The notes beneath the pieces were generated by a model. The model made no database searches. It was not told the DNA's origin and worked only from the letters and a program-made list of their open reading frames with translations. This document shows positions 1 to 52,435 of a DNA stretch of 52,435 nt, one piece after another; position 1 is the first letter of the stretch, and each line of letters opens with the position of its first letter. The stretch lies in the IMG/VR virus record IMGVR_UViG_3300049846_000543, positions 1 through 52,435 of that record. The stretch is one strand, 5' to 3'. Source of the DNA: a virus. Lineage: Duplodnaviria > Caudoviricetes. The position numbers were made by a program, and so were the translations under genes.

Positions 1-40
1 TCACTGGAAAACTCCTTATACTCCTTGTCAGAGGTAATTC

Positions 41-277
41 ATGAAAGAGGAATTTGTAACATATGCTAGAGATTCATTTGGGAGATGTGATCTCGTAAGG
101 AAACTAGTAGTAACATCTGATGATTGTGCATGGTGTGGAAGATATAGACATAAAGCAGGTAAACCAACAGGTAAGCTGTTTCAATATGGTGTATTCAACG
201 ATGATGCACCATTTCCTTTCTTCTATACAGAGTTTTTCTGTTCAGTTGATTGTATGCGAACATACTACTTCGGATGA
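41..277 (+). CDS. small Cys-rich (zinc-finger-like) hypothetical protein
   Basis: GAGG RBS; CAWC...FCSVDC motifs. Confidence 0.65.
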   Translation: MKEEFVTYARDSFGRCDLVRKLVVTSDDCAWCGRYRHKAGKPTGKLFQYGVFNDDAPFPFFYTEFFCSVDCMRTYYFG

Positions 278-447
278 AGATAGCTTTTGTCATTATCATA
301 GTATGCGGAATTGTAGCTCTATTAGAATGGCAGATAATTACAGTGTCTACTCAACATAGACAAGATCTATGTTCCATTCATGTTCTCCCCAACGGTAATC
401 TTGTCAAAGCCACCGATTGGGATTACTACAACTGTATAACAAAATGA
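274..447 (+). CDS. small membrane protein
   Basis: ATGA overlap with the previous stop; hydrophobic N-terminus MKIAFVIIIVCGIVALL (start shortened from ORF track). Confidence 0.5.
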   Translation: MKIAFVIIIVCGIVALLEWQIITVSTQHRQDLCSIHVLPNGNLVKATDWDYYNCITK

Positions 448-905
448 ATCTAGAAGACATCCTCAAACTCGATAAACTAATCTGTACTGGTGACCAGGCT
501 AAAGCTGGTTGGTACCTAGATCAAGATGAGATTATCTCAGCAATTGATTCTCTTGGTATTAAACTTCAAGTAAGAATCAGGTTCATGACTGCTATCTCTC
601 GAATGGGTACTCACTACGCTTATGAAGATCACCACAAGATTACAGTAGATCAAACACTTCTTCGTCATTCTGCCAGTCATACTCTATGGCATGAGCTGGT
701 TCATGCTATGCAAGCAGAGAAATTTGCTAGAGAGACTGGTAAACCTATTACAAAATTTCATCATGAAGCATATCGTCCCTCTAATGGTCCTTGGGGTGCA
801 AGTTATCGTCTTAATGAAATGGAGATTGAAGCTAACAGGATTGCTGATGAAATGCAACATTTGATGTTAGTTGTCTACCCTGCCGATCGAGGCTCGGGAG
901 CTTGA
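444..905 (+). CDS. putative zincin metallopeptidase (SprT/ImmA-like)
   Basis: TLWHELVHAMQ HExxH motif plus downstream EIEA; start chosen at ATGA overlap. Confidence 0.7.
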   Translation: MNLEDILKLDKLICTGDQAKAGWYLDQDEIISAIDSLGIKLQVRIRFMTAISRMGTHYAYEDHHKITVDQTLLRHSASHTLWHELVHAMQAEKFARETGKPITKFHHEAYRPSNGPWGASYRLNEMEIEANRIADEMQHLMLVVYPADRGSGA

Positions 906-930
906 CATCCGCGCTCGAACCTGCTATGCT
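902..930 (+). promoter_or_regulatory. sigma70/SigA-type promoter
   Basis: TTGACA-17bp-TATGCT with extended -10 TGn. Confidence 0.8.
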
Positions 931-975
931 TGTGGGGATCTCCCAGAAGGTCAACCGCGTTTAAGGAGATAAGTA

Positions 976-1293
976 ATGAATGATGTAATTGCCTCTTACA
1001 CTAAAAGAGGTAGAATCCTAGCAGTAGATGAGGCAACAAAAGTGTTGCTTCAGACTCGTGCTCAGTCGCACGAAAAGTTGCAAAGTGTATTTACTCCCTA
1101 CTTTAAGTCTATCATTGAGCAATTGTTCAATGTACCTAACACAGTTGAGTTGGGTGGAAATACTTATCTAGTAGATTACGATCCTAAGAATGATGATCTA
1201 ATTTTCGTAAAGCCTGCAAGAGGATTTGTTCCTTGTGGTTGGCTTTCACTAGAAAAGATGCAAAGGGCAGTCGAGTATGACCTCGCCTATTGA
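976..1293 (+). CDS. hypothetical protein
   Basis: AAGGAG RBS, directly after promoter. Confidence 0.75.
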   Translation: MNDVIASYTKRGRILAVDEATKVLLQTRAQSHEKLQSVFTPYFKSIIEQLFNVPNTVELGGNTYLVDYDPKNDDLIFVKPARGFVPCGWLSLEKMQRAVEYDLAY

Positions 1294-1546
1294 AAATATT
1301 GATTTCCTGCAAGAACTTCTAGATGCACCTGAAGAAAAGACAACAAGAACACGTAAGCCTAAAGACATTCGAGATCAAGATGTTTGGTTCAAACTTAATC
1401 ACAATGTTATGGGTGTGTGTTCTCAGGGTACAGAATGTCTAGGTCTTGTTCTACACAACAAAGGTCCTGGACGAGTAACCGCCGTTGTGAATGGTGTAGA
1501 AATGTGTAGACTTGATTTTCTAAATGGACTGGCAAAGGAAAGTTAG
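1277..1546 (+). CDS. hypothetical protein (Cys-containing)
   Basis: ORF in tight operon. Confidence 0.7.
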   Translation: MTSPIENIDFLQELLDAPEEKTTRTRKPKDIRDQDVWFKLNHNVMGVCSQGTECLGLVLHNKGPGRVTAVVNGVEMCRLDFLNGLAKES

Positions 1547-1547
1547 G

Positions 1548-1838
1548 ATGAAGTTTCTAGTAACACGTAAAGAAGCGTTGCATATTGAACGATCTCGCTC
1601 TGTAATGAAAACCAGTGATCTTTGGCCTGTAGTTGTAGATTGTCCAGAGATTCATGGATGGCCTGGATTAACAAATGAAATGTTAGAAGAAATTGTAAGA
1701 AGGGCATTAGATCTTAAATGGCCTGAATACATACCTAGAAATAAAACTTTTATTGTGTTTCCAATCCGTAATCCTATGGAAGTTACTTTTAAACCTAAAA
1801 CAGATTACACTGTTACTGTTAAGAACGTTAATCTCTAA
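1548..1838 (+). CDS. hypothetical protein
   Basis: ATG right after the upstream stop, AAGGA RBS (start shortened from ORF track). Confidence 0.65.
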   Translation: MKFLVTRKEALHIERSRSVMKTSDLWPVVVDCPEIHGWPGLTNEMLEEIVRRALDLKWPEYIPRNKTFIVFPIRNPMEVTFKPKTDYTVTVKNVNL

Positions 1839-2276
1839 ATGACTGAAACTTTCATCAACCACTGTATCTCAATGTATGAGGCTCTTGATGAGAGAGCTAC
1901 ATACAAAGAGGTAGAAAGTGGTAAAGTTAAAGTCTTCGCAGGTTCATATACCGAAGTTTGGGTATCAACTGGAATCTCACAAACCTACTACAAACCTGTT
2001 CGTCGAGCGCTAGAGAGACACGAAGCTATAGAAGTCTTGCAGCGCGGTTCTAGGAATGCTGATACAGTGATAGTCCTAAAGGGACTACCTGATACCTGGG
2101 ACATCGACGGATGGAATGATAAGTCAGGCTTGACAGCTACCACTAGGTATGCTAAACTAGAGGTAGAGGTCGCAAACCTTAAACAATCACTAGGAGGGAT
2201 GAATGTAGTAAAGGCTCTAGAAGAAATTGAACGTAGGTTAGTACAGTTGGAAACAAAAAACAAAAAATCAAAATAA
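1839..2276 (+). CDS. putative winged-HTH DNA-binding protein with C-terminal coiled coil
   Basis: helix-turn-helix-wing-like segment GISQTYYKPVRRALERHEAIEVLQRG; heptad C-terminus. Confidence 0.55.
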   Translation: MTETFINHCISMYEALDERATYKEVESGKVKVFAGSYTEVWVSTGISQTYYKPVRRALERHEAIEVLQRGSRNADTVIVLKGLPDTWDIDGWNDKSGLTATTRYAKLEVEVANLKQSLGGMNVVKALEEIERRLVQLETKNKKSK

Positions 2277-2287
2277 GGAGTTGAAAA

Positions 2288-2647
2288 ATGTCACTTACTC
2301 TTGACGACATTACCGGCATTCTTGGCGAGACTCGTTCAAAGACTAATGCTGGTGAGTATCTTCGTGAGTTTATTGCAAGTGGTGAGCTCGGTCGTGAGGT
2401 AGATCTTAATGTTGGTTCTTTCGCAGGTAAGCCTGCTAAGACAGTTAAGACCGCTCTCGATAACGCTCGTAAGAAGTTCAATGAGGAGACTAAGGAACTC
2501 GTAATTCCTGGTGGACTCGATGTTCAGGTTCGTGTTAAGGAAGTCACCAATGGTAAGAAGGGTGATGAGCGAAAGGTTCTTGAGTCGCATCTTTTCGTTA
2601 TTAACACGAAGCTCGTTGCTGAGGCTCGTGCTAAGGCAACTAAGTAA
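2288..2647 (+). CDS. small basic, probably highly expressed protein (nucleic-acid binding?)
   Basis: strong AAGGAG RBS, codon bias like the capsid gene (CGT, AAG, GAG), followed by a strong hairpin. Confidence 0.75.
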   Translation: MSLTLDDITGILGETRSKTNAGEYLREFIASGELGREVDLNVGSFAGKPAKTVKTALDNARKKFNEETKELVIPGGLDVQVRVKEVTNGKKGDERKVLESHLFVINTKLVAEARAKATK

Positions 2648-2654
2648 TTAAAGA

Positions 2655-2705
2655 GTTGTGGGGGATTAGTACCCTCTCTCAATTCCCCAGCTAATCCCCC
2701 ACAAC
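2655..2705 (+). terminator. strong hairpin (terminator or processing stem)
   Basis: perfect 15-bp IR GTTGTGGGGGATTAG/CTAATCCCCCACAAC after the stop; no U-tract. Confidence 0.6.
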
Positions 2706-2706
2706 A

Positions 2707-2940
2707 AATAGTAGATACGGAATTCTCGGCTGAAGCAAATCCGTATCTACTATTGAGAGTAGACAGACCGAGCTTTATGGCTAGGAAGCGAACGGGGCTA
2801 CTCTCAATAGTAGATTCAAATCTACTAAAGAAAGCTCACTATCAGAGATACCCTTTTAAGGTAATCTGAAAGTAGGTAAGGGGGGTTGCTATTCCCTCAA
2901 CCGTGTGAGTGTGAGTGGGAAAGGCATCCGCGACTCACAT
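2707..2940 (+). ncRNA. putative structured non-coding RNA (interlocking hairpins) upstream of tRNA-Ile
   Basis: perfect IRs 2707-2721/2740-2754, 2745-2762/2798-2815 and 2808-2816/2819-2827, plus further imperfect stems; no credible ORF. Confidence 0.45.
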
Positions 2941-2953
2941 TATGAATTTTCTC

Positions 2954-3026
2954 GGACCGGAGGCGATTTGGTTAACGCGCTACTCTTATAAGGTAGAAAG
3001 AGAAGGTTCGAGTCCTTCCCGGTCTA
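2954..3026 (+). tRNA. trnI: tRNA-Ile (anticodon TAT)
   Basis: acceptor GGACCGG/CCGGTCT, anticodon arm CTACT-CTTATAA-GGTAG, T arm GAAGG-TTCGAGT-CCTTC; CCA not encoded. Confidence 0.9.
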
Positions 3027-3040
3027 TTACAGGAGAAAGA

Positions 3041-3145
3041 ATGAGACGTTATAAGTGTAACAACATGAAGTGTAAGAACTACGGTTCTCACACTGGAAAG
3101 TCTAAGTATTGTCGTGAGTGTAAATCTAGAACGGTTAAGGCATGA
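3041..3145 (+). CDS. 34-aa zinc-ribbon micro-protein
   Basis: AGGAG RBS; CNNMKC...CREC. Confidence 0.6.
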   Translation: MRRYKCNNMKCKNYGSHTGKSKYCRECKSRTVKA

Positions 3146-3546
3146 CTACAGTATATCAATGTAAAGTGAGTGGTTGTGAAAAGATGGCTCACTGGACTAG
3201 AGGAAGATACGCATTTATGTGTGTAGATCATGCCAATAAAAAGAGAGTTGAAGAAGAAGGTCTAGATCCTATTAAAAGTTCCACTTTAAGTAAATTTCCT
3301 AAATTACCTCTTACATTAACAACCCCACCTTCTTTCATTAAAGAGGAAACTTCAAAGCCTGAGATTTCTCTAGTAGATGCTTCTAAGAAACTAGTACCAA
3401 TTGCTAAGAAGCTCGAGCTTTCTGCTAAAGCAAAACGTAAAGCTCATCATGCTCTTATTAAAGATGCTACAGAATTTAACGACATACTAGCAGAAATCAA
3501 AAAGGCTGCTAATTCACTGATTAGTGGAACAACTGATGTGGGTTAG
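3142..3546 (+). CDS. hypothetical protein, N-terminal Zn finger
   Basis: CKVSGC...MCVDH; ATGA overlap. Confidence 0.7.
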   Translation: MTTVYQCKVSGCEKMAHWTRGRYAFMCVDHANKKRVEEEGLDPIKSSTLSKFPKLPLTLTTPPSFIKEETSKPEISLVDASKKLVPIAKKLELSAKAKRKAHHALIKDATEFNDILAEIKKAANSLISGTTDVG

Positions 3547-3859
3547 AAAAGGGGAATGTAACGGTTGTGGATTTTGTTGCGAGATTATTACACAAGTTCA
3601 CCTAGATTTTGTACTTAATGATCCAGACTGGATTAGAGTTAGAGGATTACCCCCTAATGGTAGAAAACTCTATTTGATTAATGATCCGTGTCCACAATTA
3701 GAGCAAGAAACTAAGCGTTGCAAAGTTTACGAAAATCGTCCACAACTTTGTAAAGATTTCCCACAAGAACCTGATGACATCGCAAATTCTCCGTGTTCAT
3801 ATTATTTTGAGAACACCGAAACAGGAGAAATTGTTACAGGATCGAATCAGGGAGTATAG
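3524..3859 (+). CDS. YkgJ/FliB-like CxxCxxCC Fe-S or Zn cluster protein
   Basis: ECNGCGFCC...CPQL...CKVYENRPQLCKDFP family signature; true start may be the ATG of MWVRKG. Confidence 0.8.
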   Translation: MEQLMWVRKGECNGCGFCCEIITQVHLDFVLNDPDWIRVRGLPPNGRKLYLINDPCPQLEQETKRCKVYENRPQLCKDFPQEPDDIANSPCSYYFENTETGEIVTGSNQGV

Positions 3860-3920
3860 GTCAATGGTAGACCTCCTGACTTTTAATCAGGCTATCTAGG
3901 TTCGATTCCTAGTACTCCCA
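3850..3920 (+). tRNA. trnK: tRNA-Lys (anticodon TTT)
   Basis: acceptor GGGAGTA/TACTCCC, anticodon arm CCTGA-CTTTTAA-TCAGG, T loop TTCGATT. Confidence 0.92.
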
Positions 3921-3948
3921 TCAAATCTGTAAATCCTGAATTAACCGC

Positions 3949-3977
3949 TTGACAACCGCTTAAATCTATGCTAGGGT
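3949..3977 (+). promoter_or_regulatory. SigA-type promoter with AACCGCTT repeats
   Basis: TTGACA-17bp-TAGGGT, extended -10 TGn; AACCGCTT at 3943 and 3954. Confidence 0.75.
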
Positions 3978-4069
3978 CGAATTGCGCGCCTACGCCGCAG
4001 CGGCCGGTAGATGATTTAAGCGGTTGGATCTCTACCGGCCGCATATTCTGTAATCCCACAAGGGGGTAA

Positions 4070-4549
4070 ATCGTACCTAAGCCAAAAGCCATACTAACTA
4101 CAATTGCGGTAGCAAGCATAATCGCAATTGCAGGACAATCGGCCCAGGCCCAAAGTACGGATCGTGTAGATTCTTTATCAACTAAACAGTTGAAAAAAGA
4201 ATCGATCCGAGTGGCTACTCATGGAGGAATATTGTGTACCCGGTGGGGATGCGCAACTTCCTACATGAAAAGACTAAGCTACGAATTAGTAGAAAGAGCA
4301 TTCGCACCATACGGTTCAGATGCAGTACGTTGGTCGTTGTGTGTAGTAAATCGTGAAAGTGGAGGTAATCCTGGTGCAGTATCTAGAACAGACGATCATG
4401 GATTACCACAATTCAATCGTCCTTCACATCCTTGGATTGACTACACTAGACTCAAACGAGATCCGCCCTACGCAGTTGCGATATTTGTGAAAATGTCACA
4501 CGGCGGATCATACAGGAGTCCTTGGAGTGGTGGACATTACTCATGCTAA
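4070..4549 (+). CDS. secreted lytic transglycosylase (SLT/Rpf-like)
   Basis: CVVNRESGGNPGA...GLPQF...PW lysozyme-fold motifs; the frame is open upstream of TTG4190 to 4070 and encodes a signal peptide, so the start is uncertain and non-canonical. Confidence 0.8.
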   Translation: MVPKPKAILTTIAVASIIAIAGQSAQAQSTDRVDSLSTKQLKKESIRVATHGGILCTRWGCATSYMKRLSYELVERAFAPYGSDAVRWSLCVVNRESGGNPGAVSRTDDHGLPQFNRPSHPWIDYTRLKRDPPYAVAIFVKMSHGGSYRSPWSGGHYSC

Positions 4550-4555
4550 CATAAA

Positions 4556-4906
4556 TTGGATGAAGTATGTCCCAATTGTGGTGAGTTCGTAGAGACAGTT
4601 AATGAAATAACTGGTTTCTGTATATCCTGTAGTAATGATGTGGGGGTCTTTTCCGAAAGGAAGGCCCCCACAAACATTTCCGCGATTGATCTAAATAATT
4701 TAGATTCTCTACTAGAATTAACAACGGTAATCTGTAAATGTTGTGGAGAGGCTATACCTAGAGCTACTCCAGATAGACACTTCTTTTGTAAGAAGAACGA
4801 GATATGTAGAAAAGCTAGAAGATATTATGCTTATCTAATCTATGAAAAAGGAATAGACAAGGACAACGCTTTAAGTAGAACTTTGATAAAATTCAAGAAG
4901 GAATAA
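4556..4906 (+). CDS. multi-Cys zinc-finger protein
   Basis: CPNC..CISC..CKCC..FC...C. Confidence 0.65.
   Translation: MDEVCPNCGEFVETVNEITGFCISCSNDVGVFSERKAPTNISAIDLNNLDSLLELTTVICKCCGEAIPRATPDRHFFCKKNEICRKARRYYAYLIYEKGIDKDNALSRTLIKFKKE
4639..4672 (+). terminator. intragenic GAAA-capped hairpin
   Basis: TGTGGGGGTC-TT-TTCC GAAA GGAA-GGCCCCCACA. Confidence 0.5.
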
Positions 4907-4907
4907 G

Positions 4908-6515
4908 ATGCTTACACCAACCGCATGGCAACAAGAAGATCTCGAGAAATATATCCATCTAGATAATTCTGCTGATTGGTCGCAGATGGGTTGTTTCAAG
5001 ACTTCATCTGCATTGTGGAAATTGCAGAATAAGCTAGAACATGTAGAAAATCCTTCCGTACTAGTTGTAACAACTTCTTCTGGTAAGGGTGCTTACTTTC
5101 GAGATATCCCACAAACCATTAATTCTGACTGGCAGATTATCAATCTTAAGTCAGATGGTATCTATCTCATAATTAATGGTGCGCAGATCAAGATAGGTAA
5201 GCGTCTTGCTGAAAAGATAGACTTCCCTCATATTGTAGTCACGCACTACCATCTATACTCTCGTAGTAATCTCAATAAGTTTGATGATTGCAAAGATTGT
5301 AATGGTAGAGGTCTATCAAAAGACTTCCTAACTCCATGTTGGCTCTGTGATGGTAAAGGAAAAATTCCTAAGAAACTATCACATTGTGATCCACTTCTTC
5401 AACGTCGATGGAATATGATTATCCTCGATGAAGCTCATAGGATCAAGAATCCTGATGCCAAATGGACACAACATATCAAGAAACTTAAAGCTGATTATAA
5501 ACACATAATCACAGGTTCTGGATTTGTTAATAGACCCGATGAAATCTGGAGTCTCCTTAACTTTCTAGACAAAAAGACTTATTCTTCGTATTGGGAATTT
5601 CGTCAGAATTACTGTGAAGAAGATGCCTACAATGGTTATCGTACTGTTATAGGTCTTCGTAAAGATAGAGTTAGGCAATTCCGTAAGTTAAGAGAATCTT
5701 TTGGTCCTAGACGTACTAAGCCAGAAGTGTTCCCTGATCTTACTGCACCTATCTACGAAGACTTCACTATTGAGTTGAATCCAATTCAACGTAGAATGTA
5801 TAATGAGATTAAGCATGATCTTATGTTGATGGATCAAAAGGGTGAACCTCTACATTCACCTAACGTGCTTTCTCAGCTTCAGAGAATGAGACAGATTTCT
5901 GTAGCAACTCCTGAAGTTGTATCGGATGAATACGATCCTAAACAAGGTCGTAGAGTTACGAAGATCAAGCTAGTAGAACCATCATCTAAGCTTGATGCAC
6001 TTATGGAAACTATTGATGGTATGCAATGGGACGATGAAGATCGTCAGCAAATTGTAGTGTTTTCCAACTTTAATGATCCGCTCGAGCTTCTTCAAACAAG
6101 ACTAGATAAAGCGGGTATAAAGTGGATACGTCTACGCGCATCTGACAAAGATGTTGAAAGGTACCAAAAGTGGAAAGTAGAGTTTCCGAAGAAGAATCAC
6201 CAAGTCTTCTTGTCTACTATTAAGCTAGGTGGTGAATCTATTGATCTTACTCCAGCTTCTTATGTAGCACTTCTGGATCTTGATTGGGCGCCAATGAATA
6301 ACGATCAAGCAATTGAAAGAGTTTGGCGTCCAGGTTACGATTCATCTAAAGGCGCTCCTATTGTTCTGCGTTACTTTGCAGATGATACAGTAGATCAACG
6401 AATGCTTGATATGAACGAAACCAAGAAAGATTGGTTTAATGCAATCTTCGGAGATGGTTCAAGTAATAGAAGTGAGAATACAAACGAGGCGTCTAAATGG
6501 GCTCAAATGCTTTAA
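4908..6515 (+). CDS. SNF2-family helicase with inserted zinc finger
   Basis: QMGCFKT, IILDEAHRIKN, ITGS, IVVFS, GGESIDL, QAIERVWRPG motifs. Confidence 0.9.
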   Translation: MLTPTAWQQEDLEKYIHLDNSADWSQMGCFKTSSALWKLQNKLEHVENPSVLVVTTSSGKGAYFRDIPQTINSDWQIINLKSDGIYLIINGAQIKIGKRLAEKIDFPHIVVTHYHLYSRSNLNKFDDCKDCNGRGLSKDFLTPCWLCDGKGKIPKKLSHCDPLLQRRWNMIILDEAHRIKNPDAKWTQHIKKLKADYKHIITGSGFVNRPDEIWSLLNFLDKKTYSSYWEFRQNYCEEDAYNGYRTVIGLRKDRVRQFRKLRESFGPRRTKPEVFPDLTAPIYEDFTIELNPIQRRMYNEIKHDLMLMDQKGEPLHSPNVLSQLQRMRQISVATPEVVSDEYDPKQGRRVTKIKLVEPSSKLDALMETIDGMQWDDEDRQQIVVFSNFNDPLELLQTRLDKAGIKWIRLRASDKDVERYQKWKVEFPKKNHQVFLSTIKLGGESIDLTPASYVALLDLDWAPMNNDQAIERVWRPGYDSSKGAPIVLRYFADDTVDQRMLDMNETKKDWFNAIFGDGSSNRSENTNEASKWAQML

Positions 6516-6551
6516 TGATGGAAAATAATTAAAAAGCGTGACTGGTGAAAA

Positions 6552-6977
6552 ATGATAATAGATCCTAAACTAATAGATGAAGCTATTAAAATAGCAGAAC
6601 GTAGTCCAGCAAGAAAGTATATGACTGGATGTGTTATAGCAAATTCTGAGGGAGATGTAATAGCTACTGGTTGGTCGCATACAGGTACTTGGAGAATGAG
6701 AGAATTGTATTCTGTACATGCTGAAATGCACGCTCTCATTAGATCTAGACACTTGTTCTTTGCTAGTACCGATCAAGCTTATATTGCTACTATAGCTAGA
6801 AAGTCAGGAGCTATTACTTTAGGTCGTCCCTGTCTTAGTTGTGCAACCGCTCTACTGAGATCAGGAATTGGTAGAGTTAACTATACAGTTAAAGAAAATC
6901 TGAATAGATCAGAACATATCAATAGTGAGATGATGGTTTGTCTCAAAGTATACAACCGTCCTGCTTACGATGACTGA
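6552..6977 (+). CDS. cytidine/dCMP deaminase family protein
   Basis: HAEMHAL and PCLSC zinc motifs. Confidence 0.85.
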   Translation: MIIDPKLIDEAIKIAERSPARKYMTGCVIANSEGDVIATGWSHTGTWRMRELYSVHAEMHALIRSRHLFFASTDQAYIATIARKSGAITLGRPCLSCATALLRSGIGRVNYTVKENLNRSEHINSEMMVCLKVYNRPAYDD

Positions 6978-7359
6978 GGAAGAAGAACTAGAGTATCTTC
7001 AAAATCATCTTCAATACGTTCAGGAACGTATCTTACAATTGCGAGTAGATATTCAAACTCGTAAAGTTAAGAAATCTCCAAAACGTAGACCACTATGGGT
7101 ACAAACAAGTGCTCTTTCACCTTACGTAACAAATTATCTAAATAGTGAACAGATGTCAATGGTAGTATTAGCAGAAGAAGCTAATGTTTCAGATACAACA
7201 ATTAAAGGAATTATCTCTAATAGAACTTTCTGGACATCTGAGATTATCGCAGATCAGATTTTGACTGCTATGGGGATTCCTCATATATTGCAGGAATTGA
7301 ATCCTGTTGTTTTAAGCAAAATCCCCACACCCCCACCAAGTCATTATTTCGAGGATTAG
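6970..7359 (+). CDS. HTH (Cro/CI-like) regulator with N-terminal coiled coil
   Basis: MVVLAEEANVSDTTIKGII HTH. Confidence 0.7.
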   Translation: MTEEEELEYLQNHLQYVQERILQLRVDIQTRKVKKSPKRRPLWVQTSALSPYVTNYLNSEQMSMVVLAEEANVSDTTIKGIISNRTFWTSEIIADQILTAMGIPHILQELNPVVLSKIPTPPPSHYFED

Positions 7360-7370
7360 GGATTTACCTC

Positions 7371-7399
7371 TTGACAAACTGACTGAGATATGATAGGAT
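7371..7399 (+). promoter_or_regulatory. SigA-type promoter of the recombination/replication operon
   Basis: TTGACA-17bp-TAGGAT, extended -10 TGn. Confidence 0.8.
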
Positions 7400-7425
7400 C
7401 CCTGCCTCACTTCTAGTAAATTGGA

Positions 7426-8718
7426 GTGGTAATGTCAACCGCACTTATTACAGAAGTCCCGACTCCTAGTAAGTGGGATATTATCCCGCTTCATACTTCC
7501 GATCGGGCAACATTTAAGCAATGTAGACGAAAGTGGTATTGGTCGTCTCCTGCACATATGAATCTTATTCCTAAAGCTGCAATTAATGGAGTTTACAAAC
7601 CATTTTGGTTCGGCTCAGGAATACACTATGCACTAGAAAAGTTCTACAATCCACTTCTTAAAGAAGATCCAGAATCAGTATTCGATGCGTGGTTCAATCT
7701 TCAATGGAATGGTGGAGAAATTCACGAACATGAGCTAGAACAATTTAAGGATCGTCTTCCGTATCAGATTGAAGATAAGTGGTTCATTCGTGGTCTAGAG
7801 GAAGTTCTGCCAGATCCATCAGATCCAGAATATGAAGAACTACATCAGACTGGTATGGGTATGATGAGATTCTACAAAGATTATGCAGAACGTAGTGATA
7901 ACTTTGTAGTAGTCTCAACTGAGCACATGTTCAGTGTTCCCATTCTAGATCCTAAAACTAATGATGCTCTCTATATGCCAGACTATAGAGAAATGCCAGA
8001 AGATTGGGAACCATCAGAAGAAGAAAACATATACGGTCCATTAATGCGTTTCAATAAATCACGACAACTGATGAAGCAAGTCCACGCACGCGGTCGTCAG
8101 GACATGATTGTCTATTCAGAGGAAACAGGCAATTATGTTATCTTCGACCACAAAACTGCAAAGACTATAGATGAGGATTACTTCGATCATACAGATCTAG
8201 ACGAACAGTGTACTACATACTTGTGGGCTGCTGAACGAGAAGCAGTCATGTACGATTTGCCTTATAAGAAAATAGCTGGTATTATGTATCAAGCTCTTAG
8301 AAAGGCATATCCGAAACCACCCACAATTATGGCTAGAGGATTGCCATCACTTAATCGTCAGACTGAATCTACAACTCCACAACTCTTTGAACAATGTATC
8401 AAAGAGTTGAATCTGGAGAATTTGTTTAGAACTGATGATAAGATGCAACGGTACTATACGTATCTAGTTGAAAAGGGTGATAAGCAATTTGTTCAAAGAC
8501 ATCCTGTAGAACGCAATGAAAGTCAGAAGCTAAATGCAGGATTGCGTATCTACATGGAAGCACTAGATATGCTTGACAATCCTTATATCTATCCTAATCC
8601 GTCTAAAGATTATTCCTGTCTCAGATGTCCTTTCCGAGCTCCGTGTCTAGCAATTGAGAAAGGCTACGATTATGAAGGGATGATCTCTGACGGATACGAA
8701 TCTAATTTCGACAGATGA
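7426..8718 (+). CDS. Cas4/RecB-like PD-(D/E)xK exonuclease
   Basis: CRRKW, FGSGIHYALE, RGRQD..DHKT, QxxxY, CLRCPFRAPC (4 Fe-S cysteines). Confidence 0.88.
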   Translation: MVMSTALITEVPTPSKWDIIPLHTSDRATFKQCRRKWYWSSPAHMNLIPKAAINGVYKPFWFGSGIHYALEKFYNPLLKEDPESVFDAWFNLQWNGGEIHEHELEQFKDRLPYQIEDKWFIRGLEEVLPDPSDPEYEELHQTGMGMMRFYKDYAERSDNFVVVSTEHMFSVPILDPKTNDALYMPDYREMPEDWEPSEEENIYGPLMRFNKSRQLMKQVHARGRQDMIVYSEETGNYVIFDHKTAKTIDEDYFDHTDLDEQCTTYLWAAEREAVMYDLPYKKIAGIMYQALRKAYPKPPTIMARGLPSLNRQTESTTPQLFEQCIKELNLENLFRTDDKMQRYYTYLVEKGDKQFVQRHPVERNESQKLNAGLRIYMEALDMLDNPYIYPNPSKDYSCLRCPFRAPCLAIEKGYDYEGMISDGYESNFDR

Positions 8719-9050
8719 CAGTTACCATAATAACTGATATTCCTGAAGTAGTAGAGTTACTAGATCAATTTGTAACTCATGATTATTCAGGAGAAGAATA
8801 CGATGATTATTGGTGTATCAGTATCAAACCTCAGAAATGTTTTTGTGGACATATAACGTGTTACGCAGAATGCGGACCACACATAATAGTGATTTGGAAA
8901 GAACGAGACGAACATTCAATCTTGAAGATAGCTGCCTCTTTAAAAGAGAAACTATATAATCCTTATATCACTCAATACAATAGAATTCTAGGTCCCTGTA
9001 TGACGTACGAAGATGCTAAAAAACTAGGATGGGCAGATGGAGTTATCTGA
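8715..9050 (+). CDS. hypothetical protein
   Basis: ATGA overlap in operon. Confidence 0.65.
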   Translation: MTVTIITDIPEVVELLDQFVTHDYSGEEYDDYWCISIKPQKCFCGHITCYAECGPHIIVIWKERDEHSILKIAASLKEKLYNPYITQYNRILGPCMTYEDAKKLGWADGVI

Positions 9051-9270
9051 AATTGAAGCCCTTCTCTCAGAACCGCAGGAATCAAAAGAATATCAATGGC
9101 CTAGAGTAGAACAAAAAGGACCTTTAAGACAGTTTGATAATGAAATGCGTTGTGCTAGTCGTGGATGTAGATCACCCACTCATTTCAAAGTTAAGGGTAT
9201 TCCTTATTGCATGATACATGCAATGAGGAAATTAAACGATATGCTTATAGAACTTGGAGTGGAGGCTTAA
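9037..9270 (+). CDS. small Zn-finger protein
   Basis: CASRGC...YCMIH. Confidence 0.7.
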   Translation: MELSEIEALLSEPQESKEYQWPRVEQKGPLRQFDNEMRCASRGCRSPTHFKVKGIPYCMIHAMRKLNDMLIELGVEA

Positions 9271-9500
9271 TGGGAAAAGCTAAAAGAAACAGAGCTTTAA
9301 GAAGGAAAGCTTTAGAAATCTCACCAAAATATGTTAAGTCACTAGCAAGGAGACTACGAAAAGATGGAAGAAATCCTCACAAAGTCACAACGACAACACC
9401 GAGAAAACCTAGAACGCCAGGCACGGAATCGAGCCAAGCGGAAGCATACACAAGAAGAAAAGATCGAGAGAGACGCAAAGCTAGCAGAAATCAACAATAA
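9270..9500 (+). CDS. highly basic hypothetical protein
   Basis: GGAGG RBS and TAATG coupling; overlaps the next ORF by 137 nt. Confidence 0.45.
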   Translation: MGKAKRNRALRRKALEISPKYVKSLARRLRKDGRNPHKVTTTTPRKPRTPGTESSQAEAYTRRKDRERRKASRNQQ

Positions 9501-9597
9501 GTACATGCCAGCAATTCAAGCTCTACAAGCTGAATACAATGCAGAGAAGAAGAAAGTTTGGGACGAGTGGAGAAAGTCTAGAGAAACGTCGCAATGA
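9364..9597 (+). CDS. coiled-coil hypothetical protein
   Basis: AGGAG RBS; ATGA overlap with the ATPase gene. Confidence 0.6.
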   Translation: MEEILTKSQRQHRENLERQARNRAKRKHTQEEKIERDAKLAEINNKYMPAIQALQAEYNAEKKKVWDEWRKSRETSQ

Positions 9598-10382
9598 CAA
9601 CAGTATCTCTTAGAGAACAACTCAATCTAGATCCTTTGGATAATCTATCCAAGTATCTAAATCTTCTTATTTATGGTCCACCGAATGCTGGTAAGACTCA
9701 CTTTGCAGCAACAGCACAAGATCATAAAGATTTCTCACCTGCACTCCATCTAGGTTTCGAGCAAGGATTGTTAACTGTAGCATATCGTAAGAACTACGAT
9801 GCTAAAGAAATTCGTACAATAGCACAACTAGAAGCAGTAGTAGAACTTCTTGAGGAAGATCAGAAGTCAGCAAAGCCTTACTACAAAACTGTCATAATCG
9901 ACAATGCGACAGAACTACAGTATCTTGATATTGATACTGTTATGCGTGAGGCTAAGAATACATCTAACAATCCTGATCGTATTGATATAGATATCCCTTC
10001 GCCCCGTGAATGGGGAAAGATTGGTAAGCGTCTCAGGAGATGCGTACAAGCATTCCGAGATATGCCTACCCATACAATTTGGACAGCGTGGAGAGGAGAT
10101 TATACAGACGATTCTACTAACATAACTCACTATTTTCCAAAGCTATCCGGATTCATGAAAGTGGAGTTTGCTGGATATTTCGATATAGTGGGATATCTAA
10201 CATCCGACACGAAAGTATCCGGAGATGTATCACAACATATAGGATATCTTCAAACACGGGAAACTAAGCGAGTAGTCGCAAAGTGGCGTAATCGTCCACC
10301 TGAAGTTCCCGATGTAATCGAAGATCCTACAGTCTCATTAATTTGGGACTATGTTCAGAAGTCTCGTATAGCGACTACCTGA
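9594..10382 (+). CDS. Sak4-like AAA ATPase (recombinase)
   Basis: LLIYGPPNAGKT, TVIIDNATEL, WG, FDIVGYL; lies between nuclease and SSB. Confidence 0.85.
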   Translation: MTTVSLREQLNLDPLDNLSKYLNLLIYGPPNAGKTHFAATAQDHKDFSPALHLGFEQGLLTVAYRKNYDAKEIRTIAQLEAVVELLEEDQKSAKPYYKTVIIDNATELQYLDIDTVMREAKNTSNNPDRIDIDIPSPREWGKIGKRLRRCVQAFRDMPTHTIWTAWRGDYTDDSTNITHYFPKLSGFMKVEFAGYFDIVGYLTSDTKVSGDVSQHIGYLQTRETKRVVAKWRNRPPEVPDVIEDPTVSLIWDYVQKSRIATT

Positions 10383-10419
10383 ACGCTTTAACTTAACCTT
10401 AAACACGAAAGGGAATACA

Positions 10420-10911
10420 ATGGGTCTTGGTCTAAATCTCGCTGGTGCTGATCTGTCAGGTAGTGACTTTGAGGCAATTCCTTCCGGTACTTATCATTGT
10501 GCCGTTCAGGATGTTCAGATGAAGGAAACGAAGGGTGGAGAGAACGCAAAGCTCCCAAAGGGCACTCCAATGATTAACCTTCAATTCCGTGTTATGGGTG
10601 GAGAATACGATAATCGTCGTGTGTTCCGTCAGCTTATTATTGCACCGGAGAAAGTCGGTAATAAGAAGTATGAGCACAAGGCTGTAATGGATCGTATTCT
10701 AGGACAGTTCTTCAAGTCACTCGGATACTCAGAAGATGAGATCACTAGCGAGGGGTTTGATCCTGAGCCAGAGGATATCATTGGTCGTGAGCTACTTGTT
10801 GTAGTTTCACAAAAGCAAAAGTACAATGCTCCTGAAGGTGTGATGGATAATGAGGTTAAGGGCTTTAAGGCTCTTAATGCTACTGTCGCATCAGGAAGCA
10901 AGCTGCTTTAA
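10420..10911 (+). CDS. single-stranded DNA-binding protein (DUF669-like)
   Basis: FEAIPSGTY...MINLQFRV..GEYDNRRVF...NEVKGF; synteny with Sak4. Confidence 0.8.
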   Translation: MGLGLNLAGADLSGSDFEAIPSGTYHCAVQDVQMKETKGGENAKLPKGTPMINLQFRVMGGEYDNRRVFRQLIIAPEKVGNKKYEHKAVMDRILGQFFKSLGYSEDEITSEGFDPEPEDIIGRELLVVVSQKQKYNAPEGVMDNEVKGFKALNATVASGSKLL

Positions 10912-10929
10912 GGTAAATAGGAAATAACT

Positions 10930-10963
10930 GAAATGGGCGGCTCTTAACCGGGCCGCCCATTTC
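10930..10963 (+). terminator. hairpin terminator after SSB
   Basis: GAAATGGGCGGC/GCCGCCCATTTC 12-bp IR. Confidence 0.75.
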
Positions 10964-10985
10964 GTATGTCTTATAAAAGGATTAC

Positions 10986-13169
10986 ATGCCAACTGAAGAA
11001 TCTATCCTACGTATTCAATTTTTCGAATACGTCTTTGAAGATGAATCAGGCTATGTGTGTCTTGCTCTTGGTACACCTAGAAAATCTCAGAAGGATGGAT
11101 TCTATCAAGAGTTTTTCAAATGGCCTGAACAAAAACAACAAATCACAGAATTCATTGAAGGTGCTAGAACTAAGAATGTATGGTTTGGCATAAATCTTTT
11201 AGAAAAACCTGAACGAATAAAAGAGAATTGTCAACCTACTAAAATTGTTTGGGCTGATCTAGATGCTTGTCATCCAGATACGATAGAACCACGACCTAGT
11301 GTAGTAATTGAATCATCACCTAATCGTTTTCAAGCATTGTGGAAGCTATCTGAATCAGTAGCTTCTACAGTTGCAGAGGAATACTCTAAAAGAATTTACA
11401 ACCGTTATCGAGATGCAGGTGTAGATTCTGGATGGGCACTCACAAAGTTACTTCGTGTACCATTCACACTTAACCACAAGTACCACAATGCTCCAGATGT
11501 AGTTCTAACTAAAGTAGCTCACGAAGGTCTAGATCCGTCAGTTTTTGAAAATATCATTATTGAAGATCTGTCGGAAGCAGGTATCGAAGATATAGAGATG
11601 CCTGATCTAACAGAGCTTCCAGCAGCGGAATTCGTAATTTATGAATATCGTCATCCGCTTAAAGAAACTTCATTCAAGAATCTCTACTTCTCTGAGCCAG
11701 ATGAAAATTGGTCTGCATCCCTTTGGCAGCTAATTCGTATATGCTTTGAAGTTGGTATGACTCGCGAAGAAGTGTTAGTCATAGCAGCGAGTTCAAAGTG
11801 TAATAAGTACGAAAGAGATAAAAGACCATTACGTCATCTCTGGCTAGACATAGTTAAAGCTAATACGATTGATACTGCATTCGCGGTTATTACGGGAGAA
11901 CTGGATGCCACTCTTGAGTTCCCCACACTCGTAGAAGAAGATGTAAATATTGAGAATTCCTTTCTTCATGAGTATGTTACTTGGGCTAGTTCTGTAACAG
12001 ATGCGAATAAGGAATACCATGAATTGTGCGGAGCTATGTTGCTCTCCATTCTTCTTGCAGACAAATTGCATTTGAATGTATCTTTCGGAAAAATCATTCC
12101 TAACCTGTGGGGACTTATTCTGGGAGAAAGCACTTTAACTAGAAAAACCACAGCAATGGAAATGGTGATGGAGTTCGTATCTGAGATTGATCCTACAGTC
12201 ATTATTGCTACAACTGATTCATCGGCTGAAGGATTGTTAACCGCTTTATCTGCTAGACCATCTCTCGTATCAGTATACTATCGTGATGAGGTAGCAGGAT
12301 TCTTTGATGCAATGGCTAATAAAAGCTACTTAGCTGGTTTGCCAGAAACTCTAACTAAGCTCTATGACGTACCACCTGTTCACGTGAGACAGCTTAGAAA
12401 AGAAACTATCACAATTACTAAACCAGTATTCGTATTCTTTGGTGGCGGAATTCGTGATAGAGTATACGAGGCTGTAAATGAGGATTTCTTCTTCTCAGGC
12501 TTTCTTCCTAGATTTCTTGTAGTCTCAGGTGAAGCAGACATAGATGCAGTCCGATGGATGGGACCAGCATCAGATAACAACAATTCATCAACTGGTAAAG
12601 AAAGCATTAGATCAACTTTAGCTGATATGGTTTCGATGTATAGAACTCAGATCATATCAACTAAGCTACTAGGTCAAGAAGCAACAATAAGCAAAGATGT
12701 AGAAGCTGTACTTACTACAGAAGCTTGGCAAAAAATGCAAGAGATTGAAAGTCTACTTGTGATGACCGCCAATGCGAATGCACGATCTATGATTGCTTTG
12801 CCTACTTTTACAAGATTGTCAGTGAGCATTCTAAAGCTGTCAATCTTGATAGCTGCATCTAGACAGGAACCTCGAGATTTTCAGATAACTGTAGAACTAC
12901 GAGACATAATTGCATCAGCTAGTTTAGTACAGAAATGGGCTACTCACACAGTACACATGATGACCAACGTAGGTACTACTACGTCTGAACGATTAATTCA
13001 GAAGATTCTCAGATCCATAAGAGATCATCCAGGTATGACTAGGGCAGAATGTATGCGTAGACATCACTTGCAATCAATTCCTGCTAAGTCAATATTTGCT
13101 ACACTTGAAGAACGCGGACTCGTACAGATCAAACAATCAGGAAGGGGGTGGAGATTATATCCAATCTAG
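10986..13169 (+). CDS. RepB-like primase fused to DUF3987-type helicase and C-terminal wHTH
   Basis: VWADLD, IESSPNRFQALW, LLRVPFTLNHKY; GESTLTRKTT, DSSAEGL, RDEV, GFLPRF. Confidence 0.85.
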   Translation: MPTEESILRIQFFEYVFEDESGYVCLALGTPRKSQKDGFYQEFFKWPEQKQQITEFIEGARTKNVWFGINLLEKPERIKENCQPTKIVWADLDACHPDTIEPRPSVVIESSPNRFQALWKLSESVASTVAEEYSKRIYNRYRDAGVDSGWALTKLLRVPFTLNHKYHNAPDVVLTKVAHEGLDPSVFENIIIEDLSEAGIEDIEMPDLTELPAAEFVIYEYRHPLKETSFKNLYFSEPDENWSASLWQLIRICFEVGMTREEVLVIAASSKCNKYERDKRPLRHLWLDIVKANTIDTAFAVITGELDATLEFPTLVEEDVNIENSFLHEYVTWASSVTDANKEYHELCGAMLLSILLADKLHLNVSFGKIIPNLWGLILGESTLTRKTTAMEMVMEFVSEIDPTVIIATTDSSAEGLLTALSARPSLVSVYYRDEVAGFFDAMANKSYLAGLPETLTKLYDVPPVHVRQLRKETITITKPVFVFFGGGIRDRVYEAVNEDFFFSGFLPRFLVVSGEADIDAVRWMGPASDNNNSSTGKESIRSTLADMVSMYRTQIISTKLLGQEATISKDVEAVLTTEAWQKMQEIESLLVMTANANARSMIALPTFTRLSVSILKLSILIAASRQEPRDFQITVELRDIIASASLVQKWATHTVHMMTNVGTTTSERLIQKILRSIRDHPGMTRAECMRRHHLQSIPAKSIFATLEERGLVQIKQSGRGWRLYPI

Positions 13170-13468
13170 TGATATTTATAGAATCAGGAACTTATGATGA
13201 TCATTTTGGAGTACGTAGATGTGAAACATGTCACATGATGATAAAGTCAGGTTATCACAGACACGCACGTTCAGTAGTTATTCCTGATTGTGAATCATGT
13301 AATAACAAACTCTCAAACATATTGACTCAAGTTGGAATAAGGCATTATGCCTGTGTAACACCAAAATGTGATATGCAGTATAAAACTGTATTGAAAGTGA
13401 GTCCTAGTGGCGAATTTATTAGAGATCGAAAGACTGCAAGCGATGATGCCGGAGCAGTTAACGATTGA
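13148..13468 (+). CDS. Cys-rich hypothetical protein
   Basis: CETC, CESC, CxxxKC; start uncertain. Confidence 0.5.
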   Translation: MEIISNLVIFIESGTYDDHFGVRRCETCHMMIKSGYHRHARSVVIPDCESCNNKLSNILTQVGIRHYACVTPKCDMQYKTVLKVSPSGEFIRDRKTASDDAGAVND

Positions 13469-13751
13469 TGAATGGAATACTCTAATAGAGTATGAGGAAA
13501 GAAAATGGGAACGTGTAGGAATGACACCTAATGCAATAGGTGTAGATCACTTTACAAGCAACTTACAGCTTCTTGCAGTAATGGATTTTCTTGTAGAAAA
13601 AGGAATAATGACAGAAGAAGAATTTGATAAGAAGTTCTTAAAAAAGAAATACGAAACTCTCAAAGAAATCCGAGAGAATATTCAAGGTGAGATTTTAAAG
13701 CAACGTCTCACACAAGGCATCCATCAACCACTACCACCCATGAGAAAATGA
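13443..13751 (+). CDS. hypothetical protein
   Basis: LVEKGIMTEEEF motif; start shortened from ORF track. Confidence 0.65.
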   Translation: MMPEQLTIDEWNTLIEYEERKWERVGMTPNAIGVDHFTSNLQLLAVMDFLVEKGIMTEEEFDKKFLKKKYETLKEIRENIQGEILKQRLTQGIHQPLPPMRK

Positions 13752-14329
13752 TAATCGGAATTTGTGGATATAAAGGTTCAGGTAAGTCTACAGTAGGTAG
13801 CTTTCTAGTTCAAGACTATGGATTCTATCAAGTAGCTTTTGCAGATAAACTGAAAGATGCTGCAGCTGCACTATTTGGTATATCTAGAGAAGATGTAGAT
13901 AACTTCAAGGAAGTAACTTACGATACAACTGGCAGAACTAAAGGTATGGTAATTCTGCAACAAGAAGTTGAATTCGTTTCAAGAAAAGCCTTCATAGAGA
14001 AAGAAATCACTTGGAGAGAAATCCTTCAAAGACTAGGAACTGAAGTAGGTAGAAATATCTTCGGTGAAGATTTTTGGGTAAATCAGGTAGATATCTCTAA
14101 CCCATTCACAGTGATAACAGACGTTCGATTCAATAATGAAGCAAAGTTCATTATCGATAATGGTGGAGAAATGGTCTATGTTCATAGACCTGGATATACT
14201 TCAGACGGACATCCTTCAGAAGTTCTACCTACTTACAACACTCCTTACAGGTTAATCGTTAATGATGGTACAGTAGAAGAATTATATCGTAAAGTTGGTA
14301 ATATGATGGATCATATTCTAGATGACTGA
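13748..14329 (+). CDS. deoxynucleoside monophosphate kinase
   Basis: IIGICGYKGSGKST, FADKLK, REILQRLGTEVGR, VITDVRFNNE, HPSE. Confidence 0.92.
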   Translation: MIIGICGYKGSGKSTVGSFLVQDYGFYQVAFADKLKDAAAALFGISREDVDNFKEVTYDTTGRTKGMVILQQEVEFVSRKAFIEKEITWREILQRLGTEVGRNIFGEDFWVNQVDISNPFTVITDVRFNNEAKFIIDNGGEMVYVHRPGYTSDGHPSEVLPTYNTPYRLIVNDGTVEELYRKVGNMMDHILDD

Positions 14330-15002
14330 GATTCTAGTACTAGATCATGGATTCGTTAGACTAGAATCCTCTATGGGTGACGATAGAACAATCGTCAATT
14401 CTGCAAGAGTATCGTTCGGCAAACGAACAGAAGTAATGACAGAAGCCGACGAAGCACTCATTAACTATCTAATGAAGAATCGTCATGGCACACCATTCGA
14501 ACATGTGGTGTTCTGCTTTCATGTAAAAGCGCCAATATTCGTATTTCGTGAATGGCAGCGTCATCGTATAGGTTCATTCAATGAGATGTCTGCTAGGTAT
14601 ATGGAATTACCTGGTCAGTGGTATATTCCTGATATCGAGAACGTGCGAAGACGAGTAGGTAAACCAGGACATTACACCTACGAACCAGCACCTAAAGATA
14701 CAGCACAGTTTTTCATAGATGCGCTGGATGATTCTTGTGGTGAATCCTATGATCGCTACAAAGGATTCATAGGTAGCGGAATCGCTCCTGAACAAGCTCG
14801 CATGTTTCTTCATGTAAACCATTACAGTGAAATGTACTGGACAGTGAATGCTCGTAGCTTGATGAATTTCTTATCACTTCGTAATCATGAAACAGCTCAA
14901 TGGGAGATAAGACAATATGCTAAGGTAGTAGAAAAAATCTTCAGAAATGTTATCCCAATAACAGCACTATCTTTTCAACGCAATGAAAGGAAATCACCAT
15001 GA
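14322..15002 (+). CDS. thyX: flavin-dependent thymidylate synthase
   Basis: SARVSF, HGTPFEH, REWQRHRIGSFNEMSARY, LR...AQWEIR. Confidence 0.96.
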   Translation: MTEILVLDHGFVRLESSMGDDRTIVNSARVSFGKRTEVMTEADEALINYLMKNRHGTPFEHVVFCFHVKAPIFVFREWQRHRIGSFNEMSARYMELPGQWYIPDIENVRRRVGKPGHYTYEPAPKDTAQFFIDALDDSCGESYDRYKGFIGSGIAPEQARMFLHVNHYSEMYWTVNARSLMNFLSLRNHETAQWEIRQYAKVVEKIFRNVIPITALSFQRNERKSP

Positions 15003-15160
15003 AGGTTGAAATCTTTAAAGGTACAGATAAGCAATGGTACGTTCGTCTAAAAGCAGCAAACAACAGAACACTCTCAACGAGTGAAGGTTACGTTTCGAAG
15101 TACAATGCAGAACGAGCATCACAAAGAATGTTTCCTGGTCTTCCTATTTTTATAGTGTGA
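14999..15160 (+). CDS. YegP/DUF1508 family protein (53 aa, not in ORF track)
   Basis: MKVEIFKGTDKQWYVRLKAANNRTLSTSEGYVSKYNAERA signature; ATGA overlap. Confidence 0.8.
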   Translation: MKVEIFKGTDKQWYVRLKAANNRTLSTSEGYVSKYNAERASQRMFPGLPIFIV

Positions 15161-15167
15161 GGTTATA

Positions 15168-15359
15168 ATGGAATCTGGAGAACAATACATAAAGAAACTA
15201 GAAGATGAAGTAGCTAATATAGATCTAGGAAGAACATTGTTTAATATTATGAGAGGTGTAAAAGCAGAAGGAGGATCTTTTATGGATTGCGTTGAGGTAT
15301 TCGCAATCTTTATGAAGGCTGGTGAACAAATATCTGAGGAATCTGAGAATGATTCGTAA
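15168..15359 (+). CDS. hypothetical protein
   Basis: GAGG RBS; fills the operon gap. Confidence 0.6.
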   Translation: MESGEQYIKKLEDEVANIDLGRTLFNIMRGVKAEGGSFMDCVEVFAIFMKAGEQISEESENDS

Positions 15360-17673
15360 GCATCCTTTAGCTGAATGTGAAACTTGTCCATTACAAGGAG
15401 AACGGTGTGCTCCCACCAAAGGCCCCACAAGTGCCAAAGTGGCTATTGTTTCTCGTTCCCCTGGCTCTACTGATGTCCGTATTGGAGCTCCTTTTTCTGG
15501 AGCTTCCGGTAAAATTCTCGATCACCTTCTTAGTAGTAATCATTATTCTCGAAGCGATGTTTTGGTTACTAATCTTGTTCTTTGCCAAACGGATGATCCA
15601 CCGAAAGCGGCGATAAATGCCTGTAGAAACAGATTACGATCAGAAATCGAAAACGTCAATACCATCATTGCCTGCGGAAGTGAAGCGGTAAGAGAGTTTA
15701 TAGGTCCAATTGCGATCCAGAAGGCGAGAGGTCTTGAACACAAGAAAGAGAATAAAAGGATTATTGCTACGAATAATCCCGCTGCTGTTTTGTATGATTC
15801 TGATTCTTTTCCTAATTTGGTTGAGGATTTCAAACTCGCTTTAAATCCTCCACCATCAGTTGTTCTTCCGGAGGTTAAAATCTATGATTCGGAGAAGGAA
15901 GCTAAAGCTCTTTTTGATTTTCTATCGAGGCATCAAGGTTTGGTAGCAACGGACCTTGAAGGACATTCCCCACATATCGAATGTGCAGGATTCTCAATTG
16001 AACCCAATGAGGCACATGTTCTAACTAGACGTGCTATTGTACAATCCGAATCCGCCTTTCGAAAGTTCTACGAATCAAAGAAAGACTGGTTGTGGCATAA
16101 CGGAGTCTACGATGTAAAACTTCTAAGACGAAATCAGATTAACTCACGAATAGTACAAGACACATATCCTCTATCATATGTCCTAGACGAAAGGACTACT
16201 GGAGTACACAATCTTGAATACCTCGCTAGAATGCAACTCGGATGGACAAACTACGAACCCGAATCTGTCGAACATTATAAAGATACAGGAGAACTACCGG
16301 AGGACATTACAGAACTATACGAATACAATGGATATGACTGCGCAGCAACTTTACAACTGTACCATATCCTTATCAATAAAGCCAGAGAAGATGAAGTAGA
16401 AGAACTGTACAATCGTTATATTCCAAGACTCAATGCTCTTGTAGATGTTGAGCTTCGAGGATTCTTCTATGATGATATCGCAGCAGCGGACCTGAACGAA
16501 GAAATTGTAATACCTGAGATCCGCAAGCTAAAGAAAGAGATGCAAGAGTTAGTAGGACTTGAGTTTTTCAATCCTGCATCTAATCCACAAACTCAAGCAT
16601 TTGTATATGATACTTGTGGACTAGCTCATAATCTTAAGGATACGAAGAAACGGAAATTCTCGAGGTCGTTCTCAGATCCAGTACGAGTGGAAGTTCTAGA
16701 AGGACGATTCACTTGTAATTCTAAGTACAAGGATAAACTAGTAAAATTTGCAGAGCTACATGACAATTGGTCAGAGATTGACAAACAACGCGGTACTTAC
16801 ATCGAAGGCTTAATTAAGCTAGTAGCACCTGATGGTAAATTATACTGTACGTTCAATCCTTGTGGAACTGTAACTGGTCGATGGTCAGGAAGAACACCTA
16901 ACTTTCAGAATATTACAAGAACTGGTAAGGGTGTAGTTCCTGCTATTCGTACATTGTTCAAGCCTTCACCAGGAAACGTAATCGTATCCGCTGATTTCTC
17001 ACAAGCTGAGCTTAGATGTATTGCGCAATTTAGTGGAGATGTTGAGCTCTCTGCTATTTATCGTGAGTCTACTAGATCACTACACAAAGAGACAGCAGCA
17101 GCTTTCTATGGTGAAGACTACACAAAGGACGAATACGTAAAATCGAAGAACATCAACTTTGGTGTATGTTTCGGACAGTCCGCTTTTGCTTTCGCACAGA
17201 TGTATCATATGCCACAAGAAGAAGCTCAAGCATATATCGACAATTGGTTCAAGAAGTTCCCCACGGTTCTAGAATGGATTAATGAGACAAACAAGAGAAC
17301 CCTACAGGACAACTATCTTACTAATCCGTTTGGACGTAAGCGTAGATTCTATCTGATAACTGAGGAGAACGTAGGAGATACATTACGAGAAGGTGTCAAC
17401 TTCCTACCCCAATCTACAGCAGCAGACTTTACGATCGAAGCACTACATAAGCTTAATACTGAAGGTGTACCGATAATCTCTACAGTCCACGATTCAATAA
17501 TCGCAGACGTACCACAAAACGAAGCAATGGATGTAGCACTCTTAATGAAAAAAGTAATGGAAACACAACCCAAAGAAACTATCGGATGGGATCTACCATT
17601 CAAAGTTGATATCTCAATGTCAGATATTTCATGGGGACACGTAGAAGAAATAGAATTGGAGATTGCAGTATGA
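15349..17673 (+). CDS. polA: family A DNA polymerase with N-terminal UDG-family-4-like domain and 3'-5' exonuclease
   Basis: CETCPL..PG..PFSGASG (UDG-like); DLEG, WHNGVYD, YNGYD (exo); TGR..PNFQNI, ADFSQAELR, KNINFG, VHDS; start at ATG15349 behind GAGGA. Confidence 0.95.
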   Translation: MIRKHPLAECETCPLQGERCAPTKGPTSAKVAIVSRSPGSTDVRIGAPFSGASGKILDHLLSSNHYSRSDVLVTNLVLCQTDDPPKAAINACRNRLRSEIENVNTIIACGSEAVREFIGPIAIQKARGLEHKKENKRIIATNNPAAVLYDSDSFPNLVEDFKLALNPPPSVVLPEVKIYDSEKEAKALFDFLSRHQGLVATDLEGHSPHIECAGFSIEPNEAHVLTRRAIVQSESAFRKFYESKKDWLWHNGVYDVKLLRRNQINSRIVQDTYPLSYVLDERTTGVHNLEYLARMQLGWTNYEPESVEHYKDTGELPEDITELYEYNGYDCAATLQLYHILINKAREDEVEELYNRYIPRLNALVDVELRGFFYDDIAAADLNEEIVIPEIRKLKKEMQELVGLEFFNPASNPQTQAFVYDTCGLAHNLKDTKKRKFSRSFSDPVRVEVLEGRFTCNSKYKDKLVKFAELHDNWSEIDKQRGTYIEGLIKLVAPDGKLYCTFNPCGTVTGRWSGRTPNFQNITRTGKGVVPAIRTLFKPSPGNVIVSADFSQAELRCIAQFSGDVELSAIYRESTRSLHKETAAAFYGEDYTKDEYVKSKNINFGVCFGQSAFAFAQMYHMPQEEAQAYIDNWFKKFPTVLEWINETNKRTLQDNYLTNPFGRKRRFYLITEENVGDTLREGVNFLPQSTAADFTIEALHKLNTEGVPIISTVHDSIIADVPQNEAMDVALLMKKVMETQPKETIGWDLPFKVDISMSDISWGHVEEIELEIAV

Positions 17674-18125
17674 CTAGTGTTCTACAAGATTGGGTAATGG
17701 AGCTACCACTTCGTGAGCAGGGGACTATCTTAACTGGAATCAGAGGTTGTGATGTAGCTCAGAAAAACATAAACGATAAAATTACTATTCCTGTAGAAAG
17801 ACAACTCGTAGCATTTTTCAGATATTGTGTAATGAATCCTGCTGATACAAGAGAAGTAGATATTCCTAATTCGTTCTTTCAGAGCAAACCTCCTTACAAT
17901 TGGAGTCCATCTCAAATAGCTCACTATCCTGTTCACTGGTATTCACATCTTATGCACTGTTTTGAAGTAGTAGCTTATAGATGTCCGAAGAATACTCTTG
18001 CTCAAGAATGTTTTGAAATCTACGTTAAATTAGTAAAGGCTTTACACTTGTATCCAGAGACAGAAGAAGAAATGATTAAACGTTTATCCGAAGATCGTAT
18101 AAAGGCAGGTAATGTAGTATCATGA
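17670..18125 (+). CDS. conserved-looking phage hypothetical protein
   Basis: SVLQDWV..L..REQ..L..IRGCD...HWYSHLMH; ATGA overlap. Confidence 0.7.
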   Translation: MTSVLQDWVMELPLREQGTILTGIRGCDVAQKNINDKITIPVERQLVAFFRYCVMNPADTREVDIPNSFFQSKPPYNWSPSQIAHYPVHWYSHLMHCFEVVAYRCPKNTLAQECFEIYVKLVKALHLYPETEEEMIKRLSEDRIKAGNVVS

Positions 18126-18931
18126 CTAACAAGCAACTTTATCTGATATGGGAACATTGGAAAGAACAAGGCGGTATTCTCAAAAATCGTCCGAGCGCTT
18201 TACCACCAAAGATCCCCACACGATGGTTCTTACGTTATAAGTCTAGGCACATCAAAAAGCCAGTAGAGTACAACGGAGTGTTTTCGAGTTTTGGGGTTGT
18301 AATGAGAACTCCAGGAGGTAACATTGAGAATACAGATGAACAATCAAAATACATAGAATGGAGTGCTTTAAACATTGGTAGAGAAAATGGTGATATGAAT
18401 GCGTGGGCTAACCAAATTAGAAAGAATAATAATTCAACAATAGTATCTATTCCCTGGTTGCATTGTAGAGATGATATAGATATAGAACGTTTATTCAACT
18501 ACGCAGAATCATTAACGTTCAATCATAATAAACATTGTATCATAAATTTTGAAGCAGAGGCAATCTCCACGCTACCGCCTTCGCACATCCGACAAAGAAT
18601 TGATAATTACAAGAAAGTGAATTCGGGTGCAGAAGTAGCTACCTTTGTATTGCCTTGGGTACAAAATGGGCAAGGCTGGAAAGCTCTACGAGATATTCCT
18701 ACTTACATCGAAGTCTTCACGAACGAGATGCCACAATACACAGCAGCCGTTTGTGTAGATCATGCACGCAAAGAAGGTCTAAATCTAGTAGGATGTTTAT
18801 GGGGTGCATATCCCTTTTATGGCATTCACCCAGATCCGAAGATATATCCTCTAAATAGCTATGAACTCGGAGCGATCTATTGTGGCGATGATGTCCATAA
18901 TTGGGAAGACTGGAAAATCTCTAAAAGTTGA
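18122..18931 (+). CDS. hypothetical protein, possible glycoside-hydrolase-like barrel
   Basis: 269-aa Trp-rich ORF; IPW, INFEAE. Confidence 0.6.
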   Translation: MTNKQLYLIWEHWKEQGGILKNRPSALPPKIPTRWFLRYKSRHIKKPVEYNGVFSSFGVVMRTPGGNIENTDEQSKYIEWSALNIGRENGDMNAWANQIRKNNNSTIVSIPWLHCRDDIDIERLFNYAESLTFNHNKHCIINFEAEAISTLPPSHIRQRIDNYKKVNSGAEVATFVLPWVQNGQGWKALRDIPTYIEVFTNEMPQYTAAVCVDHARKEGLNLVGCLWGAYPFYGIHPDPKIYPLNSYELGAIYCGDDVHNWEDWKISKS

Positions 18932-19003
18932 CTCAGTGCGTCGTCGCGGTCGGTCGACCCCTCGGAAGCCCGTAGGGACTGTTTCTGTTACAGCGTACAC
19001 CAC

Positions 19004-19032
19004 TTGACAGGGGTATGGTGGTAGGATAACCT
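19004..19032 (+). promoter_or_regulatory. SigA-type promoter flanked by direct repeats
   Basis: TTGACA-17bp-TAACCT; GGACTnnTTCTGTTACA at 18976 and 19043. Confidence 0.7.
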
Positions 19033-19095
19033 ACGTCTGTAAGGACTAGTTCTGTTACATAACACAATCTGTCCTAAACGAGAATCCGAGGATCC

Positions 19096-19467
19096 ATGCA
19101 GGCTGAGTGCCAAAAGTGCAATAAGTCATTCGACACAATAAGGCCAACAGCTAAGTATTGCACAGATGCTTGTAGGATGGCAGCATACAGAGAACGCAAA
19201 GGAATAGTAACAAAGAAGGAGAAACAATATGAAACATGCCAACGTCCAGGATGTACAAATCCTATATCTCCCGAACGAAACGCACAATCAAAGTATTGCA
19301 GTTCTAAATGTAACAAAGCTGTTTACAACCATAATCATAAAGACGAAATAAGAAAGAAACGTCTAGATAAGGATCTAGAAGCAAGACTAGTAAGAGACAG
19401 AATTCGTAAAGAAAAGCAATCTCAAAAGATTGCAAATGACTTTCTTAAGGAGCTGATGGGTGAATGA
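19096..19467 (+). CDS. double zinc-finger DNA-binding protein
   Basis: CQKC..KYCTDACR and CQRPGC..KYCSSKC; GAGG RBS. Confidence 0.8.
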   Translation: MQAECQKCNKSFDTIRPTAKYCTDACRMAAYRERKGIVTKKEKQYETCQRPGCTNPISPERNAQSKYCSSKCNKAVYNHNHKDEIRKKRLDKDLEARLVRDRIRKEKQSQKIANDFLKELMGE

Positions 19468-19637
19468 CTAAGCAGGCAAGAAATCGTAAGTTTGAGGCAG
19501 CATGTAGTTATCTAACTCAGGTACTTAATGAGATAGAAAAGATAGACCAAAAGCTAGCAGTATCATTTGTACGTGATATCGAGAGTTTGCAAGATACATA
19601 CCGTGTTGCGGTTAAGTTGGAGAAGATAAATGTTTAG
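19464..19637 (+). CDS. hypothetical protein (57 aa, not in ORF track)
   Basis: ATGA overlap; MTKQARNRKFEAAC... Confidence 0.55.
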   Translation: MTKQARNRKFEAACSYLTQVLNEIEKIDQKLAVSFVRDIESLQDTYRVAVKLEKINV

Positions 19638-19851
19638 AATTGTAGTATGGAGAGATGGACAGTATGAAACTACTTTAAATCTAATAGATGGTGATAGTGC
19701 TATCTTTGAAGCTCCACAAGGGTTTACTGCTATAGGAAAACATGCAGTATTAAAATGGAAACTCAAAAAAGAAAGAGAAGCTAATAAAGTATTAAGAGAA
19801 AAGTTGGATCAAGTTAGAACTCAATTAGACGAACTCAGTTTGGAGATTTAA
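19630..19851 (+). CDS. hypothetical protein
   Basis: GGAG RBS, operon. Confidence 0.6.
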   Translation: MFRIVVWRDGQYETTLNLIDGDSAIFEAPQGFTAIGKHAVLKWKLKKEREANKVLREKLDQVRTQLDELSLEI

Positions 19852-19862
19852 AGGAGTAACGT

Positions 19863-20177
19863 ATGAAAATAATCGCAAGACCGAGACAGACAGGTCGCAC
19901 TGATGAGTTAATAAGACTTTCTGAAGCAGCAGATAATGCAGGGGAAGTTTCTTATATCGTCTGTCATTCACGAGCTGAGGCTTATCGAATCGCACAACGA
20001 GCTAATGAAATTGGTTGCAAAATCCGATTCCCTATCTCGTACGATGAATTACCAATAAGTAATAGCAGTTTCTGCACTTACCTCTGCATAGACAATGTTG
20101 AAATACTAATTGAGAAGATTACGAGACGAACTATTGGAGCAATGGTTATTACTACGGAAGAAGAAAATGAAAATTAA
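19863..20177 (+). CDS. minimal degenerate P-loop protein
   Basis: IIARPRQTGRT and YLCIDNVE resemble Walker A and B. Confidence 0.6.
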   Translation: MKIIARPRQTGRTDELIRLSEAADNAGEVSYIVCHSRAEAYRIAQRANEIGCKIRFPISYDELPISNSSFCTYLCIDNVEILIEKITRRTIGAMVITTEEENEN

Positions 20178-20361
20178 CATAACACTAAATCAACCAATGG
20201 TTGAAATAGAGGAAGGTAATGTTACTGTTGTCGGTCCGGATGGTTATCGCGCTCTTACGCAAGGTGATTCGTTCGTTCTCGGGGAACGCTCAACTTTGAC
20301 GATCGCGATTCCAAGGTGGAAGTTACTATTCAAACGCGACATTAACATCGAGATACAATAA
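20167..20361 (+). CDS. hypothetical protein
   Basis: ATG overlapping the previous gene end (start shortened). Confidence 0.55.
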   Translation: MKINITLNQPMVEIEEGNVTVVGPDGYRALTQGDSFVLGERSTLTIAIPRWKLLFKRDINIEIQ

Positions 20362-20570
20362 TGGATGAAGTTAGATATTCATATTCTAAACCTTATTATC
20401 CAACAATTCTAGATTGTTGTCGTACCGTAATTAGTTATAGAGCTATTTCACCAACCGAACTAATGATTTGGGAATGTAAACCAATGAAAATAAAGGCTGA
20501 AGTAAGAGGTGGAAAATGGGAATTTGGCATCTTAAGAGATGGTGTTCTCATAGATAGATTACTGCCATGA
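20361..20570 (+). CDS. hypothetical protein
   Basis: TAATG and ATGA coupling on both sides. Confidence 0.55.
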   Translation: MDEVRYSYSKPYYPTILDCCRTVISYRAISPTELMIWECKPMKIKAEVRGGKWEFGILRDGVLIDRLLP

Positions 20571-21007
20571 AAATCCTCGCATTCGATCCAGGAATAACTA
20601 CAGGTTATGCTGTGGGGTACTTGGATGTGAAAGCGTGTTTGATGACAGTTAGTGCAGATCAAAATAAGTTTAGTCATGAAGAATTACACAACACTCTAAT
20701 AGCTACCAATCCTGATATCATCATCTGTGAAACTTTTGAGTATCGTAATAGATCAAGAGCTGGATTAGTGTTATATTCTGTAGAGATGATAGGTATAATT
20801 AAGTTACATTGTGAGTGGGCTGATATAGATCTAATAGAGCAAACTCCAGCTCAAGCAATGGGATATTTTACAGATAAGAAGCTGAAAGAATTTGAAGTGT
20901 ATCAACCAGGTAAACCACATGCTATGGATGCTTTACGTCATCTGCTACAATGGTATCAATTCGGTGCAGGCTATCAATACAATAAATTAGGTTTCAGATC
21001 AATCTAA
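20567..21007 (+). CDS. RuvC-like Holliday junction resolvase
   Basis: ILAFDPGITTGYA, IICETF, HAMDALRH. Confidence 0.88.
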   Translation: MKILAFDPGITTGYAVGYLDVKACLMTVSADQNKFSHEELHNTLIATNPDIIICETFEYRNRSRAGLVLYSVEMIGIIKLHCEWADIDLIEQTPAQAMGYFTDKKLKEFEVYQPGKPHAMDALRHLLQWYQFGAGYQYNKLGFRSI

Positions 21008-21517
21008 ATGTTCACTGTAAATGAAAAAACCTGGATTATCTCTGATACCCATTTAGGCCATGATAACATCGTGCGTTATTGCAATCGTCCAAGAAATCAC
21101 AACAAGCTCATAATAGCTAATTGGAAGAAATCTATAAAGAAAACAGATACAGTATTACATCTTGGTGATGTTACTGTATGGTATGGTTCTCAATTCTTTT
21201 GGGCTAAACTAGTCAGTAAGTTACCAGGAGAGAAATTCCTTATAAAAGGAAATCATGACGAACAGTGGACAGATGAACAATGGTTCTCTAAGTGTGGAAT
21301 GACTGTAATTCCACCTTTCTTACAAAACAAGATTTACTTCTCACATGAACCAGTAGTTGAAGGAGATTGGCAAATCAATGTTCATGGTCATACTCACAAT
21401 CATACACCATTTAAATACTATTGGAGATTCGGTTCTGAATACTACAATGCCTCCATAGAGGGTATGGATTACAAGCCTGTACGAATGCGTCAAATTCTGA
21501 AAGACATAACTAACTAG
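21008..21517 (+). CDS. calcineurin-like metallophosphoesterase
   Basis: SDTHLGH, HLGD, GNHD, SHEP, HGHTH. Confidence 0.93.
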   Translation: MFTVNEKTWIISDTHLGHDNIVRYCNRPRNHNKLIIANWKKSIKKTDTVLHLGDVTVWYGSQFFWAKLVSKLPGEKFLIKGNHDEQWTDEQWFSKCGMTVIPPFLQNKIYFSHEPVVEGDWQINVHGHTHNHTPFKYYWRFGSEYYNASIEGMDYKPVRMRQILKDITN

Positions 21518-21598
21518 CCCGTGTGGCGGAATTGGCATACGCAGCAGACTTAAAATCTGCCGGTGAAAACCTTGAGGGTTCGAGTCCCTCCGCGGGCA
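21517..21598 (+). tRNA. trnL: tRNA-Leu (anticodon TAA)
   Basis: GCCCGTG/CGCGGGC acceptor, GCAGA-CTTAAAA-TCTGC, long variable arm, TTCGAGT. Confidence 0.93.
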
Positions 21599-21599
21599 T

Positions 21600-21845
21600 A
21601 TGATAGATAAATGCAAAGATGTAAAATGGAGTACAACCGAGTTTTCTCAGAAAGTTCGGCCTGTGCTAAGAACAGGATCTCTCGTTTGGGATCCTAAGAT
21701 GGGAGAAGGACACGTTTTAGTAGCACAGGAAAAAGTCGTTTATTGGGTAGAGCCCGATATTATTTGGCTTTGTGAATGCGGACATTGGGACTGGCAAGAT
21801 CATCACACCTATTTTGATTCGAAGGACAGTAACAGATATGGTTAA
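21600..21845 (+). CDS. hypothetical protein
   Basis: ORF directly after the tRNA. Confidence 0.5.
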   Translation: MIDKCKDVKWSTTEFSQKVRPVLRTGSLVWDPKMGEGHVLVAQEKVVYWVEPDIIWLCECGHWDWQDHHTYFDSKDSNRYG

Positions 21846-21927
21846 ATACGCAATATTTATAGGACTACTTATAGCAGTCTGGATACCAATAGTATTCCTA
21901 CTGGTAGTCTTCGCAAAAATAGCATAA
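21838..21927 (+). CDS. 29-aa single-TM micro-protein
   Basis: MVKYAIFIGLLIAVWIPIVFLLVVFAKIA; overlaps the upstream stop. Confidence 0.45.
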   Translation: MVKYAIFIGLLIAVWIPIVFLLVVFAKIA

Positions 21928-22002
21928 AAAGAGGGCCAGTCCCAGGAGTAAAGACTGGCCCTCGTACCATTCAGCACGGCCCTTATGCTGAATGGATCTT
22001 TT
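21926..22002. terminator. twin terminators at the convergence of the two arms
   Basis: AAAAA-GAGGGCCAGTC/GACTGGCCCTC (minus) and CCATTCAGCA/TGCTGAATGG-ATCTTTT (plus). Confidence 0.8.
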
Positions 22003-22012
22003 AATGCTAAAC

Positions 22013-22207
22013 TTAGCTAGGCTTAACTCCTGACTTTGCAATACCCCTAGCTACTGCATAACCGAATGTTACGCCTCCCATTATCCAAGTGGAATATTTG
22101 TTTGGAACAAAGTCCCAAATCCCCACAAGGTTGAGGAACTGCATAACCTGAACATAGATCATCACCCAAAACTCAGTGGTGTGCTGACCAGGCTTAGTTT
22201 CCATCAT
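22013..22207 (-). CDS. holin-like membrane protein
   Basis: KPG..TTEFW...YAVARGIAK, two hydrophobic helices, follows the endolysin. Confidence 0.75.
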   Translation of the reverse strand: MMETKPGQHTTEFWVMIYVQVMQFLNLVGIWDFVPNKYSTWIMGGVTFGYAVARGIAKSGVKPS

Positions 22208-22212
22208 TCCTC

Positions 22213-22986
22213 CTAGAGCGAATAGTGAATATAACTATTGATGTCTTTACGATAGTCGTATGGTAAATACTTCATTGGATACGAACCCATCGAAAGAACA
22301 TCACCATCTCCTACATACAGGGCCACGTGTGTAGGAGAACCTGTTGGAAACCCGGCTTTGTGACCGGATGCAAAACCGTAGAAAATCATATCTCCAGGTT
22401 CCAAGTCACGGAAGTTTACACGTACTCCATGACTAATGAGAGTACCAGTGTATCCTAATCCGTCATAATTTCTTCCGTTGGGATCTTTCGCACCACCAGC
22501 ATAATGACAGTTGGTAACGAAAGCACTACAATCCCAACGTGTAGGAATCTGTTGAGGTTTACATAGCTGGAATGGTCTATATTGATCGTATGCTATTTTA
22601 CTACGATTCCCATACCAGTAGAAAGCAGCTTTAATTACTTTGTCTCGCACTGTGAGTGCGGGATGATCTTTGCAGTAATTAGCTGCTAACCATATAGCGT
22701 AATCATCGAATGCCCACTCATCAGTAGTGGGCTTTTTGCGCTGCTCTAAAGCCTCATGGGTCGCTTTATCAATCTCCCCTGTTGTGGGGAGTTTCATAAT
22801 TAACTGTGCACCTTTAATAGCAGCTACAAAACGATCACCATAGAAGGAACTAAAGCCTCTTATAGGTTGATCATATATAGAAGGAAAAGCACGACTTACT
22901 GCACGTTTGTGTGCAATGATGTCTTGCCCTCTCATTCCCTTCTTGAGAGTGCCTCTACAAAATTGTACGTTAGGTGCTTTACTCAT
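22213..22986 (-). CDS. endolysin: peptidoglycan-binding domain plus NlpC/P60 peptidase
   Basis: LKKGMRGQDI..Q..L..TGEID; DCSAFV, GYTGTL, PGD, HVALYVG. Confidence 0.92.
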   Translation of the reverse strand: MSKAPNVQFCRGTLKKGMRGQDIIAHKRAVSRAFPSIYDQPIRGFSSFYGDRFVAAIKGAQLIMKLPTTGEIDKATHEALEQRKKPTTDEWAFDDYAIWLAANYCKDHPALTVRDKVIKAAFYWYGNRSKIAYDQYRPFQLCKPQQIPTRWDCSAFVTNCHYAGGAKDPNGRNYDGLGYTGTLISHGVRVNFRDLEPGDMIFYGFASGHKAGFPTGSPTHVALYVGDGDVLSMGSYPMKYLPYDYRKDINSYIHYSL

Positions 22987-23077
22987 CTTCGTGATCCGAT
23001 GGTACTACTGACTCGTCTTCATCTTCGTCGTCATCTTCATAATCATCATGAACGGGCTCGTCTTCGTCGTGTTCCAT
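22979..23077 (-). CDS. 32-aa hyperacidic micro-protein (not in ORF track)
   Basis: MEHDEDEPVHDDYEDDDEDEDESVVPSDHEDE; AAGGGG RBS; overlaps the endolysin ATG. Confidence 0.65.
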   Translation of the reverse strand: MEHDEDEPVHDDYEDDDEDEDESVVPSDHEDE

Positions 23078-23078
23078 T

Positions 23079-23453
23079 TTAACCCCTTAATGTACTTTCT
23101 ACGATTTTCTCTAGTTTTCGTCTTGAAATTAATTCATTTAATACTAAGAAACATATTACAATTTCTGCTACCATAAATGATATAACAAATAGTATATGAT
23201 GCCAGTGTAAATCTCTTGATTCAGCATTAACTACAGTTAAAGCTAAAGCTACAAAACATAACTGAACAGTTATAAAACCAAAAGATTTGATAATTGAAGC
23301 AGCAGAAATGACGTGTAAAGCTTGATTATTAAGAGATAAAACAGCTTTGTAATTTTTCCAAGAACTAATTAATTCAAAGATAGATAGAAAGAATGTAACT
23401 AGTACTATACCTAAAAACACAATTACTAACTTAGTAGTCATATCGGCTATCAC
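23079..23453 (-). CDS. 3-TM membrane protein (lysis cassette)
   Basis: three hydrophobic segments. Confidence 0.7.
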   Translation of the reverse strand: MIADMTTKLVIVFLGIVLVTFFLSIFELISSWKNYKAVLSLNNQALHVISAASIIKSFGFITVQLCFVALALTVVNAESRDLHWHHILFVISFMVAEIVICFLVLNELISRRKLEKIVESTLRG

Positions 23454-23599
23454 GTCTGTGCTCTTTTCTGGATAGCCACAGTAGTCTCAATAGATTTTAA
23501 TTCAGCTTCAACCATTAACTGACGTTTCTTTAGATCAGTCTGATCAGATGATCTTTCTTGTTTCTTATCCTTTTTTGTAAATGGTATTTTAAGAGCCAT
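23450..23599 (-). CDS. small coiled-coil protein
   Basis: start shortened to MALKIPF; overlaps its neighbours. Confidence 0.5.
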   Translation of the reverse strand: MALKIPFTKKDKKQERSSDQTDLKKRQLMVEAELKSIETTVAIQKRAQT

Positions 23600-23819
23600 T
23601 AGTGGTGCCCTCCACAACTTCTCTGGCAATCTTGACTGAACGTTCAGCAAGATGTGTTCCTCCCATTGCTAGACTTTTCCATTCATCTCTGTCTCTTACA
23701 ACCTCCTTGTAGTGCCAACCAAATACCCACCATCTACGAAAACCTCCAATAAGAGCAAAGATCAGTAATCCTGTGATTCCTCCTGCTCTTATTAGCTCGA
23801 GAATCTCTTGTGGATTCAT
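23589..23819 (-). CDS. 1-TM membrane protein (holin-like)
   Basis: GGITGLLIFALIGG..WWVFGW...RDEWK. Confidence 0.7.
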   Translation of the reverse strand: MNPQEILELIRAGGITGLLIFALIGGFRRWWVFGWHYKEVVRDRDEWKSLAMGGTHLAERSVKIAREVVEGTTNGS

Positions 23820-26605
23820 CTCAAAGGAACCACCTCATTGAAGATTAAAGGTCCTTCACTTAGAGCTGTATATTTTCTTATTCTAGGAACCCATTCTTCT
23901 CCAAAATTTACATTAAAACCATCTATACATAAATATAGATTATTCTCAAAACCTCTTAGAAATGGAGTGAAATCACTACCTATAATAGCACCATCATTAG
24001 GTGCATATACCCAGGGCTGTTCTGGATTGCCTGGTTTATATTGAGTTATAGTATAATCACCGTTAACGTTAAACGTCATCAGTGAAACAAATTCTTTACC
24101 ATTCTTAGTTTTGACATACATAGGAGTCCAGGAATCCCAATCTTCTATTTGGCAAGGATCTCCTTGATACGGTTCCCAACCATCTCCAGTAGCATTGAGT
24201 TTAGCAACAATAATAGGATTATGCACATAAGTAGTAGGATTTTCCCAGACTTGAATTAATGCAATTGGTCTTTGTCCATCATTTCCAAGCCAACAACCCT
24301 GCGCTGTTGCATAAACATTTGTACTTCCTATAGTTGTTGTATTTTTATAAGGAAAATCTATTCCAGCGTTATTCCAGTCTATTGCATGCCATACTAAAGG
24401 AGTAGACCAACCGCTTCCATTATATTCTGAATAATAAAAGATTACTTCATCTGAAGTATGTGGAGGTACATCATGTGTCGCAACAGTGAACAAACTTGGA
24501 TGATCTGATAAACCATCATGGTGACAAAAAGTTAAACCAATATTAAAATTGCCTGGTTCAATAAAGGAAATAGACCAATAATCTGAATTCCAAGAACCTG
24601 ATGCCGGATTTGGTGGATTAATATTAACCCAAGAAGATCCGTTCCATTTCATAACAAATAATCTATCTTGACCACCGCTAGTGAAATAAGGCCAAGCAGC
24701 AATATAAGGCATACTAGCATCGCTTGAAGCATCGTGCCTACTCACTACAAAGGTAAATTCAGAGAATTTTGCCTGTTGATAATTAGGATCAAATTCTATT
24801 CCAGAGCTACTTCCTACAAAACTAGTGGTTCCAGCAGACACGTCATATTTTTTTACTCTTATTTTATGAGGGCCATTTCCTGTGTCTGTTCCAGCTTGCT
24901 CTGATTCTGCCCAAGCTATCCAAACGTCTATTCCATCTGTCGCCAAATGGCAAGGTGAAATCTTTGCACTACCCGCCGTATAAAATGTATAGACATGATC
25001 AGATAAAGGTCCTGCAACTTTTGTCCACGTAGTTCCTCCCACTAACTCCCAAAGAATAGGACCATAGTTGCATCTTGCGTTTGTGGATTCTTCAACTGTA
25101 GAAGCAAAAATTCTGCCATCATCTAGCACAACTATATCAGGAGTTGTAGAAGCTCTTTGTAGTACAACACCTGTTTTTGGAATACTTCCATCAACCTCAT
25201 TACCTAACCAACCATCATCTATTAATTCATAAGAGGTTCGAGAGGTTGTAGTACTTGTATTTATTTGAACAAAGTCTACATAATCTATGAAAAAGGTAGC
25301 ACTACTTGTTGGAATACAATAAAATGTTAAATCTTCACCATTAACTATTAATTTAGGTAGCACTCTAAATCTAATAGATTGAAAATCGCCTGAACCCCAG
25401 CTACTATCAATTCCATCTCTATATGTTAAAGGTACTTCTCTATAACTTGTATTTATTTTTCCATAGTCACAATATATTTTTCCAGGAAAAACATCTCCAC
25501 GTTTTATATTAATAAATCTTAAAAATCCACCACTTATTTTAGCTCTTATAACTAATTGATATTCTCCATTAGGAGGTAGGGCTGCCCCTCTAACATAAAA
25601 TGTTTCTGTTTCATCAGTAGGATTAGTTGCTTGTTGGAATTTTAAATCTTGAGTTGTTTGTACAATTCCAGATACGACAGAGACATCTGCATGAGGCTCG
25701 TTTGCATCATCAGCAGCTTGTACTCTATAATTTCTTCCCCAAGTATAATCGAAAGTTCCTATATTGGGAGCATCAGGTATTGGAGTTGAATCTCCTATAA
25801 TTCTAACCCAAGCAGTATAACCAGGAGGTATTAAAATTGTATAAACTCCACTACCTAAATTTGGAGCTTGATGATTAGTACCTAAAAATCCTACGCCGCC
25901 ACCCACTACATATATAAGTGGTTCATTTATATTAGTATAGACTTCAGCACCAGCATTTATATTTTCCCAATAATGACTTTTAACAATCAATCTTCTATTA
26001 AATGAATCTTCATTTTTGAAATAATACCAAGCTGTACCATCATCCGAATTTGTTAAATTTTCTTCTCCACCATCAAATGTCTCAATTGTGTAATCTCTAA
26101 CATCAACACTAATAGTTCCTTCAGCAGCAGTTAGTCTAGTTGCGCCAAAGAATGAATCATTGTTTGAAGGCGATAATTCTGTGAGTGACCAATCAAAAGA
26201 AAAGTTACCTGAAGAACCATCTCCACCCCAAGAATGAACTGTTAAGTAAAAAGTAATTTCAGGGGCAACTCTAAATGTTTTTGCGGGAGGATCATTAGTT
26301 CCATCACCTGCAAAATAAGATAAACTTCTATCCAAAAAATTGAAAGGAGGTTCACCTGATATTGCATAATAAGTATGAACGGTTACATTAAAATCACCTG
26401 ATATATCAATATCGAAATCTACTGCTTGTGCACCAGTAGTAAATTTATACCAAACAGTAGGTTCATCTAAACCATACCACCATTGTTCATCTCCTGTAGA
26501 ACCATTACCTTCCGAAGTAGCTCCAATTGTGGTTCCTGTTACAGTTCCAGAAGAACCTACTGTTAAAGTTACAGCATTAGCAATATTATCATTAGAAGGA
26601 GGCAT
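23816..26605 (-). CDS. large tail-tip/receptor-binding protein (beta-sandwich repeats plus propeller-like C-terminus)
   Basis: 929 aa, PSNDNIANA...TVWYKFT repeated twice, WNGSSW-type motifs; end of tail module. Confidence 0.75.
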   Translation of the reverse strand: MPPSNDNIANAVTLTVGSSGTVTGTTIGATSEGNGSTGDEQWWYGLDEPTVWYKFTTGAQAVDFDIDISGDFNVTVHTYYAISGEPPFNFLDRSLSYFAGDGTNDPPAKTFRVAPEITFYLTVHSWGGDGSSGNFSFDWSLTELSPSNNDSFFGATRLTAAEGTISVDVRDYTIETFDGGEENLTNSDDGTAWYYFKNEDSFNRRLIVKSHYWENINAGAEVYTNINEPLIYVVGGGVGFLGTNHQAPNLGSGVYTILIPPGYTAWVRIIGDSTPIPDAPNIGTFDYTWGRNYRVQAADDANEPHADVSVVSGIVQTTQDLKFQQATNPTDETETFYVRGAALPPNGEYQLVIRAKISGGFLRFINIKRGDVFPGKIYCDYGKINTSYREVPLTYRDGIDSSWGSGDFQSIRFRVLPKLIVNGEDLTFYCIPTSSATFFIDYVDFVQINTSTTTSRTSYELIDDGWLGNEVDGSIPKTGVVLQRASTTPDIVVLDDGRIFASTVEESTNARCNYGPILWELVGGTTWTKVAGPLSDHVYTFYTAGSAKISPCHLATDGIDVWIAWAESEQAGTDTGNGPHKIRVKKYDVSAGTTSFVGSSSGIEFDPNYQQAKFSEFTFVVSRHDASSDASMPYIAAWPYFTSGGQDRLFVMKWNGSSWVNINPPNPASGSWNSDYWSISFIEPGNFNIGLTFCHHDGLSDHPSLFTVATHDVPPHTSDEVIFYYSEYNGSGWSTPLVWHAIDWNNAGIDFPYKNTTTIGSTNVYATAQGCWLGNDGQRPIALIQVWENPTTYVHNPIIVAKLNATGDGWEPYQGDPCQIEDWDSWTPMYVKTKNGKEFVSLMTFNVNGDYTITQYKPGNPEQPWVYAPNDGAIIGSDFTPFLRGFENNLYLCIDGFNVNFGEEWVPRIRKYTALSEGPLIFNEVVPLR

Positions 26606-26986
26606 CTAGAATACCACCGTGACAGATCCGTTGGTAGAACCTAAAATAAGTACTGCGGGTGTAATTGATGCTCCTGAGTAAACCCACCCATGAACAGGAA
26701 CGTCTGCATCAGGCCAGAAAGGCTCTAATAGATAATACGCAATTGTGCCGCTTGTTCCACCAGTAAGAGCCCCACGCACATGTAACATATCTCTAGCAAA
26801 TTCTCTATATTGATGCTTATGATATGGAGCACCTTGATGAGCCCAAGAATTAATCAAAGTTGGTGTAACCCATACTTTTGAAAGCTTCTCATTCTGAAGC
26901 TTGATAATATCTCGAGTATTACGATTAGACTTCTCAGGAATCCAATCGTAGAAATCTTTACTCTCGGGTTCTGTAAATTTAGCCAT
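26606..26986 (-). CDS. minor tail protein
   Basis: W.TPTLINSW...HVRG..GG...LxxxxxP module typical of tail fibre C-termini. Confidence 0.7.
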   Translation of the reverse strand: MAKFTEPESKDFYDWIPEKSNRNTRDIIKLQNEKLSKVWVTPTLINSWAHQGAPYHKHQYREFARDMLHVRGALTGGTSGTIAYYLLEPFWPDADVPVHGWVYSGASITPAVLILGSTNGSVTVVF

Positions 26987-28107
26987 TAGTAGATCTGATC
27001 CAGTGTAAACTTACAAGTCCAGTTACCTTCAGTGTTAGATAATTCTTGAGACGCGATAATGTAAGGTGCATCTACTTTGTGATAAGGCATAAACATATCT
27101 TCACTATCTACATACACAACGCGCCCACAATGATTGTAGAACCCCACAGTCTCATCAAATGGATCCATGCGATCAGGTAAAATTGTGATTGTGTTCTTCT
27201 TTTGTGGGTTACTGTGGTATCCACCAATATCATTAGTTGCTTGCTGAGCTGCAAAATTAGTACGGATCGTTTCATTGAAAGATACGATCTCTAACCATTT
27301 TCTAAATTGCGCTCTAGACGGAGCATAGCTATAATACTTAGGAGTCGCAGCAGTAGGCATTCCTACTGTAGCAGTTGCTAAAGGACCTTCATTAGCCCAA
27401 TCAATATCTAAAAGACCATTTACATAACTAGGTGCGAAGATCGCAATAGGAACCGCGCTTTCGACTGTAGAACGTTTCGGAGAAAAGCATCTAACTGTTT
27501 TGTCCCAATCACAAACAAAATCGAAACCGTAAGGTTCAGCTAGATTACCTATTGATCTAAATTGGTCAATAACATTGGTAGTGTCACCAACCATTACTGA
27601 GTAGCTAACAGAGTTTAACCAGCCAGAACCACTAAATGATGGTATAAGATGAATTGTCTGACTGGTACCATCATACATTCCTGCAAGAAGTTGTGTAAGA
27701 ACTGTTTGCTGACTTTGGTTAACCCAATACTTAATGATATCTGTTTCAGTCCAAGTACTAGGATTAATGGCATAACCAGCAAAGTGGTAAGGCTGTTCAA
27801 GCCATGCTAACCAATCCACTCCCTTAATTGTTACAAAATCTTCGCGAGTCTTTAATCCTATAGGAGCACAAATTCCTCCCTGAATAGGATCGAAGGTGAG
27901 TCCACCATCAGTAGAGATTTTGTAGATGAAGTCTGTTCGACGTGGAGCGAAAAGATCTCTTGCGAGCTTAGGATCTGACAATGCGATCTTGCATTCATTG
28001 TCTCCAATATCACTACGTCGATAAGTTATTGTAATGTCATTTGGCTCGAAAGTCTCGAGAATCATTCCATCATGATCTTTGATATCGAGCCAAACTGATA
28101 CTGCCAT
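26986..28107 (-). CDS. minor tail (hub/Tal-like) protein
   Basis: size and position after Dit; GVDWLAWL, GFDF. Confidence 0.7.
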   Translation of the reverse strand: MAVSVWLDIKDHDGMILETFEPNDITITYRRSDIGDNECKIALSDPKLARDLFAPRRTDFIYKISTDGGLTFDPIQGGICAPIGLKTREDFVTIKGVDWLAWLEQPYHFAGYAINPSTWTETDIIKYWVNQSQQTVLTQLLAGMYDGTSQTIHLIPSFSGSGWLNSVSYSVMVGDTTNVIDQFRSIGNLAEPYGFDFVCDWDKTVRCFSPKRSTVESAVPIAIFAPSYVNGLLDIDWANEGPLATATVGMPTAATPKYYSYAPSRAQFRKWLEIVSFNETIRTNFAAQQATNDIGGYHSNPQKKNTITILPDRMDPFDETVGFYNHCGRVVYVDSEDMFMPYHKVDAPYIIASQELSNTEGNWTCKFTLDQIY

Positions 28108-28108
28108 T

Positions 28109-28417
28109 TTACGTCTCTACAAGTTGGACGTCAATAGGACCTAGTTTGACTACTTCTGAACCTACAGTAAATCCCACAAACAGACGATAATGTCCTGCTG
28201 GTAATAGTCCACCAGGGCCGCCTGAAGAAGTATCTACAAGAGGATTAATTCTCATTGCTACAGCAGTCGTACTTGCGTTGTTATACACGTAAGAGTTGTC
28301 ATCCTTCTGAAACCAAAATTTTGGAGATGCTCCAGAAAGATCAGTAACAGCACTAGTACGATCTACGATATCAACAGGTACTATCTCCTTAGTACCAACA
28401 GTGAGTTTAACAGCCAT
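28109..28417 (-). CDS. small beta-sandwich adaptor (paralogue of 42712-43014)
   Basis: LTVGTKEIVPVDIVD...DLSGA...GHYRLFVGF...VKLGPIDV. Confidence 0.75.
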   Translation of the reverse strand: MAVKLTVGTKEIVPVDIVDRTSAVTDLSGASPKFWFQKDDNSYVYNNASTTAVAMRINPLVDTSSGGPGGLLPAGHYRLFVGFTVGSEVVKLGPIDVQLVET

Positions 28418-28420
28418 ACG

Positions 28421-28822
28421 TTATAACCTACCTCTCACTACATACTTAAATCTTTGAGTAACAGCTAATGACCATTTACCTGCTTCTGTATGGAACCACT
28501 TACGAGAACATTCCAATTCATCCCAAGCACTAGCTCCGAACCTTTCTAGGAAAACTACAACTGCATTAGAACTCGTAGCTTTTAATATTCGTATAGGTGA
28601 TCTAAGCAGACTTGTAGAATTCGTAGCAGTAGCTTTAAGTGTCCTTATTGGTGAAGACACTTTCTTAGGAATTGTAGTTGAAATGGCTGTTAGAATTCTT
28701 ATAGGCATTGCAACTTTAGAAGGTACTGCTGTAGCTACTGCTGTAAGTACCTTATTAGGCATACTAACGTAAGAAGCTGTACCTGTGCCGGTACAGCTTA
28801 ATGTAGCGTTTTGAGTAGCCAT
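28421..28822 (-). CDS. short 18-aa repeat virion protein (5 units; paralogue of 43017-45803)
   Basis: TLKATATNSTSLLRSPIR-type repeats. Confidence 0.75.
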   Translation of the reverse strand: MATQNATLSCTGTGTASYVSMPNKVLTAVATAVPSKVAMPIRILTAISTTIPKKVSSPIRTLKATATNSTSLLRSPIRILKATSSNAVVVFLERFGASAWDELECSRKWFHTEAGKWSLAVTQRFKYVVRGRL

Positions 28823-29295
28823 TAGATTACGACATAAGAGTTATCTGACACTTTACGCCAATAGCCTTCTCTACATTCAAAGGTTAAATCAAATTGTTGG
28901 ACTGTAGGAGAACCACTAGCTGTAAGTGCTCCTAGATTTTGTTCAAGAACACACAAAGCGTAATACTGAGTCGCGTCACCATCTACGGTAAGAACGAATT
29001 TAACATGATCGAACTCAGTGTTACTTTGTGGTGGTACTACCTTCTGAAGCAAAGCCTTTCTTTTAGTCCAGAAGGATGAAGTAGTATCTGCTAGAATTTC
29101 ACCCTTTAGATTTATTGGCATATACTCAACATCTTGATATGTCTTCCATCTACCAGGACCTTGACTTTTTCTAGCAGTCATACCATTAGTAACATATTCC
29201 CAATCAAAGTGTTGGATTGGATAATTAAGATCATCAAGTTCTAGTGAGCTCGAGAAATTATCGTGAACTCCGTAGATATAAAGGCTAGTAATCAT
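28822..29295 (-). CDS. distal tail (Dit-like) protein
   Basis: immediately after TMP; FDLTFECREGYW C-terminal motif. Confidence 0.7.
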   Translation of the reverse strand: MITSLYIYGVHDNFSSSLELDDLNYPIQHFDWEYVTNGMTARKSQGPGRWKTYQDVEYMPINLKGEILADTTSSFWTKRKALLQKVVPPQSNTEFDHVKFVLTVDGDATQYYALCVLEQNLGALTASGSPTVQQFDLTFECREGYWRKVSDNSYVVI

Positions 29296-32200
29296 CGCCT
29301 ATTCCTACGGTTGAAGGAGTGTTCATTCATAGCCTTTTTGATAGCTCTAGCTGTATCTGCACTATCAGCATGGATTGTTATGTTATCTCCATGATTATGA
29401 ACTACCGCACCTGCACCAGCACCTACGCCTACACCTGCACCAACGCCAATAGTTGAACGTGTGGGGGGCTTTGGCGGTCTAGGCGGTGGTTTAACTGGAT
29501 TGGTAGTATTCGAGTTATTCTGTTGAGTTCTCTGCCAATTTGCTACAGCGTCTTGAACCTCTTTTTGCAACGAGGCTGCTAGCTCTTTACCAAACGTAGC
29601 AACGATGTAATTTTTGTATCCTTTACGAAGCACTGCTTGTGCTTTATCAGAAGCCAAACCTTGAACGATCTGCCATGCTATATCATTACCGTAGCTTTTC
29701 CAGAGAGCAAGAGTATCATCCATATCTTTCTTTGTAGATTGTTGAATCTTCTTTTGACTTTTTTCCCACAAATCTACATACTCTTTGAATGCTCCTGGAC
29801 CAGCTTTACGTAGACCTTCAAGTAGTGGTAATGCTTCTACACCCTTATTACGAAGCTCATCTATTAACTCTCTTGGAGCTCCACGACGACGAAGGATATT
29901 AAGATCACGACGGAACTGAGTAAAGTTCCTAAGCTGAACTTTCATATCTTGTAGTTGCAGAGTTATAGGAATGGCAATAGGCTTGATACCGAATCCTTGT
30001 AACATCGAGTTGATGTTATTGTATAGCTGAGCAATAGGACCTTGTGAGATAGGTCCAGTAAATATACCGAATGCTGCTTTATTTACTTGCTCTAGTTCTT
30101 TGAACTTATTAGCTAAGTTGTCTGCTGCCCGAGCAATCAGATCCATCTGATTTCTCTTAGCTTCTAATTGGGCGCGAATTCTCTCATCAGCTAATTTACC
30201 TTGTGAAGAAGCAGCTGAATTAGCAGAAGAAGCAAGGCTATCATTCTTTTGGGTAATATCATTGTAAAGCTGAATCAGTGCTTTAGCTTTACCAGGACTA
30301 TCTGCTTGCTTTTCTAAACGGTAAATTAGCTGCCAGTCATCTATAATGGATTGTCTAGTTAATTTGTTGACCAGCGCAGTATTACCAGTAGCTTCTGCTT
30401 TAGCTAAAGTGACTTGTATGTTAGAAACCATCTGAGCTGCTTGCTGTGATAGAGTATTGAATACGTCTATACCTGAAAGTTCAGATGCGAGTTCTTTCCA
30501 TTTATTAGCAATAGAATTCTTAGCCTTTTCATTGTCCTGCATTATATTATGAACATTATCTCTGTTACGTTCTACTGCTTCTATACCTACTGGAATAGCA
30601 TACTTAATAGCTCTTTGTCGTGCAATGATTTCTTGGATTTTCTTTTCGAAACTATCATCTTTGAAATCTGAGCTAACTTTCATCGCAACAGGAACTATTA
30701 TTCCTCCTGCTAAAGCTCCCCACGGACCTCCTATAGTACCTCCTGCTATAGCACCACTTAATGCGCCAGCTAGGAAATCTTTTGCTTTCGGATCTCCTTG
30801 AATAGCAGTCTTAATGATTATTGAGATAGCACCTATTACACTTAAACGTTTAGCTACTATTGCTAACCTTCCAAGTAATCCAACTGTTCCTTCTAGTGGA
30901 CCAGCTAGCCTAGAGATCCAACTAATCAAAGTGCCTATAGCACCTACTAGCATTGCAATGATTCCGACGGCTACTGTTATTGCAGATCCCCACACCATGA
31001 AGATGCCAATTAATCTACGTGTGCGTGGACTGAGATCTTCGAAACGATGTGCTAGTTTATTGATCCATTCAATGAATCGAACCATTTGAGGCAAAGCATA
31101 TTCACCAAGAATGATAGCGAATGCTTTAAATTGGTTAACAGCAATCTGCCACCGAACACCCGGCGATTGCATACCTGCTTGGAACGATGAATTGAATTCG
31201 TTTGTATCTAGGTTAACTTCTTTGATGATATTTAAATATTGTTGGTAACCTGTAATTAGGTTAGTCAGAGCTCTACGAGCCTGAATAGTTCCCTGAACTC
31301 CTGTCGTATCTTTACCTGTTAATACAAACTCACCACGTTTAGTGATTGTTTGTATTAAGTTTTGAAGTTCAATTCCACCACTTTTAAGTTCTTTAGCTCT
31401 AGTTACTATCTTAGTAATAATAGTAGAAAGATCATCGAGCTTTTCTACTTCTTTTCCACTAATAAGTTCTTTGTGGGTAATACCAACTTTGAATAAATCT
31501 TTGAATCCAGCAACGAATCTTTTATCACCCATTACTTGTAATAATCTCTGAAGTCCTGCCGCAGCTTGCGGTTGTGGTAATCGAGTAGTAAGGAAAGCGA
31601 GTGCTCCACCAACTTCAGTAAGATTCTGTCCAGCAGCTTTACCAGCAGCAGCTACAGGCCCGAATAATTGAGAGAATGTAGCAAAGTCACCTCTACCGAA
31701 GCGGACTGTAGCAAACAGAGTATTTATTACCTTATCTACATTTTTCAAACGTGGATCGAAGTTGTTCAAAGTGACAATCATTGCGTCAGTAGCAGTCTTT
31801 AGATCTGTGAATCCTGCTACTGCAACTTTATTAGCAGTCTTTAATAATGCACTTGTTTTCGCATAGCGAGCTTGAGAGTTGCCCGCCATATCAATACCTG
31901 ATGCAATCTCGAAAGCTGCTTGAGCATTTTCAGCAGCAGTCGAAGGAAATTGTCTAGTTAAGTCTAAAATAGACTTTCCAAGGATTCTACTAATTTGAAT
32001 CGTCTTGCTCATAGGCTCATTAACGCCTCTAAGCTGAGTGGAAGTCTTAATTACTTCACGATTGAAATTAGCGAATGTGCTAGACAATCCTGCTGATAGA
32101 CCTAATCCAAGTCCACCAAACATTAATGCTACTGAGCCACCATGAATAAGTGATCTATTACGAATCATCCTTTGTTGCATGGCAGCTTCTTTTTCATACT

Positions 32201-32747
32201 CTGCTGTTGTTTTAGCTGCCAGAGTATTTAAGAAACCTTGCTCAGTAGCGGCGGTTGCCAGTCCAGCATTTAATCTGGCAACCGCCTCACCTTCATTCAT
32301 ACGAAGTCTAGTCATTTGTTGCTGGGTAGACAGACCTCTTAATGCTATTTGAGCATTCTTCTGATTCAGACCTATTATTTGTCCATTTAATAATCTAGCA
32401 TAAGCGTTCCCATTACGGAAACTGATGTTTTGAATCTGATTTAGATCTAGACCTATTCTCTTTAATTTAGTAGCGTGAGATAACTCTGTCGCTTTCAAGC
32501 TATTCATTCTAGATTGATAAGACAGAGCCTTCTGACCAGTAGTTAATGTGTGATCTTGTAGCTGAGCTGCTAATTTAGCTTGCTTGTTGAAATTCGCTTG
32601 CTGAGCATTAGCAATTCTTCCTACTTCTCTCTGTAGCTGAGCAGCACGATTTACTCCCCCGAGATCGGAAGATAATCTTCGCAACCTTGTAGTCGCGCGA
32701 TCCTGCACGCGCAACATAAGATTCAGCTCATAACCTCGGAATGCCAT
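29292..32747 (-). CDS. tail tape measure protein
   Basis: 1151 aa, helical and Ala-rich, TP901-like core, hydrophobic segments, after the chaperones. Confidence 0.93.
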   Translation of the reverse strand: MAFRGYELNLMLRVQDRATTRLRRLSSDLGGVNRAAQLQREVGRIANAQQANFNKQAKLAAQLQDHTLTTGQKALSYQSRMNSLKATELSHATKLKRIGLDLNQIQNISFRNGNAYARLLNGQIIGLNQKNAQIALRGLSTQQQMTRLRMNEGEAVARLNAGLATAATEQGFLNTLAAKTTAEYEKEAAMQQRMIRNRSLIHGGSVALMFGGLGLGLSAGLSSTFANFNREVIKTSTQLRGVNEPMSKTIQISRILGKSILDLTRQFPSTAAENAQAAFEIASGIDMAGNSQARYAKTSALLKTANKVAVAGFTDLKTATDAMIVTLNNFDPRLKNVDKVINTLFATVRFGRGDFATFSQLFGPVAAAGKAAGQNLTEVGGALAFLTTRLPQPQAAAGLQRLLQVMGDKRFVAGFKDLFKVGITHKELISGKEVEKLDDLSTIITKIVTRAKELKSGGIELQNLIQTITKRGEFVLTGKDTTGVQGTIQARRALTNLITGYQQYLNIIKEVNLDTNEFNSSFQAGMQSPGVRWQIAVNQFKAFAIILGEYALPQMVRFIEWINKLAHRFEDLSPRTRRLIGIFMVWGSAITVAVGIIAMLVGAIGTLISWISRLAGPLEGTVGLLGRLAIVAKRLSVIGAISIIIKTAIQGDPKAKDFLAGALSGAIAGGTIGGPWGALAGGIIVPVAMKVSSDFKDDSFEKKIQEIIARQRAIKYAIPVGIEAVERNRDNVHNIMQDNEKAKNSIANKWKELASELSGIDVFNTLSQQAAQMVSNIQVTLAKAEATGNTALVNKLTRQSIIDDWQLIYRLEKQADSPGKAKALIQLYNDITQKNDSLASSANSAASSQGKLADERIRAQLEAKRNQMDLIARAADNLANKFKELEQVNKAAFGIFTGPISQGPIAQLYNNINSMLQGFGIKPIAIPITLQLQDMKVQLRNFTQFRRDLNILRRRGAPRELIDELRNKGVEALPLLEGLRKAGPGAFKEYVDLWEKSQKKIQQSTKKDMDDTLALWKSYGNDIAWQIVQGLASDKAQAVLRKGYKNYIVATFGKELAASLQKEVQDAVANWQRTQQNNSNTTNPVKPPPRPPKPPTRSTIGVGAGVGVGAGAGAVVHNHGDNITIHADSADTARAIKKAMNEHSFNRRNRR

Positions 32748-33004
32748 TAAGTCCCTTTTTCAGTCTCGATTAGATAATCTTGATAACGAGAGTCTGCATC
32801 AACTACAGCTTCTAGACGTAAGACTGTTCCTTTTGGTTGATTCATTAAACCGCCAGGCCAGGGTAGAGTGTTGAATTCTTTACATAGCCTTGTTATTCTT
32901 AACCACTCTAAGCATTCTTCTATTAACTCGTCACTGTATCCGTATTGTCGAACATCGACTGTTCCGGATTTGGAGGTTCTGAGGAGTTGGAAACAGCATT
33001 CGGA
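32747..33004 (-). CDS. tail assembly chaperone -1 frameshift extension (gpT-like)
   Basis: -1 frame open from GGATTTT (33004-33010) to the TAA overlapping the TMP ATG; LCKEFNTLPWPGGLMNQP. Confidence 0.7.
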   Translation of the reverse strand, partial: SECCFQLLRTSKSGTVDVRQYGYSDELIEECLEWLRITRLCKEFNTLPWPGGLMNQPKGTVLRLEAVVDADSRYQDYLIETEKGT

Positions 33005-33399
33005 AAATCCCCCTGAAACTCATCACCCTCACTATTTAGTTCATCTATCAGACGCTCTATTTCCATCCCCACGTCGGGTCTGAGAGAACGGAGTGTAATT
33101 GGGTTGTTGAAATCAAGAGGATTTTCCGATGCGTCAGTAAGGTTATGATCCGCGATACAGTTCTTGAACATGAAATCCCTCTCCCATGTTTGGAGAGATT
33201 CAAGAACCATCTTCGCTGTCTGTGGTTGTGATTGGCCCCTTTTTCCTTGATTAATCTGTTGTTCCATTGATGCTTTAGTAGCTTTATCACGACGCTCTAG
33301 CATTTGGTAATAAGGAAGCTGTCGTAACTTCACCCAAGCACCAGGTAGATTCTTCAGATCATAGTGATGAAGCTCTTGTGATACTGTAGCATTAGGCAT
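32923..33399 (-). CDS. tail assembly chaperone (gpG-like)
   Basis: between tail tube and TMP; AGGAG RBS. Confidence 0.8.
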   Translation of the reverse strand: MPNATVSQELHHYDLKNLPGAWVKLRQLPYYQMLERRDKATKASMEQQINQGKRGQSQPQTAKMVLESLQTWERDFMFKNCIADHNLTDASENPLDFNNPITLRSLRPDVGMEIERLIDELNSEGDEFQGDFPNAVSNSSEPPNPEQSMFDNTDTVTS

Positions 33400-33424
33400 A
33401 ATTTACTCCTGTTTTAGTAAGTGT

Positions 33425-33670
33425 TTAAAACGAACCTTCGCGGATTCCGGTTAGTAGATTATCTACTACTTCACTTTCTTGACCAGGCCAGTGCTTTAGA
33501 GTTGCAATATTAACCGTTGCTCCACTCCGCTTTAAACGTCGTACATATTCTCGAGTAATACAATCAGGACAATTAGGACGATCACATCCTAATACAGCTT
33601 GACCATGACCGTACTCTCTTTGACAACCATGACCACCTACTGCTTCTACTGTTACTAAAAAAGTACCCAT
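33425..33670 (-). CDS. small Cys/His metal-binding hypothetical protein
   Basis: GGHGC..GC..NCPDC..HWPG. Confidence 0.65.
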   Translation of the reverse strand: MGTFLVTVEAVGGHGCQREYGHGQAVLGCDRPNCPDCITREYVRRLKRSGATVNIATLKHWPGQESEVVDNLLTGIREGSF

Positions 33671-33697
33671 TTTCTATTTTCTCTTCTCTTTTTTGAA

Positions 33698-34684
33698 TTA
33701 CGAAATACTAATTGCTGACTTAACTTCGATTTGGTATCCGTCTCCACCAACTTGAGCAAGACCGTGACCTACGAAATTAGCCATTACGATCTGATCTAGT
33801 GATTCGTTGTTGACTTCATAAGTATCGAAGGCCATTCGGTTAGCTTGTAGTTTAACACCGTCTGTTGCGCTAGCGAATGAAACACCTCCTACTGTAGATT
33901 CAAGCTTGATTGCTTGAGTTGCACTAGCTACCATGTTGTCATAATCAACGCGATCTACGAAGTCAAGCTCACTACGTACTTCAAATTCTGTCTTTCCGAA
34001 TTTAACGTAGTTTGCAGAACGCTGAGACTTGATTCGATTTTGTGCTTCTGGATTGTGATTCACATTGAATGTGAATCCATTGAAACTAGTAATTGCAGAG
34101 AATGTAGGTGTAACACCACTTGCGCCATTGTAGACATTGTGAGTATCTGCACCAAGAATGTCTGCTGCAATCCAGGATGGAGTTGGTAGAGACTGTACTG
34201 CTTCCGCAAGACCTAGAATGCTGAGAGTACACTTAAGTACAGCATTGTCGATTGTGAAAGCGTACTGACCAACTGTGCATCCTGTATAACCGAATACAAT
34301 ACCATTTCTCACGATTGTGATCGAGAGAGTTCTTTGGACTGCTCCCGATGCTGCTGTAGAAGTTGAACCTGCTGTAGAAGGAACGAACTTGTAAGTATAT
34401 GGACCAGCACCAGTCTTTGTGATTGTATGTCTAGAAGCATACAGGAAATACAGGAAGTTGTTGGTATCAACTTCTAACTCGATGTCGCCTTCTGTATGAT
34501 AGTAACCAGGCTTCACTTCTGCATCAATCACCTGCTGACGCATCTGTTGTGAATAGTACTTTGACTCTGTATACTTAAGACCTTCACGTAGAATGGGTAC
34601 AAATACAGTAGGAGCTACATATGTACCCATTGTGGATTCTGGCGCAATACCAAGATATCCGGTAGCTCCAATCCCAGGCGGCAT
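33698..34684 (-). CDS. major tail tube protein
   Basis: YLGIAPESTMGTYVAPT, GDIELE, YTGC; position. Confidence 0.9.
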   Translation of the reverse strand: MPPGIGATGYLGIAPESTMGTYVAPTVFVPILREGLKYTESKYYSQQMRQQVIDAEVKPGYYHTEGDIELEVDTNNFLYFLYASRHTITKTGAGPYTYKFVPSTAGSTSTAASGAVQRTLSITIVRNGIVFGYTGCTVGQYAFTIDNAVLKCTLSILGLAEAVQSLPTPSWIAADILGADTHNVYNGASGVTPTFSAITSFNGFTFNVNHNPEAQNRIKSQRSANYVKFGKTEFEVRSELDFVDRVDYDNMVASATQAIKLESTVGGVSFASATDGVKLQANRMAFDTYEVNNESLDQIVMANFVGHGLAQVGGDGYQIEVKSAISIS

Positions 34685-34953
34685 TAATTATCACCTTCTT
34701 CCTCATCATCGAGTTCTGATTCATCCATGACTAGTTGTGCTTGTTCTTGTGGGGGTGGAACATAAGTAACACCGTCCACAACCATATTAGGATTTCTAGA
34801 AAGATACTCTTTTAGAGGTACACCATGAACACCCTCTAGATATTCCTGTTCTTCTTGTGTAATCACGACTACCTGCTTATTAGGTAGAAGTAAACCACCC
34901 ACATCAAATTCTAATCCCTCTGGATATTCCTCATTATGAAACTTGACCTGCAT
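34684..34953 (-). CDS. acidic hypothetical virion-morphogenesis protein
   Basis: AGGAG RBS and TAATG coupling (start shortened). Confidence 0.6.
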   Translation of the reverse strand: MQVKFHNEEYPEGLEFDVGGLLLPNKQVVVITQEEQEYLEGVHGVPLKEYLSRNPNMVVDGVTYVPPPQEQAQLVMDESELDDEEEGDN

Positions 34954-35471
34954 TAAAATCTCCTTTGTGTTAGTGCTCTCCAACTTATTACTGTTGAAAT
35001 AATTGCGTTGGATTTACTTGATCTAGGCTGAAGTACTCCATACTTCTCATCACTTACATAGGCAAATACTACTCTTTTGCTTCCAGGAATATTAGGAAAC
35101 TCCTTCCACTCATAATCTTTTTCGAGTTCTTGTTCAACCGCTGTAACAAGCAACATATCCGCTTCAGATCTTTCTCTCTTAGTAAGAGTAAGATCCCCAT
35201 GATATACATAAAGCTTGAGCTCAATAACAACGTTGAAGGTTTGAGTTGCATGAATTTCCTTAGTACGTTCTCCTGGAATTATAACTACAGCTGGATACTT
35301 GGGAATTCTAGTTTCATTATATTTGCCTACGAATCTAATACCTAGTGGACCGCTTTGCTCCTCCAAACGACCCACAACCATATCAATCGCTTCTGATGTA
35401 TTAGATATCAATTCGCTTACCAAACTTGCCACCAATGCCTCTAGTCTGTAGAACTCCTTGACTAGAAACAA
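34953..35471 (-). CDS. tail terminator-like protein
   Basis: IPKYPAVVI; position before the tail tube; start uncertain. Confidence 0.7.
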   Translation of the reverse strand: MFLVKEFYRLEALVASLVSELISNTSEAIDMVVGRLEEQSGPLGIRFVGKYNETRIPKYPAVVIIPGERTKEIHATQTFNVVIELKLYVYHGDLTLTKRERSEADMLLVTAVEQELEKDYEWKEFPNIPGSKRVVFAYVSDEKYGVLQPRSSKSNAIISTVISWRALTQRRF

Positions 35472-36072
35472 AGAAATTATGAGAGGCTTCTTCTAGACCT
35501 GTACTAAACCATATATCGAATACCTCGAAAATTTTAGCTTCTGCTTCATCACTGAGTCCGATAAATGGTCTAGGTGGAATATTCGAACCGCCCTCGCCAG
35601 AGTCTAAATGACCTGTTTCATCAATATTGCCACCATGAAACATTGTCCCATAATCATCAGATCCATATTGGTGAACTTCCCAATAATCTGGAAGACTAGC
35701 GGTAGAATAAAAAATTGATTCTCCAGTGATAGACCAGGCTTCTTCACTAAGAGCCTTTTCTTTAAGATCACCAGTCTTAGTGAGAATAGGGTATATAAAA
35801 CCTACTTCATGTTCTTTCTTAACCGCATAATCAGGATCTAAATCTCTCCATTGCGTACCATCAGGAGCGATCTGACTTTCAAAACGTTCACGCATATCAT
35901 CACGTGCAATTTTCTTAGCTGCACGTAAAGGAGGATCTAAAGCTGCAAAATAACCAGCTAATTCTAATAGAGCTGCTTCTCCCCTTTTGAAATCTATTGC
36001 ATCAATCTCTACCCGAGAGATTTCAATGTTTTCATACCAAGGCCAGGGAGTTGTAGCAACAGTCATGACCAA
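35401..36072 (-). CDS. Mu gpG/P2 gpS-like virion morphogenesis protein
   Basis: RFESQIAPDGTQW, ILTKTGDL, YWEVHQYG, IPPRPFIGLS. Confidence 0.85.
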   Translation of the reverse strand: MVMTVATTPWPWYENIEISRVEIDAIDFKRGEAALLELAGYFAALDPPLRAAKKIARDDMRERFESQIAPDGTQWRDLDPDYAVKKEHEVGFIYPILTKTGDLKEKALSEEAWSITGESIFYSTASLPDYWEVHQYGSDDYGTMFHGGNIDETGHLDSGEGGSNIPPRPFIGLSDEAEAKIFEVFDIWFSTGLEEASHNFFVSSQGVLQTRGIGGKFGKRIDI

Positions 36073-36509
36073 ATTTCACCTATAGCGAAAGAAGGATTAG
36101 GAGCTGTATTATTAGGATAAAAACTGGCTTCTGTTAAATTCTGAACAGTCACTTCATTACCACTAGGATCTATTACTGTCAGATTGTTACCTAGCTTAAT
36201 ATCATTAAGCATCTGAATTGCATCATTGTACAAATCTTGTGCATACTTAGAACCATCTGAATCGTCTTCTGCAACTAGTATTGCATAGAATTTAGCTGCT
36301 ACTAATTTGCCTGTAATCTCCCTAATGATTTCAGGGGTAAGAGCTGGATTAGTCCAAGAGTTTAATGTAGCAGAATCAAAACAACTGAATAATCTAGCTC
36401 TTACTAATCTTTGAGCATCTATCAAAAGAGGAGTAGCCTGAGCATCCTCAATTTGAGCTTTATCTTCAGGGAGATGAAGATTAATATCAGTGATATCAGC
36501 GTAAGCCAT
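36063..36509 (-). CDS. head-tail adaptor (Mu gp36-like)
   Basis: MAYADITD...PEII...YNDAIQMLNDIKLG. Confidence 0.8.
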   Translation of the reverse strand: MAYADITDINLHLPEDKAQIEDAQATPLLIDAQRLVRARLFSCFDSATLNSWTNPALTPEIIREITGKLVAAKFYAILVAEDDSDGSKYAQDLYNDAIQMLNDIKLGNNLTVIDPSGNEVTVQNLTEASFYPNNTAPNPSFAIGEIWS

Positions 36510-36515
36510 AAGAGT

Positions 36516-36551
36516 ATAAAGTAGGGGGAGTTTTACGTCCCCCTACTTTAT
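36516..36551 (-). terminator. terminator after capsid genes
   Basis: 14-bp IR ATAAAGTAGGGGGA/TCCCCCTACTTTAT. Confidence 0.8.
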
Positions 36552-36901
36552 TAGTCACCCACCGAAGTAGAAGGGTCCTTTACTTTGTTGTCATCATTTG
36601 TTTCTTCTTCTTTTTCTTGTACCACTTCTACTACTTCATTGTCATCAGCATACAAATCAAGATCCTCTAGTTGCTGCAATTGCTCTGACCGCTGTTTAAG
36701 GACGAAATCCTTAGGGCTACCAGTAAAGCTTGCAGGCATATTTGGATACTTGATTGTTCTGACAACACGTGCTTCTACTAACTGATCCCATTCTTCTTCG
36801 TCTATACCTAGTTTTTGAGCTGATACTTCTGCACCAGCTTTAACAGTAAGACGTTTCTTGTTACTAGAATAATGGATATCAGTCCAAGCGTAATAGGCCA
36901 T
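36551..36901 (-). CDS. hypothetical head-associated protein
   Basis: AGGAG RBS, follows MCP. Confidence 0.7.
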   Translation of the reverse strand: MAYYAWTDIHYSSNKKRLTVKAGAEVSAQKLGIDEEEWDQLVEARVVRTIKYPNMPASFTGSPKDFVLKQRSEQLQQLEDLDLYADDNEVVEVVQEKEEETNDDNKVKDPSTSVGD

Positions 36902-36919
36902 TTTAATACACTCCTGTTA

Positions 36920-37930
36920 TCACGTAGCTGCAACAGCGGTCTGGATAAGATATCCAGCGACGTTAGAAACGATCTTTAGATCGTATTCGTAAGTCACACG
37001 AATCATATCAGACCTTGTATCTTCATCACGCCAAGTATCCGTAGCACGGACCGAACCATCAGGCTGAGGATAGACAAACGTTTTAGCGAATGTCTTTGTC
37101 TTCTGACCAGGAGTAGGATCGACTAGACCGAGCCATACATCCTGTCCCCAGAATGACTGAATGTTCTCCGCTGCATCAATATTCTGTGCAGAGTTGTACT
37201 TGGAATCAACGATGAAGAACGACTCAGGTGCAGGAACGTTGATTAGTGTCTTCCAAGCTTCAGGCTCAGAGAGCGAGAAGTTTTTGAAACGATCTACAAC
37301 ACGTGGATGCTGTTCGATAATACCAAGAGCATCAATAGGGATAATCATGGTATTGGGCCATCGACCAGTGTTGTTGTAAATCTTGAAACAAGCAGTACGG
37401 ATATCAGATACAGGATTAGATGTCGAAGAAGTACCACCTGTATAATCTGACCACTTAGCTGCGCCAGCTAGTGCTGTAGTAAAACCAGCAGCATAGTTAG
37501 ATGTATTACGGAATGCAGTAGATACTTTCTGCTCATGCTCAAGAAGAAGTGAACCAGTAACATCTTCTGTTACATCGCGTTCAGGATCAATATCAAGATC
37601 TCCACCGAAAGTAGCATCTGCAAGTCCACCTAGAGAGGTGAGTTCACGTCTTTCTTCATCAGTAACACGACCCTTAAGAGCGTGTTGCTGAGTCGAGAAC
37701 GTATCTTCACTCCACTTACGTGGACCGATTTCGCGTGCCGATGTTCCCGGCTCACGCCTAGAACGATAAATCATCCAGTTTGAACGATCGAAAACACGAT
37801 AGCGACCGCTCTTAGTACGAACTGGTGTAAGTGGAGCTAACCGCTCACCGTATAGAGACTGATCCTGATAACCTACTGAGAATCCGGTAAGAATAGGATC
37901 AATATACAGTTTACTTGGATCATACGCCAT
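36920..37930 (-). CDS. major capsid protein
   Basis: IDPILTGFSVGY..AP..V..SG.Y..F, WSD...PVSDI, PNTMII; 336 aa after the decoration gene. Confidence 0.92.
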   Translation of the reverse strand: MAYDPSKLYIDPILTGFSVGYQDQSLYGERLAPLTPVRTKSGRYRVFDRSNWMIYRSRREPGTSAREIGPRKWSEDTFSTQQHALKGRVTDEERRELTSLGGLADATFGGDLDIDPERDVTEDVTGSLLLEHEQKVSTAFRNTSNYAAGFTTALAGAAKWSDYTGGTSSTSNPVSDIRTACFKIYNNTGRWPNTMIIPIDALGIIEQHPRVVDRFKNFSLSEPEAWKTLINVPAPESFFIVDSKYNSAQNIDAAENIQSFWGQDVWLGLVDPTPGQKTKTFAKTFVYPQPDGSVRATDTWRDEDTRSDMIRVTYEYDLKIVSNVAGYLIQTAVAAT

Positions 37931-37947
37931 TTATTATTTCACCTCCC

Positions 37948-38334
37948 TTATGGAATGAGTGGTAGACCAGGAGTAAGAAGAACTGGCACGTAATCGCCAG
38001 CAACACCAGTTGCAAGACAAATTCCTAGTGGACGAGCACCGGAGTTAGATGCGACAGCAAGACCTGCACCATCACTAACTACAATGTTACCGAAAGAAAC
38101 TCCACCTGTACCAACTTTAACAAGTGAGACTCCAGTAACTCGAACACTAGCACCCTTGCCCTGCAGAATTTCTGCAGAAGTAACTCCAAACTGCGAGATA
38201 CCAAGAACAACATCACCTTCAGCAGTTACAGGAGTAACTGCATCGGCGCTAGACATCTTAACAGCAGCAAACTTAGTAAGTGCCGCTGCTGCATCGAAGC
38301 CTAAACTTAGAATGTCGATTCCACCCTCAGCCAT
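37948..38334 (-). CDS. capsid cement/decoration protein (DUF2190-like)
   Basis: AAAAL.KF.AV, GI, G..V..D..G.AV, G.CL....AGD.VPVLL. Confidence 0.8.
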   Translation of the reverse strand: MAEGGIDILSLGFDAAAALTKFAAVKMSSADAVTPVTAEGDVVLGISQFGVTSAEILQGKGASVRVTGVSLVKVGTGGVSFGNIVVSDGAGLAVASNSGARPLGICLATGVAGDYVPVLLTPGLPLIP

Positions 38335-38924
38335 TAATTTTCACCTCTTTCACTGTTTGAGCGATACATCTTAACGAGATCTTCGTTCTCCTTCATCACC
38401 TGTGAAATAGCATCACCATAGGATAAACCCTTTTCTGCCATCCTCTCGTAAGCTAAATCACGTAGCTTCAGTGCTGCATCTTCACTAGAAGAAGCATTTG
38501 TGTTGCTCTCGCGAGAAGAACCAAGTTCACGATAATCTACAATTGCTGCACCATCCTTGAAATGATCTAGGAAAGATTCCAGATCCTCATGAGTCATAAG
38601 ACCATCTGCAATCTTAAGATGCAGAGATTCTACTTCACCAAGTACTAGAGCAGAGAATCCTGAACCATTACCAAACGACGTATACTTCTGCGAGAATAGA
38701 TGTGCAGAATCTGCACGATTCTTTGCACGAAGTTCTGCAATTTCTCGAGCTTGCTCAGGGAACATTGCAGCAAAATTGAGAGCCGCATCATTTTCATCAC
38801 CTGGATCTCCGTCATCATCATCGTCATCTCCCATAAGGGCGGTAACGACCTTATCCAGTTCTTCTGTTGATGCGTCCTCACTAAGACCTAGCTTCGCTAG
38901 AATCTCAGGAGTTAATTCAGCCAT
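38334..38924 (-). CDS. nested in-frame scaffold protein (lambda Nu3-like)
   Basis: GGAGG RBS before in-frame ATG MAELTPEILAKLGL. Confidence 0.7.
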   Translation of the reverse strand: MAELTPEILAKLGLSEDASTEELDKVVTALMGDDDDDDGDPGDENDAALNFAAMFPEQAREIAELRAKNRADSAHLFSQKYTSFGNGSGFSALVLGEVESLHLKIADGLMTHEDLESFLDHFKDGAAIVDYRELGSSRESNTNASSSEDAALKLRDLAYERMAEKGLSYGDAISQVMKENEDLVKMYRSNSERGEN

Positions 38925-39827
38925 TACTTTTCCTCCTACATTTGTTGGTACACTTATTCTTGATTGATCTTTAGTAGCAGATGATAATTCAGAAACTAGA
39001 CTATCTAGAGTTTTAACACCATCCACCATACCATGCTTCAAAGCTGTTTTAGATCTATAGACACGTCCTTGTCCGTAATTTTCCATTACATTTTCGGTAG
39101 TTGTATCGCGTCCTCTAGCTACACTCTCAACGAACATATCGTACATTTCGTGCATTGTTGAAAGCATATGTGCTTTAGCATCATCTCCTAGAGGCTCGTA
39201 AGGATTACCTTCTGCCTTGTACTTTCCTACCGAAAGAATAGTACGCTTTAATCCAGACTTCTCATCTTTAGCACTCTCATCAACATGAGTAGCAATTACT
39301 CCTATTGAACCTGTTACTCCAGAAGGAGTTGCCCATAACTTATCAGCCTGAGAGCTTAAGAAGTAAGCAGCTGAACCATTTACAGAATTTGAGATAGCAT
39401 GAATAGGTTTGATATTAGCTTGACGGGCTTCATAGATTACATCGGCAGTTTCTTTAACCATCTGGGCAGAACCACCGGGAGAATCTACATTAAGAATGAT
39501 ACTAGTAACCTTGTCACTATTCATTAACTGAGTAAAATCATTCTTAAACTTCTGAAGACTAGTAGCACCACTCATGCTAGTCATCATATTAGCTTTAGGG
39601 AAGATTGGACCCTGAAGTGGAAGAATTGCAAGGCTAGGCTTATCAGGTAATTCCAATTCTCCTGAGCTCATATTTGATGCTCTTAGAGCTTCTAGTTCTT
39701 CTGAGCTTAGTGAAATTCCTTCAATCTTACGATCTAAAATTGAAAGAATTAGCTCCATACCTTCTTTAGTAATATACCAGCATTGCTCGTATATACCTGA
39801 AAGGATTTGTTCATAACGCTCTGACAT
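38334..39827 (-). CDS. S49 head maturation protease with C-terminal scaffold
   Basis: LNVDSPGG, SAAYFL, GSIGV, GKYKAEGNPY, FVESVARGR. Confidence 0.92.
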   Translation of the reverse strand: MSERYEQILSGIYEQCWYITKEGMELILSILDRKIEGISLSSEELEALRASNMSSGELELPDKPSLAILPLQGPIFPKANMMTSMSGATSLQKFKNDFTQLMNSDKVTSIILNVDSPGGSAQMVKETADVIYEARQANIKPIHAISNSVNGSAAYFLSSQADKLWATPSGVTGSIGVIATHVDESAKDEKSGLKRTILSVGKYKAEGNPYEPLGDDAKAHMLSTMHEMYDMFVESVARGRDTTTENVMENYGQGRVYRSKTALKHGMVDGVKTLDSLVSELSSATKDQSRISVPTNVGGKVMAELTPEILAKLGLSEDASTEELDKVVTALMGDDDDDDGDPGDENDAALNFAAMFPEQAREIAELRAKNRADSAHLFSQKYTSFGNGSGFSALVLGEVESLHLKIADGLMTHEDLESFLDHFKDGAAIVDYRELGSSRESNTNASSSEDAALKLRDLAYERMAEKGLSYGDAISQVMKENEDLVKMYRSNSERGEN

Positions 39828-39964
39828 TACTCATCTTCCTCCTTTGCAATTGGAGGAGTCTCTCGGCGCCATCCATTTATCACATCCTTAGTCTTAGGTT
39901 GATAAATAGGAGTTGGACCTGTACCGGCATCGGATCTTTCGTATGCACGATTTTCTGCACTCAT
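39827..39964 (-). CDS. 45-aa hypothetical protein (not in ORF track)
   Basis: TAATG coupling at both ends between portal and protease. Confidence 0.55.
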   Translation of the reverse strand: MSAENRAYERSDAGTGPTPIYQPKTKDVINGWRRETPPIAKEEDE

Positions 39965-41343
39965 TATACAGCTCCACTACTAGGTGATTTACCAACGTTA
40001 CCAGCACCACCATTATTGCTGGTTGATAATTTTGTAGGTGTTACTTCCGGACGAGCTTCAGTCTTTGCAGGCATATCAGCAATCTGACGTAGATACTGTT
40101 CTGTGCTCATATCTGGAGTAATGCCTGCTGCATCCATTAAGTTCTTTATACCTGAAGACCACATCTGGAAATCTTTTACTTCCCCAATATTACGAACCTT
40201 CATCTGTGGGAATCTGTTTGTGGGGAAGTTGTAGGATACTAATCTAGGAATTGTGTACATATTCATGTATCCACAAATTCCATTAGCAATATTTCTCATT
40301 GCTTTCATAAACATGTCAAAGGCCGTTGCACCAGTAGCACGACCTCCGCCAGATGAGTCAATTCCCATGTTTATGAATTGCACTAGAATGTTTTTCATGA
40401 TTTGATTATCATGATGTAAAGCACTTTCTAGTGCATTTACTAAATTACCTTCAACTTTTGCGAAACCTACAGTAAGACTAGAAGGACGAACGATATATCC
40501 TTTTTCGTTCGTTCGTAAGTTTGCTGCTAGTTCTTCTGCTAGTTTCTTTTCAGCTTTGGTAGCACCAGGCATAACCTCAACTTCTGGTACTCCAATACCG
40601 TGACGTTCTTTTTGAATTGCATCAATAGTGTAGAGTTTATCTTTGTAATACCAAGGACGATAAGCTGGACGAAGAATTGACTCTCCTTCAATATCTCCAT
40701 CACCTTCAAAGGTGAATACTACACATTTATCTATAGGTATCTCAATTTGTTTAACTTTATTATCAGCACCTATAGCATTCTGCTTTAGAGATAAAGGTCC
40801 ACCATTATCATCAAAGTTAAATCCTGTAACAGAACGAGCAGGTCTTTCAGCTAATTTCTTAAGCATTGTATATTGTCGAAGATTAGCTGTGGGAGAAGTA
40901 GTCCTAGGTGACCACTCTCGTAATTCGTAAACTTCCTCTAAGACAGAGAAACCATTTTCTAAGAAACGACAAATAGCTTCAAGTGTCTTGTTCCAAGGAA
41001 GATGTCCACCAAAGAAAATGTTGTCAGAGACGAATTCTCCAACAACTTGATCATTGATATCCTGGCTATAAGCATCTACGTAGAATTCTGCACCAAGTAT
41101 AGATGCTTTGCCAGCGCGTAAAGAGGAGCGTACAGAGACATCCCCTCTAATCATCTTTTTGTAGGTTTGGAGCTCTTGATTCCTATTCGCTAATTCAGGT
41201 ACAGGGTCCTGAATCTTAGATAGCCTAGATGACCCTAATTCGTTATCTGAGCCACTAGGTACAGGAACGGCTCCTTGAGCGGAGTAGCTAGTTCCGGTAA
41301 TTTGCTTACGTGGTGTAGATTGTACTAAACGAGCACTAGCCAT
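39964..41343 (-). CDS. portal protein (Mu gp29/DUF935-like)
   Basis: GFSVLE, GESILRPAY..W..K, ERHGIGVP; follows TerL. Confidence 0.9.
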   Translation of the reverse strand: MASARLVQSTPRKQITGTSYSAQGAVPVPSGSDNELGSSRLSKIQDPVPELANRNQELQTYKKMIRGDVSVRSSLRAGKASILGAEFYVDAYSQDINDQVVGEFVSDNIFFGGHLPWNKTLEAICRFLENGFSVLEEVYELREWSPRTTSPTANLRQYTMLKKLAERPARSVTGFNFDDNGGPLSLKQNAIGADNKVKQIEIPIDKCVVFTFEGDGDIEGESILRPAYRPWYYKDKLYTIDAIQKERHGIGVPEVEVMPGATKAEKKLAEELAANLRTNEKGYIVRPSSLTVGFAKVEGNLVNALESALHHDNQIMKNILVQFINMGIDSSGGGRATGATAFDMFMKAMRNIANGICGYMNMYTIPRLVSYNFPTNRFPQMKVRNIGEVKDFQMWSSGIKNLMDAAGITPDMSTEQYLRQIADMPAKTEARPEVTPTKLSTSNNGGAGNVGKSPSSGAV

Positions 41344-42712
41344 ATGATATCGATTCTTCCGCTTTTATACCACTAGTATACGTGAAAAATGACTCTGCTT
41401 CGCTTCCCTGCATTGTACCACTGTATACGGAATCTAGTCCTATATTCCTCCCTAATACGAAATACTGACTAAAGAAGTAACGGATAGTATCAGGTCCGTG
41501 GTCATCATAATCATGCTGCCCTACTTTTTCGTTATGACCATCTTTTCCTTCCTTACGACGTAGCTGACTCATTTGTCGTATAAGATGCTTACAAGAAGGA
41601 TCTACGAAGAACTTAGGAGGACCTTCAAGAGGTTTAATCCATCTAGTTACAGCTTCTATTCCTTGTGACCAAGGAACACGATCTGCCCATATTTTACCAA
41701 GTAAATATTCTAAAGTTGCAATTTCATCTGCACCTGATGGATCTCCAAACATCATACTCACATGAAAACCTGGAGGATTTTCCCTATTTTTGATAATATT
41801 TGCATGTTGGAAAGTTGGAAGATAAGATACCTGATACTCTCTCCACACATAAACATTATCCATTGGATCTACCATTATATCATAACAACAGAATGGATCA
41901 ATGTAACCAAAGTCAAATGCCCAGAAATTTTTCCAGTCAGGATTATACTCGATTGAACGTACATGAGTTTCTTCTTTAAAGTCTGGATAGATTTGACCTT
42001 CGAACGAAGTGAAAGCTGCTGCATACTCTTGTTCCCAATACTGTTTTGAAACGTTTTGGCGGATACGTACAAGTTCTGGGTCGTCGTACCCACCTGGGTA
42101 CATTGCAGTATTTGTCCAAGTTGGGAATCTCCAAGATTGATAATCTGGAAAGTTAGGATCCATACCAAGATCGAATAATCCCTTGTACCAATTGAATCCT
42201 TGTGGAGTACTCGGGAAAATAGCAGAACCACGTTTGTCAGATAATGAAGGTTCAATAATCTGCTGCCAAGTACGCATACTATGCCTAGCAGCTTCTGACA
42301 TAATTACACCATCAAGAGCTTCACCTACTAGAGTATCAGGCTTTTCTGCTGACACGACTTCTATTGTGCTACCCCAAGAAGTAACGATACGCATCTGCCC
42401 TTGATTAACATTGTAAGTTTTCGTAGTACAACTGCTTAGAAGGCCTAACTTCTTTAAGTCATTCCAGACAACTCTAAATTCTTTTTCTCCAAGACGATAA
42501 GTAGGACCTACAATCCACCACATAGTATCTGGAATAAACAGATTATAGGTAAATTCATGTCCAGCCGCTTGTGATTTTCCGAAGCGTCTACCACAACAAG
42601 GCACTTTGAATCTAACAGTAGAATTATGAATTTCCCACTGTTCTGCACTATGTGGCTTGTAACCAAGCTTATAAAACAGAGTGGTTTTATTTATTAGTGC
42701 TTCACGCTTCAT
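41336..42712 (-). CDS. terL: terminase large subunit
   Basis: CGRRFGKS, VGPTY, LVGEALD..SEAA, STPQGFNW, AFDFG, DHGPD. Confidence 0.95.
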   Translation of the reverse strand: MKREALINKTTLFYKLGYKPHSAEQWEIHNSTVRFKVPCCGRRFGKSQAAGHEFTYNLFIPDTMWWIVGPTYRLGEKEFRVVWNDLKKLGLLSSCTTKTYNVNQGQMRIVTSWGSTIEVVSAEKPDTLVGEALDGVIMSEAARHSMRTWQQIIEPSLSDKRGSAIFPSTPQGFNWYKGLFDLGMDPNFPDYQSWRFPTWTNTAMYPGGYDDPELVRIRQNVSKQYWEQEYAAAFTSFEGQIYPDFKEETHVRSIEYNPDWKNFWAFDFGYIDPFCCYDIMVDPMDNVYVWREYQVSYLPTFQHANIIKNRENPPGFHVSMMFGDPSGADEIATLEYLLGKIWADRVPWSQGIEAVTRWIKPLEGPPKFFVDPSCKHLIRQMSQLRRKEGKDGHNEKVGQHDYDDHGPDTIRYFFSQYFVLGRNIGLDSVYSGTMQGSEAESFFTYTSGIKAEESISYG

Positions 42713-43014
42713 CAGTCATCTACTCTAATTCTAAACGGTCCTAATCTTACTTGTTGTGGAGATGCAACAAAGTGAATATACAGATTGTAATAACCTTCTT
42801 CAAGGTTAGTTGTATCAATTAAAGGTAGAGCGATCATAACATCATTAGCTGCTGAAGCGTTAGTTACAACTGCTGTCTCCGCTGCATCAGCTTTATATAA
42901 ATCGTATCTTAAGTCTGCACCAGTTAAAGTTATTAAAGCATTTAATACATCTGTAACCTTAATTGGTACATTCTCGACAGTACCTTTAGTTAATCTTACT
43001 TCTCCTGTTGCCAT
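42712..43014 (-). CDS. small beta-sandwich adaptor (paralogue of 28109-28417)
   Basis: LTKGTVENVPIKVTD...LTGA...GYYNLYIHF...VRLGPFRI. Confidence 0.75.
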   Translation of the reverse strand: MATGEVRLTKGTVENVPIKVTDVLNALITLTGADLRYDLYKADAAETAVVTNASAANDVMIALPLIDTTNLEEGYYNLYIHFVASPQQVRLGPFRIRVDD

Positions 43015-43016
43015 TG

Positions 43017-45803
43017 TTACTCCTTATGAGAACTAAAGGGATCTAACATTTTAGCTATAAATCTTCTTGTGTGACTCCCTTGATAAGCTGAATAGGATTG
43101 TGCTGTATAGTGTTTCAATACTTCTGCAGTCCATTCAGAGAATGCTATAGCATGTAACTTCGTACGACCAATGAAATTAAAGATATGAGTTGCAATACTA
43201 GCAACAGCATGTCCTGTAGCATTTAGTATTAAACCTGCTGCTGAATTAGTTGTAAGAACTGGATTTATACTTCCAGTAGTAATAATGAATTTACCAACCT
43301 GGCGAACTATACTTAATAGTGGTGTAGCTGTTGTTTGTAAAATCTTATTAACAGATTTTACTAAAGTAACAGTATTAGAACCTATAGCAAGTAGAGTTAC
43401 TGTACCCGGAATCACTGTTGTATTAAGAGAGGTTACATTAGAAGCTATTGCTTTTAGAATTCTAATAGGACTTCTAATTAAAATAGCTACTCCAGTACTA
43501 ACAGCTGAAAGAGTTACAACTTTAACTTTAACTGTAGTTAATGAAGCAATTCCTGTAATAGTTGTTATTAGTACTTTTGAAGGAACTACAATTTTAACAG
43601 CAACTCCTGTAGCAGTAGTAGATAGAATCTTGATAACTGATTTTACTAATGATGCTGTTCCAGTTCCTATAACTGTTAATGTCTTTAATGGAAATCTTAT
43701 TAGAGACGCAGTAGCAGGTCTAGATACTGAAAACACTTTCGAAGGAGAACGAACTAAAGTAGCTATTCCTGAACCTGATACAGTTAGAATTCTCGAGGGT
43801 GATCTAACAAAAGATGCTACAGACGTTCCTACCACATTTAATGTTCTTATTGGACTTCGTATTAATGAAGCTACATTACCTGCTGTGGCTGTAAGAGTCC
43901 TTGTAATTACCTTAAGAGTTGTTAATGTAGCTATTGATGTTGCAGTTGCTATTAGAGTCTTTGCAGGAATTTTTAATAAGTTAGATACTGATACACTAGT
44001 AGCCGAAAGCACTTTTATAGGAGAACGAACGAATGTTACTATTCCAGTACCTATAACTGATAGTATTTTGATAGGACTTCGAATTAAGAATGTTACATTT
44101 GTACCTGTAACTATTAAAGTTCTTATAGGTGACTTTATTAAAGTTACTATAGAGATTGCAACTACACTTAGAACTCTAGAAGGAACTTTAAGTAATTTTG
44201 GTACGGATGTAATAATTATAGAAAATATATTAGTAGGAGAACGTACAAATGATGCGACACTTGTTCCAGTAGTTATTAAAATCTTTATAGGACTTCGAAT
44301 CAGAAATACTGCATTAGTACTAGTAGCCGTTAAAGTTTTAACAATGACTTTTAAAGTAGTTAAAGTTGCTACTGAAGTAGCTGTAGTAGTAAGAATCTTT
44401 AATGGGGATCTTATTAAAGAAGCTGCACCAGTTCCAATAACAGATAAAATTCTAATAGGAGTTTTAATAAGTGTTGCTACTCCTGTACCTATAACGGAAT
44501 AGGTCCTTTGAGGAGTTTTAAGTAATTTTGGTACACTTGTTGCTATAACACTTAATGTTCTAGACGGTAATCTAACTAAAACTGGAATAGTAGTTGATAC
44601 TACTGTTAAAATCTTTTGTGGAGCCCTTGTTAATACAACAGTATTACTCGCTGTTGCAGCTAAAACTTTTATAGGATTTCTTACTAAGAAGGCTATACCT
44701 GTTCCTGTAACACTAAGTATTCTACTAGGAGATCGAATTAGAGATACAGAGTTTGTAGCTACAGCAGTTAAAGTTCTTACAATCACTTTTACAGCAGCTA
44801 AACTAGCTACTCCAGTACCAATAACACTCAAAATTTTATTTGGAGTTACTAATTTATTAGCAATTCCTGTAGCAGTAACAGATAAAACTTTTAGAACGTC
44901 TCTCTTTAATGTAGCTATTCCAGTACCTGTTGTACTCAATACTTTTATAGGAGATCGAATTAGAGTAGCAATAGAACTACCATGAGTAGCCGTCAGAATT
45001 CGTTGAGGCGATCTAATGAAAGATACCACTCCAACAACTACTACACTTAACACTCTAATAGGAGATCTAATTAAAGAAGCTACTCCAGTTCCTGTTACAC
45101 TTAAGATTCTTTGTGGATTCCTTATTAAGGTAGAAACACCAGTACCGGAGACTGAGAGTAATCTTTGTGGAGCTCTAATTAAGAATACTGAGTTAGTTGC
45201 TATAGCAGTAAGAGTTCTATTTATAACCTTACTTGTTATTAGCGTAGCTACTCCAGTACCGACTAAAGTAGTCATAGTACGAGAAAGACTTATTATCTTT
45301 GTAGCTGTTCCAGTACCCGTTGCACTAAGAGTCCTTATTGGATTAGTAATCTTAGTAGCTAATCCAGTTCCTGTACTTAATAGAACTTTTCCGGGTACCC
45401 TTATGAAGGACACCACACCACTACCAGTTGCTAATAGCACCTTTATAGGAGAACGGATTAATGTAGCAACAGAGGAACCGCTCGATGCAGATAGCACTCT
45501 TTGAGGAGTGCGAATAAGAGCAGCAATCTCTGTATTTGGAGTAACAGTAAGTATTCTAGAAGGTAATCTCAGAAAACTAGCTACAGCTGCACTAGGAGAA
45601 CTCCTAGTAAGAATTCTAGAAGGAGATCTAATTAGAAATAGAACAGCAGTACCAATTGAAAATAAAATTTTGATTGGACTACGAATTAAAGAAGCACTAC
45701 CTGATGCTACAGCAGATAATGTTTGTTGAACTAAATTACCTGTAGGAGTAGCTTGAGGTATTTTAGGAGTTGGATTCCTAAATATAGGTGCTTGAAAAGG
45801 CAT
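43017..45803 (-). CDS. 928-aa 18-aa tandem-repeat protein (putative fibre ruler/core)
   Basis: about 46 repeats, consensus ILSVTGTGVASLIRSPIK. Confidence 0.85.
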   Translation of the reverse strand: MPFQAPIFRNPTPKIPQATPTGNLVQQTLSAVASGSASLIRSPIKILFSIGTAVLFLIRSPSRILTRSSPSAAVASFLRLPSRILTVTPNTEIAALIRTPQRVLSASSGSSVATLIRSPIKVLLATGSGVVSFIRVPGKVLLSTGTGLATKITNPIRTLSATGTGTATKIISLSRTMTTLVGTGVATLITSKVINRTLTAIATNSVFLIRAPQRLLSVSGTGVSTLIRNPQRILSVTGTGVASLIRSPIRVLSVVVVGVVSFIRSPQRILTATHGSSIATLIRSPIKVLSTTGTGIATLKRDVLKVLSVTATGIANKLVTPNKILSVIGTGVASLAAVKVIVRTLTAVATNSVSLIRSPSRILSVTGTGIAFLVRNPIKVLAATASNTVVLTRAPQKILTVVSTTIPVLVRLPSRTLSVIATSVPKLLKTPQRTYSVIGTGVATLIKTPIRILSVIGTGAASLIRSPLKILTTTATSVATLTTLKVIVKTLTATSTNAVFLIRSPIKILITTGTSVASFVRSPTNIFSIIITSVPKLLKVPSRVLSVVAISIVTLIKSPIRTLIVTGTNVTFLIRSPIKILSVIGTGIVTFVRSPIKVLSATSVSVSNLLKIPAKTLIATATSIATLTTLKVITRTLTATAGNVASLIRSPIRTLNVVGTSVASFVRSPSRILTVSGSGIATLVRSPSKVFSVSRPATASLIRFPLKTLTVIGTGTASLVKSVIKILSTTATGVAVKIVVPSKVLITTITGIASLTTVKVKVVTLSAVSTGVAILIRSPIRILKAIASNVTSLNTTVIPGTVTLLAIGSNTVTLVKSVNKILQTTATPLLSIVRQVGKFIITTGSINPVLTTNSAAGLILNATGHAVASIATHIFNFIGRTKLHAIAFSEWTAEVLKHYTAQSYSAYQGSHTRRFIAKMLDPFSSHKE

Positions 45804-46549
45804 TAATTAAGAGAAGATAAAATGTATGACTCACAAGTTAGTGTATTTGAAGCACTAGAAGTACCCCAAGTAATGTTTATAGTAATACCACAACCAGCTG
45901 TACCTTGACCAGTTGTATCAATAGTAGCTGCTGTATTACCCATATAAGATATTTGAGCGTATTGGGAGTTAGTGACAGGAATGCCCATTACAACATACCC
46001 TTGACCTCTACCAGTACCTTGTGTAGCTCCCGGAGGAGCAGTTCTAACATCAAACCTAAATTCTCCATAGAAAGGTAAAGCTGAAACACCTGTAATAGTA
46101 GTTATAGTGGGAGAGGCTCCTAAACTTACATTAGTACCAGGAGTAGTAGAAATTCCCCATCTAGGAGTCCATATTATAGTTGGTGTACCAGTATTACCAT
46201 AAGTTCCACCAAATGTTACTTTATAAATTTTTCCTGCTTTAGCATCATTAGCTGCAATTGAACAAAATTGATTAATTAATGCTTGTGTAGAACCTACAAT
46301 ATTAGACTCTGAAATTGTAGTGTTAATAGCTGCAAAAGCAGCAGTATTTACATCATTAGTATCTAATGATGTAAAACCTTGTCTAGCCATCATATATAAA
46401 TTGGGATACTTCTTACCTAAAGCTAAATTTTTTCTTACAACTTCTGGAGCTTTGTTTTCAATAAGCCATCTACGATGAAAAGGACCTAAAGGCATTCCTG
46501 AAGCTATTTCACGTTCAATAACTTCTGAAACAGACATCAAACCCTGCAT
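45803..46549 (-). CDS. putative virion beta-sandwich protein
   Basis: Gly/Thr-rich; AGGAG RBS; TAATG-coupled to the repeat gene. Confidence 0.65.
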   Translation of the reverse strand: MQGLMSVSEVIEREIASGMPLGPFHRRWLIENKAPEVVRKNLALGKKYPNLYMMARQGFTSLDTNDVNTAAFAAINTTISESNIVGSTQALINQFCSIAANDAKAGKIYKVTFGGTYGNTGTPTIIWTPRWGISTTPGTNVSLGASPTITTITGVSALPFYGEFRFDVRTAPPGATQGTGRGQGYVVMGIPVTNSQYAQISYMGNTAATIDTTGQGTAGCGITINITWGTSSASNTLTCESYILSSLN

Positions 46550-46562
46550 AATCTGAACTCCT

Positions 46563-47789
46563 TTACCTATTCTTTCTTAAATAAATGAAATCTGGTTTAA
46601 TTGGTGGAGGCACATCTCTAATAAAAGGATCATAATGAATCATTAAACCTAAAAAACAGATAGATGCTACTCTAGTTCCGGCATCAGTTTTACGTGCAGC
46701 TAGAATAGGATTGTTATTTATGTTTATAGTAAAGTTATAAGGATCTACAGGAGAACCAAATGCCCATCTCCAGTTTGAAGGAAATGTTCCTAAAGCTCCA
46801 ACATCACCACCATAAGTAAAAGTATCAATTTGTAAAGTGCTAGGATTATCAAAAACTTGAATTGAACCTGTTTTTGTACCTACAGAAACATCTTCACCAT
46901 GACAAGCTACAGCAAAAAAGCCATTTATTTCATCTAATTCTTTTATACCTAAATTTCTATATGTAGTTAAATTGACTCTATATTCATCGGTTGTATTATC
47001 ACCTGTTGAATCAGTACTTTCAATTTGTGTTAAATCTGTTTCAGTAGCTGTTCCTATAGGAGGTAGATTATTTACAGCATCAAAAAGATTAGTAGTACCA
47101 CCTACACCACCAGTCCATGAACCTCTTTGGTTGTCTGAAATAGGTATAGCTAATACTACTCTACCTTCATCACACCAACTAGTATTTCTAACTGCGGCAG
47201 AACTATTGTTTTGACAATAATCATCTAACCAAACTGTCGTTAATGCTCCACCGGGATCTGAAAGCCATCCCATTTTTGGAAGAGCACTTCCGCTTCCTGA
47301 AGCGGACCCACTAGCTACATTTTTTCCCTCTAAACGTAAAGCAGCGTTTGTAATAGCACCTAATGCTTTAGTAATAGCTAATTCAATTCTATACCAAGTA
47401 GTACTATCAGCTTTAATAATTTGTTCACTATTACTACCTATCTGAGCACCACTACCACTGTATAATCCTATAGTACCATCGGTATTTAATTTAACTAATA
47501 CATTTTCCCAGTTAATAATAGAAATTACTGACGCTGGTATTGCAGAAAAGCACATATAAATACGCATATAGTTGGTACCTTCAGATACTGTAGTTCCTGT
47601 ACCAACTGTAACGCTTGTGCCTGATCCAGATTGCCTAAGACATTGTATTGCGTAATTACCAGATCTTTTTGTACTAGAAACTACAGAAGGTGTACCTAAA
47701 TCAGTTAAAAAATCAGGAAATGAACCTACACCAACACCATCTGTTGGTGAAATATTTAATTCAGCACCACAGTAATGACCTAAATACAC
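46563..47789 (-). CDS. putative fibre-tip protein, ConA/LamG-like N-domain
   Basis: RSGNYA, TWYRIEL, VWLDD; Gly/Thr/Ser-rich. Confidence 0.65.
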   Translation of the reverse strand: MYLGHYCGAELNISPTDGVGVGSFPDFLTDLGTPSVVSSTKRSGNYAIQCLRQSGSGTSVTVGTGTTVSEGTNYMRIYMCFSAIPASVISIINWENVLVKLNTDGTIGLYSGSGAQIGSNSEQIIKADSTTWYRIELAITKALGAITNAALRLEGKNVASGSASGSGSALPKMGWLSDPGGALTTVWLDDYCQNNSSAAVRNTSWCDEGRVVLAIPISDNQRGSWTGGVGGTTNLFDAVNNLPPIGTATETDLTQIESTDSTGDNTTDEYRVNLTTYRNLGIKELDEINGFFAVACHGEDVSVGTKTGSIQVFDNPSTLQIDTFTYGGDVGALGTFPSNWRWAFGSPVDPYNFTININNNPILAARKTDAGTRVASICFLGLMIHYDPFIRDVPPPIKPDFIYLRKNR

Positions 47790-48263
47790 TTAAATCACCT
47801 TAACATTGATTGTTGTAGCATTCCACTTATATTTAGCAGAGATGCCAGGACAATTGCTATTAGCGAAATATAAAGTGTACTTAGATAGTACTGCAAAAGT
47901 TTGTACTTGCCCAGCACCAGCGTAATACTTTCCTCGTAGAACTGGAGGAGAATCTCCAGAACTAGTTACTGTCTTAGTCCACCATCGATAACCTTCTGCA
48001 TAATTCTTGATAAGAAGACCTACAGTAGATTTACGAACAGTAACATCAGCAACTTGAGAACAGTTCTTACCATCTACTCCACCTAAACGAACTCGAGCTC
48101 CAAACGGTGGATCAGGTTCATTTGTAGGATAAGTAGGAGGAATTTGTAAAGTTAAAGAAGGCTCCTGTGTCGCAGTAGAAGTATCTAAACTATTAGCTAC
48201 TAACGCACCTGTTGTTACTGCAAGTGCAGATAATCCCACTGCTGCAATTCCTTTTCGTCCCAT
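47790..48263 (-). CDS. secreted or membrane-anchored protein
   Basis: signal-like N-terminus MGRKGIAAVGLSALAVTTGALVA. Confidence 0.65.
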   Translation of the reverse strand: MGRKGIAAVGLSALAVTTGALVANSLDTSTATQEPSLTLQIPPTYPTNEPDPPFGARVRLGGVDGKNCSQVADVTVRKSTVGLLIKNYAEGYRWWTKTVTSSGDSPPVLRGKYYAGAGQVQTFAVLSKYTLYFANSNCPGISAKYKWNATTINVKVI

Positions 48264-48469
48264 TTAATATATCCTGTTTGATGTAATCTAGTTGCTAGGT
48301 GGGCTCTATTTTTTGCTCTTAATTTCCAAAGACACTTTTTCAAATGAGTCTTAGTAGTTTCTAAAGATACATTTAAAGTATCTGCTATTTCTTGATTAGT
48401 GTATCCTTGTGCTGCGAGAATCGCTGTTCTGAGTTGTATTGAAGATAAAGGTCGTAAATTCTCTCGCAT
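48215..48469 (-). CDS. stand-alone LuxR/GerE-type HTH regulator
   Basis: LAAQGYTNQEIADTLNVSLETTKTHLKK..KL.AKNR. Confidence 0.88.
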   Translation of the reverse strand: MRENLRPLSSIQLRTAILAAQGYTNQEIADTLNVSLETTKTHLKKCLWKLRAKNRAHLATRLHQTGYIKWDEKELQQWDYLHLQ

Positions 48470-48996
48470 AATTGGCTAATTCTCGATTCTGTAACATTGA
48501 TTTGTTTTGCAATCTCTGTCCCCGTATAGCCCTCTATGCGCATTAAAGCTACATAACGTTGTCTATCTGTCAAGGTATCTAAGAAATTTTCAAAATCTAT
48601 GTTAAAATCTATATTAGGAAGATTATCAGCTTTTAGTTCAAGTCCTGAACGTTCATCTGTATCTTCCATTAAAAGATCTAGAGAGTAAACAGTAAAACCT
48701 AGAAACTTAAAATTTTCCTCGTTATACTGTGATCTTTTGATACCTTTGTATTGTTGTACTAATTTTCGTCTTACATCTATCGATGCGCCATAAGCTCTTT
48801 GGTATAAATAACTTAATAAGGATGAACCTTTATCAGGATCATGTAAAGTGTAAGCTCTGTATAATTTTTCCTGTATTTCAGCTATAACATCATCTAACAT
48901 AAAATCGAACTGCATACAGTTCTTTAAAGCAAAATGTTTAGATAGACGCTTTATAGTTTCTATGTCTTCTTGCTTTATTTCCGATAGTGGCGGCAT
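48385..48996 (-). CDS. sigma-70 family RNA polymerase sigma factor (FliA/WhiG-like)
   Basis: region 2 HDPDKGSSLLSYLYQRAYGASIDVRR; region 4 LTDRQRYV...TEIAKQINVTESRISQL. Confidence 0.85.
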   Translation of the reverse strand: MPPLSEIKQEDIETIKRLSKHFALKNCMQFDFMLDDVIAEIQEKLYRAYTLHDPDKGSSLLSYLYQRAYGASIDVRRKLVQQYKGIKRSQYNEENFKFLGFTVYSLDLLMEDTDERSGLELKADNLPNIDFNIDFENFLDTLTDRQRYVALMRIEGYTGTEIAKQINVTESRISQLCERIYDLYLQYNSEQRFSQHKDTLIKK

Positions 48997-49004
48997 TTTA
49001 AGTC

Positions 49005-49039
49005 ATTATTGTTGGGGTGGGCCTTGCCCCAACAATAAT
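49005..49039 (-). terminator. terminator upstream of the sigma gene
   Basis: 13-bp IR ATTATTGTTGGGG/CCCCAACAATAAT. Confidence 0.7.
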
Positions 49040-49695
49040 TAATTCCAGACTACGAAACTGGAAGTTGCAGAGTTAGTTCCATCTGTAGCTGTTAGAATCC
49101 ATTTACCTGCTGCTTCTGCAAAGAACTTAGCATCTGTTGCACCTGTAGCTGCTGCACCACCTGAGAATGTTCCACCACCAAATGATAACTGAGTAGATGC
49201 TTCAGTTGATGCTAGTGAGTTACCACCAGTACCACCTGTTTTTGCTACTAAGAATAGAGTTGTAGCAGTAATTGTGCTAGCACGTACTGTTGGGTGTAAT
49301 GTTGTAGCAGCAGCATACTGAGTGCCAGATACGCCTGTTTGATTAATTGCATCTTTAAGGTTCTGTAGTGAAGCTGCTGCTGAAGCTCCGATAAGAACTT
49401 CGTTAGCGGCAGGAGTTAATGTGGTCTTGAATGTATATGTAACTGCACCAATTGTAACAGTATCGTTGTTTGCTACGTTAGTACCTGTTGAAGTAAGAGT
49501 TGCTACTGCAAAGTCTACTTCGTCAGTTGTACTGAAGCTGCCTGAACCATCTGTAGAAACTATTTCACGGAATGTTGCAAGCCCAGGCTTAGTGTATTCT
49601 AGAGTAACAGTTGTAGACGGAAGAAAGTCATCTCCGTCTACAATTACACCATCACCTTTATTGATATTTGTGGGAGATATTGAAAGAGTAGCCAT
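49039..49695 (-). CDS. putative virion protein (Ig-like frame with inserted domain)
   Basis: Thr/Ala/Gly-rich; NDTVTIGAVTYTF...NLKDAIN. Confidence 0.7.
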   Translation of the reverse strand: MATLSISPTNINKGDGVIVDGDDFLPSTTVTLEYTKPGLATFREIVSTDGSGSFSTTDEVDFAVATLTSTGTNVANNDTVTIGAVTYTFKTTLTPAANEVLIGASAAASLQNLKDAINQTGVSGTQYAAATTLHPTVRASTITATTLFLVAKTGGTGGNSLASTEASTQLSFGGGTFSGGAAATGATDAKFFAEAAGKWILTATDGTNSATSSFVVWN

Positions 49696-50097
49696 TTAGG
49701 TAATCTGTACCTTCCATGTTAGCTGTAGTGAATCACCGTTCAGTAGGTTAATTACGTTTAAAGTTGCAGACGTAATCATGTTACCTGCTGAGGAAGCATC
49801 AAAAAGCCCCGATTCGTCTACGGCCCTTGTTGCTGTAATTGAGATTGTACCAACTGACTGGTACGTATCGCCGGTCTGAGTAGTAGTAACGGTTGACTCA
49901 GTACCCGATGCGCGAGTTTCGACTTCAGTGGTTAATGCTGTATCTGATGCTGCTGCCGTTCGTGCTGCACCTGTTGCACCTGTACCAATTCCAATAAACT
50001 TAGGTGAAGTGGTATAAGTACCAGGAGTTGTTCTTGCACGATCAGCGAAAAGTGCCTTGCCTTTGTTCGTTAGAACAGTGGCTACACCGAATGCCAT
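49696..50097 (-). CDS. stand-alone tail-collar-fibre-like domain protein (putative fibre subunit)
   Basis: LTNKGKAL...IGIGTG...DTALTTE...ESGLFDA..GNM...GDSLQLTW. Confidence 0.75.
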   Translation of the reverse strand: MAFGVATVLTNKGKALFADRARTTPGTYTTSPKFIGIGTGATGAARTAAASDTALTTEVETRASGTESTVTTTQTGDTYQSVGTISITATRAVDESGLFDASSAGNMITSATLNVINLLNGDSLQLTWKVQIT

Positions 50098-50135
50098 GTT
50101 TTAACCTTTCTATCTAACGTAAAGTAATTTAACCT

Positions 50136-50390
50136 TTACTTGAGTGGTTTGTTGAATGGGCTCTTTGCGTGGCGGCTCATTACCTTTAAAGTTCCCCACA
50201 GCCTCTTTAGTGGGTTCTCGTGGTAAAAGGCAATTACACCTAAGTCAATAACATCTCCAGGTTTAACCTCTCTTCCTAATTTCTTTGTTAGAAGTTTAGC
50301 ACTTTCTTCACCAACGGTGACCGCGCCGTGTAATTCAGCCTGTTTAACATTAGCATTTGCTGAACGAATTATGACTCTAGGGGCCTTCAT
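50136..50390 (-). CDS. hypothetical protein
   Basis: ORF in late operon. Confidence 0.6.
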   Translation of the reverse strand: MKAPRVIIRSANANVKQAELHGAVTVGEESAKLLTKKLGREVKPGDVIDLGVIAFYHENPLKRLWGTLKVMSRHAKSPFNKPLK

Positions 50391-50410
50391 AATTTTGAAT
50401 TTGAATGGAA

Positions 50411-50653
50411 TTACGCTACTCGTTTAACTTCGTCTTCAGTGAGAGTCTTGCTACCGTGATCACCAAAGTCAACAACAACGTAAGTTAGCTCATCATTAGC
50501 AAAATTAACAATGGGACCTTCCATATGAACTGGAGGCCACTCTGATCCGTCTTCATAAGCTACTACATCACCAACACGAAATCGGTGCATTCTAGTCTCA
50601 TCAGCCATTTCAGTTAAACTCCTTTTACTTAATGTATTACCTAAGTTACCCAT
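50411..50653 (-). CDS. small SH3/KOW-like protein
   Basis: FRVGDVV..G.IV..YVVVDF; real start probably MADETR behind AAGGAG. Confidence 0.6.
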   Translation of the reverse strand: MGNLGNTLSKRSLTEMADETRMHRFRVGDVVAYEDGSEWPPVHMEGPIVNFANDELTYVVVDFGDHGSKTLTEDEVKRVA

Positions 50654-50654
50654 T

Positions 50655-50975
50655 TTAACTTTCCGAGGGAACTGGTGTTGCTTGAAGTTGTCTTATAATA
50701 TCTGCAATCTCATTCTCCTTCTTATCCATGACAGCAGGCTTGCCGAGAGCATATTCGAATACGAGTTTACAGGCTGAAAGACGGACTGCATCCTCTTTGT
50801 CACCTGTTCGGAGAATTTGCGAAAGTGAACTAGTTGCTTCTGGAAGCAAAGCCGCCAAATCACGTCTAGCACTATCTGCGATTTCTTCTGCACTACCAGT
50901 AGTAGCTAAATGGAGTTCCTGCTCCATCGCTTTACGGTATTCGGCAAGATTTTGAGCTAAGGGTTTATCTTCCAT
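50655..50975 (-). CDS. putative terminase small subunit
   Basis: first late gene; helical, DAVRLSACKLVFEYALGKP motif. Confidence 0.55.
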   Translation of the reverse strand: MEDKPLAQNLAEYRKAMEQELHLATTGSAEEIADSARRDLAALLPEATSSLSQILRTGDKEDAVRLSACKLVFEYALGKPAVMDKKENEIADIIRQLQATPVPSES

Positions 50976-51256
50976 AATCCTATTAATCCTATGGTTAGAT
51001 TGTAGTTGGATGGTAGCGACTAGTGTACGTGCAGGGTCGCGCGTAGTGACACTAATAATACAGCATGGTTACGTATACTAGTGTTTCAAAAATTCCATTC
51101 GTTATAGTTTGATTTTTTGATTTTAAGAATTTAGAGATTCTGATTTTGAAAATTTTACTTCGGAGTTACTTGGGGAGTAAAGCGCACAGTGGTCGTCGCG
51201 CGCGTTATAGTTCCTCTTGTGAGTTGAAGTTAGTCACCTAGATCGGAGGGATCGGA

Positions 51257-51526
51257 ATGGACGATCGTATGGTCATTCGCGCGGATGCCCGCGCAATGGG
51301 AGCAGTCACCGCAGTATCTCCGCGCGCATCGGCACGGTGGATCGGGAGTGGTACGAAGTCTGGTCCGTGTACGTCCCGATTCGGCGACGGTCCCGCAATT
51401 CCCTTCGTCCGCACGCGCGACACATCCGAACGAGTCACGCGTAAAATTCTCTCCGCACGTGAGGCACATCGGCACATGCTCCGCGAGTCGGCGCTCGGCA
51501 AGCTCGGAGAGGCAGAACAGTACTGA
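51257..51526 (+). CDS. GC-rich hypothetical protein
   Basis: GGAGG RBS plus ATG, followed by a hairpin; may be non-coding. Confidence 0.4.
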   Translation: MDDRMVIRADARAMGAVTAVSPRASARWIGSGTKSGPCTSRFGDGPAIPFVRTRDTSERVTRKILSAREAHRHMLRESALGKLGEAEQY

Positions 51527-51543
51527 GAGGCGCAAGCCTCTCA
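51524..51543 (+). terminator. GCAA-capped hairpin
   Basis: TGAGAGGC-GCAA-GCCTCTCA. Confidence 0.55.
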
Positions 51544-51613
51544 CACTCTCCCCCCACCACTTTCACGCTGCGCATAGTTAGCTATTGCGCGCGATGATAC
51601 CCGAATTTTTCAC

Positions 51614-51642
51614 TTGACAGTGTGAGCGTAGGATGCTACAAT
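51614..51642 (+). promoter_or_regulatory. strong early SigA-type promoter
   Basis: TTGACA-17bp-TACAAT, extended -10 TGn, T-tract upstream. Confidence 0.85.
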
Positions 51643-51670
51643 CACACTATCGAAAGAAAGGAAAAGAAAA

Positions 51671-51937
51671 GTGGCATACACAATCGGAATGAGAAATAGG
51701 AAACAGCTAGTCGAGGATGATCGCTGTAAGTGTGGTGAGATCGCGATCGTTTCAAAGACTGTCGACGGTATGCGATATCACTTCTGTGCGAATCATCTCG
51801 GAACACCAGTACAGTCAGAAGAAGACGAAGTGATGAGCGCGGTCATGGAATTCATCAATCGACCGAAGATCACTCCAACAACACAACCGATGCTCGGAGC
51901 ACCTACCGATGACGGTGGAAGGAAACGGTGGATCTGA
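51671..51937 (+). CDS. early hypothetical protein, Zn finger
   Basis: CKCGE...FCANH; AAGGA RBS. Confidence 0.65.
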   Translation: MAYTIGMRNRKQLVEDDRCKCGEIAIVSKTVDGMRYHFCANHLGTPVQSEEDEVMSAVMEFINRPKITPTTQPMLGAPTDDGGRKRWI

Positions 51938-52170
51938 TGGATCAGGAATTCCTCGACTATATGTCAAATAAGATCAGTGAGGGAGATCATGGAGCTTTGA
52001 TCTGTCTCTCAGCACTGAATCTTTACATGGGAGATTACACTCGTAGTCTGATTCACTGTGATTGGGAGAGTTTTCTCCGCACACGCCCCGTCAAAGAGAA
52101 TATCTGGAAAGCGATTCGCGCTGGACAGTATCTCAGAGAAAGGAAACGTGAAGAATGTTCAGATGGTTGA
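51928..52170 (+). CDS. hypothetical protein
   Basis: overlapping coupling. Confidence 0.55.
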   Translation: MDLMDQEFLDYMSNKISEGDHGALICLSALNLYMGDYTRSLIHCDWESFLRTRPVKENIWKAIRAGQYLRERKREECSDG

Positions 52171-52359
52171 CATACAACTTTCCACAGAATCGACGTAAGA
52201 GAGTAAATCGGATTTTGTGGCAAATCCGGCTTTGGTACTAGAGAAGAACCCCACAAAATCATCGAATCCGCGAAATCGGAGGTAATGTCTTCTAGACAAC
52301 TGTACATACTTGCATAGTCAAGTGAGCAGAGTAGCGGGTAGCAAGAGTATGCTATTTTT

Positions 52360-52435
52360 CTAGTAGAAAACTGGAAAATAGTCCAACCTAGCTACTATAG
52401 TATATATTATATATAGATATTTTTATATATAGTAT
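52360..52435. other. AT-rich putative replication origin region
   Basis: near-pure (TA)n tract; ACTGGAAAA at 52370 and at window position 3. Confidence 0.4.

Follow-up and report, generated by a model that had tools for sequence, protein, structure and literature searches.

A basic repeat protein of 46 units

The window, which is the whole 52,435-nt stretch of viral DNA analysed, contains on its minus strand an open reading frame (43017..45803) that encodes the 928-aa repeat protein P0001, a candidate rope of a virion fibre. From the open reading frame and its translation, P0001 consists of a 27-aa Pro-rich N-terminus, an array of 46 units of ~18 aa (residues 28-874; 43182..45722, minus strand; autocorrelation and unit parse), and a 54-aa aromatic and basic C-terminal tail (residues 875-928; 43020..43181, minus strand). 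A similar tail pattern occurs in the homologue P0002 and in the ropes of two close relatives, L006 and L007. In the ORF map, base 45803 belongs both to the start of P0001 and to the upstream gene, and 2 nt lie between the P0001 stop and the gene that follows. The P0001 gene also adjoins a terminase gene.

The number and length of the units matched a preliminary description of this DNA, which had counted about 46 tandem units of about 18 aa. BLOSUM62 autocorrelation of P0001 gave a top peak at lag 18 (1.24; identity 0.318) and a second peak at lag 146 (0.78). For residues 28-874, the value at lag 18 was 1.21, compared to -0.40 +/- 0.07 (maximum -0.20) in 500 composition shuffles, and the value at lag 146 was 0.73, compared to -0.40 +/- 0.08 (maximum -0.14) in composition shuffles, in agreement with the super-repeat of about 146 aa proposed earlier. 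The unit consensus, per position, is [T/I]-L-S-V-x-G-T-G-V-A-S-L-I-R-S-P-I-[R/K]. L2 recurs in 25/28 clean units, L12 in 22/28, R/K14 in 26/28, P16 in 26/28, and R/K18 in 26/28. Parsing placed longer, Pro-less units exactly where they had been described, at units 9 (22 aa; 45216..45281), 17 (21 aa; 44775..44837), 25 (20 aa; 44337..44396), 33 (20 aa; 43899..43958), and 40 (20 aa; 43515..43574), all on the minus strand; units 3 (20 aa), 4 (19 aa), and 42 (21 aa) are further irregular units.

The composition of P0001 is as strongly basic as first reported, with 100 K+R and 6 D+E in the whole protein. The repeats by themselves contain 91 K+R and 2 D+E, for a net charge of about +89. Identity at even lags is about twice that at odd lags, which corresponds to an alternating, beta-type pattern and bears out the alternating hydrophobic residues of the preliminary description. 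Tandem Repeats Finder detected no DNA-level repeat with a score of at least 30, except for a 16-base hexamer run; therefore, the repeats are old and diverged in DNA and are not an assembly artefact. The six super-repeat blocks show 25-51% identity to the first block. Comparison of P0001 with Pfam and PHROGs found no family that names the repeat protein, and neither P0001 nor the super-repeat profile matched anything relevant among PDB sequences. The ESM Atlas contained no model of P0001, and its feature matches were unnamed viral clusters at values of at most 0.90.

A candidate bead protein with a distant likeness to Gp80

A gene for a 133-aa protein, the candidate bead (49696..50097, minus strand), is separated from the rope gene by six genes, one of which encodes a sigma factor. 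The 133-aa protein matched the Gp80 family PF23140 at E 6.5e-4 and 20.5 bits (also 19.3 bits), under the cut-off of 27 bits, and PF23140 matches under this cut-off also occurred in 2/14 control genomes. It matched phrog_5417 at 3.6e-10. Within the bead family, 20/36 members matched PF23140 at E <= 1e-3 (best 2.8e-6), and the bead homologue of phage record MW202615.1 reached 26.9 bits against the cut-off of 27. Alignment of the bead family to a profile of nine Gp80-family sequences by hhalign gave a probability of 83% and E 8.7e-6 over the C-terminal 43 columns only, and similarity of the 133-aa protein to a single gp80 sequence was weak (E 0.002 and 0.016). Together, these matches point to a distant likeness of the 133-aa protein to Gp80, which makes it a candidate bead. 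It is the only Gp80-like gene product in the record.

The bead family comprises 905 homologues; identity is at least 72% among the 120 listed. The 133-aa protein is near neutral (9 K+R versus 10 D+E), and D94-E95 is invariant. Neither the bead nor the bead profile matched anything relevant among PDB sequences. GP4 gp80 is present in PDB 8JOU as 10 chains, and the AF2 monomer model of the bead was poor (pLDDT 38.1), too low for a fold comparison with that structure. Homologues of GP4 gp80 itself were found in 492 phage records, 412 of which are from Mycobacterium phages.

Candidate bead and rope genes are neighbours in related viruses

We examined 29 viral loci that were fetched by the bead alone, 23 of which extend at least 4 kb downstream. 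In 20/23 of these loci, the bead gene is followed downstream by a same-strand ORF that has an 18-aa period and ~5 to 39 units; within the locus set, L016/L017 and L029/L034 look like near-duplicates. Among 1,564 ORFs from all loci, 18-aa periodicity was confined to rope genes and their shadow frames. The periodicity scan found no clear 18-aa-period gene in the other three loci (L008, L009, and L027). The scan replaced a unit HMM built from P0001, which recovered ropes in just 3/29 loci. A search with the P0001 sequence misses the divergent ropes of L012 and L014, so its silence on L008, L009, and L027 is uninformative. In all 21 ropes, the period is exactly 18 aa and each unit is net positive on average, at +0.8 to +2.3; proline is not conserved among them, ranging from 0 to 1.2 per unit.

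In the relatives, the rope super-period is 3, 4, 8, or 11 units. Block duplication fits this spread better than a fixed structural period, and the periodic kinks that the preliminary description had assigned to the 8-unit super-period of P0001 are not supported. The close relatives L006 and L007 encode beads that are 94% and 89% identical to the 133-aa protein and keep the terminase and portal genes (E about 1e-245 and 1e-225). The two ropes are built differently: that of L006 has 796 aa with ~26 units and an N-terminal domain, and that of L007 has 989 aa with at least 39 units and an inserted globular domain.

Homologues of the repeat protein form 219 representative clusters. The layout of this family is one of N-terminal or inserted globular domains, followed by repeats and a C-terminal tail, with a median of 276 aa ahead of the repeats. 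In these proteins the same repeats are fused in the same frame to LamG, esterase, GDPD, and Gp77 domains; among 57 P0001 homologues, LamG occurs in 10/57, esterase in 2, and GDPD in 1. The C-terminal end of the homologue P0026 is a PF23148 domain, that of the GP4 fibre-tail adaptor gp77 (E 8.8e-24). Source contigs of coinciding size link three pairs of rope and bead homologues (P0002/P0162, P0004/P0217, and P0011/P0210). Searches for relatives with P0001, P0005, and P0011 among viral contigs, or with P0005 and P0006 among metagenome contigs, found none. In the phage collection, searching from the rope first gave one match, MW202615.1, in which a bead gene lies 1.4 kb upstream. The public annotation of MW202615.1 took an opposite-strand shadow ORF over the rope.

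A second, shorter cassette follows the distal tail protein gene

The record contains a second, smaller version of the rope cassette. An ordinary tape measure gene (29292-32747; PF10145 at 1.6e-12 and several tape-measure PHROGs) is directly followed by the gene for the distal tail protein, Dit (28822..29295, minus strand; phrog_33 at 1.3e-5), and then by a mini-rope gene (28421..28822, minus strand) that encodes 133 aa, with ~5 units of the P0001-type 18 aa and a C-terminal tail. The mini-rope matched P0001 at E 3.1e-14 and 40% identity, and BLASTP aligned the two in many registers at 34-43% identity. Since Dit directly precedes it, we place the mini cassette at the tail tip.

Each rope is accompanied by a small protein. 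Directly after the P0001 gene lies the gene for a 100-aa beta-sandwich protein (42712..43014, minus strand), a candidate fibre-to-virion adaptor, and two genes after Dit lies that of its 102-aa paralogue (28109..28417, minus strand; 33% identity, E 1e-13). Homologues of the 100-aa protein are also encoded after the ropes of L006 and L007. Its ESM Atlas model aligned with a cluster at a TM of 0.80, and the part of that cluster covered by the alignment is BppU_N; we take this as a lead only. The 100-aa protein and 12 relatives had no Pfam match (0/13 at E <= 1); pairwise and profile comparison of the 100-aa protein with GP4 gp77 and P0026 found no similarity, and its search against PDB sequences found nothing relevant. 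At E <= 1, the record contained no match to PF23148, the Gp77 family. In other loci, 3/19 small ORFs that follow the ropes gave Ig-like Pfam matches, all of them sub-threshold.

Upstream of P0001, a gene whose stop overlaps the rope start in the ORF map encodes a 248-aa protein (45803..46549, minus strand), a possible distal partner that had no Pfam or PHROG match. The gene at this position differs in every relative. At E <= 1e-3, the 29 related loci contained no homologue of the 248-aa protein or of a 218-aa protein encoded after the bead gene.

Structure predictions of the repeats and of a putative bead-rope complex

ESMFold2 prediction of four beads with five units (residues 197-286) gave an ipSAE of 0.48 (runs 0.32, 0.52, and 0.48), compared to 0.01 for the best of three controls. 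The complex runs shared at least 91% of contacts, and partner pLDDT was at least 51. In the calibration, this mark was reached by 116/157 solved complexes and 2/215 mismatched pairs. We grade the score as weak support, because the band at 0.60 or under holds only 18/157 solved complexes and both of the passing mismatches. The prediction used alignments made for this analysis and a multi-copy layout outside the calibration, and it gave no contacts; the score may reflect likeness to solved complexes. The interface that the preliminary description had foreseen between the repeats and the 133-aa protein receives weak support from this score.

A confident self-contained fold, the outcome that the same description had set against its own proposal, did not emerge from the AF2 monomer prediction of one super-repeat. 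The best model had a pLDDT of 59.7 and a pTM of 0.48, with two strands per unit throughout; no residue reached a pLDDT of 90, and the five models ranged from 42.8 to 59.7. A Foldseek search of the PDB with this model gave 0 matches at E <= 0.001 (best E 0.82, TM 0.36). The model itself is regular and strand-rich, as predicted by AF2, and is not of the kind expected of disorder, which leaves room for a self-fold.

Discussion

We consider it probable, though well short of certain, that a siphovirus here builds a chain-like, beads-on-a-rope virion fibre, with P0001 as the rope and the 133-aa protein as the Gp80-like bead. In this model, the 46 basic 18-aa units would serve as beta-strand docking sites, and each unit, or pair of units, would bind by beta-augmentation and complete the beta-sheet of one dimer of the 133-aa protein. 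The stoichiometry would follow, in that the number of units would set the number of beads and hence the length of the fibre. As to polarity, we propose that the C-terminal tail of P0001 is a virion-proximal anchor and that the small beta-sandwich protein from the next gene downstream holds it, at the presumed point of attachment. The second, 5-unit rope and the paralogous adaptor encoded after Dit would probably string the same bead at the tail tip. Both ropes and the bead would then be expected in virions.

The core of the preliminary description, a chain that does not fold alone, whose repeats donate beta-strands to copies of the 133-aa protein and whose repeat count sets the length of a flexible filament, has gained from the fit to a fibre architecture solved by cryo-EM, the bead-rope neighbourhood in 20/23 loci, and the likeness of the bead to Gp80; the complex score adds weak support. 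The ratio of one copy per repeat gained no such support. Its analogy to a second tape measure is not supported. Tape measure proteins are helical, lie inside the tail tube, and leave at infection. P0001 resembles them in that the length of one protein would set the length of a virion part. However, an ordinary tape measure gene is present elsewhere in the record, P0001 had no match to tape-measure families (PF10145 and PHROGs), and a rope would stay in the fibre and would not act as a transient ruler.

We weighed other accounts of the repeats against this bead-and-rope reading. The 18-aa units might fold alone into a long, rigid and self-contained shaft like those of other phage fibres, either a beta-solenoid of one chain or a homotrimer of intertwined chains, with the 133-aa protein as a separate collar or fibre component. 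The two strands per unit throughout the AF2 super-repeat (pLDDT 59.7, pTM 0.48) and the many homologues with the usual fibre layout of a lectin or enzyme domain, repeats, and a short tail speak for such a shaft. We nevertheless regard it as unlikely: the monomer models stayed at 42.8 to 59.7 with no residue at pLDDT 90, Foldseek found no PDB match at E <= 0.001, and the ~91 positive and 2 negative charges would presumably stack into uncompensated ladders in a solenoid. A shaft also leaves unexplained why a Gp80-like gene stands beside the repeat gene in 20/23 loci and why the complex scored 0.48 against 0.01 for controls. Alternatively, the rope might carry a different bead, with the repeats docking, for example, the 248-aa or 218-aa protein instead of or besides the 133-aa protein. 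Translational coupling of the 248-aa gene to the rope would suit this idea, as would the long Pro-less units if they are a second kind of site, and the available text on phage A1002 describes two bead proteins on one rope (PMC13730344). By contrast, the gene upstream of the rope is different in every relative, and homologues of the 248-aa and 218-aa proteins occur in 0/29 loci, compared to all loci for the 133-aa protein, by which the loci were fetched. The 133-aa family is, moreover, very conserved (905 homologues, the 120 listed at least 72% identical). A different bead seems to us quite improbable.

Two further readings would remove the protein partner or the gene itself. As a polycation, P0001 might bind capsid DNA or an acidic polysaccharide of the host through basic turns resembling S/T-P-x-K/R, given that the charges of the repeats sum to about +89, that R-S-P-I-K turns recur in 26/28 clean units, and that a terminase gene lies next door. 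We think this highly improbable, since related ropes do not conserve the proline (0 to 1.2 per unit), homologues bear lectin and esterase domains of surface type, a paralogue lies within the tail-tip module, and the alternating hydrophobic strands would presumably be exposed if a partner were absent. That the frame is no gene at all, and is either an open frame arising from repetitive sequence or the shadow of a true gene on the opposite strand, is barely conceivable. The plus strand does contain shadow ORFs of 405, 162, and 73 aa, and the public annotation of MW202615.1 falls on the opposite strand; however, these opposite frames are interrupted, all neighbours are tightly packed on the minus strand, and 219 representative homologues keep the frame, including fusions to LamG, esterase, GDPD, and Gp77 domains.

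The bead-and-rope reading draws on fibres of known architecture. In the available text of one report (PMC13730344), chain-like fibres are described for three phages, GP4, VP1, and A1002, all of them podophages and with at most 11 bead dimers. The same text gives GP4 five gp80 dimers on a separately encoded rope, and A1002 11 fibre dimers that each dock by beta-sheet augmentation on a rope-like domain of ~300 A, the fibre dock. In A1002, a Pseudomonas phage, as the text has it, the rope belongs to nozzle-rope protein gp39, the fibre dimers consist of gp40 and gp41, the C-terminal part of the rope is anchored to the virion, and a globular Ig-like domain lies along the length of the rope or at its far end (PMC13730344).

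Fiber I of the Ralstonia phage GP4 and the present locus share the arrangement of a Gp80 or Gp80-like gene upstream of a separate, periodic, strand-prone protein, followed by a small gene of ~100 aa. The GP4 gene order is gp80, gp79, gp78, gp77, and gp79 may be the GP4 rope, as suggested by its position and periodicity only. The domain of the adaptor gp77 also recurs in the rope homologue P0026. In contrast, GP4 is a podovirus with five dimers, and the present phage is a siphovirus with 46 units in P0001 and no Gp77-family protein found in its record. Moreover, gp79 is rich in Gly and lacks the basic character of the 18-aa units of P0001, and its period is ~10/20 aa. No similarity between P0001 and gp79 was detected (hhalign E 0.45), and gp79 had no match to PDB chains by sequence. 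The rope-family layout of globular domains, repeats or dock, and C-terminal part is as in A1002. Unlike in A1002, where a domain of the nozzle protein serves as the rope, binds 11 dimers made from two bead proteins, and wraps the tail tube, the rope here is free-standing, has 46 units and one bead gene, and belongs to a siphovirus.

Among siphoviruses, mycobacteriophage CharlieGBrown offers a likeness in its gene pair 32/33, in which a gene that resembles GP4 gp80 (tblastn E 7e-8) sits beside that of a "minor tail protein" with ~8 repeats of 20 aa. It differs in the 20-aa period, in repeats that are non-basic (20 K+R versus 16 D+E), in a rope gene upstream of the bead gene, and in a Gly-rich C-terminal domain after the repeats. 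For the small proteins, a possible parallel comes from lactococcal siphophage baseplates, in which the BppU N-terminal domain (PF10651) anchors peripheral baseplate parts to Dit. The TM of 0.80 for the 100-aa Atlas model and the position of the 102-aa paralogue two genes after Dit are consistent with such a role; in contrast to BppU, the proteins here are stand-alone domains of ~100 aa with no Pfam match. The neck fibre of Anabaena myophage A-1(L) was also considered. The available text on this phage describes a flexible, beaded fibre of ~100 nm that contains gp82, gp81, and gp80 (PMC10966104), with many copies of a small protein that is encoded away from the main structural genes, as here. 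In the same text, however, its trimeric beads connect head to tail and no rope protein is described, and A-1(L) was set aside as a model on that account.

A bolder form of the bead-and-rope reading is possible, although we hold it as doubtful. In this form, the fibre would be the longest of the rope-and-bead kind yet inferred from one free-standing rope, with 46 units carrying 23 to 46 bead dimers over ~60 to 125 nm, if the ~27 A per dimer of A1002 applies, and the 5-unit rope at the tail tip would carry the same bead. A large, unannotated family of ropes would be marked by the basic 18-aa repeat, with repeat number as a heritable and fast-evolving length ruler, and the interspersed 20-aa Pro-less units would offer another type of site, as a hinge or as a dock for some other protein.

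If the bead-and-rope reading is true, the comparison flags a recurrent annotation error, in which an opposite-strand shadow ORF is called in place of the rope, as in MW202615.1. Fibres of this type would then also occur in long-tailed phages, potentially across the 219 repeat-protein clusters and 905 bead homologues, and a simple length rule would hold, by which the bead count can be predicted from the count of 18-aa units. The reading would also explain why the rope changes fast, in unit number and in inserted lectin or esterase domains, whereas the bead is ~90% identical among close relatives. A fast-changing rope combined with a conserved bead is the pattern expected of a host-range module.

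Repeat structure of P0001

In a report on phage A1002 (PMC13730344, PLoS Biology 2026), chain-like fibers are described as gp80-like dimers strung on a rope, with an augmented beta-sheet between each dimer and the rope. We think it fairly likely that P0001, the 928-aa repeat protein encoded at 43017-45803 (- strand), is the rope of such a fiber, whose stoichiometry, polarity, attachment site, and presence in virions we infer. Autocorrelation of P0001 gave a sharp peak at 18 residues (1.21 vs -0.40 ± 0.07 in 500 composition shuffles) and a second at 146 residues (0.73 vs -0.40 ± 0.08, likewise in 500 shuffles). Residues 28-874 were parsed into 46 units with conserved L2, L12, R/K14, P16, and R/K18, and the protein contains 100 K+R and 6 D+E. 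These results confirmed the repeat array, super-period, and basic chain reported in the preliminary description, and the parse placed the longer Pro-less units at the same positions (units 9, 17, 25, 33, and 40). No repeat was visible in the DNA of the gene, implying that the array is old and is kept up at the protein level.

Block duplication explains the super-period, and the blocks of P0001 are 42-51% identical to each other. In the ropes of the window and of loci L001, L007, L011, and L020, the super-period was 56, 74, 146, or 200 residues, a length that in every case equals n x 18 + 20: each block holds 2, 3, 7, or 10 ordinary units and a single long Pro-less unit of 20 aa. The 146-residue super-period is real in P0001 but is no constant of the rope family; the long Pro-less unit is conserved, its spacing is not, and this unit may be a hinge or second docking site.

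Homologs and genome setting

A word-indexed search returned 15 homologs of P0001, and an exhaustive search returned 219. They usually consist of 200-400 aa of globular sequence, about 10 units like those of P0001 (median K+R 24, median D+E 2), and a short aromatic and basic tail. P0001 is atypical in nearly lacking the N-terminal domain and in having the highest unit count. Among 57 homologs scanned for domains, we found LamG-type lectin (10/57), esterase (2/57), and GDPD (1/57) domains, and one homolog (P0026) ends in PF23148, the fiber-tail adaptor gp77 of podophage GP4. The public record of L001 (MW202615.1) leaves out a 998-aa repeat protein (4716-7712, +), in which about 32 units, each 18 aa long, come after an Ig-like domain, and annotates in its place a shadow ORF of 603 aa from the incorrect strand (5774-7585, -). 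The gene for the 998-aa protein immediately precedes that for terminase and has the same orientation as its neighbors.

The window record (52,435 bases; estimated completeness 93%) carries a siphovirus structural module on the - strand, comprising genes for large terminase (41336-42712), portal (39964-41343), S49 protease and major head protein, tail tube (33698-34684), an 1151-aa tape measure (29292-32747), Dit (28822-29295), and further tail-tip proteins; no sheath gene was found in this module. The P0001 ORF is directly upstream of the terminase gene, with a single 100-aa gene in between, and its start shares one base with the preceding 248-aa gene. Long shadow ORFs on the opposite strand (43285-44502, 45016-45504, and 45508-45729; 405, 162, and 73 aa) are also periodic and could be taken for genes by gene callers. 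Between the tail-tip and lysis genes (for a membrane protein of 124 aa and, at 22213-22986, an NlpC/P60 and PG_binding_1 endolysin), a 929-aa distal tail protein (23816-26605, -) with no Pfam or PHROG match is probably the main receptor-binding protein. G+C is 0.46 in the last 2 kb (51000-52435) and 0.35-0.42 elsewhere, and ORFs on both strands overlap at 51230-51581.

Candidate bead gene and its neighborhood

The 133-aa bead candidate (49696-50097, -) weakly matches PF23140, the GP4 fiber protein gp80; its own score is below the Pfam cut-off, and 20 of 36 members of its family match at E <= 1e-3. In a profile-profile comparison, the bead family matched a profile built from nine cultured-phage sequences of the Gp80 family (83% probability, E 8.7e-6), with the match confined to the C-terminal 43 columns. 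The structure model of the bead monomer was too poor for use.

Twenty-nine viral loci, some of them near-duplicates, were fetched with the bead alone as query. In 20 of the 23 loci with at least 4 kb downstream of the bead, that flank contained an ORF on the bead's strand whose period was exactly 18 aa; the exceptions were L008, L009, and L027. The number of units in these ORFs ranges from about 5 to 39, all of the ORFs are basic, and lectin-like domains often precede them. The window and its close relatives L006 and L007 have terminase, portal, and bead in common (bead identity 94% and 89%, respectively), as well as the order bead, rope, protein of about 100 aa, terminase. The ropes of L006 and L007 differ in length, number of units, and inserted domains.

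Within the fiber gene block, between bead and rope, are overlapping genes for a sigma-70-like factor (48385-48996, -; phrog_351, E 7e-14) and a small LuxR/sigma-region-4 HTH protein (48215-48469, -), a pair present in L007 and absent from L006. Directly 3' of the bead gene, a 218-aa protein (49039-49695, -) matched Adhesin_P1_N only at noise level (E 0.0076) and had no homologs among the 29 loci.

The genome contains a second copy of the repeat, a 133-aa protein of about 5 units after Dit (28421-28822, -). It is followed by a 102-aa protein that is a paralog of the 100-aa protein after P0001 (33% identity, E 1e-13). The Atlas model of the latter resembles BppU_N-type baseplate anchor domains (TM 0.80), a lead to a possible anchor. 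No Gp77-family adaptor was found in the window record.

Structure predictions and comparison with known fibers

Complex prediction with 4 beads and 5 units scored 0.48 (runs 0.32, 0.52, and 0.48), and the highest score among three controls was 0.01. At least 91% of contacts agreed among runs, and the partner pLDDT was at least 51; the output listed no individual contacts. Of 157 solved complexes, 116 reached this mark, as did 2 of 215 mismatched pairs. Because only 18 of the 157 solved complexes, plus both passing mismatches, reached it at 0.60 or under, the prediction lends weak support to bead-rope pairing; moreover, similar complexes have already been solved, and resemblance to these may account for the passing score. 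Alternatively, the repeats could fold by themselves. AF2 modeled the rope alone as a regular strand-rich object (pLDDT 59.7) for which no PDB fold match was found, a result that argues neither for nor against self-folding.

The preliminary description likened P0001 to a second tape measure, a candidate ruler whose repeats would donate beta-strands to the 133-aa subunit. In substance, this interpretation, which we find partly supported, is the A1002/GP4 design as given in PMC13730344. We reject P0001 as a tape measure and propose that it works in the manner of the GP4 and A1002 ropes. According to that report, the A1002 rope domain of about 300 A carries 11 dimers and the separately encoded GP4 rope carries five, compared to the 46 units of P0001. 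Pfam confirmed gp80 and gp77 in the GP4 genome, and GP4 gp80 is present as 10 chains in 8JOU. Between the gp80 and gp77 genes, one gene encodes gp79, a rope-like, Gly-rich protein with a period of about 10/20 aa that would be the GP4 rope; it had no PDB chain match and does not resemble P0001. P0001 differs from the GP4 and A1002 ropes in sequence family and charge, and, unlike in those phages, would be a free-standing rope in a siphovirus with a mini paralog at the tail tip.

In our literature searches, we came across no account of this 18-aa repeat family or of ropes of this kind in siphophages. In Mycobacterium phage CharlieGBrown (L044), gene 32 (4789-5949), a "minor tail protein" that contains about eight 20-aa repeats and has a Pro-rich N-terminus like that of P0001, is directly followed by Gp80-like gene 33 (5980-6369). 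This gene pair and the 492 phage records with GP4 gp80 homologs, 412 from Mycobacterium phages, suggest that rope-and-bead cassettes may be common in cultured siphophages.
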